Part shown: positions 1 to 64,000 of the stretch, piece by piece
Numbering within the stretch: the first letter of the stretch is position 1
How the letters are laid out: each line of letters begins with the position of its first letter
Sequence record: PQ471515.1
Direction: 5' to 3' (one strand)
Length of the DNA stretch: 64,000 nucleotides
Translations under genes and position numbers: made by a program
Notes under the pieces: generated by a model
Told to the model about the DNA's origin: nothing
The model's input: only the letters and a program-made list of their open reading frames with translations
Database searches by the model: none

Positions 1-9
1 ATTGTTAAA

Positions 10-405
10 ATGGTGAACTATGTATTAAAAAACAACACATGGTCACTGCATGATGTACAATTAGAAGATATTGGTGAAGTTAGAGTATTTTGCTATGATG
101 GCGATTTGAACGAAACCACTGATTTGAGTAAATGTTTTAATATTTTTCTTGGTTATGAAATCAATAATCATTTTTATTCATTTGATGTGTATTTTGAACG
201 AGTTAAAATCAGAATTGCTAATGTAAATAGTGATTATTATGACACTAGAATTGAATTGAATTTTGACGATATTGATACTGAAGAAAAATTCTTTCAGTAC
301 AATCTCGTAAACGATCTAAATGGATTGACATTTGAGGACATTAAAGCTATACTTAAAGTTCAAAGATTGATTCCAGAAGAGGTTCTAAATCCCTTTAATG
401 ACTAG
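10..405 (+). CDS. Hypothetical protein, dispersed 'EE-FQ' paralog family
   Basis: C-terminal TEEKFFQYNLVND motif shared with 8 other ORFs in the window. Confidence 0.7.
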   Translation: MVNYVLKNNTWSLHDVQLEDIGEVRVFCYDGDLNETTDLSKCFNIFLGYEINNHFYSFDVYFERVKIRIANVNSDYYDTRIELNFDDIDTEEKFFQYNLVNDLNGLTFEDIKAILKVQRLIPEEVLNPFND

Positions 406-757
406 TTTAATAACTCGTATAATGCAAGATGTTCGTAAGAATCTTCATACTGGTAATTTTGATGATCCTAACATAAAAATATTATGTTATGATGTATTCA
501 CACTGGTACATCCATCAGAATCTAATAATTTATACATAGCATATACTTCTCCTAATATTTTGTATCAATTTGATTTATATAGTACAATGGCTAAGATAAC
601 ATTAGATGTTTCTAAGGAGCCAATTTTTATAGCAGTACGTGATTTTGAGTACACAGAAGAGTCATTATTCCAGTACTCAATGATAAATGACATTGGTGAC
701 TTGACATTAGAAGAGATAAATGTTATAGTTGGTATGTGTCGTTTGATTAATCCATAA
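398..757 (+). CDS. Hypothetical protein, EE-FQ family
   Basis: TEESLFQYSMIND motif; overlaps end of upstream paralog. Confidence 0.7.
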   Translation: MTSLITRIMQDVRKNLHTGNFDDPNIKILCYDVFTLVHPSESNNLYIAYTSPNILYQFDLYSTMAKITLDVSKEPIFIAVRDFEYTEESLFQYSMINDIGDLTLEEINVIVGMCRLINP

Positions 758-770
758 CTCGGAGCTTAAT

Positions 771-962
771 ATGTTTTTGAATTTGTTATGCTTATTTGGT
801 CGTACATTGGTTCTTGCTATTATTCATACACCTGGTATTCGTAATTATGTTTCTTATGAATTTAAGAAAAATTACCACAACAATACTGAAGTTCGTGCAA
901 CTAAGATGTGCAAAGACTTCAATGGAGATGTTCCACCATTCAAGAAGTACGAGGATGAATAA
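771..962 (+). CDS. Hypothetical protein
   Basis: GGAG SD upstream; coupled to next ORF. Confidence 0.55.
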   Translation: MFLNLLCLFGRTLVLAIIHTPGIRNYVSYEFKKNYHNNTEVRATKMCKDFNGDVPPFKKYEDE

Positions 963-1246
963 TGGAATTTATTGTTGCACCTGATGAACTAAAAACATTC
1001 ACGTTCCGAGACAATAACAATTATCCTTATACAAATCATTCATTGAATTCATTGCATGTTATATCAATCATTGCATCTGAATACAGAGACAATCCATGTA
1101 TTGATTTTAAAACCACTGATGGTGAATATACATGGGTAGTTCCGAACGATAAATACAGTTATCAGGGTGCAGTGGAGATCCGCGACTCGATTCTAAAGCA
1201 AATCGAAGATGGACATACTCATCCTAAACTAAACATTCAGTACTGA
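962..1246 (+). CDS. Hypothetical protein
   Basis: TAATG stop/start coupling. Confidence 0.65.
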   Translation: MEFIVAPDELKTFTFRDNNNYPYTNHSLNSLHVISIIASEYRDNPCIDFKTTDGEYTWVVPNDKYSYQGAVEIRDSILKQIEDGHTHPKLNIQY

Positions 1247-1406
1247 AATCGTTTAACCGGATAGCTTCTAGTCGGTACTGAATTCCTCCTTTTGTCTAGA
1301 AGCTATCACTCTTTTAAAGTATAATGATATCACCCTCATGGTTCATTATATTCATTACCCTCTAACAGTATCTTTTTTATTCCTCTTTGATACTGTATTT
1401 TAGAAG

Positions 1407-1436
1407 TTGACATTTTTACTTCTACTGTGTTATACT
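1407..1436 (+). promoter_or_regulatory. sigma70-type early promoter
   Basis: TTGACA-18-TATACT with TGn extended -10. Confidence 0.7.
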
Positions 1437-1486
1437 TAAGGCTGATTCATTATGAATCGGCCTTTTTTCTTGTGGGGATTAATGTA

Positions 1487-1903
1487 ATGAATAAAGAAGT
1501 TATTAGTTTAATTGATGAGTATATCAACCAAACATATCGTTTGATATTTTTAAATGAATTTGAGTCCAGAACAACGTATTATTCTGGTGAATATGAGATA
1601 ATGACTGGATCATTTCTTAACGGATACATGGAGTTTTTAGAACAAAGCGATAATGTTTTCATTTCCATATCTGAAAAACATGGTGATGATTATGTTATTG
1701 ATGTATGGCCTAATAAAGTAGAGATTGACACTACAAAGAAAATTGTAATTGATGTGGATGAATCGTTGTATGATTTAACTGAAGATATGTACATGCAACT
1801 AAATTTCGTTTACGATCTAACTAACATAAGTTATTCTAATCTAAGTAAATTATTTTATATTTCTGGTGTACTACATAATAACGTACAACAAAATAAAGGA
1901 TAA
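1487..1903 (+). CDS. Hypothetical protein, EE-FQ family
   Basis: LTEDMYMQLNFVYDL motif; start moved to ATG 1487 because the ORF-track start lies inside the promoter. Confidence 0.65.
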   Translation: MNKEVISLIDEYINQTYRLIFLNEFESRTTYYSGEYEIMTGSFLNGYMEFLEQSDNVFISISEKHGDDYVIDVWPNKVEIDTTKKIVIDVDESLYDLTEDMYMQLNFVYDLTNISYSNLSKLFYISGVLHNNVQQNKG

Positions 1904-1911
1904 ACATTTAA

Positions 1912-2316
1912 ATGTTGAAAATTCCACCACATACACTATCTATGCTAATTGAAAATGGTGTAATATTTTCTGAAGGGTGTAGTTCATTCTATACATGTGA
2001 CGTGGACCCGTACACATTTGAATACCGTTCATTTAAAAATACATTGAGTGTTCCATGTGAAGCTTCTGACAACATTGTACTTGTCGTTTCGTTCTATGGT
2101 GTACCAAACTTCTTCATTGATATATATTATGATTCTTTTAAGATACAAACATACGATCATTTTCTTGGTGAAGTGCTCTTGCAAATGCAGATTGAACATG
2201 TTACTATAGATGAAGATATGTTCTTTCAGCTATCTACTGTATACGATATGTGTGGGTTGACAGTTGACAACATTAATGGTATCTTTGAAATTGCCAGAAC
2301 CCTACGAGGAAGATGA
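1912..2316 (+). CDS. Hypothetical protein, EE-FQ family
   Basis: IDEDMFFQLSTVYDM motif; tandem paralog of upstream ORF. Confidence 0.7.
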   Translation: MLKIPPHTLSMLIENGVIFSEGCSSFYTCDVDPYTFEYRSFKNTLSVPCEASDNIVLVVSFYGVPNFFIDIYYDSFKIQTYDHFLGEVLLQMQIEHVTIDEDMFFQLSTVYDMCGLTVDNINGIFEIARTLRGR

Positions 2317-2317
2317 T

Positions 2318-2734
2318 ATGGTCAAAATTTTAAGTGACAATGCGGTTGATATTGTCATTGATGTACTTGAAAACAGTAATACATTTGAGAAGAAACACAG
2401 TACTGTATACTTCGGTGAAGATTGTTGGCTAAGTTATACATCTAATAATTCGTTTATAATTCGTGTTGAAAAGGGTGATGTTGGATTAACGATACATGCC
2501 TCCTATACTAAAACTGACAAACAAATAACTGTCATCGCTAACAAGCCAAGTACATCCGATTTCTGGGATAGTATTGATGATTGTGAACACTACACGTCAA
2601 CATTCTATGATACAGAAGAAGAACATTTCATGGATAGTACTGTTAAAGAATTATCTGTTCCATTTAAACTTATGAAAGCAGCAAGAGATTTTATTTTAAA
2701 ATACAAAAAAACAGGAGTTTATGATGCAATTTAA
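2318..2734 (+). CDS. Hypothetical protein, EE-FQ family (divergent)
   Basis: GAGGA SD at 2306-2310; TEEEHFMDSTV motif. Confidence 0.6.
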   Translation: MVKILSDNAVDIVIDVLENSNTFEKKHSTVYFGEDCWLSYTSNNSFIIRVEKGDVGLTIHASYTKTDKQITVIANKPSTSDFWDSIDDCEHYTSTFYDTEEEHFMDSTVKELSVPFKLMKAARDFILKYKKTGVYDAI

Positions 2735-3170
2735 TGGTAAGGTTTCTAAAGTAGGTTTAGTTTTTGAAAATTGTGAGTTCATTGAGATTGATGTAAAGAA
2801 TGTTTTATGGATGCATATTGCTGACGAGAAAACTCTGTGTAGTCGTTTTTCCAACGGTCTAACTATTAGTACTGGTATTGGTGAGTTCGGTATTGCATTA
2901 CGTAGTGACACACCATCTGATTTCATGGATAACTCAACACTGTTAGAACGTTTAAAAATGCGTGATGTTACACACGTTTATCTATATGATACTAACGGTG
3001 TTGAACAGCGTTATGTAGTTGAATGGGCTAATTATAACCTTAGTGATCAGTATTCAGTAAACCAGCGTGTACAACTCACCCCTGGTGGTAATATTGTGTT
3101 TGTTAGTTCAACTGGTAAATTAATCAGTGTAGATGATGCAAATATTGATTTATTCACTTCATATAACTAA
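2721..3170 (+). CDS. Hypothetical protein
   Basis: 149 aa ORF in co-directional run. Confidence 0.65.
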   Translation: MMQFNGKVSKVGLVFENCEFIEIDVKNVLWMHIADEKTLCSRFSNGLTISTGIGEFGIALRSDTPSDFMDNSTLLERLKMRDVTHVYLYDTNGVEQRYVVEWANYNLSDQYSVNQRVQLTPGGNIVFVSSTGKLISVDDANIDLFTSYN

Positions 3171-3181
3171 TACGAACTACT

Positions 3182-3601
3182 ATGAAAACAATCAAAACAC
3201 ATTTCAAAGATACATGGACAGAAGTAAGTACTGGTAATATTCAAGATATTGTATACAGTACTGAAACTATTCATGTCTATGATGAAGAGACAGCAGCCGA
3301 GCAGTTAAAGGTATTGCATCGTAGTGTAGGTGAACACACCGAGTATGGTGTCAAACATACTCGTGAATTGGTAAGTACTGATCATATTGACACACGTACT
3401 GTAAATCTATCAAAAGAAGAAATGTTTGATTTTATTCTAAACAATACTTTAACAATTCAACCAGATGGTTCACTATACAGTAAAACAGATGGTACACAAG
3501 TTCGTAAAAAGTACAATGTGACCATCAATGATACGGTGATGTCTGGATATGATTTAGTTGATGCAATCAACGAGTACGTTTCTATGCAGAGGTTGAAATG
3601 A
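3182..3601 (+). CDS. Hypothetical protein
   Basis: 139 aa ORF; ATGA coupling to next gene. Confidence 0.65.
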   Translation: MKTIKTHFKDTWTEVSTGNIQDIVYSTETIHVYDEETAAEQLKVLHRSVGEHTEYGVKHTRELVSTDHIDTRTVNLSKEEMFDFILNNTLTIQPDGSLYSKTDGTQVRKKYNVTINDTVMSGYDLVDAINEYVSMQRLK

Positions 3602-3963
3602 TTAATCTGATATATTTTACAATTATTTGTTGCATTACTATTGTACTTTGTCGTCTAATTCATGTATACTCATATCATAAAGCGTTGAGAATCGAACAAG
3701 AGATTTACAACGAAAACCGTGAGCCAGAGCCAGAGAAGCTACCCCGCTCACCATATGCATTGAAGCGTGAGATGCATTCGGAGAGTAAGAAGTGGGGTTA
3801 TGCAATAACCAAGCATGGTTATATCTACACTGCTGCAAATGGCTATTTTCAAATTCACCATGATCTTTCAGTTGCGATTGGAATTTTATGGGAAATGGAG
3901 GATATAGGTGGTTATGAGCGTACTAAATTTCCAAACTTACAAAATGATCCAGGAACTTCATGA
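3598..3963 (+). CDS. Hypothetical membrane-anchored protein
   Basis: N-terminal hydrophobic helix. Confidence 0.6.
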   Translation: MINLIYFTIICCITIVLCRLIHVYSYHKALRIEQEIYNENREPEPEKLPRSPYALKREMHSESKKWGYAITKHGYIYTAANGYFQIHHDLSVAIGILWEMEDIGGYERTKFPNLQNDPGTS

Positions 3964-4117
3964 AGAACATGATATAATTGTAGATGTAGAAAAGAAGGAA
4001 GTTGTTATGAAGAAGCAAGCATACCGCATCTTAGACAACTTCTATCTTAAGGCATTTATAATGAAGTTCTGTGCAGACGAGCACTTAACAGGACGTGTTA
4101 TACGCAAGGAGTCGTAG
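3944..4117 (+). CDS. Small hypothetical protein
   Basis: Fills gap between coupled ORFs; start uncertain. Confidence 0.45.
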   Translation: MIQELHEEHDIIVDVEKKEVVMKKQAYRILDNFYLKAFIMKFCADEHLTGRVIRKES

Positions 4118-4459
4118 ATGGACATGAGTTCAATAATTCAGTACTTGAGCGAGAATTTTGTCAAAATCATTTCACGTGGTGGTATGATTGTGCATCCTGA
4201 AACTGAAGATATGTATATCATTCGTTTTGATACAAATTCTTATGATCAAGTACTTGTTGTTTCGAAATTGGTAGGTTATAATGAAGTCGTTCAGTTCTGC
4301 TGTACCGAGTTCGGTATCTATATTAAAGATGCAGAAACCAATGAGATTTCACATTATTTTTATCACACACTGATGGGTACTAAAGATTTTGGATTGAAAT
4401 TCAATGATTTAGTACAATGTCACTATATGTTTAAAACATACCCAGCATCTGGGAAATAA
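4118..4459 (+). CDS. Hypothetical protein
   Basis: AAGGAG SD upstream. Confidence 0.65.
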   Translation: MDMSSIIQYLSENFVKIISRGGMIVHPETEDMYIIRFDTNSYDQVLVVSKLVGYNEVVQFCCTEFGIYIKDAETNEISHYFYHTLMGTKDFGLKFNDLVQCHYMFKTYPASGK

Positions 4460-4470
4460 GGAGTAACAAT

Positions 4471-5286
4471 ATGAGCAACATTTTCTTCAAAACCATTTCC
4501 TTCAAAAAAGAATCTTACTCTTACGCTTATGTAGATGGTAAAGTACTCAATATCGTTCTAGATGGTGTTGATGTGCCTGTTCAATTTACCAGTCATCAAG
4601 AAGCGATTGAGGGTGCTCAAGAGCTTAACAGCTTACTAAATGGCATTGAGAAGAAACCTGAAGTTAAATCTGACCTTGATTTATTGGTTGACAAAATTAA
4701 AAGTGGTGAACTATTATCAATTCTAGACCAGTGTAATGAAAAATTACGTGGTGTTGTTGGTGATGTACGTACTACAGTTCAAGATCGTCTACTTGAGCAA
4801 GCATTCAAAGAAGTTACTAAGAAAACTGAAGAACGTGTTGAAGGTATGATTAAAAACATTGATGACGTTCTCACTCATATGTTCACCAAGCCATACGAAT
4901 CAAGTACTGATTCTGAAGAGAAACAAGAAGAACCAGTAGAACGCACCAAGCCATCTATTGTTACTAAAGTTAAACATAGTTTTGGTTCACTGGATGATGT
5001 ATTTGGCTTTACAAATGTACGTGTTAGTACTGATGAAAAGCCAGAAGTTGATGAAATGCTCATTGGTGACATGACAACTGGTCAACTCAAAAAAGAGATT
5101 GATACCTTTGTTAATGAACTAATTAGTTCTGAACGTGCTGAAAATATGTTTAGCAGTATTTCAGCAAACTTCGGTAAAGAAGCAACTGAGCAAGCAGTAC
5201 AGGCATTCAAAGATTTGATTTACACTGTTGCAATTGCTAATCCAGAACAAACACTGGAAGAAGTTCTACGTAAAAACTTCAAATAA
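4471..5286 (+). CDS. Hypothetical acidic helical/coiled-coil protein
   Basis: AAGGAG SD; 271 aa E/K-rich; ends at bidirectional terminator. Confidence 0.7.
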   Translation: MSNIFFKTISFKKESYSYAYVDGKVLNIVLDGVDVPVQFTSHQEAIEGAQELNSLLNGIEKKPEVKSDLDLLVDKIKSGELLSILDQCNEKLRGVVGDVRTTVQDRLLEQAFKEVTKKTEERVEGMIKNIDDVLTHMFTKPYESSTDSEEKQEEPVERTKPSIVTKVKHSFGSLDDVFGFTNVRVSTDEKPEVDEMLIGDMTTGQLKKEIDTFVNELISSERAENMFSSISANFGKEATEQAVQAFKDLIYTVAIANPEQTLEEVLRKNFK

Positions 5287-5300
5287 GATATAGATAAAAG

Positions 5301-5327
5301 AAAAGCCACTACAATGTAGTGGCTTTT
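5301..5327. terminator. Bidirectional intrinsic terminator
   Basis: AAAAGCCACTAC-aat-GTAGTGGCTTTT between convergent genes. Confidence 0.85.
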
Positions 5328-5330
5328 TTG

Positions 5331-6488
5331 TTATGCGTTATAACCAACAATGACTACAGTACAGCCAAATGGTTCAACAACTTTTAATACAACATTATCA
5401 TCTGCATCGAGTTCAACTTCACTTAGAACAACATGATTGTCTTCAGCATAGACTTGAACTTGTGGGAGGATTTTACCATGTTCACTAGCAGGAATTGACA
5501 GTGTATACATGGAATCACCATCAACTGCCCAATCACTATCGGCATACGTATTGTGATATGGAGTGGTGTGTAAGGTTTTACCAATAATACTCAATGAGAT
5601 TGGAGCGTCATCGGTTTGGTACACAGTGATATTACCGCTAGGATCTACAATGAGGTCTACTCCAATTTGGAATAAATCACCACTGTATGCTTGTAGAGCA
5701 AGATACTCACCACGCTCATGAACAGTAGCTGGTACAGTTGCCATATACATGCCATCGGGCGTGTACTCAAACTGCGATAGAAGTACTGAAGTAACGAAGT
5801 CAATATCTTCGCCGCTTTCTAGTATATCAAATTCAATAGTTTTGGTATTATATATGTCAGAAGTGAGGATGATGGTTCCTTTACCGGATTGAGTAATTGG
5901 ATCAACTGGAATACTAAAAACATCATCAATTATTTCAGTTGTGAAGTACTCGGTTCCGTCAGGAAGTATAACGGTAATACGCATTCCAGTTGTATTAATG
6001 ACTGAACCTGCGTTGAATAGGCGACCACCTACCAAATCATCACCTACGAACGTTGGGAACATAAGGATGTTGTCTATATCTCTATCTATAATCCCGCATT
6101 CAGGGGTGTACATATTATATAGTGTTTGTGAACTACCTAGAATTGTTTTGTGCAAAAGAAACTTATAAACAAACCCAGTAGGATCTGATTCAAGTTTAGC
6201 ATCTGAGTATCCTCTTACGAAAAAAGAGTTCTTTCTTATTTCACTTAGGATTTGGTCATTAGTTTTGTTGTAGTTTAATTGATATCCTTGTATATCCTTT
6301 GTTGTAATTTGTACTTTACGATAAATTACATTACTTACAGGATCAAGTAAATCATATAATCTATGGCTTCTCTGACGATAGATTCGAACATTTTTGAGTT
6401 TAGTCCCATCGTTGAGAATTGCACCATCGACTACATAACCACATTCACCGAACTTATATCGTCCAGCAGCAGCAATCGATCTTGACAT
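5331..6488 (-). CDS. Putative virion structural protein
   Basis: 385 aa; GGAGG SD; preceded by the array-type TAAATA-N3-TATAAT motif; two C-terminal beta-rich repeats (VPATVHERG / IPASEHGK). Confidence 0.5.
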   Translation of the reverse strand: MSRSIAAAGRYKFGECGYVVDGAILNDGTKLKNVRIYRQRSHRLYDLLDPVSNVIYRKVQITTKDIQGYQLNYNKTNDQILSEIRKNSFFVRGYSDAKLESDPTGFVYKFLLHKTILGSSQTLYNMYTPECGIIDRDIDNILMFPTFVGDDLVGGRLFNAGSVINTTGMRITVILPDGTEYFTTEIIDDVFSIPVDPITQSGKGTIILTSDIYNTKTIEFDILESGEDIDFVTSVLLSQFEYTPDGMYMATVPATVHERGEYLALQAYSGDLFQIGVDLIVDPSGNITVYQTDDAPISLSIIGKTLHTTPYHNTYADSDWAVDGDSMYTLSIPASEHGKILPQVQVYAEDNHVVLSEVELDADDNVVLKVVEPFGCTVVIVGYNA

Positions 6489-6510
6489 TCATCCCTCCAT
6501 TGGTATAATT

Positions 6511-6525
6511 ATTATAATGTATTTA
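6511..6525 (-). promoter_or_regulatory. Putative late promoter motif
   Basis: Minus strand TAAATA-CAT-TATAAT. Confidence 0.6.
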
Positions 6526-6548
6526 TTATGGATAGGTAAAAAAGCACC

Positions 6549-6577
6549 TTGACTGAGTTGTGTTTTTGACGTATACT
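6549..6577 (+). promoter_or_regulatory. sigma70-type early promoter
   Basis: TTGACT-17-TATACT. Confidence 0.7.
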
Positions 6578-6604
6578 TAAATGGAATATCAATAAGGGGA
6601 TTTT

Positions 6605-7189
6605 ATGAGTGTTGTAGAAAAGCGATTAGTACTGAAAAATGGCAAAATGACTGTTAAGCTATACAAAGATGAAGCTGATTCTTTTATGGCTAAAGCAATT
6701 GAGAAATCTGAACGATATAAGATTCTTGCACCTGCAAGTAAATCGCCGTATGGATTTAATCACGCTCACAGTCATTTTGTAGGGATGGTATGTGAACATG
6801 CATCATTTGTACTTTTTAATGAAATTGAAAACTATTCAGGTATTGCACTTAACATTGATCCAGCGTTCCAAAGTGATGGTCGTGATGGTGAATGTGATAT
6901 CAAAGTAAACAACTTAAGAATTGAAGTGAAAGGCATCAAGTACAAATCGTGGACCGACTTTGGACCATGTGTTAGTACTCGACAGTTAAAAAATATACAG
7001 AAAAAAGCTGACGTTATTCTGTGGGTATTGTATAATGAGAAAAAGCAAGAATTCACATTTGAGGGATTCAACTATGTAAAAGACATTAGTTCGATTCCAG
7101 TTGTGCTAACAGGTGTACCAGGGCGACCGATGATTGAAAATCACCCAGTACTGAGTATTATTAAACCACTTCAGGAGTTACCATTATGA
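6605..7189 (+). CDS. PD-(D/E)xK restriction-endonuclease-like protein
   Basis: E...DGRDGECDIKVNNLRIEVK matches the D-x(n)-E-x-K catalytic signature. Confidence 0.5.
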   Translation: MSVVEKRLVLKNGKMTVKLYKDEADSFMAKAIEKSERYKILAPASKSPYGFNHAHSHFVGMVCEHASFVLFNEIENYSGIALNIDPAFQSDGRDGECDIKVNNLRIEVKGIKYKSWTDFGPCVSTRQLKNIQKKADVILWVLYNEKKQEFTFEGFNYVKDISSIPVVLTGVPGRPMIENHPVLSIIKPLQELPL

Positions 7190-7413
7190 TTACTGCCACT
7201 GTATATCAAGATATTAATGAAGAATTTAATTCTAAAATTGCATTTTTATCCTTTCCCGTATTGCCAGCTATTGGTGCTACGTTGAATCTTACAATCTGTG
7301 GCTTTGAAAAATACTATGAAGTACTAGATATTGAGTACTGTGCAGATGTTTATTCATGCAACAGTGAGATTGCTATTCCGGTGCAAATCGACATTATAGT
7401 AAAAGAGGTTTGA
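7186..7413 (+). CDS. Hypothetical protein
   Basis: ATGA coupling to upstream gene. Confidence 0.6.
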   Translation: MITATVYQDINEEFNSKIAFLSFPVLPAIGATLNLTICGFEKYYEVLDIEYCADVYSCNSEIAIPVQIDIIVKEV

Positions 7414-7415
7414 TT

Positions 7416-7874
7416 ATGTTTAAACACTTTCTAGTAATCACTGCTGTTGTATTCAGTACTTCCTGCTTTGTAGCACCAGTACATGCGGAAGACCAGCGTC
7501 AAACAATCAAGACGATTGGAACAGGGAAAGCCCAACCAAAACGTACTGCTGAAGAATACATGCCTGAGATGCGTGAACGTTACCGCCAGCAATACCGTGA
7601 AAAACATGCTAATGATAAGCCTATCAAAAAGCATAAATGGAATGTAGTCAAATCGCCATCGTTTTGTGCTGGGTATGCTAAGGTTAAGGATGAACAGCAC
7701 AACAAGCAGTACTATAAAGATATGTACACATTCTATGATTCGAGGATCTCGGATGATGACATGATGGCTGCTAAGGTTGATAAAGAAGAATTTCTTCAGG
7801 GTTATGACATGACCGATGATGACAAGATCATGGAATGTGTTGAAGTATATGAAAAATACAGAGGTTTTGAATGA
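7416..7874 (+). CDS. Putative exported protein
   Basis: Signal peptide ending PVHA-ED; GAGG SD. Confidence 0.6.
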   Translation: MFKHFLVITAVVFSTSCFVAPVHAEDQRQTIKTIGTGKAQPKRTAEEYMPEMRERYRQQYREKHANDKPIKKHKWNVVKSPSFCAGYAKVKDEQHNKQYYKDMYTFYDSRISDDDMMAAKVDKEEFLQGYDMTDDDKIMECVEVYEKYRGFE

Positions 7875-8314
7875 CACTTTTGCTGATTCTAGGTTTATTA
7901 GTGTCATATTTCATTTTTCTTAACATCTTCTCTGATGCATCACATTTTGCATATGCTTCAGCTATTGCAAAACACGAAGGGATAAAGAAGTATATTCCTG
8001 CATTGTTATTCTCATATATGTACCATCCAAGGTACTTTACACTAGGTGTGTTTGACAAGTATGTATACGACGAAAAAGCACTCAATGAAATTGAATACTT
8101 TGTAAGAACTCATGCTAATAACAATCCAAAATCATTAATTAACTTTACTGATAATCGTAAACGTGTTAGTATTAGAACTGACTTGTATCCTACCAGTCAC
8201 TTTCATCTAGGCGATTGTAGTGTGTACAGGGTTAGATACGAAAACTTACTGTTACCACCATCACATATAAGATACATAGAAAAATACTTGTTGAAATGTG
8301 TTGACTCCAAATAG
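7871..8314 (+). CDS. Hypothetical membrane-anchored protein
   Basis: N-terminal hydrophobic helix; ATGA coupling. Confidence 0.6.
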   Translation: MTLLLILGLLVSYFIFLNIFSDASHFAYASAIAKHEGIKKYIPALLFSYMYHPRYFTLGVFDKYVYDEKALNEIEYFVRTHANNNPKSLINFTDNRKRVSIRTDLYPTSHFHLGDCSVYRVRYENLLLPPSHIRYIEKYLLKCVDSK

Positions 8315-8330
8315 TAAATGGCAGTATAAT
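8301..8330 (+). promoter_or_regulatory. sigma70-type early promoter
   Basis: TTGACT-18-TATAAT; -35 lies in last codons of upstream gene. Confidence 0.7.
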
Positions 8331-8367
8331 AGCTTCGTACCGCAATAACTGACAAGAGGATTTAACG

Positions 8368-8826
8368 ATGGACGTATTAGCTACTCAATTCAAACGCAAC
8401 GCAGAAGAACGTGAAGGTTACCTAAGTATCAGTGAAGTGGTTGAAGATGGATTCAAGCAGTACATTTTCAACAGTGCAATTAAACTGAAGCCAACAAAAG
8501 ATTCACCGGACCGCAGCTTCACCAAGTGGATTGCATACTGGGAAGAGTCACCAATTGCAATCGAAATGACTGTCATCACTACAGTACTGGAAACTGGTTA
8601 CATCAAAGCAATTGTAGTTGATAAGAAAGTTCGTACTCTTGATGAAATCGGGACATACCCAGCACGTAACTCTAAAGTATTTGGGTGTTTAGTTGATGGT
8701 AAGTTTATGATTGAAAAAGATGCTAAGAACTATGTAATTGATAAACTACAAACCAGTGCTACTAAACAGGAAGTCGTAGACCAGAACGCAGTGGATGCTA
8801 TTAAAAAGGCATGGGGTCTGAAATAA
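8368..8826 (+). CDS. Hypothetical protein
   Basis: GAGGA SD; first gene after promoter. Confidence 0.7.
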   Translation: MDVLATQFKRNAEEREGYLSISEVVEDGFKQYIFNSAIKLKPTKDSPDRSFTKWIAYWEESPIAIEMTVITTVLETGYIKAIVVDKKVRTLDEIGTYPARNSKVFGCLVDGKFMIEKDAKNYVIDKLQTSATKQEVVDQNAVDAIKKAWGLK

Positions 8827-9248
8827 TGTTCACACTTAGCAATGCAAAGTATCTATTTCTTATTGCTATTATTGGTTGGGTGATGGCTCCAGTGCTTAAT
8901 GCACTGGGGTTTCCAGACGGACATAAACTTGTAAATGTTTCAGGTGTAATCCAGGGCATTTCATGGTATTCATTGATTATATTTTCTATATGTATTCATA
9001 CATTTGCACGTGATCACCGCCGTCTGCTTTTTGTTAAAGTATTCGGTACTAAGAGATATAGTTTTGTGTTTACATTTATTTTAATACCATGTATTATCTA
9101 TGCTTTTGTATTTGATTACTATACTTATCTGTGGGTGTGTGGTTCTATGTTTGTTATGTTGGAATATACAAGAACTGTTCAAAACTCATATGCTGATGAG
9201 TATTATGATCTTGAAGTTAAACGAAAATTAACGGAGCTAAACAAATGA
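8826..9248 (+). CDS. Hypothetical multi-pass membrane protein
   Basis: About 4 hydrophobic segments; TAATG coupling. Confidence 0.6.
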   Translation: MFTLSNAKYLFLIAIIGWVMAPVLNALGFPDGHKLVNVSGVIQGISWYSLIIFSICIHTFARDHRRLLFVKVFGTKRYSFVFTFILIPCIIYAFVFDYYTYLWVCGSMFVMLEYTRTVQNSYADEYYDLEVKRKLTELNK

Positions 9249-9670
9249 GGGGATACAATAAGATTTGTATTTTTGTATTTTTAGTTTGTGCAATCAATAC
9301 ATTTGGATATTACTGTACTGAAAACAACATTTCATATGGTTTAAATCCTTTGTGGTTTACAATTGCCAATGTAGCACAAATTGGTATTGCTGTTATGTCT
9401 GCACTTATGTTCTGTCCAATTGTAACTATGGATACTGATCATGAAAGGCTTGGATTTATCCGTGATACTGGAGACGAACCTTACAGTAGATTGATTGTGT
9501 TGTATCCATTTATTGTTATTTTAGGTACTAACATCCAACTTGGGTCTTTATCTAATAGTGTTACTTCAGCAGCCATTACAGTCTTTGCATTCACATTTTT
9601 TATGGTACACAAATCAGTACTCAAATGGCACATCACCAAAATGGCAGAGAAAGGTACGGAAAACAGTTGA
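9245..9670 (+). CDS. Hypothetical multi-pass membrane protein
   Basis: About 4 hydrophobic segments; likely paralog of upstream ORF. Confidence 0.6.
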   Translation: MRGYNKICIFVFLVCAINTFGYYCTENNISYGLNPLWFTIANVAQIGIAVMSALMFCPIVTMDTDHERLGFIRDTGDEPYSRLIVLYPFIVILGTNIQLGSLSNSVTSAAITVFAFTFFMVHKSVLKWHITKMAEKGTENS

Positions 9671-9695
9671 CGTGAGTTATTGAGTCATATATAAT
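9667..9695 (+). promoter_or_regulatory. sigma70-type early promoter
   Basis: TTGACG-17-TATAAT; upstream TGA stop is inside the -35. Confidence 0.65.
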
Positions 9696-9729
9696 TATTA
9701 CATCAAAACTGGGAAATGGTAAGGAACTT

Positions 9730-9981
9730 ATGAACATCGATAAGGTCAAAGAACTTAGTGAAGCACTAATTAAGAACGAAGAAGCTTGTGAAGAACTTCG
9801 CAGTACTATCAAAGTTGAGTACGCACGTCTTCAAGCTATGCTTCAGGAATCCGAATGGGTTGTAACTAAATCTATCGAAGCAATCTATAAGGATATCGAA
9901 TCCCTTTTCAACAAGAAAAGTAAGATTGAATCTGATTCATATAACAAACGTAAAGAGTTATCTACTGCACTTGGTATCTAA
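9730..9981 (+). CDS. Small coiled-coil hypothetical protein
   Basis: AAGGA SD; heptad-like E/K/L pattern. Confidence 0.65.
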   Translation: MNIDKVKELSEALIKNEEACEELRSTIKVEYARLQAMLQESEWVVTKSIEAIYKDIESLFNKKSKIESDSYNKRKELSTALGI

Positions 9982-9987
9982 AAGTAT

Positions 9988-10016
9988 TTGACTTAACCAA
10001 TAACATGGAGTACAAT
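9988..10016 (+). promoter_or_regulatory. sigma70-type early promoter
   Basis: TTGACT-17-TACAAT. Confidence 0.65.
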
Positions 10017-10055
10017 GTGCTCCTAATTTAATTATCAGCTAAAAAGGAAAACATT

Positions 10056-10316
10056 ATGAAATCTATTCTCGTTGCAGTTAACCTGGTTGCTTCCCCATCT
10101 TTTAACTTCAAACAAGTTGTTGCTGATAATCTGAAGAAGATCTGTCCAAACGCTGAATTGACTTTCTGTGTGTTTGATTCAGAAAAAGTAACTAAAGTTG
10201 ATCTAAACTATCTTTTGAACGAAGTACAAAGTATTTCTGGTGAAAGTAGTTTGGAAGTACTGAATACGGTTGCTGATGACTATGATGATACACTGGTAAT
10301 TTCGGAGAAATTCTAA
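10056..10316 (+). CDS. Hypothetical protein
   Basis: AAGGA SD after promoter. Confidence 0.65.
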   Translation: MKSILVAVNLVASPSFNFKQVVADNLKKICPNAELTFCVFDSEKVTKVDLNYLLNEVQSISGESSLEVLNTVADDYDDTLVISEKF

Positions 10317-10321
10317 ATCCA

Positions 10322-10741
10322 ATGCTTAGATTTATACATTACTTAATCAGTAAGTTCTTTGGTTATTATACTATTGAAGGTAAAGCTACGCTTGCACATA
10401 AAATCTTTGTAGCATTATGTGTGGGTGATTATGACGTATTGAATAAGCACTGTAAATCTAAAGCATGTATTGACATAATGGCACTTCGTATCTATGAGTG
10501 TCAGTTCAATAGATATAATTTTTACCAGTACAGATATGATAAAGATGATTTTGATAGCATTAAAATGCTAAAGAATTTATGTAATAATAAAAAGAATATG
10601 CATATATCTGAATTTGTTGCATTGTATTTTTATTTAAAAAGTTCATTATACATGAATACACTACAACGCTTCGATACTAGAATTAATGTATTCAACGATA
10701 AAGAATTTTATATCTATGATAAATTTTTAGATAAGGTTTAA
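10322..10741 (+). CDS. Hypothetical protein
   Basis: 139 aa ORF in operon. Confidence 0.55.
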   Translation: MLRFIHYLISKFFGYYTIEGKATLAHKIFVALCVGDYDVLNKHCKSKACIDIMALRIYECQFNRYNFYQYRYDKDDFDSIKMLKNLCNNKKNMHISEFVALYFYLKSSLYMNTLQRFDTRINVFNDKEFYIYDKFLDKV

Positions 10742-10742
10742 T

Positions 10743-11240
10743 ATGACAACTGTTTATATTGATAAACGCTTGGGAGTATTACTTACTGATTCAAAAGTGA
10801 CATCAACTGAGCAACGTTCATTTTTGAACCTATTCCCGTTGAAGCCAAAACTTAGTTATGGTGTAGTTTCACAAAAAACATTGTATGTACACGACCGACT
10901 GTTTAGTGCTTGCGGTGAGGTTAGTGAAATTAACAAAGTACTGAGATACTTGATTTCACAAGAGACTGTGATACCAGACCGCAAGGCGAGTTGTCACTGT
11001 GTTCTTGTGTCAAAAGATTACATCATTCACTTAATCGTTAATAAGGGTAAGTTTACCAAGAAGATTGATTATCTCCATAATGATTATACATTCTTTATGG
11101 GTAGTGGTGGTGAATACATGCTTGATGCAGCAGTACATGAAGAGTATAATACTCTTCTTGATAAGGTATTTGATACCTTCATGGATGTTCATAACCATGA
11201 TATCTATACCGATGATAATATTAATGTATACCGTTTTTGA
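10743..11240 (+). CDS. HslV/proteasome-beta-like Ntn-hydrolase (peptidase)
   Basis: N-terminal M-TT nucleophile, LLTDSKVT, conserved K, CG and GSGG motifs. Confidence 0.65.
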   Translation: MTTVYIDKRLGVLLTDSKVTSTEQRSFLNLFPLKPKLSYGVVSQKTLYVHDRLFSACGEVSEINKVLRYLISQETVIPDRKASCHCVLVSKDYIIHLIVNKGKFTKKIDYLHNDYTFFMGSGGEYMLDAAVHEEYNTLLDKVFDTFMDVHNHDIYTDDNINVYRF

Positions 11241-11262
11241 TTTCATTCATTAGGAGAAGTAA

Positions 11263-12228
11263 GTGAAAAAGCTTGATTTAAATGCAATTTCTGAAGAAGT
11301 ACTGGATGAGTGTTTTGCTAGTGAAGAAGTCAACGTATTAGAGGCTCTTGATTCCGTAGAAGAAGAAGAACATGACGGTCACAAGTTTGAGAAACCAAAA
11401 ACAGGTATCAGCTTAACTCGCCCTAAAGGGATAACGAATGAAATGCTCATCCAAGCAGTGCGTGATGGCATAGACGTTAAAAAGAACATTGACCTTTTGG
11501 TTCGCTACAACTATCCAATGGTAGTAAGTGTTGCACGTAAGTGTACATGTTTTATCCCATTTGAAGATAAGATTTCTTATGGTGTTGAAGGTTTAATGCG
11601 AGCAATTCATACGTTCGACACTACCAAAAATGTTAAGTTCATTACATATGCAACAACAACTGTGTACATGACAATCTATAACGAAAGTGCAGATGCTAAT
11701 TATCTAGTGCATTTCCCACGTTATATGAGTGTTAATAACATTTATGTGAAACGTTGTGTTGAAGAGTATCAAAGGAAACATGGTAAATACCCAACTCCTG
11801 AGATGGTGTCAAAAGAGACTGGTATTGAGATTCAACACGTTAAGAATTGTCTAACTTACAATAACACTTATGTAGCATTGAATATGAAAATGAGTAATGA
11901 TTCAGAAAGTACATTATCTGACATTGTTACTTCAGTTGAACCTGATTACAACTTAGGTGTAGAAACTGTCAGTACCCCACTGGTACAAAGTATTGCAGAA
12001 ATGATGAGTAACCTATCTACCAAAGACCGTGAATTGATTGAACGTGTACATGGTATTGGTTCTTATTCTGAACCAGAAACGCTACGAGAAATCATTGAGA
12101 GTGGTTTTGAAGATGAGAAGGGTAAGGTCATGACTGCTCGTTCTTCATTGCACCGTAAGTACTCTGAAGCAATGGAACGACTGCGTAAGATGGTTAAGAC
12201 AAAAGGTTATGAGTTCGAAGATTTTTAA
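11263..12228 (+). CDS. Phage-encoded sigma70-family RNA polymerase sigma factor
   Basis: Region 2 (YNYPMVVSVARK...GVEGLMRAIHTFD...KFITYAT) aligns without gaps to RpoD region 2; region 3 PTPEMVSKETG; region 4-like LSTKDRELIERVHG; GTG start with GGAG SD. Confidence 0.85.
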   Translation: MKKLDLNAISEEVLDECFASEEVNVLEALDSVEEEEHDGHKFEKPKTGISLTRPKGITNEMLIQAVRDGIDVKKNIDLLVRYNYPMVVSVARKCTCFIPFEDKISYGVEGLMRAIHTFDTTKNVKFITYATTTVYMTIYNESADANYLVHFPRYMSVNNIYVKRCVEEYQRKHGKYPTPEMVSKETGIEIQHVKNCLTYNNTYVALNMKMSNDSESTLSDIVTSVEPDYNLGVETVSTPLVQSIAEMMSNLSTKDRELIERVHGIGSYSEPETLREIIESGFEDEKGKVMTARSSLHRKYSEAMERLRKMVKTKGYEFEDF

Positions 12229-12232
12229 GATT

Positions 12233-12262
12233 AAAGGGTTGACTTCGGTCAGCCCTTTTTTT
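12233..12262 (+). terminator. cUUCGg-loop terminator (repeat cassette, no -10)
   Basis: GGGTTGAC-TTCG-GTCAGCCC-T7 directly after sigma gene. Confidence 0.85.
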
Positions 12263-12800
12263 TATGGGACAAATTTATTAATGGTGATACAATGATCTAT
12301 GTACAATCACAATGACAGTACTGGTACTGACAATCTTCCCCTACTTCACTTGAAAATGTAAAGGATAGATGAGCTTTTCATTGTAGCGAACAGCAAAAGA
12401 AACCCGTTAGATGTGGGCATAGTTTGAACCCCTCACGGCAATGCGGCTGTATAAAGAACCACGTTAGGATAGCTGGTGGTTCCTCGATAGACATATAAGG
12501 ATAACACCTTACGAATTATCTAAGGGAGAGTTATCGAATTTTGTACAGGAAAGTTGCGTCCAAAATTTGAGTACTCACATTAAGTATTTGATTGCATAGA
12601 TACTTAATGAAGATACACTATGTTTAAAAGTGTAGACCGTCATATGAAACTGAAGTAGAGAGAAACAGGATGACCCGCTTTCGCACTCGTTATGAGTAAT
12701 CTTCAATGCAATAGCTCTGATACCATCAGCGTCAAATTTCCCTCCGTGCGGGGGGGGGAAGAAAAATCCCTTCCTCAAATCCCGTCAATATTAAAAGTCC
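12263..12800. other. Long structured non-coding interval, candidate ncRNA or regulatory region
   Basis: About 540 bp with no credible ORF; several stems and a G9 tract. Confidence 0.4.
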
Positions 12801-12829
12801 TTGACAGTTATGATTCATTCGCGTAGAAT
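12801..12829 (+). promoter_or_regulatory. sigma70-type early promoter
   Basis: TTGACA-17-TAGAAT. Confidence 0.7.
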
Positions 12830-12893
12830 ACGTAGTATTAGAAGCGAACAGACATCTCGAAGAGATGGATGATTAACCACTAAGGAATATCTA

Positions 12894-13103
12894 ATGAATT
12901 CAGTAATCTTTTTAATTATTGCTCTTTCACCACAATCTGGTGTACAAATCACCCCAATGAATTCAATGAATCAATGCATTGCAGTACGTGACAGTACGTA
13001 TGAACAAGTAAACAGCGTTTCACTTAGAACAGTTGGTGAAGAATTAATGTGGTGTTACAATAGTAATACTAAAGAAAAACTAATTGTTGGACAAACAGAA
13101 TGA
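12894..13103 (+). CDS. Small putative exported protein
   Basis: Hydrophobic N-terminus, two Cys. Confidence 0.55.
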   Translation: MNSVIFLIIALSPQSGVQITPMNSMNQCIAVRDSTYEQVNSVSLRTVGEELMWCYNSNTKEKLIVGQTE

Positions 13104-13327
13104 GTTATGGTGTTCGTTTTGAGATTCGTTCTATTGTTATCAATGACGAGAAACAAGCATCGTTGGATGACGATATACGAGAACTATATCTATCATGTAT
13201 CCGTGCAAAATCTGAAGCAGATGCATTATCACAAATGATTGGTTTTAATTTCTTTCATGGATACTATTTGGTACGAGTTATCGAAGTTAAAAAAGTCACT
13301 TTTGAGTGTCTTGCTGGAGAAATATAA
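13100..13327 (+). CDS. Hypothetical protein
   Basis: ATGA coupling; IRAKSEADA motif like 17374-18022 ORFs. Confidence 0.55.
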   Translation: MSYGVRFEIRSIVINDEKQASLDDDIRELYLSCIRAKSEADALSQMIGFNFFHGYYLVRVIEVKKVTFECLAGEI

Positions 13328-13328
13328 A

Positions 13329-14123
13329 ATGAGCACTATAGATGAATTGATTCGCCGGAATTCAAAATACTACGAACCATCAGAAATTGTCGGCAACATT
13401 ACTAAATCTGAGTTCGGACCAAATACTCGAAAACTCATTCATGTAATGTCACGTGATGGCTTTAAATGTGATTGTTGTGGTGAATCCAATGTGGTATTCA
13501 CTTTACATAAGCACAGTACTAAAGACCGTTATAAATTCAGACCTTATGTACTTAAAGGGAAACGCCTTGTACGCATGACGTTAGACCATAATGTACTAGA
13601 CTGTCTTCAGGGCGGTAATGATAAAGAGAACATGACTGCATTGTGTGAGGATTGTAACGCATTACGCCAGCATAAGTTTGCTGAGTACAGTGAGTTTAAG
13701 TACTGGTATCATAACGCAGATCGTTCCATCGAGCCTGACGTTAACTACTGCTTCATTGAGTACATTAAGAATGCAAAAGATACATACATTCTAAAATCAA
13801 TGTCACCTATTACAGTGTTCCCTGAGAATCTATTCAGTACTATGCAGCGTGATTTTAAACGTGGTATCATTAATGCATTCAAACACTTAGACAAAGGTAT
13901 CAAGCACTTTGAGGTGCAATGCTTAAATGAAGGAATGAATCGTTTAGTACAAATTTACATGAAATCATTTATAGGTGTTGACACCGCACGTCTACCAGTA
14001 TATAATTACTTTATTGAAAGCGAAGAAGGTGAATCACTTCGTGATTATGGTGAAAGATTTAATAATAAAGTTTTCACTGCAATCGCAAACGAGATTCATT
14101 ACTATAAACCATATGTAATTTAA
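13329..14123 (+). CDS. HNH endonuclease-domain protein
   Basis: RDGFKCDCCG...TLDH...GGNDKENMTALCEDCN; start moved to ATG 13329. Confidence 0.75.
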   Translation: MSTIDELIRRNSKYYEPSEIVGNITKSEFGPNTRKLIHVMSRDGFKCDCCGESNVVFTLHKHSTKDRYKFRPYVLKGKRLVRMTLDHNVLDCLQGGNDKENMTALCEDCNALRQHKFAEYSEFKYWYHNADRSIEPDVNYCFIEYIKNAKDTYILKSMSPITVFPENLFSTMQRDFKRGIINAFKHLDKGIKHFEVQCLNEGMNRLVQIYMKSFIGVDTARLPVYNYFIESEEGESLRDYGERFNNKVFTAIANEIHYYKPYVI

Positions 14124-14137
14124 TTAGAGGATATATC

Positions 14138-14320
14138 ATGCAAATCATCATTCTTATCGTAGGTATCATTCTTGGTGTATATGGTCACTCCTGGATGAAC
14201 GAGAAGTTCCCTAATACCCGTCCTGAGTATTGCAGTACTAATGTATTCCAGAATAGTGATAAACCAAAGGATAGTATTGGTAAGAAACTGGACAAAGTAC
14301 TTGACGTAATCAACGAATAA
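14138..14320 (+). CDS. Small membrane-anchored protein
   Basis: GAGGA SD; N-terminal TM helix. Confidence 0.55.
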   Translation: MQIIILIVGIILGVYGHSWMNEKFPNTRPEYCSTNVFQNSDKPKDSIGKKLDKVLDVINE

Positions 14321-14329
14321 GGGTAAAGT

Positions 14330-14530
14330 ATGTTTAAATCAAATACAAATGTTGGTAAGAAGGTTCAATTACTTGAGGATGTATCCACTATGAGTGGAAC
14401 CTTCACTAAAGGTCACATCATGACTATTATTGCCGAAACATCCCGTGGGTGGGATTTGGAAGATGCTGATGGTAATCGCATCCTTGAGGCTGGATTCTAT
14501 GGTCATCGTGAATATAAAATCATTGATTAA
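14330..14530 (+). CDS. Small hypothetical protein
   Basis: 66 aa beta-rich ORF in operon. Confidence 0.6.
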   Translation: MFKSNTNVGKKVQLLEDVSTMSGTFTKGHIMTIIAETSRGWDLEDADGNRILEAGFYGHREYKIID

Positions 14531-14539
14531 GGATGCAAC

Positions 14540-14623
14540 ATGACTTTAGAGATTGTCTTTGGTATTGTTAGCTTAGTCGTCTGTGTGGGTTGGTTTGGGT
14601 ATCTGATGATTTTTGGTGATTAA
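14540..14623 (+). CDS. 27 aa single-TM peptide (not in ORF track)
   Basis: AAGGA SD; MTLEIVFGIVSLVVCVGWFGYLMIFGD. Confidence 0.45.
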   Translation: MTLEIVFGIVSLVVCVGWFGYLMIFGD

Positions 14624-14626
14624 TAC

Positions 14627-14654
14627 TTGACATAAGATATCAGTACTGTATAAT
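14627..14654 (+). promoter_or_regulatory. sigma70-type promoter, AGTACT subclass
   Basis: TTGACA-16-TATAAT with CAGTACTG abutting the -10. Confidence 0.7.
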
Positions 14655-14699
14655 GTTTATATCAAACGACACCCACTTTAACAAATAATAGGAAATATT

Positions 14700-14978
14700 A
14701 TGTCTTTTACCAAAGAAGAACGTGACCTTATTAAAAAAGCAATCTGGTTTTATGCTAATGAAGGGGAGTGCGATGAAGAAAAAGCACGTGAACTGTGTAA
14801 TATCCTTGAGCAGAAACAAGAACTGAAAGTTTATCGTATCCGTGTTTTGGATGACGGGGATCGTATTGTCCTAGCTGAAACAAAAGAAGAAGCAGAACAA
14901 ATCTTCACTGATAAAAACGAAAATCCACATTGGATGGAAGAAGTCTGTGAAGTAAAAAAAGGTACTTATATCGATTGA
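14700..14978 (+). CDS. Hypothetical protein
   Basis: AGGA SD; stop codon inside next -35. Confidence 0.65.
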   Translation: MSFTKEERDLIKKAIWFYANEGECDEEKARELCNILEQKQELKVYRIRVLDDGDRIVLAETKEEAEQIFTDKNENPHWMEEVCEVKKGTYID

Positions 14979-15003
14979 CTGTACTGAATAATAGCAGTAT
15001 AAT
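14975..15003 (+). promoter_or_regulatory. sigma70-type early promoter
   Basis: TTGACT-17-TATAAT. Confidence 0.7.
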
Positions 15004-15096
15004 GTTTATATCAAAGGGAATGCAGTGAAAGGAAAGACAGCATAATCGTACTCGTCACTGCGTTTCCACCCTTTTAAATTAAATGAGGAATTAACT

Positions 15097-15405
15097 ATGT
15101 TTCAAACTAACACTCAAGGTTTTGTAATCATCGATTTGAATCAAAACAGCGGTTATTGGATGAAACCTACTGACGCATGTATGCAGTTTGATTTTTTAGG
15201 TTACAGGATTAGTGTAAGTACTGGTGCTTCTGTACTGCGTGGTGGTTGTATCGTTGAACATCTGGTAACTGATCCAGAAGGTCGTGAGTATGAAATCGCA
15301 GGTTCAGTACAAGATGCCATTATGTTTGTATGTCAGCGTGAAATGAATAGTTCGAATTCAAATGCACTGACTCATGCTCTTTCTCAAGAAGTGGAGGTTC
15401 GTTAA
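15097..15405 (+). CDS. Hypothetical protein
   Basis: GAGGA SD; structured leader. Confidence 0.65.
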   Translation: MFQTNTQGFVIIDLNQNSGYWMKPTDACMQFDFLGYRISVSTGASVLRGGCIVEHLVTDPEGREYEIAGSVQDAIMFVCQREMNSSNSNALTHALSQEVEVR

Positions 15406-15656
15406 TGAAATATATCGTAGCAGTACTCGTTGCATTTTTACTCACTGCATGTGACGCTTCAACCAAAGAACGCACAAGTGATTTTATTCTCCCTATTGAA
15501 TTACAAGAAGCAGGATGTAAGATTTATCGTATGCAAAAGGATGGTGCTGGCGTAACCTTGTATACAGTTTATTGCCCTAATGCAAATACCAGTACTGGAT
15601 ACAGCAGCGGTAAAACACGAATCAATACTTCAGTGATTAATGGAGTACAACAATGA
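15405..15656 (+). CDS. Putative lipoprotein
   Basis: Lipobox LLTA-C. Confidence 0.7.
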   Translation: MKYIVAVLVAFLLTACDASTKERTSDFILPIELQEAGCKIYRMQKDGAGVTLYTVYCPNANTSTGYSSGKTRINTSVINGVQQ

Positions 15657-16021
15657 GCCTTGATACAACCCGTGCAACAGATTTATTAACTCGTATGAAT
15701 AATGAAGAATTTCTTGCTGAAATAAAGTACAAGCTTGAAAAACTGGCACGAAGTGCTGAAGTAATTGAAGTTGAAGGTCACTTACCAATGGACCAATTCC
15801 ATACGTTCAACGAAGATATGGTTTATTATCCAAATGAAATTTGGATTGAGTGGGAGTCATGGACTAACAAAACTCTACGCATTGAAGGTTATTGTGTGAA
15901 TTATGAATCTGAACCTGGTGATGTTACAAAAACTCTCTCCATTTGGTGTACAAAAACACATGAACTCGTTGAGGTGAATTTGAATTATATGAAAGGTTTC
16001 CGTTGGGGTGATGTTCAATGA
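15653..16021 (+). CDS. Hypothetical protein
   Basis: ATGA coupling. Confidence 0.6.
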   Translation: MSLDTTRATDLLTRMNNEEFLAEIKYKLEKLARSAEVIEVEGHLPMDQFHTFNEDMVYYPNEIWIEWESWTNKTLRIEGYCVNYESEPGDVTKTLSIWCTKTHELVEVNLNYMKGFRWGDVQ

Positions 16022-16293
16022 TTAAAAAACTATTGACAGTTGTCTTTGTATTCTGTACAATGTTTCTTACAGCATGTAATGAAGACGGCAGGTTTAGTGC
16101 AAAAGACTTAGTTCGTCAGGATTGTACATTCACAGGTAAGTCTTTTATTAACGAGTATGAAATATGTACACAATCAGGTCGTATCTGTGGTGGTTGGGAA
16201 AAACGTCAGGAGCGATTGTATGTATATGAATGCCCTGGTCATCTCAACAAAGTACTAAGCACACACAAACTTGTTTATGATAAGGTTGAATAA
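16018..16293 (+). CDS. Putative lipoprotein
   Basis: Lipobox FLTA-C; Cys-rich mature part. Confidence 0.7.
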   Translation: MIKKLLTVVFVFCTMFLTACNEDGRFSAKDLVRQDCTFTGKSFINEYEICTQSGRICGGWEKRQERLYVYECPGHLNKVLSTHKLVYDKVE

Positions 16294-16508
16294 TGACTAC
16301 CAATGAAATGATGCAGGTTATTTGGGATAAAGGTTGCGATCTTAAAATCACCAGTACTGATGTTCGTGTATTCAAAACTGAATATATGGAGTACTTGGAC
16401 CTTGATACTTATAATAATATTGTATCAATTGAACACAAAGGTGCAGTACTGGAAACAATTGACGTAGTACTGAAGAAAGCTACCGACCTATTAGGAGCGG
16501 CAGTGTGA
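16293..16508 (+). CDS. Hypothetical protein
   Basis: TAATG coupling. Confidence 0.6.
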   Translation: MTTNEMMQVIWDKGCDLKITSTDVRVFKTEYMEYLDLDTYNNIVSIEHKGAVLETIDVVLKKATDLLGAAV

Positions 16509-16651
16509 ATAACAAAGAGTGGGAAGAGTACCGTAAGAAGTGCAGGGAGTTTGATAAAGAACTAACTGGTACAGTGAATGCAGTAATGTGGGTATCTGTA
16601 ATTATTGCAGTTCTTGCGTTGGGTGCTATTATTATTAATAAATTATTCTAA
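16505..16651 (+). CDS. 48 aa single-TM protein (not in ORF track)
   Basis: GTGA coupling; MNNKEWEEYRKKCREFDK followed by a TM helix. Confidence 0.5.
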   Translation: MNNKEWEEYRKKCREFDKELTGTVNAVMWVSVIIAVLALGAIIINKLF

Positions 16652-16661
16652 GGCGAATATC

Positions 16662-16862
16662 ATGTTTACTTTATATCTCGCAGTAGTTCTCACCAATGGT
16701 GAAATCACTCGTACTATTGGTGAAGGTGTATATAAAACACCAGACCAGTGCTACTCTGCTACTCATTGGCCTCGCGATAGTGGGGATGAAACTCGCACTG
16801 AATTCAAATGCATGAAAGTAAAAGGTGATTTTGTTAACCTTAAGGTTATCGAGGCGAAATAA
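16662..16862 (+). CDS. Small putative exported protein
   Basis: Hydrophobic N-terminus and two Cys, like 12894-13103; start moved to ATG 16662. Confidence 0.55.
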   Translation: MFTLYLAVVLTNGEITRTIGEGVYKTPDQCYSATHWPRDSGDETRTEFKCMKVKGDFVNLKVIEAK

Positions 16863-17377
16863 TGGATATTAATGAGTTGTTGATCTTATTGTTTAATCGT
16901 GGAAATGATGTAAGACGTTCTGAATATCAAGACAAAATTCACATTGAAACTGATAAATGTTATGGTAAAACAACTCATGAGATTTTGAAGCCAAATGGCA
17001 AACGATATGCCGATGTATGTTTTCATGAACGAAGTGATGGTAGTGAAATAATCAGTACTGAAATTGTGTTTTATGATAGATCCTCGGCAGGTTCGTATGA
17101 AATAGAACTTATATATTGTCCTGGTTCAGAAACACACAATAAACGTCAGATATTATATGATGTTTATTCACCTCCAGGTGTAGCTGAATATTTTGTTATT
17201 GATTACAGTACTGAAGAAAGTGTGTTTCAACAGAGCTTGATTCATAACTTCCAGTTGAATGATCCAAATGTACCAAAGTTGTTCAAACTACTCGATACTA
17301 TCGATGTTGATTTTGAATTTGTTATGTGCATTAGAACTTCCTTGATCGATGAATTTATGGAACTACTTAATATATGA
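16862..17377 (+). CDS. Hypothetical protein, EE-FQ family
   Basis: TEESVFQQSLIHN motif. Confidence 0.65.
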   Translation: MDINELLILLFNRGNDVRRSEYQDKIHIETDKCYGKTTHEILKPNGKRYADVCFHERSDGSEIISTEIVFYDRSSAGSYEIELIYCPGSETHNKRQILYDVYSPPGVAEYFVIDYSTEESVFQQSLIHNFQLNDPNVPKLFKLLDTIDVDFEFVMCIRTSLIDEFMELLNI

Positions 17378-17595
17378 ATCGTTACTACATTGTGTATGAG
17401 CATGTATCTGAGTTTAATAATGTACGTGGTTATAAGAAAGAAGTACAGAAGATTGATGTATTTGTTCGTGCATTAAGTCCAACACATGCACTATTTAAAT
17501 TGTTTGATGAAGTAACTAAGTACAACACATCAAAAACACAACGCTATATTGAAACAGTACATAGTGTAATACTCACTGAATATGATGGAGAATGA
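17374..17595 (+). CDS. Small hypothetical protein (tandem paralog 1 of 3)
   Basis: VRALSPTHA motif. Confidence 0.55.
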   Translation: MNRYYIVYEHVSEFNNVRGYKKEVQKIDVFVRALSPTHALFKLFDEVTKYNTSKTQRYIETVHSVILTEYDGE

Positions 17596-17598
17596 CAA

Positions 17599-17817
17599 AT
17601 GAATTTATATCTAGTTGAAGGGTCAGTACAAGTATCCAAGCAAGACGGAGAAGGGTATCGTTTTTCACATGTAGAATATTTTAAGTACGTAGTAAAGGCC
17701 GATGGTCAGTACGACGCAGAAATTCAGGTTGAAGAATCATTCCGTAAGAAGAATAATATTGGTAAATTTGAATACCAAGACTTACAATTCACTGTATGGC
17801 CTAGCATTAATGACTAA
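17599..17817 (+). CDS. Small hypothetical protein (tandem paralog 2 of 3)
   Basis: VKADGQYDA motif. Confidence 0.55.
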   Translation: MNLYLVEGSVQVSKQDGEGYRFSHVEYFKYVVKADGQYDAEIQVEESFRKKNNIGKFEYQDLQFTVWPSIND

Positions 17818-18022
17818 GATGTGGTGGTGTCATGGTGTCTACAATGTCTATGAATATGGTAGATTCAAAATGAGCAGCACCTATGCCAGACGTGTTAATG
17901 CGAAAAACCAAGTTGATGCTGCTTGTGAGATTGTAGAGTGGTATGCAGAGTTCAATGCCATTGATTTTATGTACGAAATAGTTACAATAAATGTTGTACA
18001 AATTGACACGTCTCTGATATAA
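17810..18022 (+). CDS. Small hypothetical protein (tandem paralog 3 of 3)
   Basis: VNAKNQVDA motif; start moved to ATG 17810. Confidence 0.5.
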   Translation: MTKMWWCHGVYNVYEYGRFKMSSTYARRVNAKNQVDAACEIVEWYAEFNAIDFMYEIVTINVVQIDTSLI

Positions 18023-18058
18023 TAACTACATCAAAAAACAACTGCAACTGAGGATACT

Positions 18059-18721
18059 ATGTTAGTTAATCTTAATTTCATCACTTCTCCTGATTGGGCA
18101 TTGCGTGGTGTTTCTTTGAACTTTAAAGAAACTAATTTCGACTACATTGGTGATTGTACTTTAGTTAATGCTACATTTGATCCTCATCATCCTTTTTGGG
18201 CTGAGATTCATGATCCTAATGTAAACAATAGTACATCTGTTATGACTATTGTACAGACGAAACATACAGGTATTCTCGCAGGTTACAGACCTGAACATGC
18301 CATCAAGCACTTCACTGATTATGATGTAGTGGATGAATATCCAATGATCCATGAAGATGGAAGTTTATACACGTCAGAAGACTTCCGTGCTATCTTTAAT
18401 AGTACTGATGACATTCTGCCAAGTGGTCGTCCACGTCCTGAGTCTTATCTTATGCACCCATCTTATGGTGTAGCAGATACACTTGAACAGATTTTGACGA
18501 AGTACAAGAATCTTATTGAAGGTCCAGAAGAAATTGTCATGTGCTATCATCCAGTACTGAAGTCTGACCAACCAGAGAGTGGTGGGTGGCGTTGGCATAA
18601 GAATGGTGAGTACATCGGTACTAAGCGTAGTAAAGAACGCTTTGAGTACTTGTATGATGAGCCAGATGTTGAGGTTGTTTTATGTTATAATTTTCTTAAG
18701 GTGAAAAAGAAATGTATCTAG
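18059..18721 (+). CDS. Phage hypothetical protein
   Basis: GAGGA SD; SGGWRWHKNGEYIG motif. Confidence 0.65.
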   Translation: MLVNLNFITSPDWALRGVSLNFKETNFDYIGDCTLVNATFDPHHPFWAEIHDPNVNNSTSVMTIVQTKHTGILAGYRPEHAIKHFTDYDVVDEYPMIHEDGSLYTSEDFRAIFNSTDDILPSGRPRPESYLMHPSYGVADTLEQILTKYKNLIEGPEEIVMCYHPVLKSDQPESGGWRWHKNGEYIGTKRSKERFEYLYDEPDVEVVLCYNFLKVKKKCI

Positions 18722-18954
18722 TATTGAGTTTTGTAGTCGCATTATTGTTTATGTTCTACCCTACACTAGTAGCAGTAGCCACTAAACGAAAGCTGGTGGA
18801 TATCACTACTGTATTCTTGCTAAACGTGGCACTCGTTCTAGTGTCTATTATCATTCCCGTGAGCTTTACGGTTATTGACATGGCATCTGTATTACTATTC
18901 GTCTTCAGTTATCTTATGCTTATTGAAGAAAAACCTGTTGACAAACGTTTGTAG
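18712..18954 (+). CDS. Imm-like (superinfection immunity) membrane protein
   Basis: FYPTLVAVATKRK...VFLLNV pattern resembles the T4 Imm family. Confidence 0.45.
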   Translation: MYLVLSFVVALLFMFYPTLVAVATKRKLVDITTVFLLNVALVLVSIIIPVSFTVIDMASVLLFVFSYLMLIEEKPVDKRL

Positions 18955-18965
18955 TACTGTATAAT
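18938..18965 (+). promoter_or_regulatory. sigma70-type promoter, AGTACT subclass
   Basis: TTGACA-16-TATAAT with TAGTACTG abutting the -10. Confidence 0.7.
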
Positions 18966-19012
18966 GGTTCTTGTAGTCTGAAACTTAACACTTAAACTTG
19001 AGGATATAAAAC

Positions 19013-19339
19013 ATGTTATCAGTTCTAATTTCAATTCCTGCTCTAATTCTGTTATGGGTTATGGTTTTCGAATTCTTCATTAAAGACGAAACCGAGCGTG
19101 ATGAGTTTCGTGAGTTGTTTATGCTAGACTCACCTATTGCACGAATCTTCTTTGTTGTAGTACTTATTTCAGTACTGTCATGGTTAGTAAGTTTTGTATT
19201 ACCAATTGGACCATTTGTTTCAATTATGAATTTAGTTGAGAACATTGTTGGTATTGTATGGTTTACTAATGCATTGTTTGCTGGTAAAGTTTCCATTTGG
19301 GTTGATATCTTGAAAGATAAACTAACTAGTAAGAAGTAA
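19013..19339 (+). CDS. Hypothetical membrane protein
   Basis: GAGGA SD; 2-3 TM helices. Confidence 0.6.
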   Translation: MLSVLISIPALILLWVMVFEFFIKDETERDEFRELFMLDSPIARIFFVVVLISVLSWLVSFVLPIGPFVSIMNLVENIVGIVWFTNALFAGKVSIWVDILKDKLTSKK

Positions 19340-19417
19340 CGTTCAAAAAGTCTCTAATAGTATTAAATACTTCTGTACAAATAATATGTGCAGAAGTATT
19401 GCTCGTTAGAGGTTATA

Positions 19418-19783
19418 ATGAAAAAATATATAAGAATGATAATGGTGTTTGTAGTATTCATGCTTTATTCAAGGTTCAGTACAGCCGTACCTGCTTACCT
19501 TGATTGTATGGGAAACGATGGAACATGGCATGTACTTTCTAATGACCCACAAAATGGAAACAATATTGTCGTAGATGATGAGGTTTACCGTTTCAGGGCC
19601 GAGAGTTTGATTGGGAATAAAAAGGTATCGACATATAAATCAGATGCTGGTATAATAGCAAATGTAATATTGATAGTGGACCCCAAGACAAAGGATGGGG
19701 ATATTTACATAGTCATTTATCAAGATTCGTCGAATAAACGCGATCAGGACATTGATAAATTGAATATTCATTGTGAACTGTAA
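19418..19783 (+). CDS. Putative exported protein
   Basis: Signal peptide then YLDC; VVDDEVYRF similar to 20174 ORF. Confidence 0.6.
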   Translation: MKKYIRMIMVFVVFMLYSRFSTAVPAYLDCMGNDGTWHVLSNDPQNGNNIVVDDEVYRFRAESLIGNKKVSTYKSDAGIIANVILIVDPKTKDGDIYIVIYQDSSNKRDQDIDKLNIHCEL

Positions 19784-19793
19784 GGTATAACAA

Positions 19794-20177
19794 ATGATAA
19801 ACGATGTAATGCTTTATGTATTAATTACTCCGATTCTTATTAACTCAGTAATAACTATTTCAATGGCATTATTTGGTATAGCAGCAATTGTTTATGCTGT
19901 CAGTACTGGAAAGTATACTTTAATTAGTAAGGTTGATTCATGGTTCGCATCTGATAGTGTACCATATTCAGCTAGTATGATTACGATTGGTATTCTAATC
20001 GTTGCATTTACACTGCACTGTATTGGTTTTATTAATACAAGTATTTTTTCAGTTTTTATTGGTCTATCATTATATCCATCACTTTGGTACTTGATTTATG
20101 TAACCGATGTTTGGTATAATAACTACAAGCAGTACAAAGTGAAGAAATCCATTTTATCCAAAGGAAACAAATCATGA
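19794..20177 (+). CDS. Hypothetical membrane protein
   Basis: About 3 TM helices. Confidence 0.6.
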   Translation: MINDVMLYVLITPILINSVITISMALFGIAAIVYAVSTGKYTLISKVDSWFASDSVPYSASMITIGILIVAFTLHCIGFINTSIFSVFIGLSLYPSLWYLIYVTDVWYNNYKQYKVKKSILSKGNKS

Positions 20178-20524
20178 AAGTAATTTTGTTTTTTGTTTGT
20201 ATGATTATATGTGGTATGTCTTATGCAGAACCATTACCTGGACTAGTCTGTACTGAAGGTGATATTAAACACATTTACCAAGGTGATAGCGATGACCATA
20301 CTATCGTTTATATCGACGGTGAAGTGTATAATTTTGTTAAAGAACATACCGTAGGTGACATTAGTTTTACGCAGTACTCGAACGATACTGATCCCAATAT
20401 GCTTGCATTTCTTCAAGTTGATGTATATGAAGATAGTAATGGCGAACAGTATGTTAAACTTGTGATGATGCGTAAGGCAGCAAAACAGGCATCATTCGGT
20501 GGCTTGTGTAAATATGAGGACTAA
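20174..20524 (+). CDS. Putative exported protein
   Basis: Signal peptide ending SYA-EP, then GLVC; YIDGEVYNF. Confidence 0.6.
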   Translation: MKVILFFVCMIICGMSYAEPLPGLVCTEGDIKHIYQGDSDDHTIVYIDGEVYNFVKEHTVGDISFTQYSNDTDPNMLAFLQVDVYEDSNGEQYVKLVMMRKAAKQASFGGLCKYED

Positions 20525-20528
20525 ACAT

Positions 20529-20720
20529 ATGTTGATTTATCAATGTGATAACATTCGTGTTATGCAGCATCCCTACTTACAAATCTTTGATGTGCAGCAG
20601 TATATGGAAGGTGATGACCCAAGAACCTATGGTCGTAAGTATGATTACTTCACTGTAAAGCAGTGTCGTAACATCAAAGAAGTACGACAATTAGTTCAAG
20701 AACTTCAAAATAAAGGTTGA
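20529..20720 (+). CDS. Small hypothetical protein
   Basis: GAGGA SD; TGA stop lies within downstream cassette. Confidence 0.55.
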   Translation: MLIYQCDNIRVMQHPYLQIFDVQQYMEGDDPRTYGRKYDYFTVKQCRNIKEVRQLVQELQNKG

Positions 20721-20746
20721 CTTCGGTCAGCCTTTTTTGTTATAAT
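20712..20746 (+). promoter_or_regulatory. Terminator/promoter repeat cassette
   Basis: GGTTGAC-TTCG-GTCAGCC-T6; TTGACT-18-TATAAT. Confidence 0.85.
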
Positions 20747-20775
20747 TATTTCATCAAATACTGGGGATTTTAATT

Positions 20776-21216
20776 ATGTACGTATATCGTTTTGAACTTA
20801 AATTCAGTTATATTGAACCTAACTTAGATCCAGCAAAAACAGTAGGTCCGTTCGCACGGTACTCTTCACGATACAGTACTAAAAATGGATTTGACCGTTT
20901 GTGCATGACCACGCCTTCGCAATTCCAACCAGAACCAACTGAAGATGGAATCTATTCAATCAAACGTGGCTGGGCATTTGGCTGTCAGAGTTTGAATGAT
21001 TTGTTTAAGTTCTTTACTATGGACTTGGGTAAATTACATCGTGCAGGGTTTGCTGTATCAGTATATGAAGTTCCTGATAGTCATGTTGACATTGGTCGTA
21101 GTCAGGTTCAGTACTATTGTGGTAGTGCCAATCTGGTTCGTATCATGTCAGTGAAAGAAGCAAAGGATGAGTATCGCCAAAGTAAAAGAGTAATACATGA
21201 GGCTGTATATGGATAA
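20776..21216 (+). CDS. Phage hypothetical protein
   Basis: 146 aa; first gene after cassette. Confidence 0.65.
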   Translation: MYVYRFELKFSYIEPNLDPAKTVGPFARYSSRYSTKNGFDRLCMTTPSQFQPEPTEDGIYSIKRGWAFGCQSLNDLFKFFTMDLGKLHRAGFAVSVYEVPDSHVDIGRSQVQYYCGSANLVRIMSVKEAKDEYRQSKRVIHEAVYG

Positions 21217-21553
21217 GACTCAAATAGAATTAAAAAAATTTGTTTCGTTTTATCTACCCAATGACCCACGTTGTACACAATATGATGTTGCATATTACAA
21301 TGCATTGACTACACAGTTAATGAAGAAATTCAAACAGTGTTTGACTGTATTCAATGATGATGGTAGACGTAGATATAGAATCATTCCAATGAATGATGAA
21401 AACGATAACTACTTTGACTTTGATGTTGTTTTTCGAGCATACAATGATGATAGAATAAAATTAAATTATGAGCAAATAATGCTTGACCTCAGTGTTATCT
21501 GTGTTATAATTACTCACATAGCCGAACTTGATGGTTTAAAAGAATGGTATTAA
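21209..21553 (+). CDS. Hypothetical protein
   Basis: GAGG SD at 21199. Confidence 0.6.
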   Translation: MDKTQIELKKFVSFYLPNDPRCTQYDVAYYNALTTQLMKKFKQCLTVFNDDGRRRYRIIPMNDENDNYFDFDVVFRAYNDDRIKLNYEQIMLDLSVICVIITHIAELDGLKEWY

Positions 21554-21567
21554 CTTAGAGGATAATC

Positions 21568-21834
21568 ATGAAGCTTAAATTACAATACAATGGTTTTACT
21601 TTGCGTAACGACACTGAGTTTGTCAATCGTTCACCAGGTGCTGAGTTGTTTTTGCGAGAGATGAACATTCCTTTCGTCATCACTACTGTTGGTGACCGTG
21701 AAGTGCTACAATACGCAGAGCATCCAGTTATTGATGTTCCGTGGTATTCTGAGCATATGTATATGGATATGGCCCGTCGCTACGACTGTAAGTTCGTAGT
21801 TGAAGGTGATAAAATTACAGTCCAATTCAAATAA
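21568..21834 (+). CDS. Hypothetical protein
   Basis: GAGGA SD. Confidence 0.65.
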   Translation: MKLKLQYNGFTLRNDTEFVNRSPGAELFLREMNIPFVITTVGDREVLQYAEHPVIDVPWYSEHMYMDMARRYDCKFVVEGDKITVQFK

Positions 21835-21845
21835 GGTAACTTAAA

Positions 21846-22139
21846 ATGATCAGTACTTCAGTAAATGCAAGCATCGTGGCAGACGTAGAAATGGTTAAAG
21901 AATGTACAGACGAAACCCTTCGCAACATGTACATCAATGATTTGATTTCAGAGTACGGAAGTCGTGGTGTTCATGAGTTTGTTCGCCTAAGCGGTGAATT
22001 GATGAAGAATCGCATTCGTATGAAGCTTAATGTGCATCCAAAAGCATGGGCGTTTACAATGAAGTACGCTGAAGATATTGTTGAGTTGCGTCGCAATGAT
22101 GTGTATAATCGTTTACACAATGGTACATTAAAGGACTAA
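21846..22139 (+). CDS. Hypothetical protein
   Basis: AAGG SD; followed by hairpin. Confidence 0.65.
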   Translation: MISTSVNASIVADVEMVKECTDETLRNMYINDLISEYGSRGVHEFVRLSGELMKNRIRMKLNVHPKAWAFTMKYAEDIVELRRNDVYNRLHNGTLKD

Positions 22140-22144
22140 ATTAT

Positions 22145-22176
22145 AGGAATCCGTAAAAGGATTCCTGTTCTTGTTT
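22145..22176 (+). terminator. Putative intrinsic terminator
   Basis: AGGAATCC-GTAAAA-GGATTCCT followed by GTTCTTGTTT. Confidence 0.6.
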
Positions 22177-22189
22177 ATAAGGTAATAAA

Positions 22190-22414
22190 ATGAAATATCT
22201 AGTACTAGTACTGCTATTCTTGAGTACTGTTGTATGTGCTAAACCAAAGTATCATGTAGTGTGTATCAACGAGATGGAAGGATATACTGAAACATATAAG
22301 AACCATATTGTTGAAGTTGCAGCCCAAGGTTCCTATGGGACCATCATCTTCCTTAAGAACAATGTGATTGTTCAGTACAAAAAAGATTCAAATTGTAAAG
22401 TGACTAAAAAATGA
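22190..22414 (+). CDS. Small putative exported protein
   Basis: Signal peptide ending VCA-KP. Confidence 0.6.
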   Translation: MKYLVLVLLFLSTVVCAKPKYHVVCINEMEGYTETYKNHIVEVAAQGSYGTIIFLKNNVIVQYKKDSNCKVTKK

Positions 22415-22484
22415 TCTAGATCAATTTTTCAGATATTCTCTGTAAATAATAGCAGTACAGAACATTATTTTACGGAGGTGTAAT

Positions 22485-22721
22485 ATGGAAACTATAATCA
22501 TCATATGTGCGTTGTTTGCATTTTTGGTAATGTGGTCACCAACATTCATTGCATATAAAATGAAAAATAAAAATGCAGAAGCAATTATGTACGTAAACTT
22601 ATGTTGCATACTAACTTATGGAATACTTTTATTCTTTACTGAATTTACATTAATCCCAGTAGTAGTTTGTTCATCAATGTTTATTTGGTTGTTTCTGCTT
22701 TATGAATCTATTAAAAAATAA
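22485..22721 (+). CDS. Imm-like (superinfection immunity) membrane protein
   Basis: WSPTFIAYKMKNKNAEAIMYVNL pattern; GGAGG SD. Confidence 0.55.
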   Translation: METIIIICALFAFLVMWSPTFIAYKMKNKNAEAIMYVNLCCILTYGILLFFTEFTLIPVVVCSSMFIWLFLLYESIKK

Positions 22722-22729
22722 AAGATATA

Positions 22730-22759
22730 GGGTTGGTAATATGCCATCCCTTTTACTTT
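22730..22759 (+). terminator. Putative intrinsic terminator
   Basis: GGGTTGG-loop-CCATCCC-TTTTACTTT. Confidence 0.55.
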
Positions 22760-22775
22760 ATGTGGGGTTTAATTA

Positions 22776-23348
22776 ATGAATAGAAAAGGTAAGTTCAAAG
22801 TATCAAAGAAGAACAAAAGTTCTAGATTTAGACCTATAACTTTAACTTTTAAGGCTAAAGAAGAATTAACTGCACTTAGTAAAAAGATAATTTCATCTAA
22901 GATTAAAGTATCATACGTAAATTCGGTAAAATTTCAGAAGGTTAAACCACAAGACAAACTCATTTCACTTATATTTAAACGTAATGATTTTGAGATATTA
23001 GTAGATGATTATAGAGCCTATAATGCTGGATTCATTCATGTCACTTGTAATACCGAACTAACTGAGTTGGAACATTTGACATGTATCATAAGTGTAGATA
23101 ACGGTGTGGTGAAGTACAATTTTTTACATTTTACCAATATCAATAATGGAATGGGTGTACAATCCAGACCTATAGTACCTACATGTGATGTGACTAATTT
23201 AGCAAAGCTCAATGAAGAAGAATATTTTCAAGAAAGCATTGTAACTGAGCATTTAGATGCTATAATAGCAACTTACAAAGAATGCATATGGGTTTTGAAT
23301 GCGATAAAGCCCAAATTGTGTTTAATGAATGTCGTTCGTGATTTATAA
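22776..23348 (+). CDS. Hypothetical protein, EE-FQ family with basic N-terminus
   Basis: NEEEYFQESIV motif; K/R-rich first 50 aa. Confidence 0.65.
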   Translation: MNRKGKFKVSKKNKSSRFRPITLTFKAKEELTALSKKIISSKIKVSYVNSVKFQKVKPQDKLISLIFKRNDFEILVDDYRAYNAGFIHVTCNTELTELEHLTCIISVDNGVVKYNFLHFTNINNGMGVQSRPIVPTCDVTNLAKLNEEEYFQESIVTEHLDAIIATYKECIWVLNAIKPKLCLMNVVRDL

Positions 23349-23361
23349 CTGGAGATGTAGT

Positions 23362-23805
23362 ATGGGTTGGATTAACGTTAATAGCATTGAACTAAATGAG
23401 CAAGACATATTTGCCTTTGTTAATTTGGTAGAGAACATTGCTATTAAAGGTCGTCTGTTTAGTTCATCGGACGGTAAAAAATGGATCTCTCTTATGAACG
23501 ACAATGGCGAGATTTATGACGTTATGCAACTACCTCATTGGGCTTATAAGAATACATCTGATGATGTGATGGCTGCTGTTATGCGTGAGTTTGAGAAGCT
23601 GCCAGGTGGTGATATTAAGAACATCGTATTCAATGCAGAACGCATGAACTACACACCAGAGCAGCTTCAACAGTTGGCAATTGCTGCCTATCAAGCTGCC
23701 ATTAAGAAACCTGAATGTGTGATATTAAAGTACACACCGAACTTGAAGTTAACACTAGAAGATATGGATTCCTTTATCTTCAGTTCAGAACTTAAACAGT
23801 ACTGA
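23362..23805 (+). CDS. Hypothetical protein
   Basis: GGAG SD at 23351; start moved to ATG 23362. Confidence 0.6.
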   Translation: MGWINVNSIELNEQDIFAFVNLVENIAIKGRLFSSSDGKKWISLMNDNGEIYDVMQLPHWAYKNTSDDVMAAVMREFEKLPGGDIKNIVFNAERMNYTPEQLQQLAIAAYQAAIKKPECVILKYTPNLKLTLEDMDSFIFSSELKQY

Positions 23806-23876
23806 TTTGACTTTGGAACAACCATTTCATATGTGATATAATCTTAAGTGTCTGTTGAAATAAACAGCACATGAAG

Positions 23877-23884
23877 TATAAATA
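23877..23884 (+). promoter_or_regulatory. T4-late-type TATAAATA box
   Basis: Exact TATAAATA 32 bp upstream of the 23917 start. Confidence 0.45.
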
Positions 23885-23916
23885 TTAAAGTAATTTATCT
23901 CTTTAAGGAGTATGAA

Positions 23917-24300
23917 ATGGTTGATAAATGGAATAAGAAAGATCCATCGCATGATGTGGATATTTCTGGAATTGATAATGCACATAAGCATAAGTATCTT
24001 GATTCACTAGGTCTACTAAAGCCTGACCAAAGTCTTGCACATGATCGTCCTTCACGCGAAAAAGCTTTCAGTTTAGAATCACTAGGCCATGAATTGAATC
24101 GTGTATTTGAAGATCATCCAATTTATGTACGTGATATCATTGAGAAACTTAAAGTGACTCCTAAAGAGCACTTCAAGGCAACAGTACACGCAGCATTCCG
24201 TGCACTACATGAAGCACTAAAGAAAACTCATAACCTTCGTAAGATTCATGATGATATCGTGAACTCTATTGAAGGCGAAAAACATAAGTTTAAAAAATAA
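23917..24300 (+). CDS. Hypothetical His/Lys-rich protein, possible late/virion-internal
   Basis: AAGGAG SD; shares DKW and YxxSLGLL motifs with 25172 ORF. Confidence 0.6.
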   Translation: MVDKWNKKDPSHDVDISGIDNAHKHKYLDSLGLLKPDQSLAHDRPSREKAFSLESLGHELNRVFEDHPIYVRDIIEKLKVTPKEHFKATVHAAFRALHEALKKTHNLRKIHDDIVNSIEGEKHKFKK

Positions 24301-24303
24301 TTA

Positions 24304-24340
24304 AAAGGGGTTGACTTCAGTCAGCCCTTTGTCGTATAAT
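24304..24340 (+). promoter_or_regulatory. Terminator/promoter repeat cassette
   Basis: GGGTTGAC-TTCA-GTCAGCCC-TTT; TTGACT-18-TATAAT. Confidence 0.8.
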
Positions 24341-24387
24341 ATTTTCATCAAGTGATACAAAATACAAACAACGTGAGGTATTAAATT

Positions 24388-24501
24388 ATGCAAGGTACTA
24401 AATTCATCATCGCTGCCCTAATCGCTGCTGTTGTAGTGGGTACAGTATGTTATTCAATTGACACCTATATCAATACACCTAGTGTTGAACAAACCAAATA
24501 A
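24388..24501 (+). CDS. 37 aa single-TM peptide (not in ORF track)
   Basis: GAGG SD; MQGTKFIIAALIAAVVVGTVC. Confidence 0.5.
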   Translation: MQGTKFIIAALIAAVVVGTVCYSIDTYINTPSVEQTK

Positions 24502-24509
24502 GGGATATC

Positions 24510-24773
24510 ATGGCTGAAACATTATCACTATATGCGTTAGTACTGTTATTTGTCGGATTTCTTCCCGCACTCATTACAGCCATTCGTGTTGTTAAACATG
24601 AAGCTGCATTGATTGTATGTAGTATTGGGTCGAACATTCTATTGTATTTCTTTTTGACAAACACTATTGTACTGTTCGCTTTCTTTATCATGATTCTGTG
24701 GGTACTTGTAATTCTCGGATTCTTCATTTGGTCATTGGTTGATCCTAAGAAAAAAACAGGAGAAGTGAAATGA
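24510..24773 (+). CDS. Imm-like (superinfection immunity) membrane protein
   Basis: FLPALITAIRVVKHEAALI...IWSLV pattern. Confidence 0.45.
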   Translation: MAETLSLYALVLLFVGFLPALITAIRVVKHEAALIVCSIGSNILLYFFLTNTIVLFAFFIMILWVLVILGFFIWSLVDPKKKTGEVK

Positions 24774-25066
24774 AATTAATTATTGTAATGATGATGTTTT
24801 TGGCTTTCCCAGTACTGGCTACTCCTAATCTGGACTGCACACTGTTGCGTTCAGATGGTGACACACTTGAAATCAACACATATGAACTCTTTGGTCCAAG
24901 TGTAGTGGAGAATGAAACCACCTACAATTTCAAAGCTATTGACTTTGAAGGTAATGTTCCAGTACTAACTACAATGACTATTGACAAAACTACTTTACTC
25001 GGACGAATCACCACACAACGCGGAGAAAGTAAAACATTCACAGCGAAAGCTGACTGTAACTACTAA
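24770..25066 (+). CDS. Putative exported protein
   Basis: Signal peptide ending VLA-TP, then NLDC. Confidence 0.6.
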   Translation: MKLIIVMMMFLAFPVLATPNLDCTLLRSDGDTLEINTYELFGPSVVENETTYNFKAIDFEGNVPVLTTMTIDKTTLLGRITTQRGESKTFTAKADCNY

Positions 25067-25086
25067 TGGTATAGTACAGTGAAAAT

Positions 25087-25126
25087 AGGGTTGACTTCGG
25101 TCAACCTTTTCTTTATACTATAAATA
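25087..25126 (+). promoter_or_regulatory. Terminator/promoter cassette with overlapping TATAAATA
   Basis: GGTTGAC-TTCG-GTCAACC-T4; TTGACT-17-TATACT; TATAAATA at 25119-25126. Confidence 0.75.
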
Positions 25127-25171
25127 TAGTCATAGAGAATAAACAATATGAAATCTATGGAGAGAAATCAA

Positions 25172-26659
25172 ATGCCAGGTCAATTTACTGATAAAAATGG
25201 CGGGAACATGGCAGGTCACTCTGATAAATGGAGTGAACGCAATCGTCGTCAAAATAGCTACCAAGCAGGACAGGGGTCACGTGGTTCACGTAATCAAGGG
25301 ACAGGTTTAGCTGGTAAGGCAAACGCAGAAGCAGGTGAAGTTAAGAGTACTGAGAACATGACTGAACTAGAAAAGCTACGTTATGTTAACTCATTGGGTC
25401 TTCTTAACGCAACACAGAAACAACGCCTTGCTGATATGGAACGTGCTGAAAAAGAACAAGCAGTTCCTAAAGAAGAACCAAAACCAGAAGCTCCTAAAGC
25501 AGCTAACCCTGTTAAAGAGTTATCTGATAACTTAGGTAAGATCTTTGCTAACAAACCACAGTTGATTCAGGGTATTGTCAAAGCACTACAGGCAGTTCCT
25601 AAAGAAGAACTCAAAGGTAAAGCACAAGCTGTACTTGATGCAATGAAAGGTAATAAGAGCACTGAACCTACTGAAGTATTCAGTACTATCATGCGTGCAC
25701 TTGAAGGTACACACAAAGAAGATTCCAAAGAACCTGAACAGGGTGAAGCAAGTCTTGATGGTATTCTTAAAACTTTTGATAATATTGGTAAAGCAGACCG
25801 TGCTAATGCCCAGCAAGTCAAGAATGTACTGGCTAAACTTGAAAACCGTTTAGAAGGTAAAGACGATAAGGTTAAGCTCGTATCAGATGCAGTTAACAGT
25901 GCACTTAAATCTTATGTACAAGGTGAGAAAAGTCGCTTCGTAACAGCTATGGATGCTGCATTCAACACTATGAAAAAGTATGAAGCAGAACATGGTGAGA
26001 AAGTGACACCTGATGGATATCTACTACGTAAAGATGAAGAAGGTGCAGTTGAACAGAAAGATGTTGAGCCTGAGCAAGAAGATCTACCTGATACCGTTGA
26101 TATGGATGGATACATTCATCGTCCTGAGATGGAAGAGTTTGGGTCAGATAAAGAAGGTTTTGAACATGCAATGGAAGTATATAAAGCATTAGTTAAAAAT
26201 CCAGATTATGCTAACCGTTTTGTTGACGAGTTTGATAGTGCATGGAATAACTATAAAGACAAAGGTTATGACTTCCCTGCTGAAGCTGCATTCTTTGAAC
26301 TTGGTAAACTATTAGCTAAACATGGAATTGACGTTGGTTCATCTGATTCTGATGGTATGGAAGAAGAACATCTTGAAATGACTGATAAATCAATTCATGA
26401 ACTTCAAAAGTTAATGATGTGGATATCCGAGATTGGTAAAAAAGCAGGTGCTGATAGTAAAAGTATCAACAAAAATATTAGTTGGATTAAAGATAATGTT
26501 GGTAACAATGCTCGTAAACTTCAAAAGGCTTGGGCTGATTTAGTAAATGGTGCAGATGATGTTGACATTGAATCACCAGAAGCATATGAGTATGCACTAA
26601 CTACACTTGATAACTCATTCAAAGAGTACGACCGTGGTGTTGGAAAGGATAAAAAATAA
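25172..26659 (+). CDS. Large charged helical protein, possible virion-internal
   Basis: About 495 aa E/K/A/D-rich; GGAG SD at 25159 favours ATG 25172 over the track start 25148. Confidence 0.6.
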   Translation: MPGQFTDKNGGNMAGHSDKWSERNRRQNSYQAGQGSRGSRNQGTGLAGKANAEAGEVKSTENMTELEKLRYVNSLGLLNATQKQRLADMERAEKEQAVPKEEPKPEAPKAANPVKELSDNLGKIFANKPQLIQGIVKALQAVPKEELKGKAQAVLDAMKGNKSTEPTEVFSTIMRALEGTHKEDSKEPEQGEASLDGILKTFDNIGKADRANAQQVKNVLAKLENRLEGKDDKVKLVSDAVNSALKSYVQGEKSRFVTAMDAAFNTMKKYEAEHGEKVTPDGYLLRKDEEGAVEQKDVEPEQEDLPDTVDMDGYIHRPEMEEFGSDKEGFEHAMEVYKALVKNPDYANRFVDEFDSAWNNYKDKGYDFPAEAAFFELGKLLAKHGIDVGSSDSDGMEEEHLEMTDKSIHELQKLMMWISEIGKKAGADSKSINKNISWIKDNVGNNARKLQKAWADLVNGADDVDIESPEAYEYALTTLDNSFKEYDRGVGKDKK

Positions 26660-26666
26660 ACATTTA

Positions 26667-26701
26667 AAAGGTTGACTTCGGTCAACCTTTTTTTGTAAAT
26701 A
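26667..26701 (+). terminator. cUUCGg terminator cassette followed by TAAATA
   Basis: AAAAGGTTGAC-TTCG-GTCAACCTTTT; no sigma70 -10, but TTTTG-TAAATA as in the array promoters. Confidence 0.8.
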
Positions 26702-26730
26702 TTGTAGAGGGTTTTATAAGAGGTAATGCA

Positions 26731-27343
26731 ATGTTTAAATATGTTTTATTTTCACTTGTATTGTTTACTGATATAGTTTATAGTACTGAATACCAGTGCT
26801 CCATTGCTAGACAGGAGTTTAGAAACGGTGAGTTCTATACCAAGTCTTACACTAGAGGATTGGTACATGACAATAATAAAACTATAGGGTTCAATGCATT
26901 TGATAACAAAGATCGATATACGTCTGGAATACTATCTGAACGTAAGTCGGATATACTAGGTATCGAGCGTGAATTCCGGTGACACGGTTGCAATGTGTAA
27001 TGATATTGAGAGTACTAAGAAAGTATATACTAATGGTGAAAATACTTTTAGATTCCACAATCTTACTACCAATGAAAGTTTATACTTCTACAACTGTAAA
27101 GAGTTCATTAAACCTGTGGATAACTCATGTGATATGCCGGAGCCAAAAACTGCTGTATGTGAGGAACCACAATCTAAAGCTGACAAAGATTCAAAAGATA
27201 AGAAAGACAAAGCTGACAAATCGGATAAAAAAGAAAACAAAAAGAAAGCTAAAGATGATAAAGATAAAAAGTCCCCTAAGCCAAATCCATTTGAAAAGCC
27301 AAAGAATGAAAAGCCAAAACCAGACATGACATGTAAAATATAA
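26731..27343 (+). pseudogene. Exported protein apparently split by a +1 frameshift near 26960-26982
   Basis: Signal-peptide ORF 26731-26982 plus overlapping ORF 26969-27343 together resemble the layout of 27410-27823. Confidence 0.4.
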
Positions 27344-27346
27344 AAG

Positions 27347-27383
27347 AAAAGGGTTGACTTCGGTCGGCCCTTTTTGCTATAAT
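27347..27383 (+). promoter_or_regulatory. Terminator/promoter repeat cassette
   Basis: GGGTTGAC-TTCG-GTCGGCCC-T5; TTGACT-18-TATAAT. Confidence 0.85.
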
Positions 27384-27409
27384 CATTTTATCAACTACTG
27401 GAGGCAAAC

Positions 27410-27823
27410 ATGTTAAAAGTTATTTTCCGTTCTATCAGTTCATTACTTCTTATGATTAGTTCAGTTTGTTATGCAAATGAAGTATCTGATTTATTTGAGA
27501 AGAATTACCCAACTGCACAAGAGATGGGTGTTTTAAAATGCAAGCTAACTTCGTACAACATCATCGGCAGTAAACTTGTACTGGAACATGAACGTAGTAC
27601 ACCAATCCCTCTAGTAGAAGAAGGTAGTACCTTTAGCTTCAAGTACGGGGTGAACGTAACATCTGGTGTAATGAACAATGTTGATGCAGAGACTGGTTCA
27701 ACATGGAGTACTAGTGGCAAAGATGTGTTTCATCGTATGCGTGAAAATGGTAAACTAAAGTACGTATATGAAAGTTCATTCATGAAACGTGTATTCATTA
27801 TAAAAAATTGTGTACCAGCATAA
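27410..27823 (+). CDS. Putative exported protein
   Basis: GGAGG SD; signal peptide ending CYA-NE; two Cys. Confidence 0.65.
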   Translation: MLKVIFRSISSLLLMISSVCYANEVSDLFEKNYPTAQEMGVLKCKLTSYNIIGSKLVLEHERSTPIPLVEEGSTFSFKYGVNVTSGVMNNVDAETGSTWSTSGKDVFHRMRENGKLKYVYESSFMKRVFIIKNCVPA

Positions 27824-27834
27824 GGAACAACATC

Positions 27835-28110
27835 ATGCGTTCATTTGAAAACTTAATCGGTAAACTTCGCTTACAAGAAATTGAAGCTGATGTGAAGGAA
27901 TTATCTGAAACTAAGAGTTACATTCATTTAGATGAACTGTTTATTAAGTACGGTGAGATTGGTTTTAAGTCATTATTTGTTTTTGTCATGAAGGTGCATA
28001 GTTTAAAGTACTTTGATTTGAGTTCAAAAGACGGACAACCAAATCTGTATTACATGTATTATCTTAAGAACATAGACGAAGCTAATACATTATTCTTAGA
28101 ATATATGTAG
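27835..28110 (+). CDS. Hypothetical protein
   Basis: AAGGA SD; start moved to ATG 27835. Confidence 0.55.
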   Translation: MRSFENLIGKLRLQEIEADVKELSETKSYIHLDELFIKYGEIGFKSLFVFVMKVHSLKYFDLSSKDGQPNLYYMYYLKNIDEANTLFLEYM

Positions 28111-28119
28111 GGGTAAAAA

Positions 28120-28458
28120 ATGGAACAACATTTTGAATTAATTAATAAGGTATCATTTTATGTAGTATCGTTAATTTGGGTGTATTACATGTTTGGTTAC
28201 ATTATTGCATTCTTCCGATACACGACCTTGTATCAACGCATATACTACGATGCACCAATTTCATTTTTGATGTTCTGTGCATGTACGTGGGGGATAATTG
28301 AAGCACTGGTATGTGGATATAGTACGGACGAATTAAATCTCGTATCGGTGTTGACATTACTAACAATTGCTACTATGATAGCTACAGTTCCGATATTTTT
28401 GCTCTTTAAACTGCTTCATCGCATCGATGAGTGGCGTAATAAAATCCCTGAAAAGTAA
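28120..28458 (+). CDS. 3-TM membrane protein family member
   Basis: TM1-FFRY, C-terminal RNKIPEK. Confidence 0.65.
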   Translation: MEQHFELINKVSFYVVSLIWVYYMFGYIIAFFRYTTLYQRIYYDAPISFLMFCACTWGIIEALVCGYSTDELNLVSVLTLLTIATMIATVPIFLLFKLLHRIDEWRNKIPEK

Positions 28459-28467
28459 GGATTGATA

Positions 28468-28809
28468 ATGATTTTTTACACTAATGCGTTTGCTTATGCC
28501 GTTGCATCAATCTACATTGTGTACTTCTTATTTGGTGGAGTACTGTACTTCTTTAAGTACAAAACATTGTTTAACCGAATGTATCCAAATCATCCAATTG
28601 TAGTAGTACTTTTGATGATTTCTGTTGCTCACATCATTGTAGAAACAATAATGGGTATCAGTGCAGTACATTACAGTCTAGGTACTATTGTAATTATTAC
28701 TATGATCATCGCATACATTTTAGTAATGGGTTCTGGTTTATTTGGGAATGTAGCAATGAAAATGTATAATCGAATCAAAACATTACGTGATAATCTACCG
28801 GAGCGTTGA
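28468..28809 (+). CDS. 3-TM membrane protein family member
   Basis: TM1-YFFKY, C-terminal LRDNLPER. Confidence 0.65.
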   Translation: MIFYTNAFAYAVASIYIVYFLFGGVLYFFKYKTLFNRMYPNHPIVVVLLMISVAHIIVETIMGISAVHYSLGTIVIITMIIAYILVMGSGLFGNVAMKMYNRIKTLRDNLPER

Positions 28810-28810
28810 G

Positions 28811-29155
28811 ATGTATAATTTAAATTTAATATCATATATCATAACAACACTGTTTACTTTCTATGCCTTTGTTGGTATACTCCTACTGTACTTTAAATTT
28901 TATAAACTCTTTGACCGTTTTTATCCGTCATTAGAACATGAATTCTTATTAGTGATGTACATCTGTCTAACGTTTATGTCTACATTTTTCACTGCATCTG
29001 ATGGTATCATTGGTATTAAAGCTGAAGAACCAAATGGGAGTACGCTTGTTGCCTTTATTCTGGTAGGATTTTTCAGTACTTATATTACCTTTATTTCAGG
29101 ATGTACCGTGATTGATTATCTTGTGAAATTACGAGATAAAATGCCAAATCGATAG
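28811..29155 (+). CDS. 3-TM membrane protein family member
   Basis: TM1-YFKF, C-terminal LRDKMPNR. Confidence 0.65.
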   Translation: MYNLNLISYIITTLFTFYAFVGILLLYFKFYKLFDRFYPSLEHEFLLVMYICLTFMSTFFTASDGIIGIKAEEPNGSTLVAFILVGFFSTYITFISGCTVIDYLVKLRDKMPNR

Positions 29156-29164
29156 GGGATTGCT

Positions 29165-29422
29165 ATGTTTGCATTGCGTAATAAAAACACAAAAGAGATT
29201 CTATGTATCTCAACAGTATGGGATTGTGCAGGAAGTGAAATGATTCTCGAAGAAGGTTCAGGTGATTGTGTTTATGTTGTTCAGGATCGTCGCGAACTGG
29301 AATCATTACTTGACGAATTTAATGCTGGTGGAAATCCTAAAAGTACTCAATTCCCTGAGATCAGGAATCCAGCACCACCAGGCTCTTATGAAATTCTACA
29401 ACTGTGGGAGATGGATAAGTAA
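29165..29422 (+). CDS. Hypothetical protein, paralog of 31285-31554
   Basis: MFALRNK...YVVQD...PE...YEI pattern. Confidence 0.6.
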   Translation: MFALRNKNTKEILCISTVWDCAGSEMILEEGSGDCVYVVQDRRELESLLDEFNAGGNPKSTQFPEIRNPAPPGSYEILQLWEMDK

Positions 29423-29802
29423 TGCGACAAATGCACAAAGTAACCGAGCTAAACAAGCGTCTGATTAAACAATCAATGTTTGAGGATAAAGAGTCTTACT
29501 ATAACTTCAAACGTGCTGTAGAGGCTGCTATCCACATTCAGAAGCTTAAAGATAGTGGATGTATTATTCTCGAAAATGGTTCTGACGTTGTTACTGATGA
29601 CTTCAGTGTAGCGTTTGATGTTTCACCTGATGGTTCGCTATCAATGCCACGCTTAGGGACTGGTGACATGACTGTGTGGGTAGGTTTCACTATGGGGAAT
29701 GTACCGGGCACGGTGTATGTAGATGATGCTGAGTTGAAAGAAAGCTTCAAAAACTTATCGCATCTTGAACCACAATACGCACATGAAATGAATTTATTTT
29801 GA
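29422..29802 (+). CDS. Hypothetical protein
   Basis: TAATG coupling. Confidence 0.6.
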   Translation: MRQMHKVTELNKRLIKQSMFEDKESYYNFKRAVEAAIHIQKLKDSGCIILENGSDVVTDDFSVAFDVSPDGSLSMPRLGTGDMTVWVGFTMGNVPGTVYVDDAELKESFKNLSHLEPQYAHEMNLF

Positions 29803-29803
29803 G

Positions 29804-29831
29804 TTGACAAACTCATTCAGTACTGTATAAT
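29804..29831 (+). promoter_or_regulatory. sigma70-type promoter, AGTACT subclass
   Basis: TTGACA-16-TATAAT with CAGTACTG abutting the -10. Confidence 0.7.
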
Positions 29832-29878
29832 GTTTATCAAGGGGATGAACTTCTCATCCCCACAATCGAGGAATTGTC

Positions 29879-30433
29879 ATGATTACTTTTAAGAAAACTG
29901 CTAACCACATCCATGAGATCTACATTAACGGTCACAAAGCTGGCCTTCTTCGTTTACTCGCCCATCATCCGAATATTACCGTATCTGATAATGAACCTAA
30001 AGATTGGCGTGTATTTTTCTTTGGAAAGTACAGTGATTTTCAAGTATCAAACCTGAAGAACATTCGTTCAGTATGCACGTTAACTGAAATTAAAGAAAAG
30101 TTAACCAAAGCATTGAAAACGAATCTAGATAGTGTTCTTCCACCTGATAACTTTGTAGAGAAAGGATATGCCTTAGCTCATTTCAAAGATGGTACTATTC
30201 AATCTATCAGTACTGAATATGAATATCAATGGACTGAGTACTTCACTTATGGATCGCGTAATACATTGATGGCTTCACGTAGTAAATTGGAAGAAGTACT
30301 GACTCGTATGAATGAACGCGAGCGTCAATTTTATGACAAACCAGAAATGTGGAGTTCAACTTACATTGACCGTATTGACTATGTTATTATGACTCCAATC
30401 TTTGACACTGCTTACTATGATTCTTTGAAATAA
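29879..30433 (+). CDS. Hypothetical protein
   Basis: GAGGA SD; first gene after promoter. Confidence 0.65.
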   Translation: MITFKKTANHIHEIYINGHKAGLLRLLAHHPNITVSDNEPKDWRVFFFGKYSDFQVSNLKNIRSVCTLTEIKEKLTKALKTNLDSVLPPDNFVEKGYALAHFKDGTIQSISTEYEYQWTEYFTYGSRNTLMASRSKLEEVLTRMNERERQFYDKPEMWSSTYIDRIDYVIMTPIFDTAYYDSLK

Positions 30434-30444
30434 GGATAACTTAT

Positions 30445-30621
30445 ATGAAACTACGTACTCGTAATCGACTGATGGATGCACTGTACCATGAACAGCTTTC
30501 ACTGAATGAAGTGAAGCGACAGTTAATGTACACATATCTGTTACCCGCTCGCATTGCAAAACAACGTGCTAAAGAATTGCTGAAAGAAGCAATCGAGTAC
30601 TGGGAATCTGATTCGTACTAA
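30445..30621 (+). CDS. 58 aa hypothetical protein (not in ORF track)
   Basis: AAGGA SD; MKLRTRNRLMDALYHEQ. Confidence 0.55.
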   Translation: MKLRTRNRLMDALYHEQLSLNEVKRQLMYTYLLPARIAKQRAKELLKEAIEYWESDSY

Positions 30622-30649
30622 TTGTCACGTTAATTAAGTGAGGCGATAA

Positions 30650-30901
30650 ATGAAAATTTTATTAGTTCTAATACTACTAATTGTTTTACCATTTACGTTA
30701 GTATCCCCTGAACTTGCATGGAATGTGTTTGTGTACTTACTATGTACTATTGTAGTAAATGGTATCTTGTTCTTAGTTCTATTCATAAATGGAATAGGAC
30801 ACGGTGGAGGATGGACCAGTACTGCTGATATTGTACATAAAACCACTATGTTTTTATTTGTAGTGTGGAATTTATTCTGGACTTGGTTTGTGTTCTTCTA
30901 A
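30650..30901 (+). CDS. Hypothetical membrane protein
   Basis: GAGG SD; about 3 TM helices. Confidence 0.55.
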   Translation: MKILLVLILLIVLPFTLVSPELAWNVFVYLLCTIVVNGILFLVLFINGIGHGGGWTSTADIVHKTTMFLFVVWNLFWTWFVFF

Positions 30902-30911
30902 TTAAAAAAAT

Positions 30912-31283
30912 ATGAATATAGATTTGAAAGGTGCAACACGAACTGTCATACTCATTGGGGAATATGCTATCAAGATTCCAACCTTTAAAAGTTGGAAGCT
31001 ATTCTTAACAGGGATGATAGCTAACCTCAATGAACGTTCATGGATGCAGTACTCCAAGCGTAGTGATACTGGTATCTGTCCTACTTTGTGGTCATCATGT
31101 ACTGGACTAGTAACTGTACAGAAGCGTTGTAAGCCAGTACAACATAGGGGTTTATTTTGGGTGGAGTTGTGTGCTTTAGCATTGAATTCAGAGTTAAGTA
31201 CTGACTTCTTCTATTCAGATGCGAAGCCAGAAAACTTTGGGTATCTGTGTGGTAAGTTGGTTAAACTTGATTATGGAGATTAA
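30912..31283 (+). CDS. Minimal protein-kinase-like protein
   Basis: GATRTV (Gly-loop), YAIKIP, NLNE, DAKPENF, LDYG. Confidence 0.55.
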   Translation: MNIDLKGATRTVILIGEYAIKIPTFKSWKLFLTGMIANLNERSWMQYSKRSDTGICPTLWSSCTGLVTVQKRCKPVQHRGLFWVELCALALNSELSTDFFYSDAKPENFGYLCGKLVKLDYGD

Positions 31284-31284
31284 T

Positions 31285-31554
31285 ATGTACGCATTGTATA
31301 ATAAAGAAAAGAAACGATTTGCTAAGGTTGAAATTTCGATTGATACATTTGACATGTTGGAGTACTGTATTGTAACGGATTTATATGCTAACTTGTATTA
31401 CGTTCTTGATGACGTATCAGTACTGCAACGATTGCTTGAGAATTCCAAAAGCCAATGCCAGGGCATCTATGATGGTTCATCTTATGAAACACCTGAGTGT
31501 TCCTACGGCTATCTGGACGGGTATGAGATTGTGAAGTTGGGGATTGTTGAATAA
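31285..31554 (+). CDS. Hypothetical protein, paralog of 29165-29422
   Basis: MYALYNK...YVLDD...PE...YEI pattern; GGAG SD. Confidence 0.6.
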   Translation: MYALYNKEKKRFAKVEISIDTFDMLEYCIVTDLYANLYYVLDDVSVLQRLLENSKSQCQGIYDGSSYETPECSYGYLDGYEIVKLGIVE

Positions 31555-31640
31555 ATGGATTAAACAATGAAGAAGTGTATCATTCTTTGTTCTAATCACC
31601 ATCGCATGGTACATTCTGGTAGACTATGTTTGATTGAAAG
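31553..31640 (+). pseudogene. Remnant of HNH endonuclease C-terminus
   Basis: Frame from 31567 reads MKKCIILCSNHHRMVHSG; no N-terminal part. Confidence 0.45.
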
Positions 31641-31643
31641 AAA

Positions 31644-31680
31644 AAAAGGGTTGACTTCAGTCGGCCCTTTTTGCTATAAT
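31644..31680 (+). promoter_or_regulatory. Terminator/promoter repeat cassette
   Basis: GGGTTGAC-TTCA-GTCGGCCC-T5; TTGACT-18-TATAAT. Confidence 0.85.
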
Positions 31681-31708
31681 CATTTCATCGAAACGAGAGG
31701 ATGAATAC

Positions 31709-32146
31709 ATGACACGCATTAACTTAGTACACGTTAAAGAACTTGCTGACCAACATCTGATGGCTGAATATCGTGAACTCCCACGTGTATTTGGTGCTGT
31801 ACAAAAACACGTTCAAGCACGTAAGCGTGTACGTGATTTCAAAATTAACAGTACTTACCTGTTAGGTTCAGGTCATGTAACATTCTTCTACAACAAGTTA
31901 CTGTACTTACAGAAGCGTCATATTGATATTGTTAACGAATGTTTGCGTCGTGGTATGAAGATTCAAAACACTGAAGTAAACGACATTAGCGGCTTCCCTG
32001 CTGAGTTTTGTAATGACTACGTACCATCGGAGTCAGAGATTAAAATGTCTCGTGAGCGTTTGATTGAGAAGCTCCAGATGAAGCCTACTTGGTATAAATT
32101 TACTGACGTTGACTTACCTGATTACTATACCGAGATGATTAAATAA
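31709..32146 (+). CDS. denV: Pyrimidine-dimer DNA glycosylase (T4 endonuclease V)
   Basis: MTRINL...[21 protein letters not shown]...KRVRDFKI...GHVTFFY, nearly identical to T4 DenV including catalytic Thr2 and Glu23. Confidence 0.95.
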
Positions 32147-32161
32147 ATAGCGATTAAAAAA

Positions 32162-32377
32162 ATGATACTTGACACTGCTAGATACAAGTTTACAAACAAT
32201 CCGAACACTGTCCGAACACTCACCCTGAAATGGTGGTTGAGACATCGTGATACTGATTTGAATACACAAACCGTATCAGAACTTATCTCGTCAATTATAG
32301 AATTAAGCGATGATGATTGTGTTGAAAACAATATATATAATCTATGGAATGATTATGTTAACAAAACAAAGGGTTGA
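32162..32377 (+). CDS. Small hypothetical protein
   Basis: TGA stop lies inside downstream cassette. Confidence 0.5.
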   Translation: MILDTARYKFTNNPNTVRTLTLKWWLRHRDTDLNTQTVSELISSIIELSDDDCVENNIYNLWNDYVNKTKG

Positions 32378-32408
32378 CTTCGGTCAGCCCTTTTTGCTAT
32401 AATTATTT
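32368..32408 (+). promoter_or_regulatory. Terminator/promoter repeat cassette
   Basis: 41 bp identical to the copies at 33752 and 36512. Confidence 0.85.
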
Positions 32409-32445
32409 TATAGAAATTAAAGTACTAAATTGGAGTTTTTAATTA

Positions 32446-33744
32446 ATGCCAGCTAAAAAAACAACTGAACAATTCATTAAAGACGCAAAAGAAAAAAGAA
32501 CTGACATTGATTTTGATTATAGTAAAGTTAATTATATTAATTCTTTTACAAAAGTAACTATTATTGATCCTGAATTTGGTGAGTTTGATATTACACCCAA
32601 TCACTTTTTAAGTGGTAGTGGGCATCCTATCCGTGGTGGTTCATCTAAAAAAACAACAGAACAATTTATTAAAGACGCGAAAGAAAAAAGAACTGATATT
32701 GATTTTGAATATAGTAAAGCGGTGTACGTTAATTATAGAACAAAAGTAACTATTATAGATCCTGAATATGGTGAGTTCAGTGTTACACCAAGCAACTTTT
32801 TAAGTGGTAGTGGGCATCCTTCTAGATCTATTAATAACGATATTGTAAAAAAAACAAAAACAACAGAACAATTTATTAAAGAAGCAAAAGAAAAGAGATC
32901 TGACATTGATTTTGATTATAGTAAAGTTAATTATATTAATACTAAAACAAAAGTAACTATTATTGATCCTGAATTTGGTGAGTTTGATATTACACCGAAA
33001 AGCTTTTTAAGTGGTAGTGGGCATCCTATCCGTGGTGGTTCATCTAAAAAAACAACAGAACAATTTATTAAAGACGCGAAAGAAAAAAGAACTGATATTG
33101 ATTTTGAATATAGTAAAGTTAACTATGTTAATAACAAAACAAAAGTAACTGTTATAGATCCTGAATATGGTGAGTTCGATATTACACCTAATAGTTTTTT
33201 ACGTGGCTGTGGGCATCCTAGAAGGGGAGGTAAAGCTAAAAAAACAACAGAACAATTTATTAAAGACGCGAAAGAAAAAAGAACTGATATTGATTTTGAA
33301 TATAGTAAAGTTAACTATGTTAATAACAAAACAAAAGTAACTGTTATAGATCCTGAATATGGTGAGTTCAGTGTTACACCAGATGATTTTTTAAGAGGTA
33401 GTGGGCATCCATTGCGTGCAGGTTATTCCCAGCAATATGCATATGTTAACATTATTTCAGACAACGATTTACCTATTGCTTTAAAATATGGTATTGAAAA
33501 ACAAAAAGGAAAACGTGTTAAGCAACAAAATAAAAAATCATTATTTAAAGTAAAACTAATTTGTGTATATAGTTTCCCAACTGTGATAAATTGTAAGGAA
33601 GCAGAAAAAGAATGCAAGAGACTATTTGGTAATGGTATCTTGTCTAAAAAAGAAATGCCAGATGGATATACAGAAACAACTACAATCACTAATTTAGAAA
33701 AAATTTTATCGATCTATGAAAAGTGGGGTGGTGTAAAACAATAG
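32446..33744 (+). mobile_element. Free-standing homing endonuclease-like gene (5 DNA-binding repeats + T5orf172/GIY-YIG-like C-terminus)
   Basis: Five KTTEQFIK...DPEFGEF...GHP repeats; C-terminal LKYGI..R..QQN...EAEK...DGYTET. Confidence 0.7.
32455..33429 (+). repeat. Five intragenic tandem repeats of about 192 nt
   Basis: Near-identical DNA and protein units visible directly. Confidence 0.9.
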
Positions 33745-33749
33745 CACAT

Positions 33750-33800
33750 AAAAAGGGTTGACTTCGGTCAGCCCTTTTTGCTATAATTATTTCATCAACT
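33750..33800 (+). promoter_or_regulatory. Terminator/promoter repeat cassette
   Basis: 51 bp exact direct repeat with 36510-36560; TTGACT-18-TATAAT. Confidence 0.9.
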
Positions 33801-33813
33801 CAAGAGGTAATAC

Positions 33814-34056
33814 ATGAAACTATCTTTTATACGATTGGCTGAATTCTTTGGTACTGATGTAATTACTTTACAACAAATTGCAGACAATACTTCATTAAGT
33901 ACACAAGAAGTACTTGACTTAGATGTAATTCAGTGCGATAATACTTCCATCGATTACAAAGAAGGTCTTGTCGAAAAAGATAAGATTCAAGCTAAGATTA
34001 ATGGTGCTGGACGGGTTCAGTACTGGAAAGGAGTTTTAAGTAATGTTAATTTATGA
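33814..34056 (+). CDS. Small hypothetical protein
   Basis: GAGG SD; native composition (two AGTACT sites). Confidence 0.6.
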   Translation: MKLSFIRLAEFFGTDVITLQQIADNTSLSTQEVLDLDVIQCDNTSIDYKEGLVEKDKIQAKINGAGRVQYWKGVLSNVNL

Positions 34057-35458
34057 CGAGCTTGGTGTTGGATACCATTTTACCGATGTTGTGCAATTGG
34101 AGGGTGAATATGTACGCGACGCACGAGAAGACACACCACTTGATAAAATAAAAACACTTAATTCACTAATAATAAAAAATATAATACACATTGAATTATT
34201 ACAAGGATTTGTCGTTGATGGCATAGATGAGTATAATAAAAAAAGATATTCTAAAAAATTTCGACAACCAAAATGTAATTTGAAAATAGCATTTTGGTAT
34301 GATGGTTTATTGTTCATTCAAGGTTATAAACAATTTCTTTCCAACTTAAGTTCAGGAAACTATTGTCCGGGTGAAAAAATATATAATTTAGAAAAAACCA
34401 TTTTATCTGCAAAAAATAAACTATCCGGTGGGTGTAGTATAATAACTGGGAATGGTGAGTGGCTGGGGAGAACAAATACTAAACTTTATGCACTCTGCAC
34501 GAAAACCAATAAACCTTGGGAATTCACCATCGGTACACAATATTCTCAGAATTGTCCTGACTGTAAAAAAAGCAAAAAAACTAATAAAGACTTAGATGTG
34601 TTTTTTGAACAACAATGTATAAAATTAAATGCAAAATTTATTGGTATTTTCATGTATAATGGTGTAGATAATAGTATTGTCAAATCGGTATGTAATTGTT
34701 GTGGTAATGAACGTATGGATTATGGAATAACGTTTCGTGCGGGCAGTAGAAAAAGTTTATGCCCACTTGAATCAAGCAGAGTAGAAAAAATAAAAAAATC
34801 CCAATACTTACAAAATGAAGTTTTGGAAGAAAAAATAAAAACTGCAATGAAAATCCATAATATAAGATTTGATGATTCTAACAAATTTGAACCTGAGAAA
34901 TACGCAAATGTCAAAACTACTATTATAAATTATATTGATTCGAGTGGAACCCCTGGTAGTACATGTCTTTCAAATTTGATTTATAATACAGACAAACGAA
35001 GTATTGGTTCAAAAAACATGACTAATGGTGGTGAGTTGTATACAAATTCATTTGGAAATATGTACAAACTAGGTCACACGACAAAAACAAGTCGTAGGAT
35101 ATACGAACAAAATTTATCCTTCTCCAAAAAAAATATATTATGGAAAAATGAACTAATTTTAAAGTTTCCTGGTGAAAATGGGTATGGTCGAGCGATTTAT
35201 TTTGAAAAAACAATTTTAGATTATGTAAATAATATAATTGATTGGGTGAAAAACGTTCAAAAAACACCAATATTCGCCCGTGGTTGTGTTGACGAAGGTG
35301 ATGGACATACTGAAACATTTTTAAAGATATATGAATCATATTTTAGATATAAATTGAATGAATTGTACTTGACATATAAAGATGAATGGGATATAATTAT
35401 TTTCAAAGATGAAAAGAATTTTATTTCTAATACAAGAGATACTAAAAATGACCAATGA
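34043..35458 (+). mobile_element. Putative T5orf172/GIY-YIG-type homing endonuclease-like gene
   Basis: C-terminal GELY...YKLGHT...RRIYEQN...FEKTIL...DGHTETF; CxxC pairs; very A-rich. Confidence 0.6.
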
Positions 35459-36506
35459 ACAAATTATTGATATTTTAAACAAACTTGGATATGATGAAAT
35501 AACAATTAATGTGGATAAATGTACATATGATGTATTTCATCCTAAAAGAAAAATAATTTATACTGGTATGGATTTAAATAAGATCAACTTTAATACAAAA
35601 GCAATAAAATTTCCACCGTTGGATTATAACACAATAAAATTAAGTTGTGAGAATATTTTCAAAGATAGTGAATGTAAATTTTGTTATTTGGAATATAATG
35701 AAAACAAACCAAATGACACAAAAGTTTTTTATTGTGCACCTAAAAGAAAAAAACCAACCAGTATATATTATAGACATTTGGTGAGTGGTGGTATTCGTAT
35801 TAATGTTGAATGGGATATTGAAGACATCTATGATAATGTCTTGATTAAAATAAAAGATATGGATGGTTTTGATATTGATCATGTTGAATATAATGAAAAA
35901 GAAACTTCAAAAACTATAATTCATTTTAAACACCCAAATAGATTATTAACAGTTAAAAATGAATTTAGATATATAATGAGAGATAATTGGTCATTAAAAG
36001 AACCGCAGATTTCATTAGACGAAATAAATGAGATTGGTAAGAAATTTTCAAAAGAACATCCAAAATATAAGTATCTTGGATGTAAAAGATTCAAAGGTTC
36101 AAAATCGATATTATCGTTTGTTAAAATCGATAATGGAAAAATTTGGAATCCATCATATGAATCAATAGTTTATAGTAATATTAACAGTGATGTTGGTGGA
36201 TATATTGCAAATGATATAAAAAATTTATATATATTTAAAACTGATTCATTTGTTGGAACATTTATATGCAATGAAACAAAATTTAACTTTCATAAAAATG
36301 AAAGGGAGTTTTGGTTGGATGATGGGGAGATTGAGATAATTGGACAATTCAATGAACGATATTCTTTTTTAAAAGGTATTGTAGATACAGTTAATAGTGA
36401 AATAGAAATAGATCATGATTTAGATATTGTTGGATATACGTGTATTAGGAAAATACATAATATTGAATATATACAACAACGTTGTTATGATTTATTCAAT
36501 TTATAA
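35448..36506 (+). CDS. Hypothetical protein, possibly degenerate homing endonuclease
   Basis: Same atypical A-rich composition; repeated EYNE..P..TK-like units; catalytic motif not convincing. Confidence 0.4.
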   Translation: MTNEQIIDILNKLGYDEITINVDKCTYDVFHPKRKIIYTGMDLNKINFNTKAIKFPPLDYNTIKLSCENIFKDSECKFCYLEYNENKPNDTKVFYCAPKRKKPTSIYYRHLVSGGIRINVEWDIEDIYDNVLIKIKDMDGFDIDHVEYNEKETSKTIIHFKHPNRLLTVKNEFRYIMRDNWSLKEPQISLDEINEIGKKFSKEHPKYKYLGCKRFKGSKSILSFVKIDNGKIWNPSYESIVYSNINSDVGGYIANDIKNLYIFKTDSFVGTFICNETKFNFHKNEREFWLDDGEIEIIGQFNERYSFLKGIVDTVNSEIEIDHDLDIVGYTCIRKIHNIEYIQQRCYDLFNL

Positions 36507-36509
36507 CAA

Positions 36510-36560
36510 AAAAAGGGTTGACTTCGGTCAGCCCTTTTTGCTATAATTATTTCATCAACT
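36510..36560 (+). promoter_or_regulatory. Terminator/promoter repeat cassette
   Basis: 51 bp exact direct repeat with 33750-33800. Confidence 0.9.
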
Positions 36561-36575
36561 GATGAGGATAACGAA

Positions 36576-37346
36576 ATGACCAGAGAAGCACGTAGCATTC
36601 AAATTCAGAAAAACTTCAACTCCATGATGGTTGCTCTTGAGTGTTTGCTCGACGATAACAGTACTGTAAAAAGTATGGTTGTCAGCGGTGCACCTGGTGT
36701 TGGTAAGACTTACACCCTGTCACAACGCCTCCAGAAAGCTCATGACGCAGCAGAATGGAACGTAGCCACTATCAGTGGTAAAATGACTACTCTTGCTCTG
36801 TACGAAGTTCTGTACAAGAATCGTCATAGCACCAACGTATTAGTACTGGATGATATGGACAGCATCTTTGATTCAGAAGACGGTATGAACCTGCTCAAAG
36901 CAGTACTGGACAGCGGTAAACGTACTGTGTCTTACATGACTAGCTCTAAGTACTTAACTACCAACGGTATCCCTAACAGCTTTGATTTTAACGGTCGTAT
37001 CGTATTCATTACTAACAAAGATTTAGCACTGAATGCTAAAGCTAAAACCAAAATGTCTGCTCACTATGCTGCTCTTATGTCTCGCTCTGTGTATGTTGAC
37101 TTACAGATCCAGACTAAAAGCGATATCATGATTCACATTGAAAACGTAATGAACAAGACCAATATCCTGTCAACTAAAGGTGTTAATAGTAATGGTAGCA
37201 AAGCAATCCTGAATTGGATGCTGAAACATGAAGATGCACTTCGTGCTCCTTCACTGCGTATGCCTCTGTTGATTTCAGCAGTATACAACAACAACCCGTA
37301 TGATTGGGAAGAGCAGTGCGAAAACTTGTTCCTTGAGAAAATTTAA
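36576..37346 (+). CDS. AAA-type P-loop ATPase
   Basis: Walker A VVSGAPGVGKT; Walker B VLVLDDMD; FITN sensor; SRS arginine finger. Confidence 0.85.
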   Translation: MTREARSIQIQKNFNSMMVALECLLDDNSTVKSMVVSGAPGVGKTYTLSQRLQKAHDAAEWNVATISGKMTTLALYEVLYKNRHSTNVLVLDDMDSIFDSEDGMNLLKAVLDSGKRTVSYMTSSKYLTTNGIPNSFDFNGRIVFITNKDLALNAKAKTKMSAHYAALMSRSVYVDLQIQTKSDIMIHIENVMNKTNILSTKGVNSNGSKAILNWMLKHEDALRAPSLRMPLLISAVYNNNPYDWEEQCENLFLEKI

Positions 37347-37355
37347 TTACATGTA

Positions 37356-37384
37356 TTGACAGTACTACCATAGTGTAGTACTAT
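37356..37384 (+). promoter_or_regulatory. sigma70-type promoter with two AGTACT sites
   Basis: TTGACA-17-TACTAT; AGTACT at 37361 and 37377. Confidence 0.6.
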
Positions 37385-37413
37385 AACTTAATATTCACCA
37401 CCGGAGATACGAT

Positions 37414-37752
37414 ATGCTTGAGTTTTTTAATTCAGATACAATGCTTAGTATTACTTTGATTTATCTGTTTGGTTTTTTCTTTTATCATGCACTAGTTGTA
37501 GTACTATGGTATTTTAAAAAGAAAATCGTTTTCAAACTGTATCCTGATGGAAACATTTCACTACTTCTTTTCACTATTATCCAAGGTATGTTTGCAATTG
37601 TTGGTCTTATCGCACACTTAATTTATTGTGCTAATCCACAGTTGAACTCAATATCACAATATATTGTATTCCTTGGATTACTAATTTGGGTGCTGATATA
37701 CTTGTTTAATCTCATCATTAATGGTAGAGCAAAAATTCGTGGGGACTTCTAA
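37414..37752 (+). CDS. 3-TM membrane protein family member
   Basis: TM1-WYFKK; first of 7 coupled paralogs. Confidence 0.65.
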   Translation: MLEFFNSDTMLSITLIYLFGFFFYHALVVVLWYFKKKIVFKLYPDGNISLLLFTIIQGMFAIVGLIAHLIYCANPQLNSISQYIVFLGLLIWVLIYLFNLIINGRAKIRGDF

Positions 37753-38099
37753 TGTTTGAATCTTATCTTGAGTTTTTAAAGAGTAGTTCTGTTGCACATT
37801 CAATTGCAGGGATTATTCTAACAGGTTATGTAACATTTTGGGTAGTTATGTTTCTAGGATGGTATTTTAAACGACAATTCTATAAGCGTAATGGTGAAGA
37901 TTTTATGAATTCTTTCGTTAATCAATCGTTGTTTGCATCAACATTGATAGCATGTATTGTAGCAACACTCACAGGAAAGGTACTGCCAGCATTCTCCGCA
38001 GTTTACGGTACATTGGGTATGATATGTGTAGTTTTTTACTTGATCATTAAACTTTGTTGTGTTATGATTGACCTTCGAAACAAGATACCGGAGGAATGA
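37752..38099 (+). CDS. 3-TM membrane protein family member
   Basis: TM1-WYFKR; C-terminal LRNKIPEE. Confidence 0.65.
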   Translation: MFESYLEFLKSSSVAHSIAGIILTGYVTFWVVMFLGWYFKRQFYKRNGEDFMNSFVNQSLFASTLIACIVATLTGKVLPAFSAVYGTLGMICVVFYLIIKLCCVMIDLRNKIPEE

Positions 38100-38434
38100 T
38101 GGAATATTTTTTACACTTACTGCCGTGGTATATGAAAGTTAGTACTATGTACTATATTCTTAGTGCTGGATTCTACTTTCTGATGTGGTTCTTCAAACGA
38201 CCAATTTCAGTATTCATCTCTGATAACATGCTGCAATTAAAATTACACGCATGGTTTTTTATGGCGATGTTTATGCCTATTATTCACTACTCAATGATTA
38301 GTAGAGGTTTACGTTCTAATGGTGAACCAATTATATTAGTATTCTATTGGGGTTCAACTATTGCATATGTAAGTTTGTTGTTGATCCCAGCCGTTCATAA
38401 ATTACGTGCTAAAGTTCCTGATGCGAGGTACTAA
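38096..38434 (+). CDS. 3-TM membrane protein family member
   Basis: TM1-WFFKR; C-terminal LRAKVPD. Confidence 0.65.
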   Translation: MMEYFLHLLPWYMKVSTMYYILSAGFYFLMWFFKRPISVFISDNMLQLKLHAWFFMAMFMPIIHYSMISRGLRSNGEPIILVFYWGSTIAYVSLLLIPAVHKLRAKVPDARY

Positions 38435-38748
38435 TGGATATCTTAACATTGATTTACACGTTGTATTCATTCTATTTTATTATGTGTTGGGTTGGATTTT
38501 TATTTGTACTGAAGATGTTTGATTATGTTGAAAAACAGATAAAAGAATTTTGTATTCCTTTTATTGGGTCAACCATTATTAGTATTACTTGTTTGTATTA
38601 TTTGGTATGTGATCCACCTGATGATACAGCTATGATTGATTTCATGTTATTGCCAACAACTGTTATTTTTTTATGTAGTCTGATGCCACCGATTAGCCGT
38701 GGACTAACTGAATTTAGACGCAATCAAAAGCGTAAACGAGGGATGTGA
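38434..38748 (+). CDS. 3-TM membrane protein family member
   Basis: Three hydrophobic segments, basic tail. Confidence 0.6.
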   Translation: MDILTLIYTLYSFYFIMCWVGFLFVLKMFDYVEKQIKEFCIPFIGSTIISITCLYYLVCDPPDDTAMIDFMLLPTTVIFLCSLMPPISRGLTEFRRNQKRKRGM

Positions 38749-39116
38749 TGGAAATTGCACTTATTATATTAACTGCTATGTTGTTTATTAGTACAATTGT
38801 TATTATTGGCAAGTTCTTCTGTGTATCCTTCTTGGAAACCGTATACGATGAAATTGCTGATGATTATGAATTACATGCGGGATTTTTTACTACGTATTGG
38901 ATTAGTTTATTACTACTTATCACTGTATGGATTTTACATATATTCAAATGGGGTATGGTAGATGGTGATCCAGTACTGGCAATTATCTGTGTAGTGTTTG
39001 GTCTACTCGGTGGTGCTGTCCATAATCTGATGGTAATTTGGCAAACCGTACAATATGTATTAGTTCCACATTTTCAGAGAATGCACCAAAGCATCAAATA
39101 CCGCAAACGAGGATAA
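38745..39116 (+). CDS. 3-TM membrane protein family member
   Basis: TM1-GKFFC; basic tail. Confidence 0.6.
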   Translation: MMEIALIILTAMLFISTIVIIGKFFCVSFLETVYDEIADDYELHAGFFTTYWISLLLLITVWILHIFKWGMVDGDPVLAIICVVFGLLGGAVHNLMVIWQTVQYVLVPHFQRMHQSIKYRKRG

Positions 39117-39117
39117 C

Positions 39118-39480
39118 ATGAATAATATTGAATTATCTTTTATTGGTCAATTAATGGTAATGGCGTATACATTTATCTTCTCACTGAATGCATTCGTGTG
39201 CATTGGGAAGTACTTCCATAAGCGACCATTATCAAATATATATGATGTAATACAAAGGAGATATAGTCCAGCATATACTGTGTTGAGTACAGCATTCAAT
39301 TTTGGTTTTATTCTAATGCTGGTTTCATTATTAACATCGAGTTCGAATTTTATAACATTTGGTATTATGGTATGTTCACTAACACTGTGTGTGGTTATTC
39401 TCTGTGCATCCGTTGAGTTGCTGGCATGGATGTATAATAAGATTTCCGAAATCCATGAGCGTTTAGGTAAGAGGAACTAA
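39118..39480 (+). CDS. 3-TM membrane protein family member
   Basis: TM1-GKYFHKR; basic tail. Confidence 0.6.
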   Translation: MNNIELSFIGQLMVMAYTFIFSLNAFVCIGKYFHKRPLSNIYDVIQRRYSPAYTVLSTAFNFGFILMLVSLLTSSSNFITFGIMVCSLTLCVVILCASVELLAWMYNKISEIHERLGKRN

Positions 39481-39481
39481 A

Positions 39482-39853
39482 ATGAGTTATCGTGAAATAT
39501 TTTCGATCATTACTATTATTGTGTTTAGTTTAGGTTCTTTGATTTGGTTATTGTATTACTTCTGTGTAACCCCAGTATATAATATGCTAAATTCAGTTCG
39601 CTCTGATGTTGGTATTGTTTCTTTTATTATCTTCATGGCATATTATATGCTAAGTATCACAGGTTTGGTTTCGGTTGTTATCTTTGACCTTGGACCGAAT
39701 CAAGATGGCATGGAGATGTGGGAATTGATAACGATGTTTGCATGTATGATACCTGCATTTGGTGTATGTGCTGGTGTATTTTATGGGTTGTGTAAAGGTG
39801 TGAACTACTTAAAAAATATCCACAATACTATTCGTAAAAAACGTATGTTATAA
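39482..39853 (+). CDS. 3-TM membrane protein family member
   Basis: TM1-YYFC; basic tail. Confidence 0.6.
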   Translation: MSYREIFSIITIIVFSLGSLIWLLYYFCVTPVYNMLNSVRSDVGIVSFIIFMAYYMLSITGLVSVVIFDLGPNQDGMEMWELITMFACMIPAFGVCAGVFYGLCKGVNYLKNIHNTIRKKRML

Positions 39854-39854
39854 T

Positions 39855-39883
39855 AAAAAATCCAGTACTATAATAGTACTGGA
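39855..39883. terminator. Bidirectional terminator
   Basis: A6-TCCAGTACTA-taa-TAGTACTGGA between convergent genes. Confidence 0.8.
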
Positions 39884-39889
39884 TTAATT

Positions 39890-41014
39890 TTAATTATCTA
39901 AGCCACCAATTACACTGAACTGTGTGGTAACGTCTGAACTATTATCTATGTAAGTTCTTCTACCAACATAATATAGTTGTCCTTTTGCTTGAATAAAAGT
40001 TACGGTCCCTGTATTAAATGATATAATATCATTGTATGTAATGTCAGGTGGTAGTGATGCTGATAACGCAGTAACTTTACTTAATGCAGCACTAGTACTA
40101 CCATTTATACCAGCAGCAATACTACCAGTACCATAGAACTTATTATCTTTACCAATGAATACGTTGGCTGATGCTTGTGTAGCTGATGTTATTGCCTTAC
40201 CAATTTGGAATGCGGTTCCTATGGTGTATGGTGTGCTCCTGGCAGCGTCTATGCTTTGTGTATATCCATCCCCTAGCTGACCATTAACTTTGTCACCACA
40301 TGAGTATAGAGTACCATTGAGGCTGTATATGATCCCACGGTTAGAGAAGCTAACAGCTTCTGCATTAGTCCATACTGGTGCGGTGTATGAGTTTACACGA
40401 CTAGCGGTCGTTCCTAGACCTAGTATACCATATGTGTTATCACCACATCCAAACCATTGTCCAGAACTGTTTTGATAGAACACTGAACGTTCTGTTGATT
40501 CCATGCGTACAGCATCCACAGCACCACTTTTAACGAACGAAGTTGATGAGGATGTAGTACCAGTACCCAATGCACCATAAGTGTTTGTACCAATCGCATA
40601 GATTGATCCTAGTGGTGTCATAACACGTATACAGTTATATCCCAATTGAACTTTACATTCAAATAGGTTGTCCCATATTTCAGGAACAGCAGAAAATAAA
40701 TTTGTAATTTCGAACCATGATGTTGTCGAACCAGTTAATCCTATACTGCTTTTGTTTCCTAAAATGAAAACAGTTTTGTCCTTCTTAATTATCCATGATG
40801 ATAGAAAGCCTATCTCACAGCTATGAACATTTGATTCGATTTGGGTAATATAATACTTAACGGTGTTATCACCCATAAATGCCGCAGCACCGGATGCAAA
40901 AAGGTTTCCAGTTTGTTTATTTAAAATGTAGTTATTGTTTCCATATACACTAACATCATAAGAACTTTCTTGTTTTTCGTTCCCATAATCAAATAACAAT
41001 ACGAAAGGTAACAT
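39890..41014 (-). CDS. MLPF-tag protein 17, RCC1/BLIP-II-like beta-propeller
   Basis: MLPFVLLFDYGN; YAIGTNTYGALGTG and FGCGDNTYGILGLG repeats. Confidence 0.75.
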   Translation of the reverse strand: MLPFVLLFDYGNEKQESSYDVSVYGNNNYILNKQTGNLFASGAAAFMGDNTVKYYITQIESNVHSCEIGFLSSWIIKKDKTVFILGNKSSIGLTGSTTSWFEITNLFSAVPEIWDNLFECKVQLGYNCIRVMTPLGSIYAIGTNTYGALGTGTTSSSTSFVKSGAVDAVRMESTERSVFYQNSSGQWFGCGDNTYGILGLGTTASRVNSYTAPVWTNAEAVSFSNRGIIYSLNGTLYSCGDKVNGQLGDGYTQSIDAARSTPYTIGTAFQIGKAITSATQASANVFIGKDNKFYGTGSIAAGINGSTSAALSKVTALSASLPPDITYNDIISFNTGTVTFIQAKGQLYYVGRRTYIDNSSDVTTQFSVIGGLDN

Positions 41015-41030
41015 GATAAAATCTCCTTGT

Positions 41031-41045
41031 GTTATACTTTATTTA
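41031..41045 (-). promoter_or_regulatory. Putative late promoter motif
   Basis: TAAATA-AAG-TATAAC. Confidence 0.6.
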
Positions 41046-41091
41046 ATCATTTTATAATGTACAATTTTACAGCGATTTAATTGAGGTACTC

Positions 41092-41742
41092 ATGAATAAA
41101 AGAAGTAAGTTCTATCAAGAATATTTCACTAAACAGAAACGATTCACAAAAAAATACTTTACATCATCCCACCGACCAGTTGCAAGTTACAAACGTCCTA
41201 ATACTAACTATCTTACTGGTGGCAAGTTTAGTGCAAAGTTCGAATTACTTATGCGTGAAAAGAATATCAAGATGCATTACGCAGAGACGAGAAAAAACTC
41301 ATCAATTATTTGCTCTGATTTTCTTGAGTACGGTTGCTTAACTTATAAATTCAATGATGTATATTTGTATATTGATGTTGATTGTAACAGTACTCTTATG
41401 TTTGAGATTTCAATTCACCCAAATCACAACCGTTATATAAACATTAACTTGATTGATAAAGTACTGATTGGTATATCTAGTACTGATGGTGGTGGATTTG
41501 AATTTATTGCTTCAAAATATGATGAAGATTTCGTACTTTACCCAGTACTTGATGATGTGAAAGATATTCTCAATTCATTAAAAGGAAGTCAATACAAATT
41601 ATCTGAAGAACAGCTATTTCAGTACTCACTTATTCATGATGATATCGAGATATACTTAGAGTGTGCGAGAATATTGGAGTATCTTTATAATGAACTAACA
41701 ACAACTGGTAAAGTGACTGCATTCACATTATATAATATGTAA
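41092..41742 (+). CDS. Hypothetical protein, EE-FQ family with basic N-terminus
   Basis: SEEQLFQYSLIHD motif; GAGG SD; only + strand gene in the array. Confidence 0.7.
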   Translation: MNKRSKFYQEYFTKQKRFTKKYFTSSHRPVASYKRPNTNYLTGGKFSAKFELLMREKNIKMHYAETRKNSSIICSDFLEYGCLTYKFNDVYLYIDVDCNSTLMFEISIHPNHNRYININLIDKVLIGISSTDGGGFEFIASKYDEDFVLYPVLDDVKDILNSLKGSQYKLSEEQLFQYSLIHDDIEIYLECARILEYLYNELTTTGKVTAFTLYNM

Positions 41743-41768
41743 AAGAAAAGCCAGTACATAGTACTGGC
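41741..41768 (-). terminator. Intrinsic terminator
   Basis: GCCAGTAC-tat-GTACTGGC-TTTTCTTTT on minus strand. Confidence 0.8.
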
Positions 41769-41774
41769 ATTATA

Positions 41775-42911
41775 TTAAACTGGTGGAGAATTATATGGCT
41801 CAAATTTATAAGTTGTCGTAGCAGTACCAGCAATGGCGTTGTTAGCTAGTATGTACATAGTCCTATAGTCGATTACCACCACAGTAATACTACCACCAAA
41901 AGCATAGTCTGTTATGTTATTAGTGTTGAATGGTAAATTAGATGAACTGGTCCATGTATTAGCTGTTGTGCTATTTGTACCATTGGAATAGCCGACACTA
42001 GATGCACCAGTTGTCCATAAGTTTCCATCATTGAACAACGATACATGGTTAGCTGTATATGATTTATTAGGTATAGAACTATCAATTGGTGTATTCCAAA
42101 CTTTAGTAACCCATGTTGTAACTGCTGTATTATTAGTAACGCCATTACCTAATGAACCATTTATTGGTATACCTCTTATATAAGAAGTGTTAGTACTAGG
42201 GTCAACATATCCAAATGTATATGTATCAAATGCAAATTGAAAACAATCAGAACTCGGTAATGTGTACAGTAATGTATATGAAGACGTGTTTATTGATGAA
42301 TTTGTACCGTTCACGCCTTGGTATAAAATACCACTAGCCAATATTTGATTATTATTTTTTGTTATAGTGTTCATTGATGGATATGTTTTCACATCACGCA
42401 CATCATTAGTCACATATGTTTGTGTTGATAATGCAACGTTACTACCATTACCTATAACCCCTGTATTTGCACCACTCCCATAAAGTGAACCATCATTCAA
42501 AAGAACCATTGTAACATTACCATTTCCCGTAATTGTTTTAATATTACTAACATCCACCGCAGCAAATACAGTTGATGTTAAATCAGTGAAACGTGTATAA
42601 TGTGATGTTGTGCCATTGATTGGTGTCGCAAAACCAGAATACAATATTCTATTTTCTTTGGTAATAAGGAATGTTCCAGTAACACCATTTGAATGGATAT
42701 CAACAATATTATCTCCCATTAATACCCAATCACTTACGAATGTTGTTGTACCAGTACCTAACCCATGTGTAGTGTTGTAACCACGTCCATACACTCTACC
42801 ATCACTGAGTAATGTTACCACACATTGACCACCACCACCAAGGATAACTTTTTGGATAGTACTCTTTACTTTTATATTCCCGTACTTAACCATTCTTGCA
42901 AAAGGTAACAT
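41775..42911 (-). CDS. MLPF-tag protein 16, RCC1-like
   Basis: MLPFARMVKYGN; LLSDGRVYGRGYNTTHGLGTG. Confidence 0.75.
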   Translation of the reverse strand: MLPFARMVKYGNIKVKSTIQKVILGGGGQCVVTLLSDGRVYGRGYNTTHGLGTGTTTFVSDWVLMGDNIVDIHSNGVTGTFLITKENRILYSGFATPINGTTSHYTRFTDLTSTVFAAVDVSNIKTITGNGNVTMVLLNDGSLYGSGANTGVIGNGSNVALSTQTYVTNDVRDVKTYPSMNTITKNNNQILASGILYQGVNGTNSSINTSSYTLLYTLPSSDCFQFAFDTYTFGYVDPSTNTSYIRGIPINGSLGNGVTNNTAVTTWVTKVWNTPIDSSIPNKSYTANHVSLFNDGNLWTTGASSVGYSNGTNSTTANTWTSSSNLPFNTNNITDYAFGGSITVVVIDYRTMYILANNAIAGTATTTYKFEPYNSPPV

Positions 42912-42926
42912 CCTTTTTCTCCTTTA

Positions 42927-44072
42927 TTAATTATTCATACCCTTAGTACTCAATAACACATATTCATATTGTGATGTTGAGTAACCTGGTAATAGATCTG
43001 TTGAGCTTGAATATATTCCTGTACCATATAATAACCCAGAATTAGATACAACATAACTATTGTCATTATTAATTGCATATCTTGGATTTGAATTGTCAGG
43101 TATAATTGTATTATTAACAATAAAACTACTGCTATTATTATTAATTCCGGCTCCAGATTTGCCTGTTGAACCTGTACAATACCATTTGTTTTCATAAAGG
43201 ACAACAGTTAGGTATGTATCGTTAAAAATGTAACTAGGTGCTGTCGAGAAATTTGGGAGTTTATATAAAGTTGTTCTACCTACTTCACCAATATTGTTAC
43301 TTTTAACTCCATTCCCAAGTTGACCATTAAACTGTGAACCTGCACAATATAAACCATCAGATTTAGAAATAAAGAAACAATTAATATTAGCAGTAAAATC
43401 AATTACATCAGAACTTATTAATTTTTTTGAACTCACTGTTTTAGTTCCTAATATCTGACCAACACTTCCATTTCCACACCCGTAAAAATCATTTGAAGTA
43501 TCCAAATACCAAAAAGTACCCGTTTGTTCTGGACTTAGGGAAATTTTTTTGGCATTCGTGTATACTGTGTTTAATTGGAATGCTCGTGCTCCAGTACTAC
43601 CATGTTGGCCTGAATAGTTAATACCTCCACTGTAAACTTCTCCAGATGACGCTAGTGCGAAAATATCATATCCATTTAGAGCAACATCAACGATTTGTTC
43701 TGGATTTAAACCAGCATTAATAAAAGTAGTTGTTCTGTCAGTGAATGTGGTAGTTGATGATGCTGTACTTCCAGTTAAGCCACGAATAGATCCACTTGAA
43801 AGAACTCGGTTGTCAAATGTTGTACAAATCGTAGTACCTGAATTACTCCATATATTTTTTATTCCAGTTGTACTTAAAACCCAATCACCAGTATATATAG
43901 TATTACTGGCTGAACCATTACCAAACGTACTACCTAAGTTTTGACCTCTTATGTATAAATCCCCACTATCAAGTAGCACCATACAATATAAACCTCGTGC
44001 AACAATCTTTTTAATACCTGGCAATGGCTGCACTTCATTTCCGTAATCAAACATTCTAACAAAAGGTAACAT
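42927..44072 (-). CDS. MLPF-tag protein 15, RCC1-like
   Basis: MLPFVRMFDYGN; LYCAGSQFNGQLGNG. Confidence 0.75.
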   Translation of the reverse strand: MLPFVRMFDYGNEVQPLPGIKKIVARGLYCMVLLDSGDLYIRGQNLGSTFGNGSASNTIYTGDWVLSTTGIKNIWSNSGTTICTTFDNRVLSSGSIRGLTGSTASSTTTFTDRTTTFINAGLNPEQIVDVALNGYDIFALASSGEVYSGGINYSGQHGSTGARAFQLNTVYTNAKKISLSPEQTGTFWYLDTSNDFYGCGNGSVGQILGTKTVSSKKLISSDVIDFTANINCFFISKSDGLYCAGSQFNGQLGNGVKSNNIGEVGRTTLYKLPNFSTAPSYIFNDTYLTVVLYENKWYCTGSTGKSGAGINNNSSSFIVNNTIIPDNSNPRYAINNDNSYVVSNSGLLYGTGIYSSSTDLLPGYSTSQYEYVLLSTKGMNN

Positions 44073-44084
44073 AATTATTCTCTC

Positions 44085-45203
44085 CTATATTACTATTTTT
44101 TCTTCAGTATATATTAATGCTTTATCTGAGGTAGTGTATCCAGGTAAAGGATACAATCTACCTGCAACATAACATATGTCATTTTCTATATAATATGATG
44201 AATATGTACTGTCAAAGAATATAGGCTCTATTGAAGTTGGTGCATTGATCATCTTAGTAAATGCTGGAACCGGACCAGGTGCAAAACTTGCATTTGTACT
44301 GGTAAACCCATAATTATCGGAAACTGCGGACACATAATAATCGGTTCCATTCTGGATTATTATTCTTGCTGCAACCGAACTACTATTATTAACGATTTTA
44401 GGAAATGCAAATGTGGCTGCATTATATGTGAATGGTAACGAACAAGAAACTAAAGTTGCAGTTGCACCAGACACTGATGTTCCATATTTATTGTTGACGT
44501 TTCCTCTGGCAAATACACCACTAGCGGTATTAAGCACTACAACAGCAACTGTTGCTGAATAACCCAAAACCCCTGTTGCAATTTGGGTAAACCCAGTGGA
44601 ACTAGGTATTTGACTAGCGTTTGGGTTTCCAGAACCATAAAGAACACCAGAATTAGTTAATGCCCATACGTTTGCATACATTAATTTGAATGACTTGACA
44701 TCACTGACTATCGTATTTTTAACAAAAGATGTACTACTACTTGGTGTGCTCATTCCAAATATATATTGCGTATTCGTACCAATGAACCACAATTCTCCTA
44801 AGTTTGTCAGTACCCCTATACAGTTACGTAACGCATTAACTTGAACATCAATTATTGTACCAGTTACTGCATTAAAAATCGAACTACAATTAACAAATAT
44901 ATTACTTGTTGGATAACCAAATGCAGTAGTTTCACCGCTGCACATATACTGACCGTCTTTGAGTTTTAAAAATGTCCACGTAGGTGAATAGTAAAAGTCA
45001 TCAACATTTTCATATATCAAAGTCCACTTATCAGCCGATGTAGTAACATCACCAAACTTACCATTTGTATTTGGTCCCGCAGCATATAATTTACCACTTG
45101 TTGTTAAGAATAAAATACCACTAGTTCCGTCCGTGACCATTTTACGTATTTTCGTAACTTCTCTTACATTTCCGTACTTAACCATTCTTGCAAAAGGTAA
45201 CAT
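44085..45203 (-). CDS. MLPF-tag protein 14, RCC1-like
   Basis: MLPFARMVKYGN; LTTSGKLYAAGPNTNGKFG. Confidence 0.75.
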   Translation of the reverse strand: MLPFARMVKYGNVREVTKIRKMVTDGTSGILFLTTSGKLYAAGPNTNGKFGDVTTSADKWTLIYENVDDFYYSPTWTFLKLKDGQYMCSGETTAFGYPTSNIFVNCSSIFNAVTGTIIDVQVNALRNCIGVLTNLGELWFIGTNTQYIFGMSTPSSSTSFVKNTIVSDVKSFKLMYANVWALTNSGVLYGSGNPNASQIPSSTGFTQIATGVLGYSATVAVVVLNTASGVFARGNVNNKYGTSVSGATATLVSCSLPFTYNAATFAFPKIVNNSSSVAARIIIQNGTDYYVSAVSDNYGFTSTNASFAPGPVPAFTKMINAPTSIEPIFFDSTYSSYYIENDICYVAGRLYPLPGYTTSDKALIYTEEKIVI

Positions 45204-45220
45204 AATTCCCTCCTTTATTC

Positions 45221-45267
45221 TTTATACTATATTTAATCAAAAAGAAAAGCCAGTACTCTGTACTGGC
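45221..45267 (-). promoter_or_regulatory. Terminator + late promoter cassette
   Basis: GCCAGTAC/GTACTGGC hairpin, T-tract, TAAATA-TAG-TATAAA. Confidence 0.75.
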
Positions 45268-45273
45268 ACTATA

Positions 45274-46623
45274 TTACAACAAATGTATTTCTGTGAGTGT
45301 TTGATATGTTACACCGTTGTACACACCTCTCCAATATACCTTACCTTCAGTACTAACCACTAATAATCCATATGTTGTAAACCCAAGAGTACCACCAACA
45401 TACATAGCATCTTTGATTTTAATACCAATGTCTTCATATGTAAATGAAGCGACTGCTCCCGCTTGCCATGAAGGACTAGCATAGTAATCACTATAAACAC
45501 CATGTGCTTTATATATTGATGTTGTTCCGGGTTCAAAAATTACAGTTCCACAGTAGTTCATTCGTATTTTGGTACTGGATGAAGTTGGTACATTTATACC
45601 TACATCATCTTTAATCCCTGTAGTTAGGACGTTAAAACCACCCGCTACACGGTTGACGTCATCCGCACCGATTAGAAACATACCAACGTTGTAGCCCATA
45701 TAATACACACTACTTGTACCATTCCAGAAAGAAAAACCACCACCATTACCACAGCGATATAGTTGTGAATTTGAGCAGTACATCATGCCTTCGTTTGTTG
45801 CATCAAAATCATCTGCTGTTCCGATTACAGCCACTGTAGTCCACGTTTTAATCACTTGGTTTGCACTAGCTGGTTTTTGTATACCATATCGTATATTATA
45901 TCCCTTACCTACGATTGTACCATCTTCTAATTTGGCATAAAGTACAGGTCTATTACCAACAAAATACACATTATTATGTGACATGTCTATTGTGCATCTT
46001 AATGAAACTGCTTTTTGTGTCAATTGATTATCTTTAGTAAAAGAAGTAAAGTAGTAATCTGATGTGGAGTTGTTTATTAAACCTTGAATCGACAAACCCA
46101 TATACCAGATTTCACCATTAGTGTTCAATGCTGCCAAAATACAACTATATTTTGAAGTGTATGCTGGGGTTAATGATGTTGCTGGACCTTTATCATATCC
46201 ACCACAGAATACCATTTCCACAACTTCACCTACGTTAGAAAAATAAGAAGATACATTTATAAAACCATTTGTTATAAAAGGTGCTGTAGTTATACTTGAA
46301 TGTGTGAATATTCCATTTGCATATACACCACAAAAATGATATGAACCATCATTATCTTTAACTATTATTCCATTTGATAGTAGCCAAAAATTGTTTACAT
46401 TTTTTCGTACTAATTCAATTCCTGTACCATTGGTTGGTGTTATACCAAAAGAAACATATTTTGTTTGACCAATACCATATAAATTTCCATTTGATGCTAA
46501 TATTGCACCAAACCAATTACCACCACCATTCCTATCATGACCCATACCAATGGAGTCGAATTTCTTCACAGTAGAGGCTTCAACTTTATTTCCGTACTTA
46601 ATCATTCTCGCAAAAGGTAACAT
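45274..46623 (-). CDS. MLPF-tag protein 13, divergent RCC1-like
   Basis: MLPFARMIKYGN at 46623 (track start lies in the promoter); ASNGNLYGIG, LNTNGEIWYMG. Confidence 0.7.
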   Translation of the reverse strand: MLPFARMIKYGNKVEASTVKKFDSIGMGHDRNGGGNWFGAILASNGNLYGIGQTKYVSFGITPTNGTGIELVRKNVNNFWLLSNGIIVKDNDGSYHFCGVYANGIFTHSSITTAPFITNGFINVSSYFSNVGEVVEMVFCGGYDKGPATSLTPAYTSKYSCILAALNTNGEIWYMGLSIQGLINNSTSDYYFTSFTKDNQLTQKAVSLRCTIDMSHNNVYFVGNRPVLYAKLEDGTIVGKGYNIRYGIQKPASANQVIKTWTTVAVIGTADDFDATNEGMMYCSNSQLYRCGNGGGFSFWNGTSSVYYMGYNVGMFLIGADDVNRVAGGFNVLTTGIKDDVGINVPTSSSTKIRMNYCGTVIFEPGTTSIYKAHGVYSDYYASPSWQAGAVASFTYEDIGIKIKDAMYVGGTLGFTTYGLLVVSTEGKVYWRGVYNGVTYQTLTEIHLL

Positions 46624-46639
46624 ATTTCCTCCTTTATTC

Positions 46640-46686
46640 ATTATACTATATTTAATCAAAAAGAAAAACCAGCACTCAAGTACTGT
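46640..46686 (-). promoter_or_regulatory. Terminator + late promoter cassette
   Basis: Imperfect hairpin, T-tract, TAAATA-TAG-TATAAT. Confidence 0.7.
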
Positions 46687-46694
46687 CCTATATT

Positions 46695-47432
46695 TTAGAC
46701 TGAATTGTTAGGATAATATCTCCCACGTCCCCATATTATTCGCACAGCACCACCACCAGCAGCCGTATAAGAAGAATTATCCCATATACTACCACCACCA
46801 CCATACCTCTTACCAGCACCACCACTACCAGCACCACCATTATATGAACCATCGTAGCTACCACCAATACCATTAGCACCTTGAACAATGATACCAGTAC
46901 CACCACCCGTACCAATGAACGAGGTATTATAGAATGCACCACCACCACCGCCACCGCCAGCACCATTTTCACCAGTGATTGCATTTCCGTTACCACCTTT
47001 ACCAGTGTAGCCACCAGCACCACCACCAATGACTGCACCACCACTTAAACCAGTGTTGCCACCATTACCACCACCATCATTAATAGCGTTAGCAGCTTTT
47101 CCACCTAGTCCACCAACCGTATATGCACCAGTGAAGCTAACACATAGTTTTTCAGTTCCACGATATAAACCGTTTTCAACTGCTGTAGTAGTGTTGGGAT
47201 GTGTAAGAGAAACACTTAAGTACTCACCACCAGAAACCGGAATATTATTACGCCACGATAAGCCGCCACCAGCACCACGTTGACCACCCGGAGAAATAAC
47301 ACATACTGATATTTCGGTAACGCCAGCAGGAACTGTAAATTGTGTTGTTCCTATTGTCGTGATTAATTGTTCACCATGTGGCTTATATTCAATTTTATTC
47401 CCGAACTTAACCATTCTTGCAAAAGGTAACAT
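46695..47432 (-). CDS. MLPF-tag protein 12, glycine-rich domain
   Basis: MLPFARMVKFGN; GTTQFTVPAGVTEI and GAGGGGGG runs typical of phage fibre Gly-rich domains. Confidence 0.75.
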   Translation of the reverse strand: MLPFARMVKFGNKIEYKPHGEQLITTIGTTQFTVPAGVTEISVCVISPGGQRGAGGGLSWRNNIPVSGGEYLSVSLTHPNTTTAVENGLYRGTEKLCVSFTGAYTVGGLGGKAANAINDGGGNGGNTGLSGGAVIGGGAGGYTGKGGNGNAITGENGAGGGGGGGAFYNTSFIGTGGGTGIIVQGANGIGGSYDGSYNGGAGSGGAGKRYGGGGSIWDNSSYTAAGGGAVRIIWGRGRYYPNNSV

Positions 47433-47449
47433 AATTCCCTCCTTTATTC

Positions 47450-47496
47450 ATTATACTATATTTAACCAAAAAGAAAAGCCAGTACAGAGTACTGGC
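47450..47496 (-). promoter_or_regulatory. Terminator + late promoter cassette
   Basis: GCCAGTAC/GTACTGGC hairpin, T-tract, TAAATA-TAG-TATAAT. Confidence 0.75.
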
Positions 47497-47502
47497 ATTG
47501 TA

Positions 47503-48636
47503 TTAAGGTTTATTTTTATAATTAATTTCTACATAGTTACGTTGTGTTCCAGTATATCCTGGAACATTCCCTATATTTCCATTACCTGCACCAAACAGAC
47601 GTTCTCCGACTGCAAAATATGTCCCATAGAAACAACCATCAAACACAGGAACATCATTATAATTTGATATGTAATTATCCATTGAATCCATTCTAGTGTA
47701 TGTAGTCAGAGTTACATTTGTACCTATACCATATGCACCATAAGGGTTAGTACCAGCAACATAATACCCAGTGGGTGTACATATTACTGGTGAATTTGCC
47801 CCTGATCTCGTGTGGATAAATCTAAATGTACCTTCAGGTACTGGTGCTTCTTTACTGAATAATGTTGTAGCTACTACTGGGTAATCAATACCATAACTAT
47901 TACCACTCAACCACGTTTTACCATCACTATCTTTGAATAATGAACAGGATTGTGTGCATCCGAACAGATTCAAATTGGTTACATTTGGAAATTTACTAAT
48001 TTGTGTATATACCAGAACTGTGGTTGCGGCAGCACTACCAAGTTGTCCACGACCATTATCACCCGCACTGTACATGTACCCATCGGTCTTTAATATTATA
48101 CTAGCGTTTCCTAAAATATCAAAATCAACAACATCCGTTTGTGTTAATGTAGCTATAGGATAACGAAAATTCACTGCCTCACCAGTACCAAATTGACAAT
48201 TGGTGTTTACCCCACATCCATATAAGTTGCCGTTTTGCATTAATATAAACAAACCTGTTGTCATTTTAATTTTCTTAATATTAAGAATATCTATATCTTG
48301 GAATATGTGTGTTACATTTACAAATGTGGTTGAGTTAACAGTACTTGAACCATAATAAGAACCGTTCCCGCTACCAAAGAATTCATCGCCTTTTCTGTAC
48401 ATTGCACATAGACTGCCACCCCATACATCATCAACTCCAGTGTCAATTTGAATAACTGAAGTAACACTAGTTGTTGCACCAGTGCCAAGTTCACCACCTG
48501 AATTGAATCCAAAACCATACAAATCTCCACTTTCGGTGAGCACCAAAACACTGTTATTGGTTGTGCATGAAATCTTTTTGATATTATTAGATGGTCTTTT
48601 ATTTCCGTACTTAACCATTCTTGCAAAAGGTAACAT
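47503..48636 (-). CDS. MLPF-tag protein 11, RCC1-like
   Basis: MLPFARMVKYGN; YSAGDNGRGQLGS, YGFGFNSGGELGTG. Confidence 0.8.
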   Translation of the reverse strand: MLPFARMVKYGNKRPSNNIKKISCTTNNSVLVLTESGDLYGFGFNSGGELGTGATTSVTSVIQIDTGVDDVWGGSLCAMYRKGDEFFGSGNGSYYGSSTVNSTTFVNVTHIFQDIDILNIKKIKMTTGLFILMQNGNLYGCGVNTNCQFGTGEAVNFRYPIATLTQTDVVDFDILGNASIILKTDGYMYSAGDNGRGQLGSAAATTVLVYTQISKFPNVTNLNLFGCTQSCSLFKDSDGKTWLSGNSYGIDYPVVATTLFSKEAPVPEGTFRFIHTRSGANSPVICTPTGYYVAGTNPYGAYGIGTNVTLTTYTRMDSMDNYISNYNDVPVFDGCFYGTYFAVGERLFGAGNGNIGNVPGYTGTQRNYVEINYKNKP

Positions 48637-48653
48637 ATTTCCCTCCTTTATTC

Positions 48654-48700
48654 ATTATACTATATTTAATCAAAAAGAAAAGCCAGTATCAAGTACTGGC
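48654..48700 (-). promoter_or_regulatory. Terminator + late promoter cassette
   Basis: GCCAGTA/TACTGGC hairpin, T-tract, TAAATA-TAG-TATAAT. Confidence 0.75.
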
Positions 48701-48714
48701 ATAGTTTTATAGTA

Positions 48715-49824
48715 TCATTTCGGCATTGTAATTGCAGACCATGAGTTCGTGGTAATAGGACCTGGCACATACAAAAAAGAACCACAAGCATAAATTTGAT
48801 TATTACCATCAAATACTATACTAAAATGTGCACATGTGTATAATGCTGATTTTTCTGGGTTGTAATTATCTAAAGTTAGTGTATTGGTGAATCTACTCAA
48901 ACTACCACCAGAACCATTTCTACCAAATTCACCAGTACTATATATCTTTCCTTCGGTTGTTGCGTACATATTAACACGTGAAGTTGTACTTGATTTTGAT
49001 ATTTTATGTATCTTACTATCAATAGTAGTGGAGTTAAATGCAAATGGATATAATAGTGTGTTCGTTGTAATACCGTTACCAAGTTGACCAACATACTGCC
49101 AACCTGCGTTGTATATATTGCTGGCTGAATAAGCAAGAGTACCAGTACTGTTACCACCAAACAGTTTAACACTGGTTAACCTGCTTACTAGTGTAGTATA
49201 CTGTCCTGAACTTACGCCAAGTGAACCATACTCACTACTCCCACAACCGAGAAGTTCACCATTTGATGTTAATATTAATGTGTTATTCTGTGTACCCAAT
49301 ATATCAAGGACTGTATTAGCTCCGGTATTAATAACTGAAACAAAAGTACTCTGAGCCGTGGAATACCCACCACCGAGTGAATAGTTACCATTCATGCCTC
49401 TACCATAAACAATCGAACCACTAGCATCAACGTAGTGCATTGTATCTGCACCAATTGATATCATTTTAATATTAGATATATGTGGAAATGAAGAAGTAAC
49501 ATTCAAACCACCCAACGGAATCATAGTATTTCCTGTGCCTAATTGTGTGGTAACTCCATGCATTATGAATTCTTCACCCTTGATATAAAGAATATTGTAC
49601 GCCCCAGCCCATGCATCAGTAACACCTTCTGAAATTAATATCCAAGTATTTCTTGTTGCTGTATTTGTAACGTTTAACTGAAAATACGAATTAACCCCAC
49701 AACCATAAAGTGAGCCATCGCCATAGAGGACGTACAAATTATCAAGACCGCACAGTACTTTCTTTATCTTTGGAGCTTCAGGTGCAATATTCCCGTAATC
49801 AAACATTCTAACAAATGGTAACAT
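48715..49824 (-). CDS. MLPF-tag protein 10, RCC1-like; close paralog of 57861-58970
   Basis: MLPFVRMFDYGN; YNAGWQYVGQLGNG. Confidence 0.8.
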   Translation of the reverse strand: MLPFVRMFDYGNIAPEAPKIKKVLCGLDNLYVLYGDGSLYGCGVNSYFQLNVTNTATRNTWILISEGVTDAWAGAYNILYIKGEEFIMHGVTTQLGTGNTMIPLGGLNVTSSFPHISNIKMISIGADTMHYVDASGSIVYGRGMNGNYSLGGGYSTAQSTFVSVINTGANTVLDILGTQNNTLILTSNGELLGCGSSEYGSLGVSSGQYTTLVSRLTSVKLFGGNSTGTLAYSASNIYNAGWQYVGQLGNGITTNTLLYPFAFNSTTIDSKIHKISKSSTTSRVNMYATTEGKIYSTGEFGRNGSGGSLSRFTNTLTLDNYNPEKSALYTCAHFSIVFDGNNQIYACGSFLYVPGPITTNSWSAITMPK

Positions 49825-49833
49825 AATTTCTCC

Positions 49834-50724
49834 TTAATATGTCTTATGAACTGCATTGCCCTTTGCGTTAATAGTTCCACCAAAAAATGTATACACCGTA
49901 GATGTTTTACCATCACTAATCACTTCTATTCCTATCGCAAATGATACCGAAGGAACACTCACAGTACTGATCATAACCCATGAATTAGTGTTAGTATCAT
50001 AATATCCAACATTACCACCCCTGAATAAATAAATCCTTTCATTAAAATAACACAAATACGGATTGGATGATCCTGTCGTTGATACCGGCACTGAACCAGC
50101 GTACTTAGTAAAGATTTCAGTACTTACATTGTATATGTATAAGTCATTACCATAAACAATACTAATAGAATTTGTTTTTTCATTATACGCAACACATCCA
50201 CAATACATTACCCAAGAATAACCACTCGGCATAGTCTTCGTAAGTATTACTTTCGTATCTAAGTCAATTATATAAAATTTATTTACATTACCACCAAATA
50301 CATACATCTTAGACCCAACTAAACATGATGCAATATTGTATACACTGCTAACCGTACTAGAACCCCATGAGTACCTCGTTCCGTCGGTTCCATATACACT
50401 CATTAATTCACTCGGTCCAGAACCACCAAATATATACATCCTACCATTATAGTACTCCATTGTTCCTGCGTTGTGCGTGGAATCTATGGTAACTAGTGTA
50501 CTAAAATCATTCAGTACTGGATTATACCTGTAAATCATTAAACCATCAATATTTCCATCAGTGGTAGTACCTCGTGTACAGTATATGTAAGTTTGATCTG
50601 TACACGTCAACGGATAACGCATAGGTGATGGTATTGTGCCAGTAGGTTCTAATAGTTCATATATCCCACTAAATCCATTATTGATTGTATTCCCATAACT
50701 CAACATCCTTCCAAATGGTAACAT
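49834..50724 (-). CDS. MLPF-tag protein 9, Kelch-repeat beta-propeller
   Basis: MLPFGRMLSYGN; GRMYIFGG, SKMYVFGG, IYLFRGG...YDT..NSW. Confidence 0.8.
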   Translation of the reverse strand: MLPFGRMLSYGNTINNGFSGIYELLEPTGTIPSPMRYPLTCTDQTYIYCTRGTTTDGNIDGLMIYRYNPVLNDFSTLVTIDSTHNAGTMEYYNGRMYIFGGSGPSELMSVYGTDGTRYSWGSSTVSSVYNIASCLVGSKMYVFGGNVNKFYIIDLDTKVILTKTMPSGYSWVMYCGCVAYNEKTNSISIVYGNDLYIYNVSTEIFTKYAGSVPVSTTGSSNPYLCYFNERIYLFRGGNVGYYDTNTNSWVMISTVSVPSVSFAIGIEVISDGKTSTVYTFFGGTINAKGNAVHKTY

Positions 50725-50742
50725 CTCTCTCTCCTAAAAAGA

Positions 50743-50791
50743 ATTATAATGTATTTAATCAAAAAAGCCCAGCACTTATTCAGTACTGAGC
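50743..50791 (-). promoter_or_regulatory. Terminator + late promoter cassette
   Basis: Imperfect hairpin, T6, TAAATA-CAT-TATAAT. Confidence 0.7.
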
Positions 50792-50797
50792 AGATTA

Positions 50798-51745
50798 TTA
50801 TGTGAACTTATACATAACAGTGCTTCTATCGTTCGCACCACCACCACCAAAAAATGAATACGCTTCACGTTTTCCAGCAATATAACCGTACCATGTGTAG
50901 TAGGCAGAAGAAGTGTTAGTTCTTATACGTGTCCATGTCCCATTAGGTTCACGTTTAGTGACAAATGTACCCAAAATATAATATAATGTTCCATCGACAA
51001 TTATGAATCCTGCACCAGACGAAGTAATAGGAGAAAAAGATGGAATTACTTGCGTGAACGCATTTGTTGACGGATCATAATTATACATTGTACTACCTAT
51101 TACTAGATATACTAACCCTTCATAAAAAATAACACTAGGGGATTCAACGTTTAGTGTTGGGGTAGTTATTCCAGATCTAACAGTTCTCCATACTTTGGTA
51201 ATATAATTATATGCAACAATAACTTCCTTTACACTACTAGACTGACCACCAAAATAAAAAATTTCATTCCCAATACATACTCCTGCATGGTTATACCTCG
51301 CAGGTGGTCTTCCACTATCATTTGAAATAATTTCTATTGAATTAGTACCAACCTTGTGACGAAAGAATTGAGAAGATGCGTTATTGCTTGAGTTCGCCCC
51401 ACCAAAACCATATATATATCCATCAGGTGTATAAACCAATGGGGTAGATCTTAAATTTCTCAAATTACTAGAAGGAATCTGATAAAACGTATTATCTGAC
51501 GCATTATAATAAAAGAAATCATTTAAGTAAGTAGATCCAGTTCCAGTTATACCTCCTCCAGTTCCAGTTATACCTCCATAAAAATATACATATGGAAACT
51601 CTTCTACATTTGTTGAACATGATGACGTATAATTCCTTCCGGGTGGATTATACCCTGTACTATTGAATGTTATCTGTTCTGATATTCCCAAAAATACGCT
51701 AGGAGCAATATTCCCATAATCAAACATTCTTACAAAAGGTAACAT
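50798..51745 (-). CDS. MLPF-tag protein 8, Kelch-repeat beta-propeller
   Basis: MLPFVRMFDYGN; PPARYNHAGVCIGNEIFYFGG, YIYGFGG, YDPSTNAF. Confidence 0.85.
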   Translation of the reverse strand: MLPFVRMFDYGNIAPSVFLGISEQITFNSTGYNPPGRNYTSSCSTNVEEFPYVYFYGGITGTGGGITGTGSTYLNDFFYYNASDNTFYQIPSSNLRNLRSTPLVYTPDGYIYGFGGANSSNNASSQFFRHKVGTNSIEIISNDSGRPPARYNHAGVCIGNEIFYFGGQSSSVKEVIVAYNYITKVWRTVRSGITTPTLNVESPSVIFYEGLVYLVIGSTMYNYDPSTNAFTQVIPSFSPITSSGAGFIIVDGTLYYILGTFVTKREPNGTWTRIRTNTSSAYYTWYGYIAGKREAYSFFGGGGANDRSTVMYKFT

Positions 51746-51755
51746 ATTTCTCTCC

Positions 51756-52886
51756 TTAATTTAATAATGCCCCTGGCAAATCCACTTTGACGAATTGTGC
51801 ATATGCTGAGGAATTTTGATCAAAGTTTGGTCCCAATCCATAAAATGAGCTAATGCCGTCTTCATTTGTGTATATGATATAAACGTTCTTTACATCATTT
51901 CCGCATATAAATCGAATGTCTTTCGTTTGTGTTCCCGCTGGAACATTACGAAGGTTAACAACGCCATTACTTGCATTGTTATCAGCCGACGCAATTGGTA
52001 ATTGATTTTGACCATATTGACCACGCATATTTTTTGCATCTAAACCAAACACAGTATCTGATACCGCACCAACTTTCAAAAATGAACCAAAACTATTATT
52101 GAATGACTTTGGAAATGTACCACTATAAACACTTCTCCCATCTGATAATACCGCTGAACTGAATTTCCCGCTATTCGATATGGCAAATTCATTGTAAGGA
52201 AGTGTACCCATTTTGGTATATACAGAATATGAATTAGTGGAAGTATTATCAATAATCTTATTACCATTATATCCAATACCATACTGGTATCCGGCAGCAT
52301 CTTGAACTATACACAAAGGACCACTTGGGGTTTGTGTCAACGAAACAACACGTTCAACTTGTATATCACCAAATGTATTTCTTCGCCATGTTCTATCTAT
52401 TATAGTACTAGTATTACCCAAAGATAATGCCACACTATATAATAGATTGTTTTCAGTAAAAATGGCAACATAATATGCGTGGTTAATAACTTGCTTCATC
52501 CCAGCATCAATAACTTCCTGTGGAATATGATCAGTAACATCCAACCAATCAAGGTTAGATGATGCAATATCTGGAGTACTGAATTTGTCAAATCTAGTTG
52601 AGCCACAAACTAGCACTCTATCATCATTTGTCAAAGCCACTGTGCTAGTCTGCATATTAGAACTGAATGATTTAACATTACTAATGTTAGACTTGTACCA
52701 ACCCTTATCAGCAGCACCCACCGTGAATCCGGTTCCCATTGATCCACTTGTACTTGTACCATAAGCCCACATCTCACCACTATATGTTAGTGCCATACAG
52801 TGGCTTCCATTTGCTTGGAAATCCTTTATACCAGTGGGAGCAGCCACTGTATTCCCATAATCAAACATTCTAACAAAAGGTAACAT
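51756..52886 (-). CDS. MLPF-tag protein 7, divergent RCC1-like
   Basis: MLPFVRMFDYGN at 52886 with GGAG SD; ALTYSGEMWAYGTSTSGSMGTG. Confidence 0.7.
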   Translation of the reverse strand: MLPFVRMFDYGNTVAAPTGIKDFQANGSHCMALTYSGEMWAYGTSTSGSMGTGFTVGAADKGWYKSNISNVKSFSSNMQTSTVALTNDDRVLVCGSTRFDKFSTPDIASSNLDWLDVTDHIPQEVIDAGMKQVINHAYYVAIFTENNLLYSVALSLGNTSTIIDRTWRRNTFGDIQVERVVSLTQTPSGPLCIVQDAAGYQYGIGYNGNKIIDNTSTNSYSVYTKMGTLPYNEFAISNSGKFSSAVLSDGRSVYSGTFPKSFNNSFGSFLKVGAVSDTVFGLDAKNMRGQYGQNQLPIASADNNASNGVVNLRNVPAGTQTKDIRFICGNDVKNVYIIYTNEDGISSFYGLGPNFDQNSSAYAQFVKVDLPGALLN

Positions 52887-52907
52887 AACTAAAATCTCCA
52901 TATAATA

Positions 52908-52956
52908 ATTATAATGTATTTACAAAAAAATACCAGTACGTATTTCAGTACTGGTA
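52908..52956 (-). promoter_or_regulatory. Terminator + late promoter cassette
   Basis: TACCAGTAC/GTACTGGTA hairpin, T7, TAAATA-CAT-TATAAT. Confidence 0.75.
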
Positions 52957-52961
52957 TAATG

Positions 52962-54143
52962 TTATGGTAAAATAATAGCTTGTAACGAACTCATACCCAA
53001 TGTTGGGACACTCGCCTGTGGTGCTGGTGAATTCAATTTTGGTGATGAAACCGCATATGACATTCCTGAACCCAAATCTGGATCAAAAACTACAGCACAA
53101 TAATTCCCACTATATATAAGTCCATTCTTGTATCCTTGTGCACTTTGAATGCATTTCGTGAACGTACCAATATCTGTAGTGGCATTTATTAAGTTCCTCC
53201 CACGATAACCGCAGGTGTATATGAAATTATCATCGCCTATGTACATACTAGAATCCCCAGAAGAACTACATAGATACGACATATAAGCACGCATGTTTTT
53301 AGGAGCAACTGACAATGTACCTGCATAGAATTTATTATTCGAACCCGTAATATCACCATCACCCAATGCACCAAAACTTCCCCAGCCAGTACCGTAATAT
53401 CTCTTATCACTCAAAAATATAATACAGTTGTTATTACACATCTTGATTTGATATATCAATGAAGGATCAACCCCAGGGAATGATTCAGTGAATGTTAGAA
53501 CAGCCGGATCAGTACTAGCATTACATTGATGATATGTATTAGTACCAGCGGACAAGATTGTTCCATTAGCTAACAGAATTCTCGCAGTACCAGTACCAGC
53601 AGTACAAGCAACTGCACTTCCTGCACTTCCGGTGTATATTTGTCTGAAAGTAAAGAAACCAACAGTTTTACTTCCCTGCCCACTCCAACCAGTATTATCA
53701 ACTCCACACGCCCATACTGAACCATCTTGCATGATCATCATTACACCAAAGCGTTCTATTGAAATATAAACAATCTTCGTTGTATCAACTGCACTAAATC
53801 TAGAAGTTATATCAGTCCATACCTTAACACTTACCGCCGTCGCACTGGAAGTAGGATCTTCACCAGCTATCATTATCCTCCCATTGTTAGTAAGATACAT
53901 TGTCTGACTATAACCAGTACTACAAAACTTAACACTATCAGTCTCTGGAACTTTTAACCACTCGTTGTAACGTGTTACGTTAGTGTTATTACCTAACTGA
54001 TAATAGTTATTCATCCCAGATACATATAACACACCATCCTTTATTAAACTATAAGTCGCACTATAGTCACTACAGGTATAACGTGTACCCACAGGTCGCT
54101 CAACGACGTTCCCATAATCAAACAATCTAACAAAAGGTAACAT
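52962..54143 (-). CDS. MLPF-tag protein 6, RCC1-like
   Basis: MLPFVRLFDYGN; YVSGMNNYYQLGN, YGTGWGSFGALGDG. Confidence 0.75.
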   Translation of the reverse strand: MLPFVRLFDYGNVVERPVGTRYTCSDYSATYSLIKDGVLYVSGMNNYYQLGNNTNVTRYNEWLKVPETDSVKFCSTGYSQTMYLTNNGRIMIAGEDPTSSATAVSVKVWTDITSRFSAVDTTKIVYISIERFGVMMIMQDGSVWACGVDNTGWSGQGSKTVGFFTFRQIYTGSAGSAVACTAGTGTARILLANGTILSAGTNTYHQCNASTDPAVLTFTESFPGVDPSLIYQIKMCNNNCIIFLSDKRYYGTGWGSFGALGDGDITGSNNKFYAGTLSVAPKNMRAYMSYLCSSSGDSSMYIGDDNFIYTCGYRGRNLINATTDIGTFTKCIQSAQGYKNGLIYSGNYCAVVFDPDLGSGMSYAVSSPKLNSPAPQASVPTLGMSSLQAIILP

Positions 54144-54163
54144 AATAAAATCTCCGTAATTAA

Positions 54164-54208
54164 ATTATATAGTATTTACAAAAAATACCAGTACATATTT
54201 CAGTACTG
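54164..54208 (-). promoter_or_regulatory. Terminator + late promoter cassette
   Basis: CAGTAC/GTACTG hairpin, T6, TAAATA-CTA-TATAAT. Confidence 0.7.
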
Positions 54209-54216
54209 ACCTATTA

Positions 54217-55338
54217 TTAAAAGGGCAACGGTAACTCAGTAAAAGTACTTACGTCCGGTAAACCATACATTGAATTAGCATCACCACAGTAATACCACTT
54301 CGTAGAATCATGTACCACCGATAAACGCTGTGCACATAACACTTCCTGTATGTCATTAAACACCATCGGGACTAACTCATATGTATCCGCAAATGAAGAT
54401 ACACCACCACTCGCATGAAAAGTATTCGTCCCAGCATAAAATAACTGATTAGTGTTCTTACCCACAGCAAATGTCATCAATATCCCATCATTCGCCCATA
54501 AAGAAGAAAACTTATCAACACTACCAGAAAGCTCTGTGTAAGTACTCGTAATGGCACTCGCAGCCGCCGCATTACCCATCTGTTTATTCAAGTTCTGTCC
54601 AGCAATAAAATATCTCGTGCGTGCACTAGAATCAGTATATAATAACCCAGTGTTCGTAGTCATCATTCCAATGTCCTTAATCGTCATACCAGTCTGTGAA
54701 TAACTTAGATACGAAGTTAAATTAACATTATTACCCAACGAACCGTTATCACTCATACCACAACGATGTAATATACCACTTGTATCAACGTAGATTGTAC
54801 TAACTAAACTCGTATACAACTCTTGTACATTATTCGCAATAAACACAGCAGTCGCCTTATTACTAACCCCACCAAATGATAGGTTATTATCAAATCCCTT
54901 AGCGTATAATTGATTATTAGTAGTCAATAATCCAATCGTGAAATAAGACATTTTCATATCCCTTACTGTACTCAAATCTACTGCTCCAAATTGGTGCGTA
55001 ACATCTGTCCATGTGAAAATCTGTGCACTACCAACACCACCCGTTTCAAACCATTTGTCACCACAGTACAATATGCGATTACCCTTAGTAAAGATAACTG
55101 TTACCAATCCACTACCACACGCAAACTTTACATCACTTCTAACCTTCGTCCAATTAAGTACATAGGTAGTGGTGTTATTACCTATACCTAACTTGCCATA
55201 ACGGTTATAACCACGCACCCACAAATCACCACTCTTAGTAATTAATAGTAATGCGTCTCCTGTACTTATTATTCGAAATCCCGAACTAGGATCAGGTGTA
55301 ATATTTCCATAATCAAACAATCTAACAAAAGGTAACAT
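54217..55338 (-). CDS. MLPF-tag protein 5, RCC1-like
   Basis: MLPFVRLFDYGN; LWVRGYNRYGKLGIG. Confidence 0.75.
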   Translation of the reverse strand: MLPFVRLFDYGNITPDPSSGFRIISTGDALLLITKSGDLWVRGYNRYGKLGIGNNTTTYVLNWTKVRSDVKFACGSGLVTVIFTKGNRILYCGDKWFETGGVGSAQIFTWTDVTHQFGAVDLSTVRDMKMSYFTIGLLTTNNQLYAKGFDNNLSFGGVSNKATAVFIANNVQELYTSLVSTIYVDTSGILHRCGMSDNGSLGNNVNLTSYLSYSQTGMTIKDIGMMTTNTGLLYTDSSARTRYFIAGQNLNKQMGNAAAASAITSTYTELSGSVDKFSSLWANDGILMTFAVGKNTNQLFYAGTNTFHASGGVSSFADTYELVPMVFNDIQEVLCAQRLSVVHDSTKWYYCGDANSMYGLPDVSTFTELPLPF

Positions 55339-55347
55339 GATTTTCTC

Positions 55348-56541
55348 CTATGATTGCCATAACTGCGTTGGCATTAATGTTAATGTTTTAATTACGGAAG
55401 TACCATCCGGTAAGTTACCACCTGAACCGTTAAAGCCCCCACATGCATATAATTTATAATCTTTAGTTATAATTATTGTTCTGGACCAGTCTTTGGATGC
55501 CATAAGAACATTGTCATATCCACCCTGTATCGCACTTAAAGAAAACGCCCCCCACGAAGTAATTACTGTTGTATTTCCCGTCCCTTCTTGACCATATGTA
55601 TTGATGCCTGCACTCCTGACATATGATGGGTATTGAGCCATAGGTGCACCAATTGTTGAGTTACCCATATTACTAGGACACAGGAAACCATCACTAATAT
55701 TCACTATAACCTGTGAATTCTGAACTGTAGTTAATTGGTTTGTAGTTGAAGTAGTACCATTCCCAGCTTGTCCAGAATTGTTTCTACCACTCCAGTACAC
55801 CCTACCGGCAGTGAACCACCAGGTAACATCATAAGTAGCACTTATATAATCGACGTTGGATCGTATTAATTTATTAGTAAAAACGTATGAGCTAGTCCCA
55901 CCACCACTTTCACCAAAGTTATCCTTACCACAAAACCATGCTTCTTTATTTGTTTTGAGATAGTGCGTACCCTGTAATGAACACGCCAATTGAGAAACTT
56001 CACCCATACCAGTAACAACTGTTAGTACTGGAATGGAATTTTGGTTACCTGTTCCACATTCGGCATTTGCATTTTTACCACAAACAACTACTCTTCCATC
56101 GTGTAGTAATATTCTAGTACTTTCACCTATATGTACACTCTTGATTAAATTAGCGTGTACATTTATTTTGTTAAATGCGGCAGTAACATCAGTCCATGTT
56201 CTAAAATAACCATTAACTGGAGTTGCATCTCCATAATCGGGGAATGCTACAGTATTCCCTGTGAAATATATTCTATTATCCAAGTCAATCATCAATGAGC
56301 CATGAACGCCTAACCAAAAGGCTGCACAGTGCGTTGCCAGTACTGTAAAAGTAGAAACTGTCGATTGATTCCCTAGACCTAATTGGCTCAAGTTATTACC
56401 ACCATAACCGTATAGTGTATTCGTGGGCTTATGTAGATACATAGCATTAGTATAATGTTGCTGTAAAACATCAGTGAACTCAACTGGATCAGGAATAGGC
56501 AGTTTATTCCCGTATTTAACCATTCTTGCAAAAGGTAACAT
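55348..56541 (-). CDS. MLPF-tag protein 4, RCC1-like
   Basis: MLPFARMVKYGN; WFCGKDNFGESG, WSGRNNSGQAGNG, SAGINTYGQEGTG. Confidence 0.8.
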   Translation of the reverse strand: MLPFARMVKYGNKLPIPDPVEFTDVLQQHYTNAMYLHKPTNTLYGYGGNNLSQLGLGNQSTVSTFTVLATHCAAFWLGVHGSLMIDLDNRIYFTGNTVAFPDYGDATPVNGYFRTWTDVTAAFNKINVHANLIKSVHIGESTRILLHDGRVVVCGKNANAECGTGNQNSIPVLTVVTGMGEVSQLACSLQGTHYLKTNKEAWFCGKDNFGESGGGTSSYVFTNKLIRSNVDYISATYDVTWWFTAGRVYWSGRNNSGQAGNGTTSTTNQLTTVQNSQVIVNISDGFLCPSNMGNSTIGAPMAQYPSYVRSAGINTYGQEGTGNTTVITSWGAFSLSAIQGGYDNVLMASKDWSRTIIITKDYKLYACGGFNGSGGNLPDGTSVIKTLTLMPTQLWQS

Positions 56542-56558
56542 ATTTCCCTCCTTTATTC

Positions 56559-56607
56559 ATTATACTATATTTAATCAAAAATAAATGCCAGTACACAGTA
56601 CTGGCAT
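56559..56607 (-). promoter_or_regulatory. Terminator + late promoter cassette
   Basis: ATGCCAGTAC/GTACTGGCAT hairpin, T-tract, TAAATA-TAG-TATAAT. Confidence 0.75.
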
Positions 56608-56611
56608 AATA

Positions 56612-57790
56612 TTATCGGTTAAATTTAAAATCTGTTATGTGTGTCCATGTATGATTTAATGGTGTACTCATTGGTGTAAAGCCAGCAGGGTCTGACAAAG
56701 CTGTACCACGTGCGTACATAAATTGATTGCCAGTACAATCCATTATAGCATAAGAACGTTTTGCTGTGCCACATTTGAACCCAACTGCACTACTTGGGGT
56801 CGGTAATACTTCAAATGTAGGTGCATTTGAACTACCACCCCCATCTTTTGTTCCAGCTATGTACAGAACTCCATTAGTATCAATGATTAAGTTAGTCCAA
56901 TATACTTGTTCTCGTCCAGCAAAAAAATATGTTAAATCACCTGGTACAAATGGTAACGTTCCTTTATATATTGTGGTATTAACATCCACTGGTGCACCAG
57001 CTACACCCCATGAACTCATATAGTTTCTCCCACTTGCGTAGAATGTAGTTCCTTTACCGTAAAGTATTAATGTTGCTAGACTTGTTCGCATTGCATTATA
57101 TTCAAACTCAGGATCATCAGTAGCGTCCTTAAAAATCTGTGTCCATGTTGTTATATTGCCAGTAGTTGTAACACCCATTTGATAATAATAATTATCACCA
57201 GTAGCATAGAATTCTTTAGGGCCAGTTTGTACAATTGCATTCCTATTAGTTAACCAAAAATCTAATGTATTAGTCTTGATCTTGGTTGGTGTGTAATTCG
57301 CCACGGTATTTCCTTTTCCGAAATAACCATTAGCGTTATTTCCATGACCCCATAAATCACCATTAGTTGTGCGTAGGAATAATGTACCAATATTGAATCC
57401 AACTTTTTCTATAGTACTTATGTCAATACCAACAGTCGTGTACTTCGTTGTAAAATCTTGAAAAGTACTCCAATAATTAGATGAACCATTAAACATGGTT
57501 TGTTTACCAGTGTACTTCACTTTATTATCTTTAGTGATAAGTAATGTCCCCCACACTGACGCGAACATCAACTTAACATTTTCCATAACAAAGTATGGCT
57601 TACCGTATGCTGACGCGGTAGAGTTCAAACCTAATAGTTGTCCATTATTACTACAACCCCATACTTCGCCGTTATCCAAAAGCATCAACATAGTAGGTTT
57701 GCCAGATGATACATCCAAAAAGAAATCTTTTGGTGTTGGTACACCAGGTGTAATATTTCCATAATCAAACATTCTAACAAAAGGTAACAT
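56612..57790 (-). CDS. MLPF-tag protein 3, RCC1-like
   Basis: MLPFVRMFDYGN; LWGHGNNANGYFGKG, YATGDNYYYQMG. Confidence 0.75.
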   Translation of the reverse strand: MLPFVRMFDYGNITPGVPTPKDFFLDVSSGKPTMLMLLDNGEVWGCSNNGQLLGLNSTASAYGKPYFVMENVKLMFASVWGTLLITKDNKVKYTGKQTMFNGSSNYWSTFQDFTTKYTTVGIDISTIEKVGFNIGTLFLRTTNGDLWGHGNNANGYFGKGNTVANYTPTKIKTNTLDFWLTNRNAIVQTGPKEFYATGDNYYYQMGVTTTGNITTWTQIFKDATDDPEFEYNAMRTSLATLILYGKGTTFYASGRNYMSSWGVAGAPVDVNTTIYKGTLPFVPGDLTYFFAGREQVYWTNLIIDTNGVLYIAGTKDGGGSSNAPTFEVLPTPSSAVGFKCGTAKRSYAIMDCTGNQFMYARGTALSDPAGFTPMSTPLNHTWTHITDFKFNR

Positions 57791-57807
57791 ATTTCCCTCC
57801 TTTATTC

Positions 57808-57854
57808 ATTATACTATATTTAATCAAAAATAAAAGCCAGTATCAAGTACTGGC
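57808..57854 (-). promoter_or_regulatory. Terminator + late promoter cassette
   Basis: GCCAGTA/TACTGGC hairpin, T-tract, TAAATA-TAG-TATAAT. Confidence 0.75.
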
Positions 57855-57860
57855 ATCGTA

Positions 57861-58970
57861 TTACTTGGGTAATGGAATTGTGGTCCATCTATTTGCGGCA
57901 ACGTCACCTGGTACATATGTAGGACTACCACTTACAGCAATAGTTTCATTACCATCATATACAACACTGAAGTTTGTGCACGTATACAACGCTGCGGCAT
58001 CTGGATTGTAATTTTCAAGTGTTAGTGTATTGGTGAACAAATTCAATGCAGTAGTTGAGCCGTTTTTACCATATGCACCTGTAGTATATATCTTTCCTTC
58101 TGTTGTTGAGTACATATTAACATATGACCCAGATGATGATTTAGCAATTTTATCTATCTTGCTATCTATTGTTTTAGAGTTAAATTGAAATGGATATACC
58201 TGTACGTTAGTATCTAAACCATTTCCCAGTTCCCCATTTAACTGCCACCCTGTGTGGTACATTCCCGCATTTGTATATGCAAGCGTACTATACGCATTAC
58301 CACCCATTATTTTAGTGCCAGATAATTTTAAACCAAACGATGTCCACTTACCAGTTTCATTTCCTATGGAACCATAAGCACTTGTACCACACGCACGAAG
58401 CTCGCCATTTGACGTTAGAAGCACTGTATTATTAACGTTACCAAATATATCAATAACCTGATTAGTGCCATTATTCAGTACTGAAGTAAAAGTACTCTGT
58501 GAGTAAGTACTACCTGAACCAACAGAACCATTTGTGTTCATACCTCTTCCATATACAATTTTACCATCAGCACTAACATAGTGCATTGAATCAAAACCAA
58601 TGGATATCATTTTAATATCAGATATATCTGGAAATGAAGAAGTTACATCTACTCCACCTAGTGGAATTGTATTATTTCCTAAACCTAATGAGACATTAGT
58701 TCCGTGCATTATAAATTTATCTTCTTTAAAATATAAAATATTATATCCACCAGCCCATGCATTATTAACGCCATTTGTAATCAGTACCCATTTATTTTGT
58801 GTAGTAGTTCCAGTAATATTTAACTGTTGATAGTTATTGATTCCACAACCATATAGCGATCCATCACCATATAGTACATATAAATTATCATATCCTGCAA
58901 TAACTTTCTTTATTTTTTTGGGTACAGGTGCTACATTCCCATACTTTAACATTCTTCCAAAAGGTAACAT
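57861..58970 (-). CDS. MLPF-tag protein 2, RCC1-like; close paralog of 48715-49824
   Basis: MLPFGRMLKYGN; same 369 aa length and colinear sequence as protein 10. Confidence 0.8.
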   Translation of the reverse strand: MLPFGRMLKYGNVAPVPKKIKKVIAGYDNLYVLYGDGSLYGCGINNYQQLNITGTTTQNKWVLITNGVNNAWAGGYNILYFKEDKFIMHGTNVSLGLGNNTIPLGGVDVTSSFPDISDIKMISIGFDSMHYVSADGKIVYGRGMNTNGSVGSGSTYSQSTFTSVLNNGTNQVIDIFGNVNNTVLLTSNGELRACGTSAYGSIGNETGKWTSFGLKLSGTKIMGGNAYSTLAYTNAGMYHTGWQLNGELGNGLDTNVQVYPFQFNSKTIDSKIDKIAKSSSGSYVNMYSTTEGKIYTTGAYGKNGSTTALNLFTNTLTLENYNPDAAALYTCTNFSVVYDGNETIAVSGSPTYVPGDVAANRWTTIPLPK

Positions 58971-58987
58971 TATTTTCTCCTTTATTC

Positions 58988-59037
58988 ATTATACTATATT
59001 TAATACAAAAAGAAATGCCAGTACACAGTACTGGCAT
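58988..59037 (-). promoter_or_regulatory. Terminator + late promoter cassette
   Basis: ATGCCAGTAC/GTACTGGCAT hairpin, T-tract, TAAATA-TAG-TATAAT. Confidence 0.75.
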
Positions 59038-59043
59038 ATTAAT

Positions 59044-60192
59044 TCATTGTATAAATGACATATCTACTTCTGTATAATTAAGAACGTTCTGTCCAGAAAT
59101 ACCACCCATTACTACTATTGCAAGGCCACAATAATATAATTTTCCAGTATCCGTAAGTATAAGTGATCCAGATGGACTGCGTACCAAATCACACGAACTA
59201 TTAAAAGAAGTATAAGAAGGAGTATAGGAGTACTGATTATTATTATTACCAACACCTAATTGCCCAAACCCATTCGTTCCAGAAGCATATAGAACTTCAT
59301 CTGCTTTGACAATATGTGATGCCATGTTACCAACACAAGTATATAGAGTATAAACTCCTGAACTCAATAATGTCGGAGTTTTATATTGTATATCTGTAGA
59401 TGTAGAAGTACCACCTGTACCAAATTCGTTCCCATATTGTGCACCGAACTGTTTACCACAAGCGTACAAATTATTATCCGATTTGATAAAAAATGTACTC
59501 TGATAACTTACATTAAAATCTATAACATCCGAAGAAATCATCGTCACCCCAGTAATAGAAGTTTGATTACCCGTGCCCAACTGATAGTAATAGTTAAAAC
59601 CACAACCCCATAAAGTATTATCTTCTTTTAGGTATATGTTACCAACTGCCTTTTTAACCGAAGTTATAGTATCTATCCTTTTGAATGTGTTAAAAGAATT
59701 AATGTTTGTACCATCACCAAATGATGATAGGTTCGAGTTATTGTTCGCTCCACAACAATACAATGTACCATCGTTTGTTATCAAATTTACCTTCATATCA
59801 TAAAAACTACTCATGTACTTTATATCAGAAACATTAATACCACCTGATGTTATCCACGTGGTACAGTCCGTCCACAAAGTTTTTCTATCAGTTACACCAG
59901 TGAATGCCTTCGTGTTACCAGTGATAAAAACTTTTCCAGTACCTTTCTCTTCATACAATTGACAATCACTACTGTTATCTTCCAATAGAACTCGTTTAAC
60001 ATTCTCCGCACAAAGAATAAATTTACTCGATGCTACACCTGTACCAGTACCCCAATTCGTCGCAGAAGATGCATACAACTTATCAGTATAAGTATCATGA
60101 AGATACATAGAATCACTGGAATATATTTTAAAACGCCCTTCTTTCTCAGGTATAATATTCCCATAATCAAACATTCTAACAAAAGGTAACAT
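59044..60192 (-). CDS. MLPF-tag protein 1, RCC1-like
   Basis: MLPFVRMFDYGN at 60192 with GGAGG SD; LWGCGFNYYYQLGTG, YASGTNGFGQLGVG. Confidence 0.8.
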   Translation of the reverse strand: MLPFVRMFDYGNIIPEKEGRFKIYSSDSMYLHDTYTDKLYASSATNWGTGTGVASSKFILCAENVKRVLLEDNSSDCQLYEEKGTGKVFITGNTKAFTGVTDRKTLWTDCTTWITSGGINVSDIKYMSSFYDMKVNLITNDGTLYCCGANNNSNLSSFGDGTNINSFNTFKRIDTITSVKKAVGNIYLKEDNTLWGCGFNYYYQLGTGNQTSITGVTMISSDVIDFNVSYQSTFFIKSDNNLYACGKQFGAQYGNEFGTGGTSTSTDIQYKTPTLLSSGVYTLYTCVGNMASHIVKADEVLYASGTNGFGQLGVGNNNNQYSYTPSYTSFNSSCDLVRSPSGSLILTDTGKLYYCGLAIVVMGGISGQNVLNYTEVDMSFIQ

Positions 60193-60208
60193 ATTCCCTC
60201 CTTTATTC

Positions 60209-60223
60209 ATTATATCATATTTA
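60209..60223 (-). promoter_or_regulatory. Putative late promoter motif at head of array
   Basis: TAAATA-TGA-TATAAT. Confidence 0.65.
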
Positions 60224-60240
60224 CCCCAAAAAGAAAACCC

Positions 60241-60269
60241 TTGACAACCTTCCAGTACTGTTGTACAAT
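60241..60269 (+). promoter_or_regulatory. sigma70-type promoter for micro-gene array
   Basis: TTGACA-17-TACAAT with CAGTACTG in the spacer; divergent from array promoter. Confidence 0.75.
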
Positions 60270-60294
60270 AGAAGGAATATAAGGAGAACTACAC

Positions 60295-60522
60295 ATGACA
60301 AATACTCTTAAGTACTACCTCAATACTCTAAATGAACTAGAGTACGCGAAGTTTCTCGCGGATAGTTCGTGGCTAATTGAGCTAAAAACACATAACAGTA
60401 CTGGATGTAACCTTATGCTGAACAATGCACTTGATACCCTTGTAGTGAGCATTTTACACAACAACATCTGCGGGGATAGAAACAAACAATTATCAAAAAT
60501 CTTAGTACTGGTAGCTCTATGA
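60295..60522 (+). CDS. Micro-gene array member (divergent)
   Basis: AAGGAG SD; MTNTLKYYL...ILVLVAL. Confidence 0.6.
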   Translation: MTNTLKYYLNTLNELEYAKFLADSSWLIELKTHNSTGCNLMLNNALDTLVVSILHNNICGDRNKQLSKILVLVAL

Positions 60523-60731
60523 ACACTATGAACATTGAACAGTACTACATTGATGCACTACCAACAAAAGGTCTACGAGAAAGCCTACTGTATACACAAA
60601 ATAATTATATAAACCTCAAACATTGTCCTAAACTCTTGAACTCGTACAGGAATAATAAAATAAGAAATGCTGTACAAGGGGTAGAAAGTATGCAATACTA
60701 TTACATCCTAACCCTTTTAATCGAGCACTAA
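60519..60731 (+). CDS. Micro-gene array member
   Basis: MNTMNIEQYYIDALP...YYILTLLIEH. Confidence 0.65.
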   Translation: MNTMNIEQYYIDALPTKGLRESLLYTQNNYINLKHCPKLLNSYRNNKIRNAVQGVESMQYYYILTLLIEH

Positions 60732-60732
60732 T

Positions 60733-60918
60733 ATGTATAAAGAATTCTACTGTAGTAAGCTGCACAAACAATACAGAGATTCATTTCCCAATGAACCTAT
60801 GGATATGAATAGTCCCTTTTATAAATTTGACTTCAGACTGGAGACACGTTATGCAATAGAACATCAATTTCCTGAAACTAAGTACTTATCTATCATGAAC
60901 CTCATCTTTAAGTTCTAA
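60733..60918 (+). CDS. Micro-gene array member
   Basis: MYKEFY...YLSIMNLIFKF. Confidence 0.65.
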   Translation: MYKEFYCSKLHKQYRDSFPNEPMDMNSPFYKFDFRLETRYAIEHQFPETKYLSIMNLIFKF

Positions 60919-60929
60919 AAGAGTACTAT

Positions 60930-61142
60930 ATGAAAACAATGAACATACACCAGTACTACTTAGATATTCTCCCTAAAGATGTACAGTTCATCCTTAAACA
61001 AGAATACAGTACTTTAAAAAACCTTAAAAGAACCGCACCGAATGCATTAATCCTGCACCAAAAAAATGTAGTTGATAATATTCTACAAGGTGTACCAGGG
61101 ACCGAGTACTTTAACATAATAAGGCTAATTACATTACCATGA
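60930..61142 (+). CDS. Micro-gene array member
   Basis: MKTMNIHQYYLDILP...YFNIIRLITLP. Confidence 0.65.
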   Translation: MKTMNIHQYYLDILPKDVQFILKQEYSTLKNLKRTAPNALILHQKNVVDNILQGVPGTEYFNIIRLITLP

Positions 61143-61324
61143 ATCATATATTATACTATTACCAAAATCTATCCGACAGGGACAAGTACACCCACAACTC
61201 CAATGTATGGTACTACAAACGCGGTAGTATAAGAGACAAACAACATTACTTCTGTATTGCTATAAAAGAAGCACTAACAACTAAGTACACGTACAGAGCA
61301 GTACTGAAACTTATTGATATGTAA
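61139..61324 (+). CDS. Micro-gene array member
   Basis: C-terminal KYTYRAVLKLIDM. Confidence 0.65.
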   Translation: MNHILYYYQNLSDRDKYTHNSNVWYYKRGSIRDKQHYFCIAIKEALTTKYTYRAVLKLIDM

Positions 61325-61334
61325 AGAGAATACT

Positions 61335-61517
61335 ATGAGCATTGAATTGTACTTAAGTAAATTACAGCCTGGCGATAGATTCATCTACAATCAGTTCTGT
61401 ATCAACTACAAGAACGGGAGCAACAAATATCGTCGAGGATACCTATATACAAGCACAAGAGATGCACAAAACGAAAAGTACACATACAGAGAAGTACTTA
61501 AACTAATCTCTATTTGA
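61335..61517 (+). CDS. Micro-gene array member
   Basis: C-terminal AQNEKYTYREVLKLISI; start moved to ATG 61335. Confidence 0.65.
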   Translation: MSIELYLSKLQPGDRFIYNQFCINYKNGSNKYRRGYLYTSTRDAQNEKYTYREVLKLISI

Positions 61518-61525
61518 GGTAATAT

Positions 61526-61711
61526 ATGAATACATTTGAGTACTATACAAATAAACTATCTATGCCTGAAAGATCTCATCTCTATGTGTGGAGAAATGCG
61601 TATAAAAGCGGCAATAAACTTATACAAAGAAATTCCCTTACAGTGTGTACAAATTTAATTAAAGCAGAGTACCGCACATATATTGAAGTACTGAAACTGA
61701 TAGCAATCTAA
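61526..61711 (+). CDS. Micro-gene array member
   Basis: MNTFEYY...YIEVLKLIAI. Confidence 0.65.
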   Translation: MNTFEYYTNKLSMPERSHLYVWRNAYKSGNKLIQRNSLTVCTNLIKAEYRTYIEVLKLIAI

Positions 61712-61719
61712 GGTACTCT

Positions 61720-61899
61720 ATGCAAGAATTCTATATCTATAAACTCCAGCACAAAGATAGATACAACTATAATAAATTCCAAAGGTACTACACAGTCGGG
61801 AACAAAAGAGATAAAAAACGTTATCTACTCTCGTGTACAGTAGAAGCACAAAACGAAAAGTACACGTACAGAGAAGTACTTAAACTAATCTCAATCTAA
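61720..61899 (+). CDS. Micro-gene array member (59 aa, not in ORF track)
   Basis: MQEFYIYKL...AQNEKYTYREVLKLISI. Confidence 0.65.
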   Translation: MQEFYIYKLQHKDRYNYNKFQRYYTVGNKRDKKRYLLSCTVEAQNEKYTYREVLKLISI

Positions 61900-61906
61900 G
61901 GTAGAC

Positions 61907-62095
61907 ATGAACACTTTTGAGTACTACTTCAATAAACTAAACCACATAGAACAAAGTATGCACCACACATTTATTCAGAACCATCAATCATCTTCACCTC
62001 TAATTAAAAACATATCGATTGAGATTATAACTAACAATGTACTGTCATCTGAACGTTATATGTATATTGATGTACTGAAACTCATCTCTATGTAA
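61907..62095 (+). CDS. Micro-gene array member
   Basis: MNTFEYY...YIDVLKLISM. Confidence 0.65.
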   Translation: MNTFEYYFNKLNHIEQSMHHTFIQNHQSSSPLIKNISIEIITNNVLSSERYMYIDVLKLISM

Positions 62096-62103
62096 GGAAT
62101 AAT

Positions 62104-62283
62104 ATGCAAGAATACTATATAGAACACATAAGCATTAAAGACCGTTTCATGTACGACACCTTCGTGAAGTACTACAACTTGGCAACTAACAGTACTAAAA
62201 ATATTAATCTCAATAGCTGCATTCATCACGCACTAACAAAAGATAATCCCTTCAGGGAAATCCTCGCACTAGCATCTGTATAA
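62104..62283 (+). CDS. Micro-gene array member (59 aa, not in ORF track)
   Basis: AAGGA SD; MQEYYIEHI...FREILALASV. Confidence 0.6.
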   Translation: MQEYYIEHISIKDRFMYDTFVKYYNLATNSTKNINLNSCIHHALTKDNPFREILALASV

Positions 62284-62294
62284 AGGAAAACCAA

Positions 62295-62954
62295 ATGAAA
62301 CTTAATGCACACAGCAAACAATACCTTAAGCACTTTAAGTACCTCAACAGTATTCAAGCAGAATCTATTACATCTGCATATACGTATCACCCAAATGTAC
62401 TAAAGAAACGAAATAAAAAGAAAAAATCCAGAAATGTTCTCGTATCTAAGAACCTCAAATCGTACTTGAAGAAAAATAATATAGCTCTTGCTTTTATTAA
62501 TATCTATAATACTGATTTAAAAGTATTGAGTACTAATACCAGCACAAAAGCACTAAAGAATGCATCTATCTATATACACATGGATAATATCCCGTGCACT
62601 ATAATTCTATCTTTCGGGAATGTATACTTCTTCGGGAATTGTAATAGCACCCATGATATCAGTACTGCACAATTCCAAATCGGAGATATGTACTGCATGG
62701 GTTCAGAAAAAATACACGATAACATGCACTTCTTCCAAAAGCAACGTACTAACGAAACTGATACAGTACTGCAATTCCTCAAAGAACTAGAACACAAAGA
62801 ATTATCCGACGAAGAAGAATTCATGTACAGTACTGTAATCGATAATCCAGGACTCTATAAAAACGCGTACAAACTAACAAAACATGTACAGGAACTTATC
62901 AGTACTGATAAGAAATTTCATCACCTCATTACGTATATTACAAACTATGTATAA
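62295..62954 (+). CDS. Hypothetical protein, EE-FQ family with basic N-terminus
   Basis: SDEEEFMYSTVIDN motif; AAGGA SD. Confidence 0.65.
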   Translation: MKLNAHSKQYLKHFKYLNSIQAESITSAYTYHPNVLKKRNKKKKSRNVLVSKNLKSYLKKNNIALAFINIYNTDLKVLSTNTSTKALKNASIYIHMDNIPCTIILSFGNVYFFGNCNSTHDISTAQFQIGDMYCMGSEKIHDNMHFFQKQRTNETDTVLQFLKELEHKELSDEEEFMYSTVIDNPGLYKNAYKLTKHVQELISTDKKFHHLITYITNYV

Positions 62955-63132
62955 AGAATACTACATAGATAAACTCCCAATGCATCTACAATACCTTGTA
63001 CCAACAGAACCATTGGGTATAGAAAAAGACTACGAAAAAGACTACTTCGTTAAGTGCACTAAATCCTCGATAGATATTGACGACTATAATCGAGTACTGT
63101 ATCACATCATTTTACTAATATATAAGTACTAA
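62947..63132 (+). CDS. Micro-gene array member
   Basis: MYKEYYIDKLP...LYHIILLIYKY; start moved to ATG 62947. Confidence 0.65.
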   Translation: MYKEYYIDKLPMHLQYLVPTEPLGIEKDYEKDYFVKCTKSSIDIDDYNRVLYHIILLIYKY

Positions 63133-63133
63133 T

Positions 63134-63313
63134 ATGCACAAACATAAAGAATTCTACTTGTCGTACCTTAATTCCGATATAGTAACATCCAATACCTTCA
63201 GTACTAAAATTATCTATAATGAATTAATGAAAGAATGTATTAAAGGTGCTATTAACCCTAAAGATACGTATGACTTGTACTATGCAGTACTAACCCTTGT
63301 TTTCACGAAATAA
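63134..63313 (+). CDS. Micro-gene array member (59 aa, not in ORF track)
   Basis: MHKHKEFYL...LYYAVLTLVFTK. Confidence 0.6.
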   Translation: MHKHKEFYLSYLNSDIVTSNTFSTKIIYNELMKECIKGAINPKDTYDLYYAVLTLVFTK

Positions 63314-63321
63314 CACATAAT

Positions 63322-63510
63322 ATGAATAACCACAAAGAATACTACATAGATAAACTCCCAATGTATCTACAGAGCCATATACCAAACGTTGCATTGGGAA
63401 TAAAAGATGACGCAAAAACAATGTTCCAAGAATGTACTAAGTACACCCTAATGTTCGAGGATAGAACATATAAACTGTACTACATCCTCGCCCTAATATT
63501 CAAGTACTAA
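63322..63510 (+). CDS. Micro-gene array member
   Basis: MNNHKEYYIDKLP...LYYILALIFKY. Confidence 0.65.
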   Translation: MNNHKEYYIDKLPMYLQSHIPNVALGIKDDAKTMFQECTKYTLMFEDRTYKLYYILALIFKY

Positions 63511-63520
63511 AGAGAACAAT

Positions 63521-63703
63521 ATGCATAAAGAATACTACACACAATTTCTCCCCAGTATATTTGAACACTACGCCAGATATAAAGTCCCCCTGGATAACGA
63601 TTTGGCAGTACTGGGATTCAATAACTGCATAGAACGAAGTATAGAAAATAGTAGTAGTTATGACCAGCTATATAACACTATCCTACTTATATTCAGGTAC
63701 TAA
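63521..63703 (+). CDS. Micro-gene array member
   Basis: MHKEYY...LYNTILLIFRY. Confidence 0.65.
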   Translation: MHKEYYTQFLPSIFEHYARYKVPLDNDLAVLGFNNCIERSIENSSSYDQLYNTILLIFRY

Positions 63704-63704
63704 T

Positions 63705-63896
63705 GTGTATAAAGAATACTACATAAAAGATTTACCACCGCACCTTCAAGGTAATCTGTTAGAAGATGAACCTCGCGGTATCAATGCACAAAACGATAAA
63801 GTGTACTTTACTATGTGCACTAAAGCATGTATACTAGATTTTGATAGCTACCATCGAGTACTGTATCATGTACTGTACCTAGCTTTCGTGTACTAA
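63705..63896 (+). CDS. Micro-gene array member
   Basis: GTG start; (M)YKEYYIKDLP...LYHVLYLAFVY. Confidence 0.6.
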   Translation: MYKEYYIKDLPPHLQGNLLEDEPRGINAQNDKVYFTMCTKACILDFDSYHRVLYHVLYLAFVY

Positions 63897-63905
63897 GAGA
63901 ACAAT

Positions 63906-64000
63906 ATGCATAAAGAATTCTACTTAAGCCATCTGGAACTAAACTCCCAAATGCTTATACCACTAAAACCAATAGATATCAAGGATAAGAAAAATACCAA
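63906..64000 (+). CDS. Micro-gene array member, truncated by window end
   Basis: MHKEFYLSHL. Confidence 0.55.
   Translation, partial: MHKEFYLSHLELNSQMLIPLKPIDIKDKKNT

Follow-up and report, generated by a model that had tools for sequence, protein, structure and literature searches.

The closest known parallels to the gene array described here are the promoter-early stem-loop (PeSL) cassettes of T4-type phages and the internal-protein (IP) loci of T-even phages with their conserved leader. In the PeSLs (Arbiol et al., 2010, PMC2839356; Comeau et al., 2014, PMC4122927), a stem-loop terminator, a promoter and a Shine-Dalgarno site make up a conserved intergenic composite roughly 100 bp long. 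This element is repeated in a hyperplastic region and flanks non-core genes, and homologous recombination at its copies inserts, deletes or replaces the flanked genes. The array resembles the PeSLs in all these respects. The PeSL crossovers have been located in the interval from the -10 element to the ATG (PMC2839356; PMC4122927), whereas the homology block of the array continues past the start codon through a 12-residue peptide and a linker, so that exchange also re-pairs protein N-termini. In addition, the array cassettes lack a strong sigma-70 early promoter, the PeSL genes are early ORFans while those of the array encode virion proteins, and the lineages differ (T4-type versus Asteriusvirus, Rak2-like).

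The T-even IP loci and their capsid-targeting sequence are summarized in PMC3012670. Like the array, they encode unrelated, fast-evolving virion proteins with a short N-terminal leader and similar regulatory sequences in common, and the number, order and identity of the genes vary between close relatives. However, the IP leader sequence is unrelated to the tag of the array, which has no evident cleavage motif, and the IP cargos are small basic proteins, whereas those of the array are beta-propellers or lectin-like domains of 25-45 kDa. The leader-coding DNA of the polymorphic IP loci was reportedly proposed as the recombination site by Repoila and colleagues in 1994. Tail fibers and tailspikes consist of conserved N-terminal anchor modules and exchangeable receptor-binding domains. 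The array shares with them the combination of a conserved N-terminal attachment part with a variable binding part, as well as recombination junctions at the boundary, but its putative anchor comprises just 12 residues, predicted to be disordered in isolation, its cargos are monomer-type propellers whereas tail fibers are trimeric, and it consists of more than 10 arrayed copies, each with its own cassette (cassettes at 11 genes).

Organization of the Tagged Gene Array

The window analyzed (64,000 nucleotides, PQ471515.1) belongs to an Asteriusvirus jumbo coliphage; phage Turkey3 is 99.8% identical. It carries 16 adjacent minus-strand tagged genes at 41775-60192 and a 17th at 39890-41014 (Table 1), and the array thus exceeds the range 48715-58970 addressed by the original prediction. 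All 17 genes start with MLPFxR[ML]xxYGN (the tag), and their bodies (the cargos) are RCC1-like or Kelch beta-propellers, the latter assigned on the basis of Pfam Kelch families above cut-off, or have unknown folds (two). For neighboring genes whose bodies are about 25% identical, a 12-residue N-terminal match in 17 cases far exceeds what chance would give. Within 48715-58970, FVRMFDYGN occurs in g7, g9, g10 and g14, FVRLFDYGN in g11 and g12, FARMVKYGN in g13, FGRMLSYGN in g8 and FGRMLKYGN in g15; the minor variants FARMIKYGN and FARMVKFGN are also present in the window.

Table 1. Tagged genes and upstream cassettes of the array, in order of position.
Feature	Coordinates	Strand	Tag	Remarks
g17, RCC1-like	39890..41014	-	MLPFVLLFDYGN	degenerate tag (Arg6 to Leu); plus-strand ORF between g17 and main array
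g1, RCC1-like	41775..42911	-	MLPFARMVKYGN	no cassette; 15 nt past g2 stop
g2, RCC1-like	42927..44072	-	MLPFVRMFDYGN	no cassette; gap 12 nt
g3, RCC1-like	44085..45203	-	MLPFARMVKYGN	type-1 cassette upstream
Cassette of g3, type 1	45204..45273	-
g4, 449 aa	45274..46623	-	MLPFARMIKYGN	no Pfam match; mechanical ORF call begins farther upstream, at 46659
Cassette of g4, type 1	46624..46694	-
g5, glycine-rich, 245 aa	46695..47432	-	MLPFARMVKFGN	no Pfam match
Cassette of g5, type 1	47433..47502	-
g6, RCC1-like	47503..48636	-	MLPFARMVKYGN	type-1 cassette
Cassette of g6, type 1	48637..48714	-
g7, RCC1-like, seven-bladed propeller	48715..49824	-	MLPFVRMFDYGN	no cassette; gap 9 nt
g8, Kelch	49834..50724	-	MLPFGRMLSYGN	type-2 cassette
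Cassette of g8, type 2	50725..50797	-
g9, Kelch	50798..51745	-	MLPFVRMFDYGN	no cassette; gap 10 nt
g10, RCC1-like	51756..52886	-	MLPFVRMFDYGN	type-2 cassette
Cassette of g10, type 2	52887..52961	-
g11, RCC1-like	52962..54143	-	MLPFVRLFDYGN	type-2 cassette
Cassette of g11, type 2	54144..54216	-
g12, RCC1-like	54217..55338	-	MLPFVRLFDYGN	no cassette; gap 9 nt
g13, RCC1-like	55348..56541	-	MLPFARMVKYGN	type-1 cassette
Cassette of g13, type 1	56542..56611	-
g14, RCC1-like	56612..57790	-	MLPFVRMFDYGN	type-1 cassette
Cassette of g14, type 1	57791..57860	-
g15, RCC1-like	57861..58970	-	MLPFGRMLKYGN	type-1 cassette
Cassette of g15	58971..59043	-		terminator-like hairpin and T-run, A/T-rich TAAATA...TATAAT block, Shine-Dalgarno site
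g16, RCC1-like	59044..60192	-	MLPFVRMFDYGN	first gene of the array

In 11 array genes, the 36-45 nt encoding the peptide are joined at their upstream end to a roughly 70-nt cassette that contains a terminator hairpin, a promoter-like block and a Shine-Dalgarno site. Terminator-like hairpins are present at 11 intergenic cassettes, the search giving 22 hits versus 8.5 +/- 3.2 in shuffles. The 5' blocks have exact runs of 30-66 nt in common (66 nt, from -40 to +26, in the case of g13 and g6), whereas no run shared by cargo bodies exceeds 16 nt. Apart from the cassette and tag DNA, the paralogues, about 25% identical, have no long stretch of homology. The Turkey3 genome contains the g6 cassette block and tag 12 times, and 43 phage records carry them. 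Tag class is associated with cassette type (chi-square P = 6e-5), and the array carries no dedicated recombinase gene, as originally claimed.

The original prediction, in which tag subtype was taken to be uncoupled from cargo type, relied on gene pairs inside the window. Their features are indeed in the sequence: g7 and g15, both 369 aa long, carry VRMFD and GRMLK, respectively, and the two Kelch genes g8 and g9 carry GRMLS and VRMFD. As evidence of shuffling, these pairs are not diagnostic. The sequences of g7 and g15, by far the closest pair (61.5% amino acid identity in a gap-free alignment, versus 22-32% in other array pairs), differ less in their tags (29/36 nt alike) than in their bodies (67% nt), and the Kelch genes, showing 23% identity over 214 aa, are ancient paralogues.

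Tag Variation and Virion Association

The three tag alleles originally described reflect the sampling of one genome, since about 30 variants are present across 12 related genomes. These variants have the fixed frame MLPF-x-R-[MLI]-x-x-[YF]-G-N, downstream of which lies a short linker rich in proline. The frame contains three tolerant positions: 5 (A/V/G/T), 8 (V/F/L/I/M) and 9 (K/D/N/E/T/Q/R/S/M). The tag is conserved at the protein level, with synonymous variation at Tyr10, Gly11 and Arg6; its first 12 nt (ATGTTACCWTTT) are nearly invariant even between genera, which suggests that part of this conservation may reflect constraints on the nucleotide sequence or on translation initiation. The AlphaFold model of g7 (pLDDT 87.8) gives residues 1-11 scores below 50 and places residues 1-19 outside the propeller. 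Phages of other genera and jumbo phages from metagenomes carry the same tag in front of Kelch, RCC1, RCC1+Kelch fusion, LamG/ConA-like and unknown cargos.

Eight array proteins of phAPEC6 (PMC7247149) and gp1 of GAP32 (PMC5259590) have been detected by mass spectrometry, and tagged proteins of JP4 are listed in the virion LC-MS/MS table (PMC12648861 supplement). Their abundance in the virion proteomes is low (1-5 peptides). The tag peptide may be a signal or anchor placing these proteins into the virion.

Recombination at the Tag/Cargo Junction

The cross-genome set consisted of 12 phages, 137 genes and 42 orthogroups, from which we compared 92 orthologue configurations with bodies at least 95% identical at the nucleotide level and unrelated upstream DNA. 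In the upstream DNA, the mismatch amounts to 70%; it drops to 8-12% within the tag and 6% between +44 and +55, and from +56 onward it is about 2%. Identity between orthologues thus begins about +44 to +56 from the ATG, and tag divergence in these configurations equals that between paralogues. The tags differ at 5-9 of 36 nt beside orthologous bodies 95-99% identical, and this clustering of changes has binomial P values of 1e-4 to 1e-7. For example, g7 and its orthologue gp009 of phAPEC6, a virion protein with the tag ARMVK, show 6/36 tag differences and 2.6% cargo divergence (P = 3e-4), and g12 shows 9/36 tag differences (P = 1e-7) from its EJP2 orthologue (97% nt, tag ARMMT). The orthologues of g14 in SP27 (98% nt), of g15 in ECO103 and fEgEco12, and of g16 in phAPEC6 (gp549, 97% nt) carry TRMVK, VRMVK and ARMIK, respectively. 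A tag-only patch of 4 nt differences in codons 8-11 separates BF17 from ECO103, which have neighbor and cargo in common. Chimeric tag alleles, the absence of which was to count against the original prediction, do occur: EJP2_20960 combines an EJP2-type core with cargo-linked 3' codons.

The cargo tree of 118 genes requires at least 53 tag-core changes (minimum possible 25; shuffled 76.9 +/- 2.3) and at least 28 switches of tag charge class (minimum 2; shuffled 49.2 +/- 2.6), these between-genome comparisons being non-independent events and the permutation tests ignoring relatedness. The tag and cargo phylogenies are incongruent, and adding genomes did not make them congruent. The configurations, clustered changes, chimeras, patches and phylogenies all bear out the re-pairing of tags and cargos by recombination in the 5' block, as predicted; "uncoupled", however, is too strong a term. 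The tag stays with its cargo through changed neighbors in about half of the allele groups, so that exchange close to the junction, though frequent, is not the general rule, and the tag core is common to 47% of orthologue pairs versus a background of 13%. Some variants differ by single substitutions, and mutation therefore also contributes to tag diversity.

Tags also converge inside genomes. The tag core is common to 22% of non-orthologous pairs from the same genome and 13% of those from different genomes (permutation maximum 17.6%), the synonymous AGG codon at Arg6 is present in 8/13 EJP2 tags versus 2/124 elsewhere (Fisher P = 2e-8), and acidic tags are absent from phAPEC6, 121Q and SP27. 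These genome-specific tag spectra are a case of concerted evolution.

Alternative Explanations

If point mutation at three codons under weak constraint were the only source of tag differences, with no recombination, this would be fully compatible with the g7/g15 pair and with the one-nucleotide variants observed in allele groups (FD to FN, M to L at position 7, A to V, GRMIR/GRMIM/GRIIR). This explanation is very unlikely: point mutation as the sole cause is already contradicted by the 5-9 changes clustered in 36 nt beside bodies only 2-4% different and by the AGG codon common to eight non-orthologous EJP2 tags, while the clusters coincide with changes of upstream context and restore variants present in paralogues, and the phages differ in gene order. 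It is hardly more credible that the junctions are artefacts due to short-read assemblers mis-joining at the repeated 5' blocks. Exact repeats of up to 66 nt do exist, mis-joins there would mimic junctions, and in two metagenome runs every 5' block interrupts the unitigs and shows a depth spike; but the same arrangements and tags recur in independent isolates that were also sequenced independently (phAPEC6/SP27/121Q, BF17/fEgEco12 and the window/Turkey3), the blocks are spanned by paired reads of 150-250 nt, and tag-only differences with both flanks identical cannot result from a mis-join.

The tag classes (A-VK, V-FD and G-L(K/S)) might be address labels for different virion sites, recombination being selected for new tag-by-cargo combinations. 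Two classes dominate in the window, BF17 and fEgEco12, with few intermediates, positions 8 and 9 co-vary (F8 with D9 in 43/46), and the genome-specific spectra could mean co-evolution with a receptor. We nevertheless regard such labels as improbable. Variants such as GRMVK, VRMVK, TRMVK, ARMMN, VRMLE and GRMFK, among the roughly 30 known, occur in so many combinations that all four gametes are seen; position 9 takes nine residues, position 8 tolerates any that is aliphatic or aromatic, and the co-variation is explained by the linkage of adjacent codons. The idea that K and D direct proteins to different docking sites, put forward in the original prediction, finds no support, since the three phages devoid of acidic tags carry orthologues of the FD cargos, and the same cargo is K-tagged in the phAPEC6 virion (gp009) and D-tagged here. 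A possible, if doubtful, alternative is that the tag targets the cargos to the capsid, as the leader of the T-even internal proteins does, and that they are packed in the head and injected as anti-defense or takeover effectors rather than displayed at the surface. A short conserved leader on unrelated, hypervariable, virion-associated proteins, the T4-like head morphogenesis (the phAPEC6 proteome lists a prohead protease) and the capsid inner body seen by cryo-EM are in keeping with this idea. However, no consistent Glu-type cleavage motif follows the tag (E occurs at position 15 or 16 in only 42/137 genes), lectin- or adaptor-type folds (beta-propellers, ConA-like/LamG) with a proline-rich tether are more typical of displayed binding modules, and the phAPEC6 tail and capsid bear unassigned hairs and fibers.

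Proposed Evolution of the Array

The original interpretation is partly supported. The reading we prefer, to which we give a probability of about 0.7, is that the array encodes interchangeable tagged binding-type proteins and that recombination in the 5' block re-pairs, moves and homogenizes them, the variants likely being equivalent. Each protein starts with a free 12-residue N-terminal peptide that probably serves for docking, and the variants of this peptide most likely do not differ in function. The cassette/tag block would be a substrate for general homologous recombination and short-patch gene conversion, within one genome and also between co-infecting relatives. Tags would be re-paired with cargos, the junctions falling either inside the tag or where the block ends on its 3' side, and would be homogenized inside a genome, further variants arising from point substitutions at the three tolerant positions. 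Recombination at the block would also move, delete and replace whole cargos, which would explain why the gene order and content of the array vary between phages.

Composition of the Tagged Gene Array

Sixteen adjacent minus-strand genes (g1-g16) were found in a six-frame motif scan to start with M-L-P-F-x-R-[ML]-x-x-[YF]-G-N, the first 12 residues being referred to below as the tag and the remainder of the protein as the cargo. The tags listed for the region 48715-58970 in the original prediction were exact: six contain V-R-[ML]-F-D, one A-R-M-V-K, one G-R-M-L-S, and one G-R-M-L-K. With g17 included, Pfam assigns RCC1-like repeats to 13 bodies and Kelch repeats to two (g8 and g9), and has no match for the 449-aa g4 or for g5, which is glycine-rich and 245 aa long. 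Pairwise identity between the bodies is 22-32%, with the single exception of the pair formed by g7 and g15, which was correctly described as the closest and colinear (61.5% identity with no gaps). Across the region, identity to Escherichia phage Turkey3 is 99.8%, and mosaic matches of the window were identified in 36 other Asteriusvirus-type jumbo phages with genomes of about 350 kb (121Q, PBECO4, phAPEC6, and relatives).

The RCC1-like gene g17 and the neighboring 216-aa ORF are both conserved in BF17 and fEgEco12. The GC skew flips its sign near 40 kb, together with the change of coding strand from plus to minus. The small ORFs lying past the array fall into sets of diverged paralogues (11 BLASTP pairs were significant), and many of their C-termini read ...VLKLI.. 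or ...LIFKY.

Coordinates of the features discussed, with the five-residue tag cores of near-identical or orthologous cargos
Feature	Position	Strand	Description
g17	39890-41014	-	RCC1-like; start MLPFVLLFDYGN, Leu in place of Arg6
216-aa ORF	41092-41742	+	No Pfam match; between g17 and main array
Hairpin copy	41750-41768		At array boundary, adjoining the convergent plus-strand ORF
Tagged array, g1-g16	41775-60192	-	16 adjacent genes
In-frame upstream starts	46624-46659, 52887-52901, 60193-60210	-	Mechanical ORF calls begin ahead of the tag
Hairpin copies	47478-47496, 48682-48700		Further examples
g6	47503-48636	-	Tagged gene
g7	48715-49824	-	VRMFD; phAPEC6 gp009, ARMVK; 121Q, TRMVK (near-identical cargo)
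g8	49834-50724	-	Kelch
g9	50798-51745	-	Kelch
g12	54217-55338	-	VRLFD; EJP2 orthologue, ARMMT
g13	55348-56541	-	Tagged gene
g14	56612-57790	-	VRMFD; SP27 orthologue, TRMVK
g15	57861-58970	-	Cargo closest to that of g7
g16	59044-60192	-	VRMFD; phAPEC6 gp549, ARMIK
Second array	60295-63896	+	At least 12 small ORFs of 60-82 aa, directly past the tagged array
Tagged loci in metagenomic jumbo-phage contigs	L033:3341-5362, L039:7528-9531, L043:11752-13824, L043:9516-11742, L028:3245-3976
phAPEC6 duplication	L009:3-2360, L010:3679-6036		Two tagged genes that open the record are repeated as gp550 and gp551 at its end

The Conserved 5' Block

A cassette of about 70 nt precedes 11 genes of the array. 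It consists of a GC-rich hairpin followed by a T-run, then an A/T-rich TAAATA...TATAAT block, and lastly a Shine-Dalgarno site; the hairpin, which is terminator-like by its sequence, occurs on the coding strand at 11 of the 11 intergenic sites. Two sequence types of cassette were distinguished, and the five genes having no cassette start 9-15 nt past the preceding stop codon. The TAAATA...TATAAT block has no -35 partner, and scanning for sigma-70 promoters gave just 9-of-12 matches, at two cassettes, with fewer hits in total than in shuffled sequences. The terminator score of the hairpin (GCCAGTAC-nnn-GTACTGGC) holds for either strand, because its sequence is almost perfectly palindromic.

Exact runs of 30-66 nt are common to the 5' blocks, which comprise the cassette and the tag-coding start of the gene (from -40 to +26 in the case of g13 and g6, for example), while the longest run common to any two cargo bodies does not exceed 16 nt; the block is therefore the only substrate for homologous recombination within the array. 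Turkey3 has copies of it at 12 places, and 43 phage records contain it. The first 12 nt of the genes, ATGTTACC(T/A)TTT, are near-invariant in 137 Asteriusvirus genes (TTA in 136/137, CCT in 135/137, and TTT in 136/137), and the same conservation was observed in GAP32, fHe-Yen9-04, and XbC2. The fact that this conservation exceeds what the amino acids require suggests that an additional constraint may act at the nucleotide level, possibly at translation initiation.

Mechanical ORF calling places the starts of some of these genes too far upstream: in the example MNKGGN-MLPF, the residues NKGGN are the translated Shine-Dalgarno region, and JP4_581 shows the same upstream mis-start in the JP4 proteome table.

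Exchange of Tags and Cargos Among Related Phages

The two cases in the window on which recombination had been proposed are not diagnostic. The tags of g7 and g15 are identical at 29 of 36 nt and the rest of these genes at 67%, a level at which three changed codons need no recombination, and the two Kelch genes with different tags share just 23% identity. Twelve further phages were included in the comparison; their arrays yielded 157 tagged ORFs, and 137 genes in 42 cargo orthogroups after a duplicate genome had been removed; CMSTMSU, the ORFs of which are fragmented, was excluded from all the counts, and EC22.5-2, a duplicate of ECO103, from the statistics.

In many orthologue pairs, the bodies are 95-99% identical at the nucleotide level, while the tags differ at 5-9 of the 36 nt and the upstream sequences are unrelated. 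Near-identity begins between +36 and +60 in these alignments: the mean mismatch in 92 configurations amounts to about 70% upstream, 8-12% in the tag, 6% from +44 to +55, and about 2% from +56 onward. As codons 13-15 (I-A-P) are semi-conserved too, the junction coincides with the point where the nucleotide homology ends. The tags of orthologues have diverged to the level of paralogous tags (4.3-5.0 differences per 36 nt), and the binomial probability of such clustered changes, given the divergence of the bodies, ranges from 1e-4 to 1e-7, genome-to-genome comparisons not being independent events. Gene order and content vary among the 12 phages by insertions, deletions, and replacements with junctions located in the cassette or the tag. 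Once related genomes are compared, the proposal is upheld that tags and cargos are re-paired by recombination at the conserved 5' block, with no dedicated recombinase needed.

Position-wise mismatch profiles were used here in place of a two-rate change-point search, which put the junction at -6 to -1 and marks only the start of the block conserved in all the copies. Two other estimators were also discarded: that based on the last mismatch was blurred by background divergence, and the 3' profile anchored on the stop codon by small differences in cassette length. The duplication in the phAPEC6 record is either the overlap of a circularized record or part of a terminal repeat running through the array.

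Among the 22 allele groups with at least three members, the tag is unchanged in nine, in several cases across up to five different upstream neighbors, where the exchange fell upstream, in the cassette. Four groups show only single-substitution variants. In the other nine, the tag differs among near-identical cargos, and several nucleotides were replaced together in eight of them; the exception is the glycine-rich group, the changes in which could be explained by separate point substitutions. BF17 and ECO103 share the same neighbor and the same cargo and differ at 4 nt in codons 8-11, which makes this a tag-only patch, and the tag of EJP2_20960 is chimeric, combining the 3' codons of its own cargo lineage with an EJP2-type core. 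Mis-assembly at repeats could mimic junctions of this kind, and in two metagenome contig sets the breaks, depth spikes, and short joints present at each block are indistinguishable from repeat cross-mapping. Independent isolates nevertheless show the same arrangements, and a mis-join cannot create a tag-only patch.

Coupling and Concerted Evolution

Whether tag and cargo are uncoupled, as originally predicted, was assessed on a maximum-likelihood tree of 118 RCC1-type cargos from which the first 20 residues had been removed. At least 53 changes of core are required on this tree (minimum 25; label shuffles 76.9 +/- 2.3) and at least 28 changes of charge class at position 9 (minimum 2; shuffles 49.2 +/- 2.6). 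The two histories are clearly incongruent, but tag and cargo are not independent, since the core is common to 47% of the orthologue pairs from different genomes vs. 13% of the pairs of unrelated genes in different genomes. The original prediction had named congruent trees and an absence of chimeric alleles as the results that would speak against it; with more genomes, the trees are incongruent and a chimeric tag exists. In the reciprocal comparison, involving genes with the same upstream neighbor and unrelated cargos, the core is identical in just 20 of 84 cases. The tag is therefore not simply linked to the upstream gene, which argues for block conversion and concerted evolution.

The tag spectra are genome-specific: acidic tags are absent from phAPEC6, 121Q, and SP27, Turkey5 has seven VRLFD, and EJP2 has five VRMLE plus ARIMT and ARILE. 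Within a single genome, 22% of the pairs of non-orthologous genes have the same core, vs. 13.5 +/- 1.2% under the permutation null (maximum 17.6%). The synonymous Arg6 codon AGG occurs in 8 of the 13 EJP2 tags vs. 2 of 124 elsewhere (Fisher P = 2e-8); selection on the protein cannot account for this excess, which indicates conversion between the gene copies. An association was also found between cassette type and tag class (P = 6e-5, uncorrected for relatedness), which would be expected from frequent joint conversion of the two.

Recombination mainly produces the re-assortment, gain, and loss of cargos, with the re-pairing and homogenization of tags as by-products. The three alleles of the original prediction proved to be a sample from a continuum of about 30 variants in related genomes. 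Nor was the idea of charge-based docking borne out: near-identical cargos carry tags with either K or D at position 9, and the K-tagged versions are incorporated into virions. The variable positions of the tag behave as tolerant sites.

The Tag and Its Cargos

The tag is conserved as a protein sequence, with synonymous variation at Tyr10 (TAC 71, TAT 62), Gly11 (GGG 99, GGA 38), and Arg6. In the 137 genes, positions 1-4, 6, and 10-12 are fixed or nearly fixed, while position 5 can be A/V/G/T, position 7 M/L/I, position 8 V/F/L/I/M, and position 9 K/D/N/E/T/Q/R/S/M. In the AlphaFold model of g7 (pLDDT 87.8, pTM 0.88), the score is below 50 for residues 1-11, the first 19 residues lack secondary structure, and the remainder forms a seven-bladed propeller; the tag is thus predicted to be a free extension outside the propeller fold. 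Foldseek matched this model to UVR8 (TM 0.78-0.80) and to the RCC1-like domains of RPGR and HERC2 (0.70-0.73), and the RCC1 and RCC1_2 Pfam profiles are above cut-off in several array genes; identity to eukaryotic RCC1-fold proteins is about 20%. Several Kelch families are above cut-off in g8 and g9, the structural model for Kelch being of low confidence (pLDDT 60.7).

The tag is carried by RCC1-like, Kelch, LamG-like, and glycine-rich proteins and by others with no known fold. The same peptide stands at the N-terminus of GAP32 gp1 and gp2 and of proteins encoded by Yersinia phage fHe-Yen9-04 and Xanthomonas phage XbC2. Metagenomic contigs contain another 74 ORFs with this start, which encode Kelch, RCC1-like, and ConA-like/LamG proteins, RCC1+Kelch double propellers, and unknown folds. 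At the loci listed in the table, the cargos are RCC1+Kelch fusions of 667-690 aa or ConA-like/LamG, and there are sometimes four tagged genes in a run. A word-indexed protein search with residues 1-40 returned only eight proteins and so could not serve to enumerate tagged proteins, and the sole match in an IMG/VR scan was phage 121Q. No published description of the MLPF peptide was found in the literature, and the papers on phages UE-S1 and Sharanji contain nothing on these genes.

The database labels of the array genes ("DNA condensation protein," "E3 ubiquitin-protein ligase HERC1," "NS1A-binding protein," "X-linked retinitis pigmentosa GTPase regulator," "BNR repeat," "S-layer protein," and "Ig domain-containing protein") are transfers of fold names with no functional basis. 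A role like that of RCC1 in chromatin or DNA condensation, with Ran-GEF or nucleosome-binding activity, is unsupported, the label stemming from the fold name only.

Association with the Virion

Tagged proteins are contained in three independent proteomes, with low peptide counts: those of the virions of phAPEC6 (gp003, 005, 006, 007, 009, 010, 549, and 551; PMC7247149) and GAP32 (gp1; PMC5259590), and the JP4 proteome supplement table. In the phAPEC6 study, a role in ordering DNA was proposed solely on the strength of the RCC1 name. Virions of phAPEC6 carry unassigned hairs and fibers on tail and capsid. Because phage CBB has tail whiskers but no RCC1 homologue, the whiskers are something other than the propellers. 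Given that the folds are of binding type and the tether is proline-rich, display on the surface would seem somewhat likelier than internal packaging. Glu occurs at position 15 or 16 in 42 of the 137 genes, and no common Glu-type cleavage motif was detected past the tag.

Comparison with Known Systems

The PeSL cassettes of T4-type phages are conserved promoter/stem-loop linkers of about 100 bp, in which crossovers occur between the -10 element and the ATG (PMC2839356). The array resembles them in that a composite intergenic element is repeated in a variable region (11 cassettes in the window) and bounds the insertions, deletions, and replacements among relatives, but its cassettes have no sigma-70 early promoter. 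The polymorphic internal-protein loci of T-even phages encode diverse proteins with only a capsid-targeting leader in common (PMC3012670); a short N-terminal leader likewise heads otherwise unrelated proteins here, but it is probably unrelated to theirs and has no evident cleavage site. For these reasons, and because the phage lineage differs, the array is a member of neither family, although it works like these systems. Unlike a DGR, shufflon, invertase, or integron, the 20-kb array contains no reverse transcriptase or site-specific recombinase gene: only tagged genes and one 216-aa ORF are present, and the repeats are direct. As regards the cargos, the RCC1 profiles and the predicted seven-bladed fold identify 13 of them as RCC1-like propellers, and the Kelch profiles mark g8 and g9 as Kelch beta-propellers.

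A broader reading strikes us as rather improbable: MLPF...YGN might serve Rak2-like jumbo phages in general as a signal for virion loading or display, any protein gaining the tag through recombination at the 5' block joining the particle, and the array might be a recombinase-free gene-cassette system trying lectin-like binding modules. The tag spectra of the lineages (K only in phAPEC6, 121Q, and SP27; K and D mixed in the window) would then reflect co-evolution with one or two docking receptors, K and D being orthogonal channels.

Asteriusvirus phages have been isolated repeatedly as therapy candidates, and the array is one of the main differences among otherwise similar isolates. Recombination acting on virion-associated binding modules with a shared tag explains the mosaicism of the array, and recognition of this tag corrects the annotation of these genes, including their start codons. 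That a 12-residue peptide is sufficient for loading a protein onto or into jumbo-phage particles is testable and, if true, would make the peptide a compact tag of use in phage display or in the delivery of cargo. The principle of the PeSL and internal-protein loci, whereby conserved regulatory and leader sequences serve as recombination linkers, extends to a second, unrelated group of large phages.

Follow-up and report, generated by a model that had tools for sequence, protein, structure and literature searches.

The window is the last 64 kb (64,000 nucleotides) of Escherichia phage Turkey3 (PQ471515.1), a 361 kb Asteriusvirus that is close to 121Q and PBECO4. Near its end lies an array of very small genes. 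The original prediction was that this array encodes at least 15 related micro-proteins; the array is real and larger, with 22 genes that encode 21 small proteins (59-75 aa) and one unrelated protein of 219 aa. Fifteen complete small ORFs lie within the window, on the + strand from 60295 to 63896, including three that had been proposed at 61720, 62104, and 63134 (59 aa each). A 16th small ORF is truncated by the end of the window (63906-64000, continuing to record position 91). As had been proposed, the array goes on past this point: five further members lie beyond the junction of the circular record, and the array ends at record position 1091. It spans 4,797 bp and is 98% coding, with intergenic gaps of -8 to +13 nt (median 8), and we found no terminator-like site inside it. 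The features are:

60241..60269, +: sigma70-type promoter TTGACA-17-TACAAT, 11 of 12 consensus positions, with the palindrome CAGTACTG in the spacer (AGTACT at 60254-60259)
60281..60286, +: Shine-Dalgarno sequence AAGGAG of the first gene, invariant in 7 phages
60295..60522, +: m01, 75 aa, subfamily D, the most distant member (hhalign C vs. D); ortholog in 7/8 phages
60519..60731, +: m02, 70 aa, subfamily C; start overlaps the m01 stop (ATGA)
60733..60918, +: m03, 61 aa, subfamily B (phrog_11711, E=2e-15)
60930..61142, +: m04, 70 aa, subfamily C; variably present (4/8 phages)
61139..61324, +: m05, 61 aa, subfamily A; start overlaps the m04 stop; dN/dS 0.21 vs. 121Q
61335..61517, +: m06, 60 aa, subfamily A; annotated CDS
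61526..61711, +: m07, 61 aa, subfamily A; variably present (3/8 phages)
61720..61899, +: m08, 59 aa, subfamily A
61907..62095, +: m09, 62 aa, subfamily A; variably present (3/8 phages)
62104..62283, +: m10, 59 aa, subfamily A
62295..62954, +: X, 219 aa, always between the A and B blocks (phrog_29152, E=3e-116)
62947..63132, +: m12, 61 aa, subfamily B, the modeled member (AlphaFold); start overlaps the end of X by 8 nt (phrog_11711, E=8e-27)
63134..63313, +: m13, 59 aa, subfamily B
63322..63510, +: m14, 62 aa, subfamily B (phrog_11711, E=2e-20)
63521..63703, +: m15, 60 aa, subfamily B (phrog_11711, E=2e-24)
63705..63896, +: m16, 63 aa, subfamily B; annotated GTG start
63906..64000, +: m17, subfamily B, cut by the end of the window, to record position 91
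record positions 93-1091: five more subfamily B members

A strong sigma70 promoter followed by tightly coupled ORFs had been described, and this is what we see: a near-consensus promoter and a compact operon without internal terminator-like sites. No other site in the region matches the consensus as well, and the promoter is conserved in 7 phages, with an invariant -35 box and with CAGTACTG in the spacer of 6 of the 7. Shine-Dalgarno matches of at least 4 nt precede 11 of the 22 true starts, as compared to 5 of 82 other ATGs, and 8 starts in the array are coupled (gap of 1 nt or less).

The small proteins fall into four subfamilies, whose relationship is visible only by profile-profile comparison: single HMMER profiles gave 8-13 bits across subfamilies, which is no better than the top shuffled sequences. 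Using hhalign with alignments from 8 phages, subfamily A matched subfamily B (P=2.4e-6, 54 columns), B matched C (P=2e-6, 57 columns), and C matched D over its full length (P=1.7e-3, 62 columns), while reversed-sequence controls gave P≥0.0085 and at most 11 columns. The similarity is thus not merely compositional, which would have undermined the idea of a family. Judging from these profiles, A, B, and C clearly belong to a single family, and D (the first gene) is a borderline relative. The ends of the proteins had been described as fixed and their middles as highly variable, and both descriptions are partly right. The exact N-terminal pattern is present in 13 of the 21 members and the exact C-terminal pattern in just 5, or 16 if the C-terminal pattern is loosened; two residues, Y6 and L57 (numbered as in the gene at 62947), are invariant across 78 aligned family sequences. 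As for the middle, helix 3 has a conserved stripe at positions 34, 37 (Cys), 38, 41, and 42.

The family had not been recognized, and database searches agree. No Pfam-A family scored above its gathering threshold for nine small members and the 219-aa protein (best 15.5 bits vs. a cut-off of 24), in a scan that took in the curated anti-restriction and anti-CRISPR families. Searching the PDB by sequence with both alignments gave no matches, and we found no description of the array family in the literature. The one relative in a protein family database is phrog_11711, a 62-position profile of unknown function: the five subfamily B members tested match it from end to end (profile positions 1-62, E from 2e-15 to 8e-27). 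It covers this one subfamily, without a function and without a link to the wider family or the operon, and none of the tested members of subfamilies A, C, and D had a PHROG match at E≤0.01.

A helical fold had been proposed for these proteins, and structure prediction supports it: from the 78-sequence alignment, AlphaFold models the gene at 62947 as a four-helix mini-domain (pLDDT 89.9, pTM 0.75). The conserved columns (both ends and the helix 3 stripe) form hydrophobic, core-like stripes. In this model, a small core would be packed from conserved aromatic and aliphatic residues (Y5, Y6, L10, L17, the helix 3 stripe, and positions 51, 54, 55, 57, and 58 of the last helix), while loop 16-27 and the exposed helix faces vary among the paralogs, which would give each copy its own surface. 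Foldseek found no match in the PDB at E≤0.001, and the best VIA-align hits were to generic helical hairpins (Z up to 4.6), although folds may be alike even where a structural match is weak or missing; an Atlas search with the same protein gave nothing usable. Neither structural search matched the model to a helix-turn-helix or any other known small DNA-binding fold. Membrane or secreted proteins were ruled out (the highest hydropathy over 19 residues is 1.13, and there is no signal-like N-terminus). The members vary widely in charge, with pI from 5.5 to 9.6: subfamily A is basic (pI 9.4-9.6, net charge of +5 to +7) and most B members are neutral or acidic.

The 219-aa protein has relatives only in this phage lineage, and its AlphaFold model has no confident fold (pLDDT 35.7). 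We considered whether it might be a family member with an insertion, but HMMER gave just a weak co-linear match at its C-terminus, and hhalign against the family found nothing. Atlas feature matches (0.81-0.84) to ZBED RNase-like clusters are not evidence of a relationship, as shuffled proteins often score likewise.

We did not find the array family elsewhere in the Turkey3 genome, in four related phages of other genera, or among 1.84 billion protein representatives from outside this lineage. By these sequence searches, the family exists only in this array, and only in this genus. Copy number is variable, at 14-21 across 8 phages; these copies make up 25 ortholog groups, about 11 of which are near-universal and the others variable. 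The 22 reading frames are open and in the same order in the 8 phages, even though their DNA has diverged by up to about 15%. The pooled dN/dS of orthologs was 0.41-0.51 in four phage comparisons, and below 1 in every one, so the array's orthologs are under purifying selection. (As an example, the gene at 63521 and its 121Q ortholog have 100% amino-acid identity at dS of 0.125.) By region, dN/dS is higher in the middle (0.60) than at the N-terminus (0.28) or the C-terminus (0.48). When compared to 50 other genes from the same phage pair, the array had dN of 0.119 vs. 0.108 and dS of 0.233 vs. 0.530; protein divergence is not elevated, and dN/dS is higher in the array because dS is halved. Constraint on silent sites, or recent exchange, would explain this better than an arms race would. 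Nothing that we see in the retained orthologs suggests that an arms race is under way; what does change is which members are gained or lost. To call the array a diversified library was an overstatement, as the paralogs are old (median identity of 23%, maximum 50%) and each of them is preserved from phage to phage.

The array had also been singled out for the highest density of AGTACT in the window. This is correct, as two of its 2 kb bins have 16 and 14 copies and no other bin in the window has more than 10, but it is not special to the family: throughout the window AGTACT is enriched about 8-fold, and the 2 kb that follow it are denser still, with 20 copies. Within the array's ORFs there are 39 copies, as compared to 9.6 ± 2.6 under permutation of synonymous codons (0 of 1000 permutations reached 39), and the N-terminal motif contains AGTACT in just 7 of the 21 Turkey3 members. 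The excess belongs to a DNA-level signal that runs genome-wide, and here it falls in codons that the family conserves.

In G17, the terminal repeat is 1-20668 (20,668 bp; PMC11895373) and the last gene of the array ends at 20934. The array is outside the terminal repeat, about 270-300 bp from its inner boundary. The small genes downstream, inside the repeat, have their own sigma70-type promoters; an Rfam search of the 12 kb after the array and a tRNA scan found nothing. Beyond the repeat's other boundary, by about 100 bp, is a second array of micro-proteins (with an LGTNYQE motif), which starts at record position 22460 on the same strand; its paralogs, about 30 in number, are coupled and 65-90 aa long. 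It has the same design, a coupled paralog array abutting a repeat boundary, but its sequence is unrelated: we rejected it as a relative of this family (hhalign P≥0.075 against all four subfamilies).

The products of the array are probably made early, because it has a host-type promoter and lies beside the terminal repeat. Expression immediately upon infection had been proposed, and an early reading is in keeping with these two features, with support by analogy from PA5oct, a distant relative within this phage group that depends on host RNA polymerase and whose terminal-repeat genes are in the early class (PMC7318152). The place of the array beside the repeat and this analogy suggest early expression; the array could nevertheless be the last DNA to arrive, depending on which end of the genome enters the cell first. 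Contigs from two RNA-library runs, which were picked by array sequence and give neither strand nor starts, cover the array and leave the neighboring late gene almost bare, a weak sign that the array is transcribed. The virion proteome of phAPEC6 lists the neighboring RCC1-like proteins, and the array proteins are absent from it (PMC7247149).

The region is thus one polycistronic operon, in which a soluble mini-domain of about 60 residues, specific to the genus, is present in 21 copies that arose by ancient duplication, alongside an unrelated 219-aa protein. Host-takeover modules of small early proteins are found at the terminal repeats of other phages, namely gp37-gp60 of SPO1 and the pre-early genes of T5. 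Like the array, these modules encode many proteins of under 100 aa and are lineage-specific, with mostly unknown partners. They have strong host-type promoters, and the near-consensus sequence upstream of the array may well be one too. Their genes are found within the terminal redundancy, make up many transcription units, and for the most part are not related to one another. In contrast, the array lies 270-300 bp outside, and it is one operon with a single expanded family of paralogs. Bacillus phage G has a lineage-specific expansion of about 35 zinc-ribbon proteins, which were proposed to bind DNA (PMC7824862). This is likewise a large expansion of one tiny domain in one jumbo phage, with a guessed role, but that domain is a metal-binding zinc ribbon, whereas the array family is helical and conserves a single Cys.

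Our best explanation, which we put forward tentatively, is that this is an early operon of diverged mini-domains that act as stoichiometric binders in takeover or counter-defense. Once the array DNA is inside the cell, the host's sigma70 RNA polymerase would transcribe the operon from its near-consensus promoter, and translation would pass, coupled, from gene to gene. The cytoplasmic products would then bind, in stoichiometric amounts, to different macromolecules of the host or of competing phages. We infer the early timing, the binding, and the nature of the targets. It is possible, but rather doubtful, that the array is a standing arsenal in which a new 60-residue helical scaffold was copied about 20 times and each copy neutralizes a different defense or housekeeping protein of the host. 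If so, both arrays would be counter-defense depots at the inner edges of the repeat, with some 50 undescribed inhibitors, and the conserved end motifs would double as carriers of AGTACT, with protein and DNA constraints on the same codons.

Alternatively, the paralogs might co-assemble into a mixed homo- or hetero-oligomer, such as an early scaffold or cage, with the conserved ends as the interface. Co-transcription and translational coupling favor matched amounts, hydrophobic and aromatic residues dominate the last helix, L57 is invariant, and many copies are kept in the same order in all of the phages. Nevertheless, we consider this unlikely: the model of the monomer is already self-consistent, the range of charge is wide, and the free gain and loss of members would be unusual for the parts of a fixed assembly. 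It seems less likely still that these are small nucleic-acid-binding regulators, either readers of AGTACT or RNA chaperones for the early small RNAs of the terminal repeat. The basic subfamily A would suit this role, the array adjoins the densest AGTACT region, and AGTACT is in the spacer of its own promoter, but the lack of a matching DNA-binding fold and the neutral or acidic character of most B members argue against it, and 21 diverged paralogs would be superfluous for reading one invariant word. Finally, the AGTACT excess and the halved synonymous divergence do point to selection on the DNA itself, but that the proteins are functionless and the ORFs incidental to a DNA or RNA function (an AGTACT-dense landing pad or a structured leader) is very improbable, given the maintained reading frames, dN/dS below 1, Shine-Dalgarno sequences enriched at true starts, the confident fold from the family alignment, and the invariance of Y6 and L57 even though AGTACT marks the N-terminal motif in only 7 of the 21 Turkey3 members.

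New inhibitors of bacterial defense systems and of essential enzymes come in large part from small early phage proteins, most of which are orphans and must be screened singly. The array offers one confidently predicted scaffold with about 25 natural variants among sequenced relatives, which could serve as a panel for pull-down, toxicity, and anti-defense screens. Its conserved core and variable surface are clearly separated, so it may also be a compact model for how the binding surface of a mini-domain diversifies. Furthermore, two unrelated paralog arrays at the inner boundaries of the terminal repeat suggest a general rule for the layout of early genes in this group of jumbo phages. Such a rule would aid the annotation of the roughly 80% of these phages' genes that are still "hypothetical."

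At its full length, the window is the end of the 361,208-bp circular record of Escherichia phage Turkey3 (PQ471515.1), with 100% identity (window coordinate = record coordinate - 297,208). The window is 85-96% identical to about 30 other jumbo phages of E. coli and Salmonella (the 121Q/PBECO4 group, genus Asteriusvirus). The original prediction described at least 15 related small ORFs and expected more past the window's end. Indeed, when we read on from the window's end across the junction of the circular record, five further members appeared, the last of them finishing at record position 1091. We count 21 small genes and one gene for a 219-residue protein, X, in 4,797 bp, 98% of it coding, where consecutive genes are separated by -8 to +13 nt; all are annotated as "hypothetical protein." We number these genes m01 to m22 in order. 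Within the window, they are:

60295-63896, + strand: 15 complete ORFs of 59-75 amino acids
62295-62954, + strand: X, a 219-amino-acid ORF between m10 and m12
63906 onwards: a 16th small ORF that runs off the end of the window

Along its coding strand, the array (window 60001-64000) has more C than G (GC skew -0.17) and far more A than T (AT skew +0.2), while the other genes in the window have more G than C on their own coding strands, opposite to the array. This probably reflects a composition rich in Tyr, Asn, Lys, Leu, and Thr along with the choice of TAC, CTN, and ACT codons.

The small proteins had been described as having fixed ends. Taken literally, the N-terminal pattern occurs in 13 of the 21 proteins, but the C-terminal pattern is found in only 5. 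The proteins form four subfamilies:

Subfamily A: m05-m10
Subfamily B: m03 and m12-m22; the sole subfamily with a PHROG (phrog_11711, unknown function)
Subfamily C: m02 and m04
Subfamily D: m01; the most distant

In single-profile HMMER searches, matches between subfamilies scored no better than shuffled controls. We also compared profiles to profiles, using subfamily alignments drawn from eight phages. This linked A to B (P = 2.4e-6, 54 columns) and B to C (P = 2e-6, 57 columns); A and C (1.2e-3) and C and D (1.7e-3) also aligned co-linearly over their full length. It had been acknowledged that the similarity might be only compositional. This is not the case, because controls with one side reversed gave P of at least 0.0085 over at most 11 columns. 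Subfamily D is probably a more distant relative, judging by these alignments. We detected no relationship between X and the small proteins, and X has no family, no fold, and no relatives outside the lineage. In each of the eight phages, X separates the A block from the B block; it is shortened to 137 amino acids in Salmonella phage SD-2_S15 and to 120 amino acids in SD-6_S16.

The family does not extend beyond one genus. When the entire Turkey3 record was searched in six frames with the family profile, members turned up in the array only. The profile was also run exhaustively against 1.84 billion protein representatives and matched 22 proteins, which were all small and from this lineage, except for a brief spurious match within one long protein. 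The family is present in a Salmonella Asteriusvirus (14 matches) and was not found in RaK2, GAP32, CBB, or Erwinia phage Kaldavass.

The array proteins were also expected to be helical. For the one member that we modeled with AlphaFold2 (m12, the subfamily B gene at 62947), using a family alignment of 78 sequences, the predicted structure is helical and confident (pLDDT 89.9, pTM 0.75), with helices at residues 3-7, 12-15, 28-43, and 47-60. The low-entropy columns (Y5, Y6, L10, and L17; 34, 37 (Cys), 38, 41, and 42; and 51, 54, 55, 57, and 58) form hydrophobic stripes with helical spacing. In this model, the "fixed ends" and the stripe on helix 3 would form the core and the remainder would be surface. 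The predicted fold has no match: Foldseek found nothing in the PDB, the top Z from VIA-align was only 4.6, with no solved or viral-library fold matched, and a search of BFVD returned only the family's own members. None of the array proteins has a membrane-like segment. Their pI values lie between 5.5 and 9.6, and 10.7% of their residues are tyrosine.

The eight phages share a common block order: D, C, a few B or C, 2-6 A, X, and 7-11 B. A comparison of copy number among isolates, proposed with the original prediction, gave 14-21 copies (the contig with the lowest count is incomplete). At a 55% identity threshold, the proteins cluster into 25 ortholog groups, of which about 11 are near-universal and the others variable; one ortholog type is third in the array in some phages and 19th in Turkey3. 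Within Turkey3, the paralogs are old: their median identity is 23% (maximum 50%). Furthermore, some environmental RNA contigs join B paralogs (window 62984-63527) at points where 358-387 bp, or about two gene units, are skipped or repeated, which suggests unequal recombination between paralogs in wild relatives and fits a gain and loss of units there.

Pooled across orthologs, dN/dS was 0.41-0.51, which indicates purifying selection. The central segment had been singled out as highly variable, and it does have the highest ratio (0.60, versus 0.28 for the N-terminus and 0.48 for the C-terminus). As a baseline, we used 50 other genes from the same phage pair (Turkey3 versus 121Q; window 10000-34000), whose dN/dS was 0.20. 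The array's dN was equal to the baseline's (0.119 versus 0.108) and its dS was halved (0.233 versus 0.530), so the raised ratio appears to reflect constrained or recently exchanged silent sites rather than quicker protein change. The low dS suggests either selection on silent sites (for AGTACT, RNA structure, or coupling) or recent recombination in the region.

AGTACT is the most over-represented hexamer in the whole window. Before the array (window 1-60200), it occurs 148 times versus 19 expected (about 8-fold), and in the array and the next 12 kb, it occurs 111 times versus 6 expected (about 18-fold); the excess is a genome-wide signal. The word often appears as CAGTACTG or TTCAGTACTGAAT, and it is also present in the spacers of early promoters. 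Within the array, it occurs in all three codon phases, including within the codons that encode the conserved (K/Q/E)-Y-Y and V-L motifs; the end motifs that the family conserves are also carriers of AGTACT. There are 39 sites inside ORFs, versus 9.6 +/- 2.6 after synonymous codon permutation.

The strong sigma70 promoter that had been proposed before the array is TTGACA-17-TACAAT (60241-60269), which matches at 11 of 12 positions and is the best match in the region. AAGGAG lies upstream of the first gene, and the -35 box and Shine-Dalgarno sequence are invariant across seven phages. We found no terminator-like site inside the array. Of the 22 true starts, 11 are preceded by 4 nt or more of Shine-Dalgarno match, versus 5 of the 82 remaining ATGs in the array, and eight starts are translationally coupled to the preceding stop. 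Four RNA libraries from environmental samples have contigs that overlap the array, and in two of these runs the neighboring late gene is almost without contigs. Because the runs were chosen by array sequence, and because contigs reveal neither strand nor ends, they hint only weakly at expression.

The record of the related phage G17 contains both copies of the terminal repeat, and gene offsets place the repeat at 1-20668. The repeat of Sharanji, determined with PhageTerm, has the same length (PMC11895373). The array's final gene stops 266 bp outside the G17 boundary, which maps to about record position 1395 in Turkey3. A conserved terminator-like hairpin (1399-1415; GGCAGA-loop-TCTGCC, then a T run) adjoins a physical genome end. 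Because it is located exactly at the mapped boundary, it is likely to be where the array transcript stops. Inside the repeat, about 2 kb of ORF-poor DNA rich in TTCAGTACTGAAT palindromes occupies its inner edge. The ORF-poor stretch (record 1091-3062) has about 19 AGTACT sites, many within the 14-bp perfect palindrome ATTCAGTACTGAAT, and has no tRNA and no Rfam match. A perfect promoter (TTGACA-16-TATAAT, record 1759-1786) has no ORF behind it. Beyond this stretch, the repeat contains small genes that each have their own sigma70-type promoter. Near the other boundary is another array:

Record 22460-29521, same strand: about 30 coupled paralogs of 65-90 amino acids with an LGTNYQE-like motif

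This second array starts about 100 bp outside the boundary and is unrelated to the small-protein family (hhalign P of at least 0.075). Thus, the terminal repeat is flanked by two micro-protein arrays that are unrelated to each other. PA5oct, a distant phage of the same group, depends on the host RNA polymerase, and its terminal-repeat genes are of the early class (PMC7318152). Upstream of the array are divergent RCC1-like genes; this row of beta-propeller genes (window 39890-60210, - strand) is head to head with the array promoter. The phAPEC6 virion contains RCC1-like proteins, two of them homologues of the row, and its proteome includes no array protein (PMC7247149).

What has been shown is the array's anatomy and homology, the confidence of its predicted fold, the selection on it, and its place in the genome. 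Our best reading is that it is an early, host-transcribed operon whose products are a permanent repertoire of about 20 soluble mini-domain proteins. That it is transcribed early is inferred from its promoter, its location, and the parallel with PA5oct. Each protein would present its own surface and would probably bind a different host or competitor macromolecule, given their size, solubility, and diversification and by analogy with early takeover modules. Alternatively, the paralogs might co-assemble, or they might be nucleic-acid binders. A role mainly at the level of DNA or RNA is unlikely because of the conservation of reading frame, dN/dS below 1, the enrichment of Shine-Dalgarno sequences, and the confident predicted fold.

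Blocks of small early phage proteins beside the terminal repeat are a known kind of locus. We found no description of this family in the literature that we searched; what is new is that a single family has expanded within one operon and that a second array lies at the opposite boundary. The roles of these proteins are so far candidate ones, and the array is a good and concrete target for functional screening.
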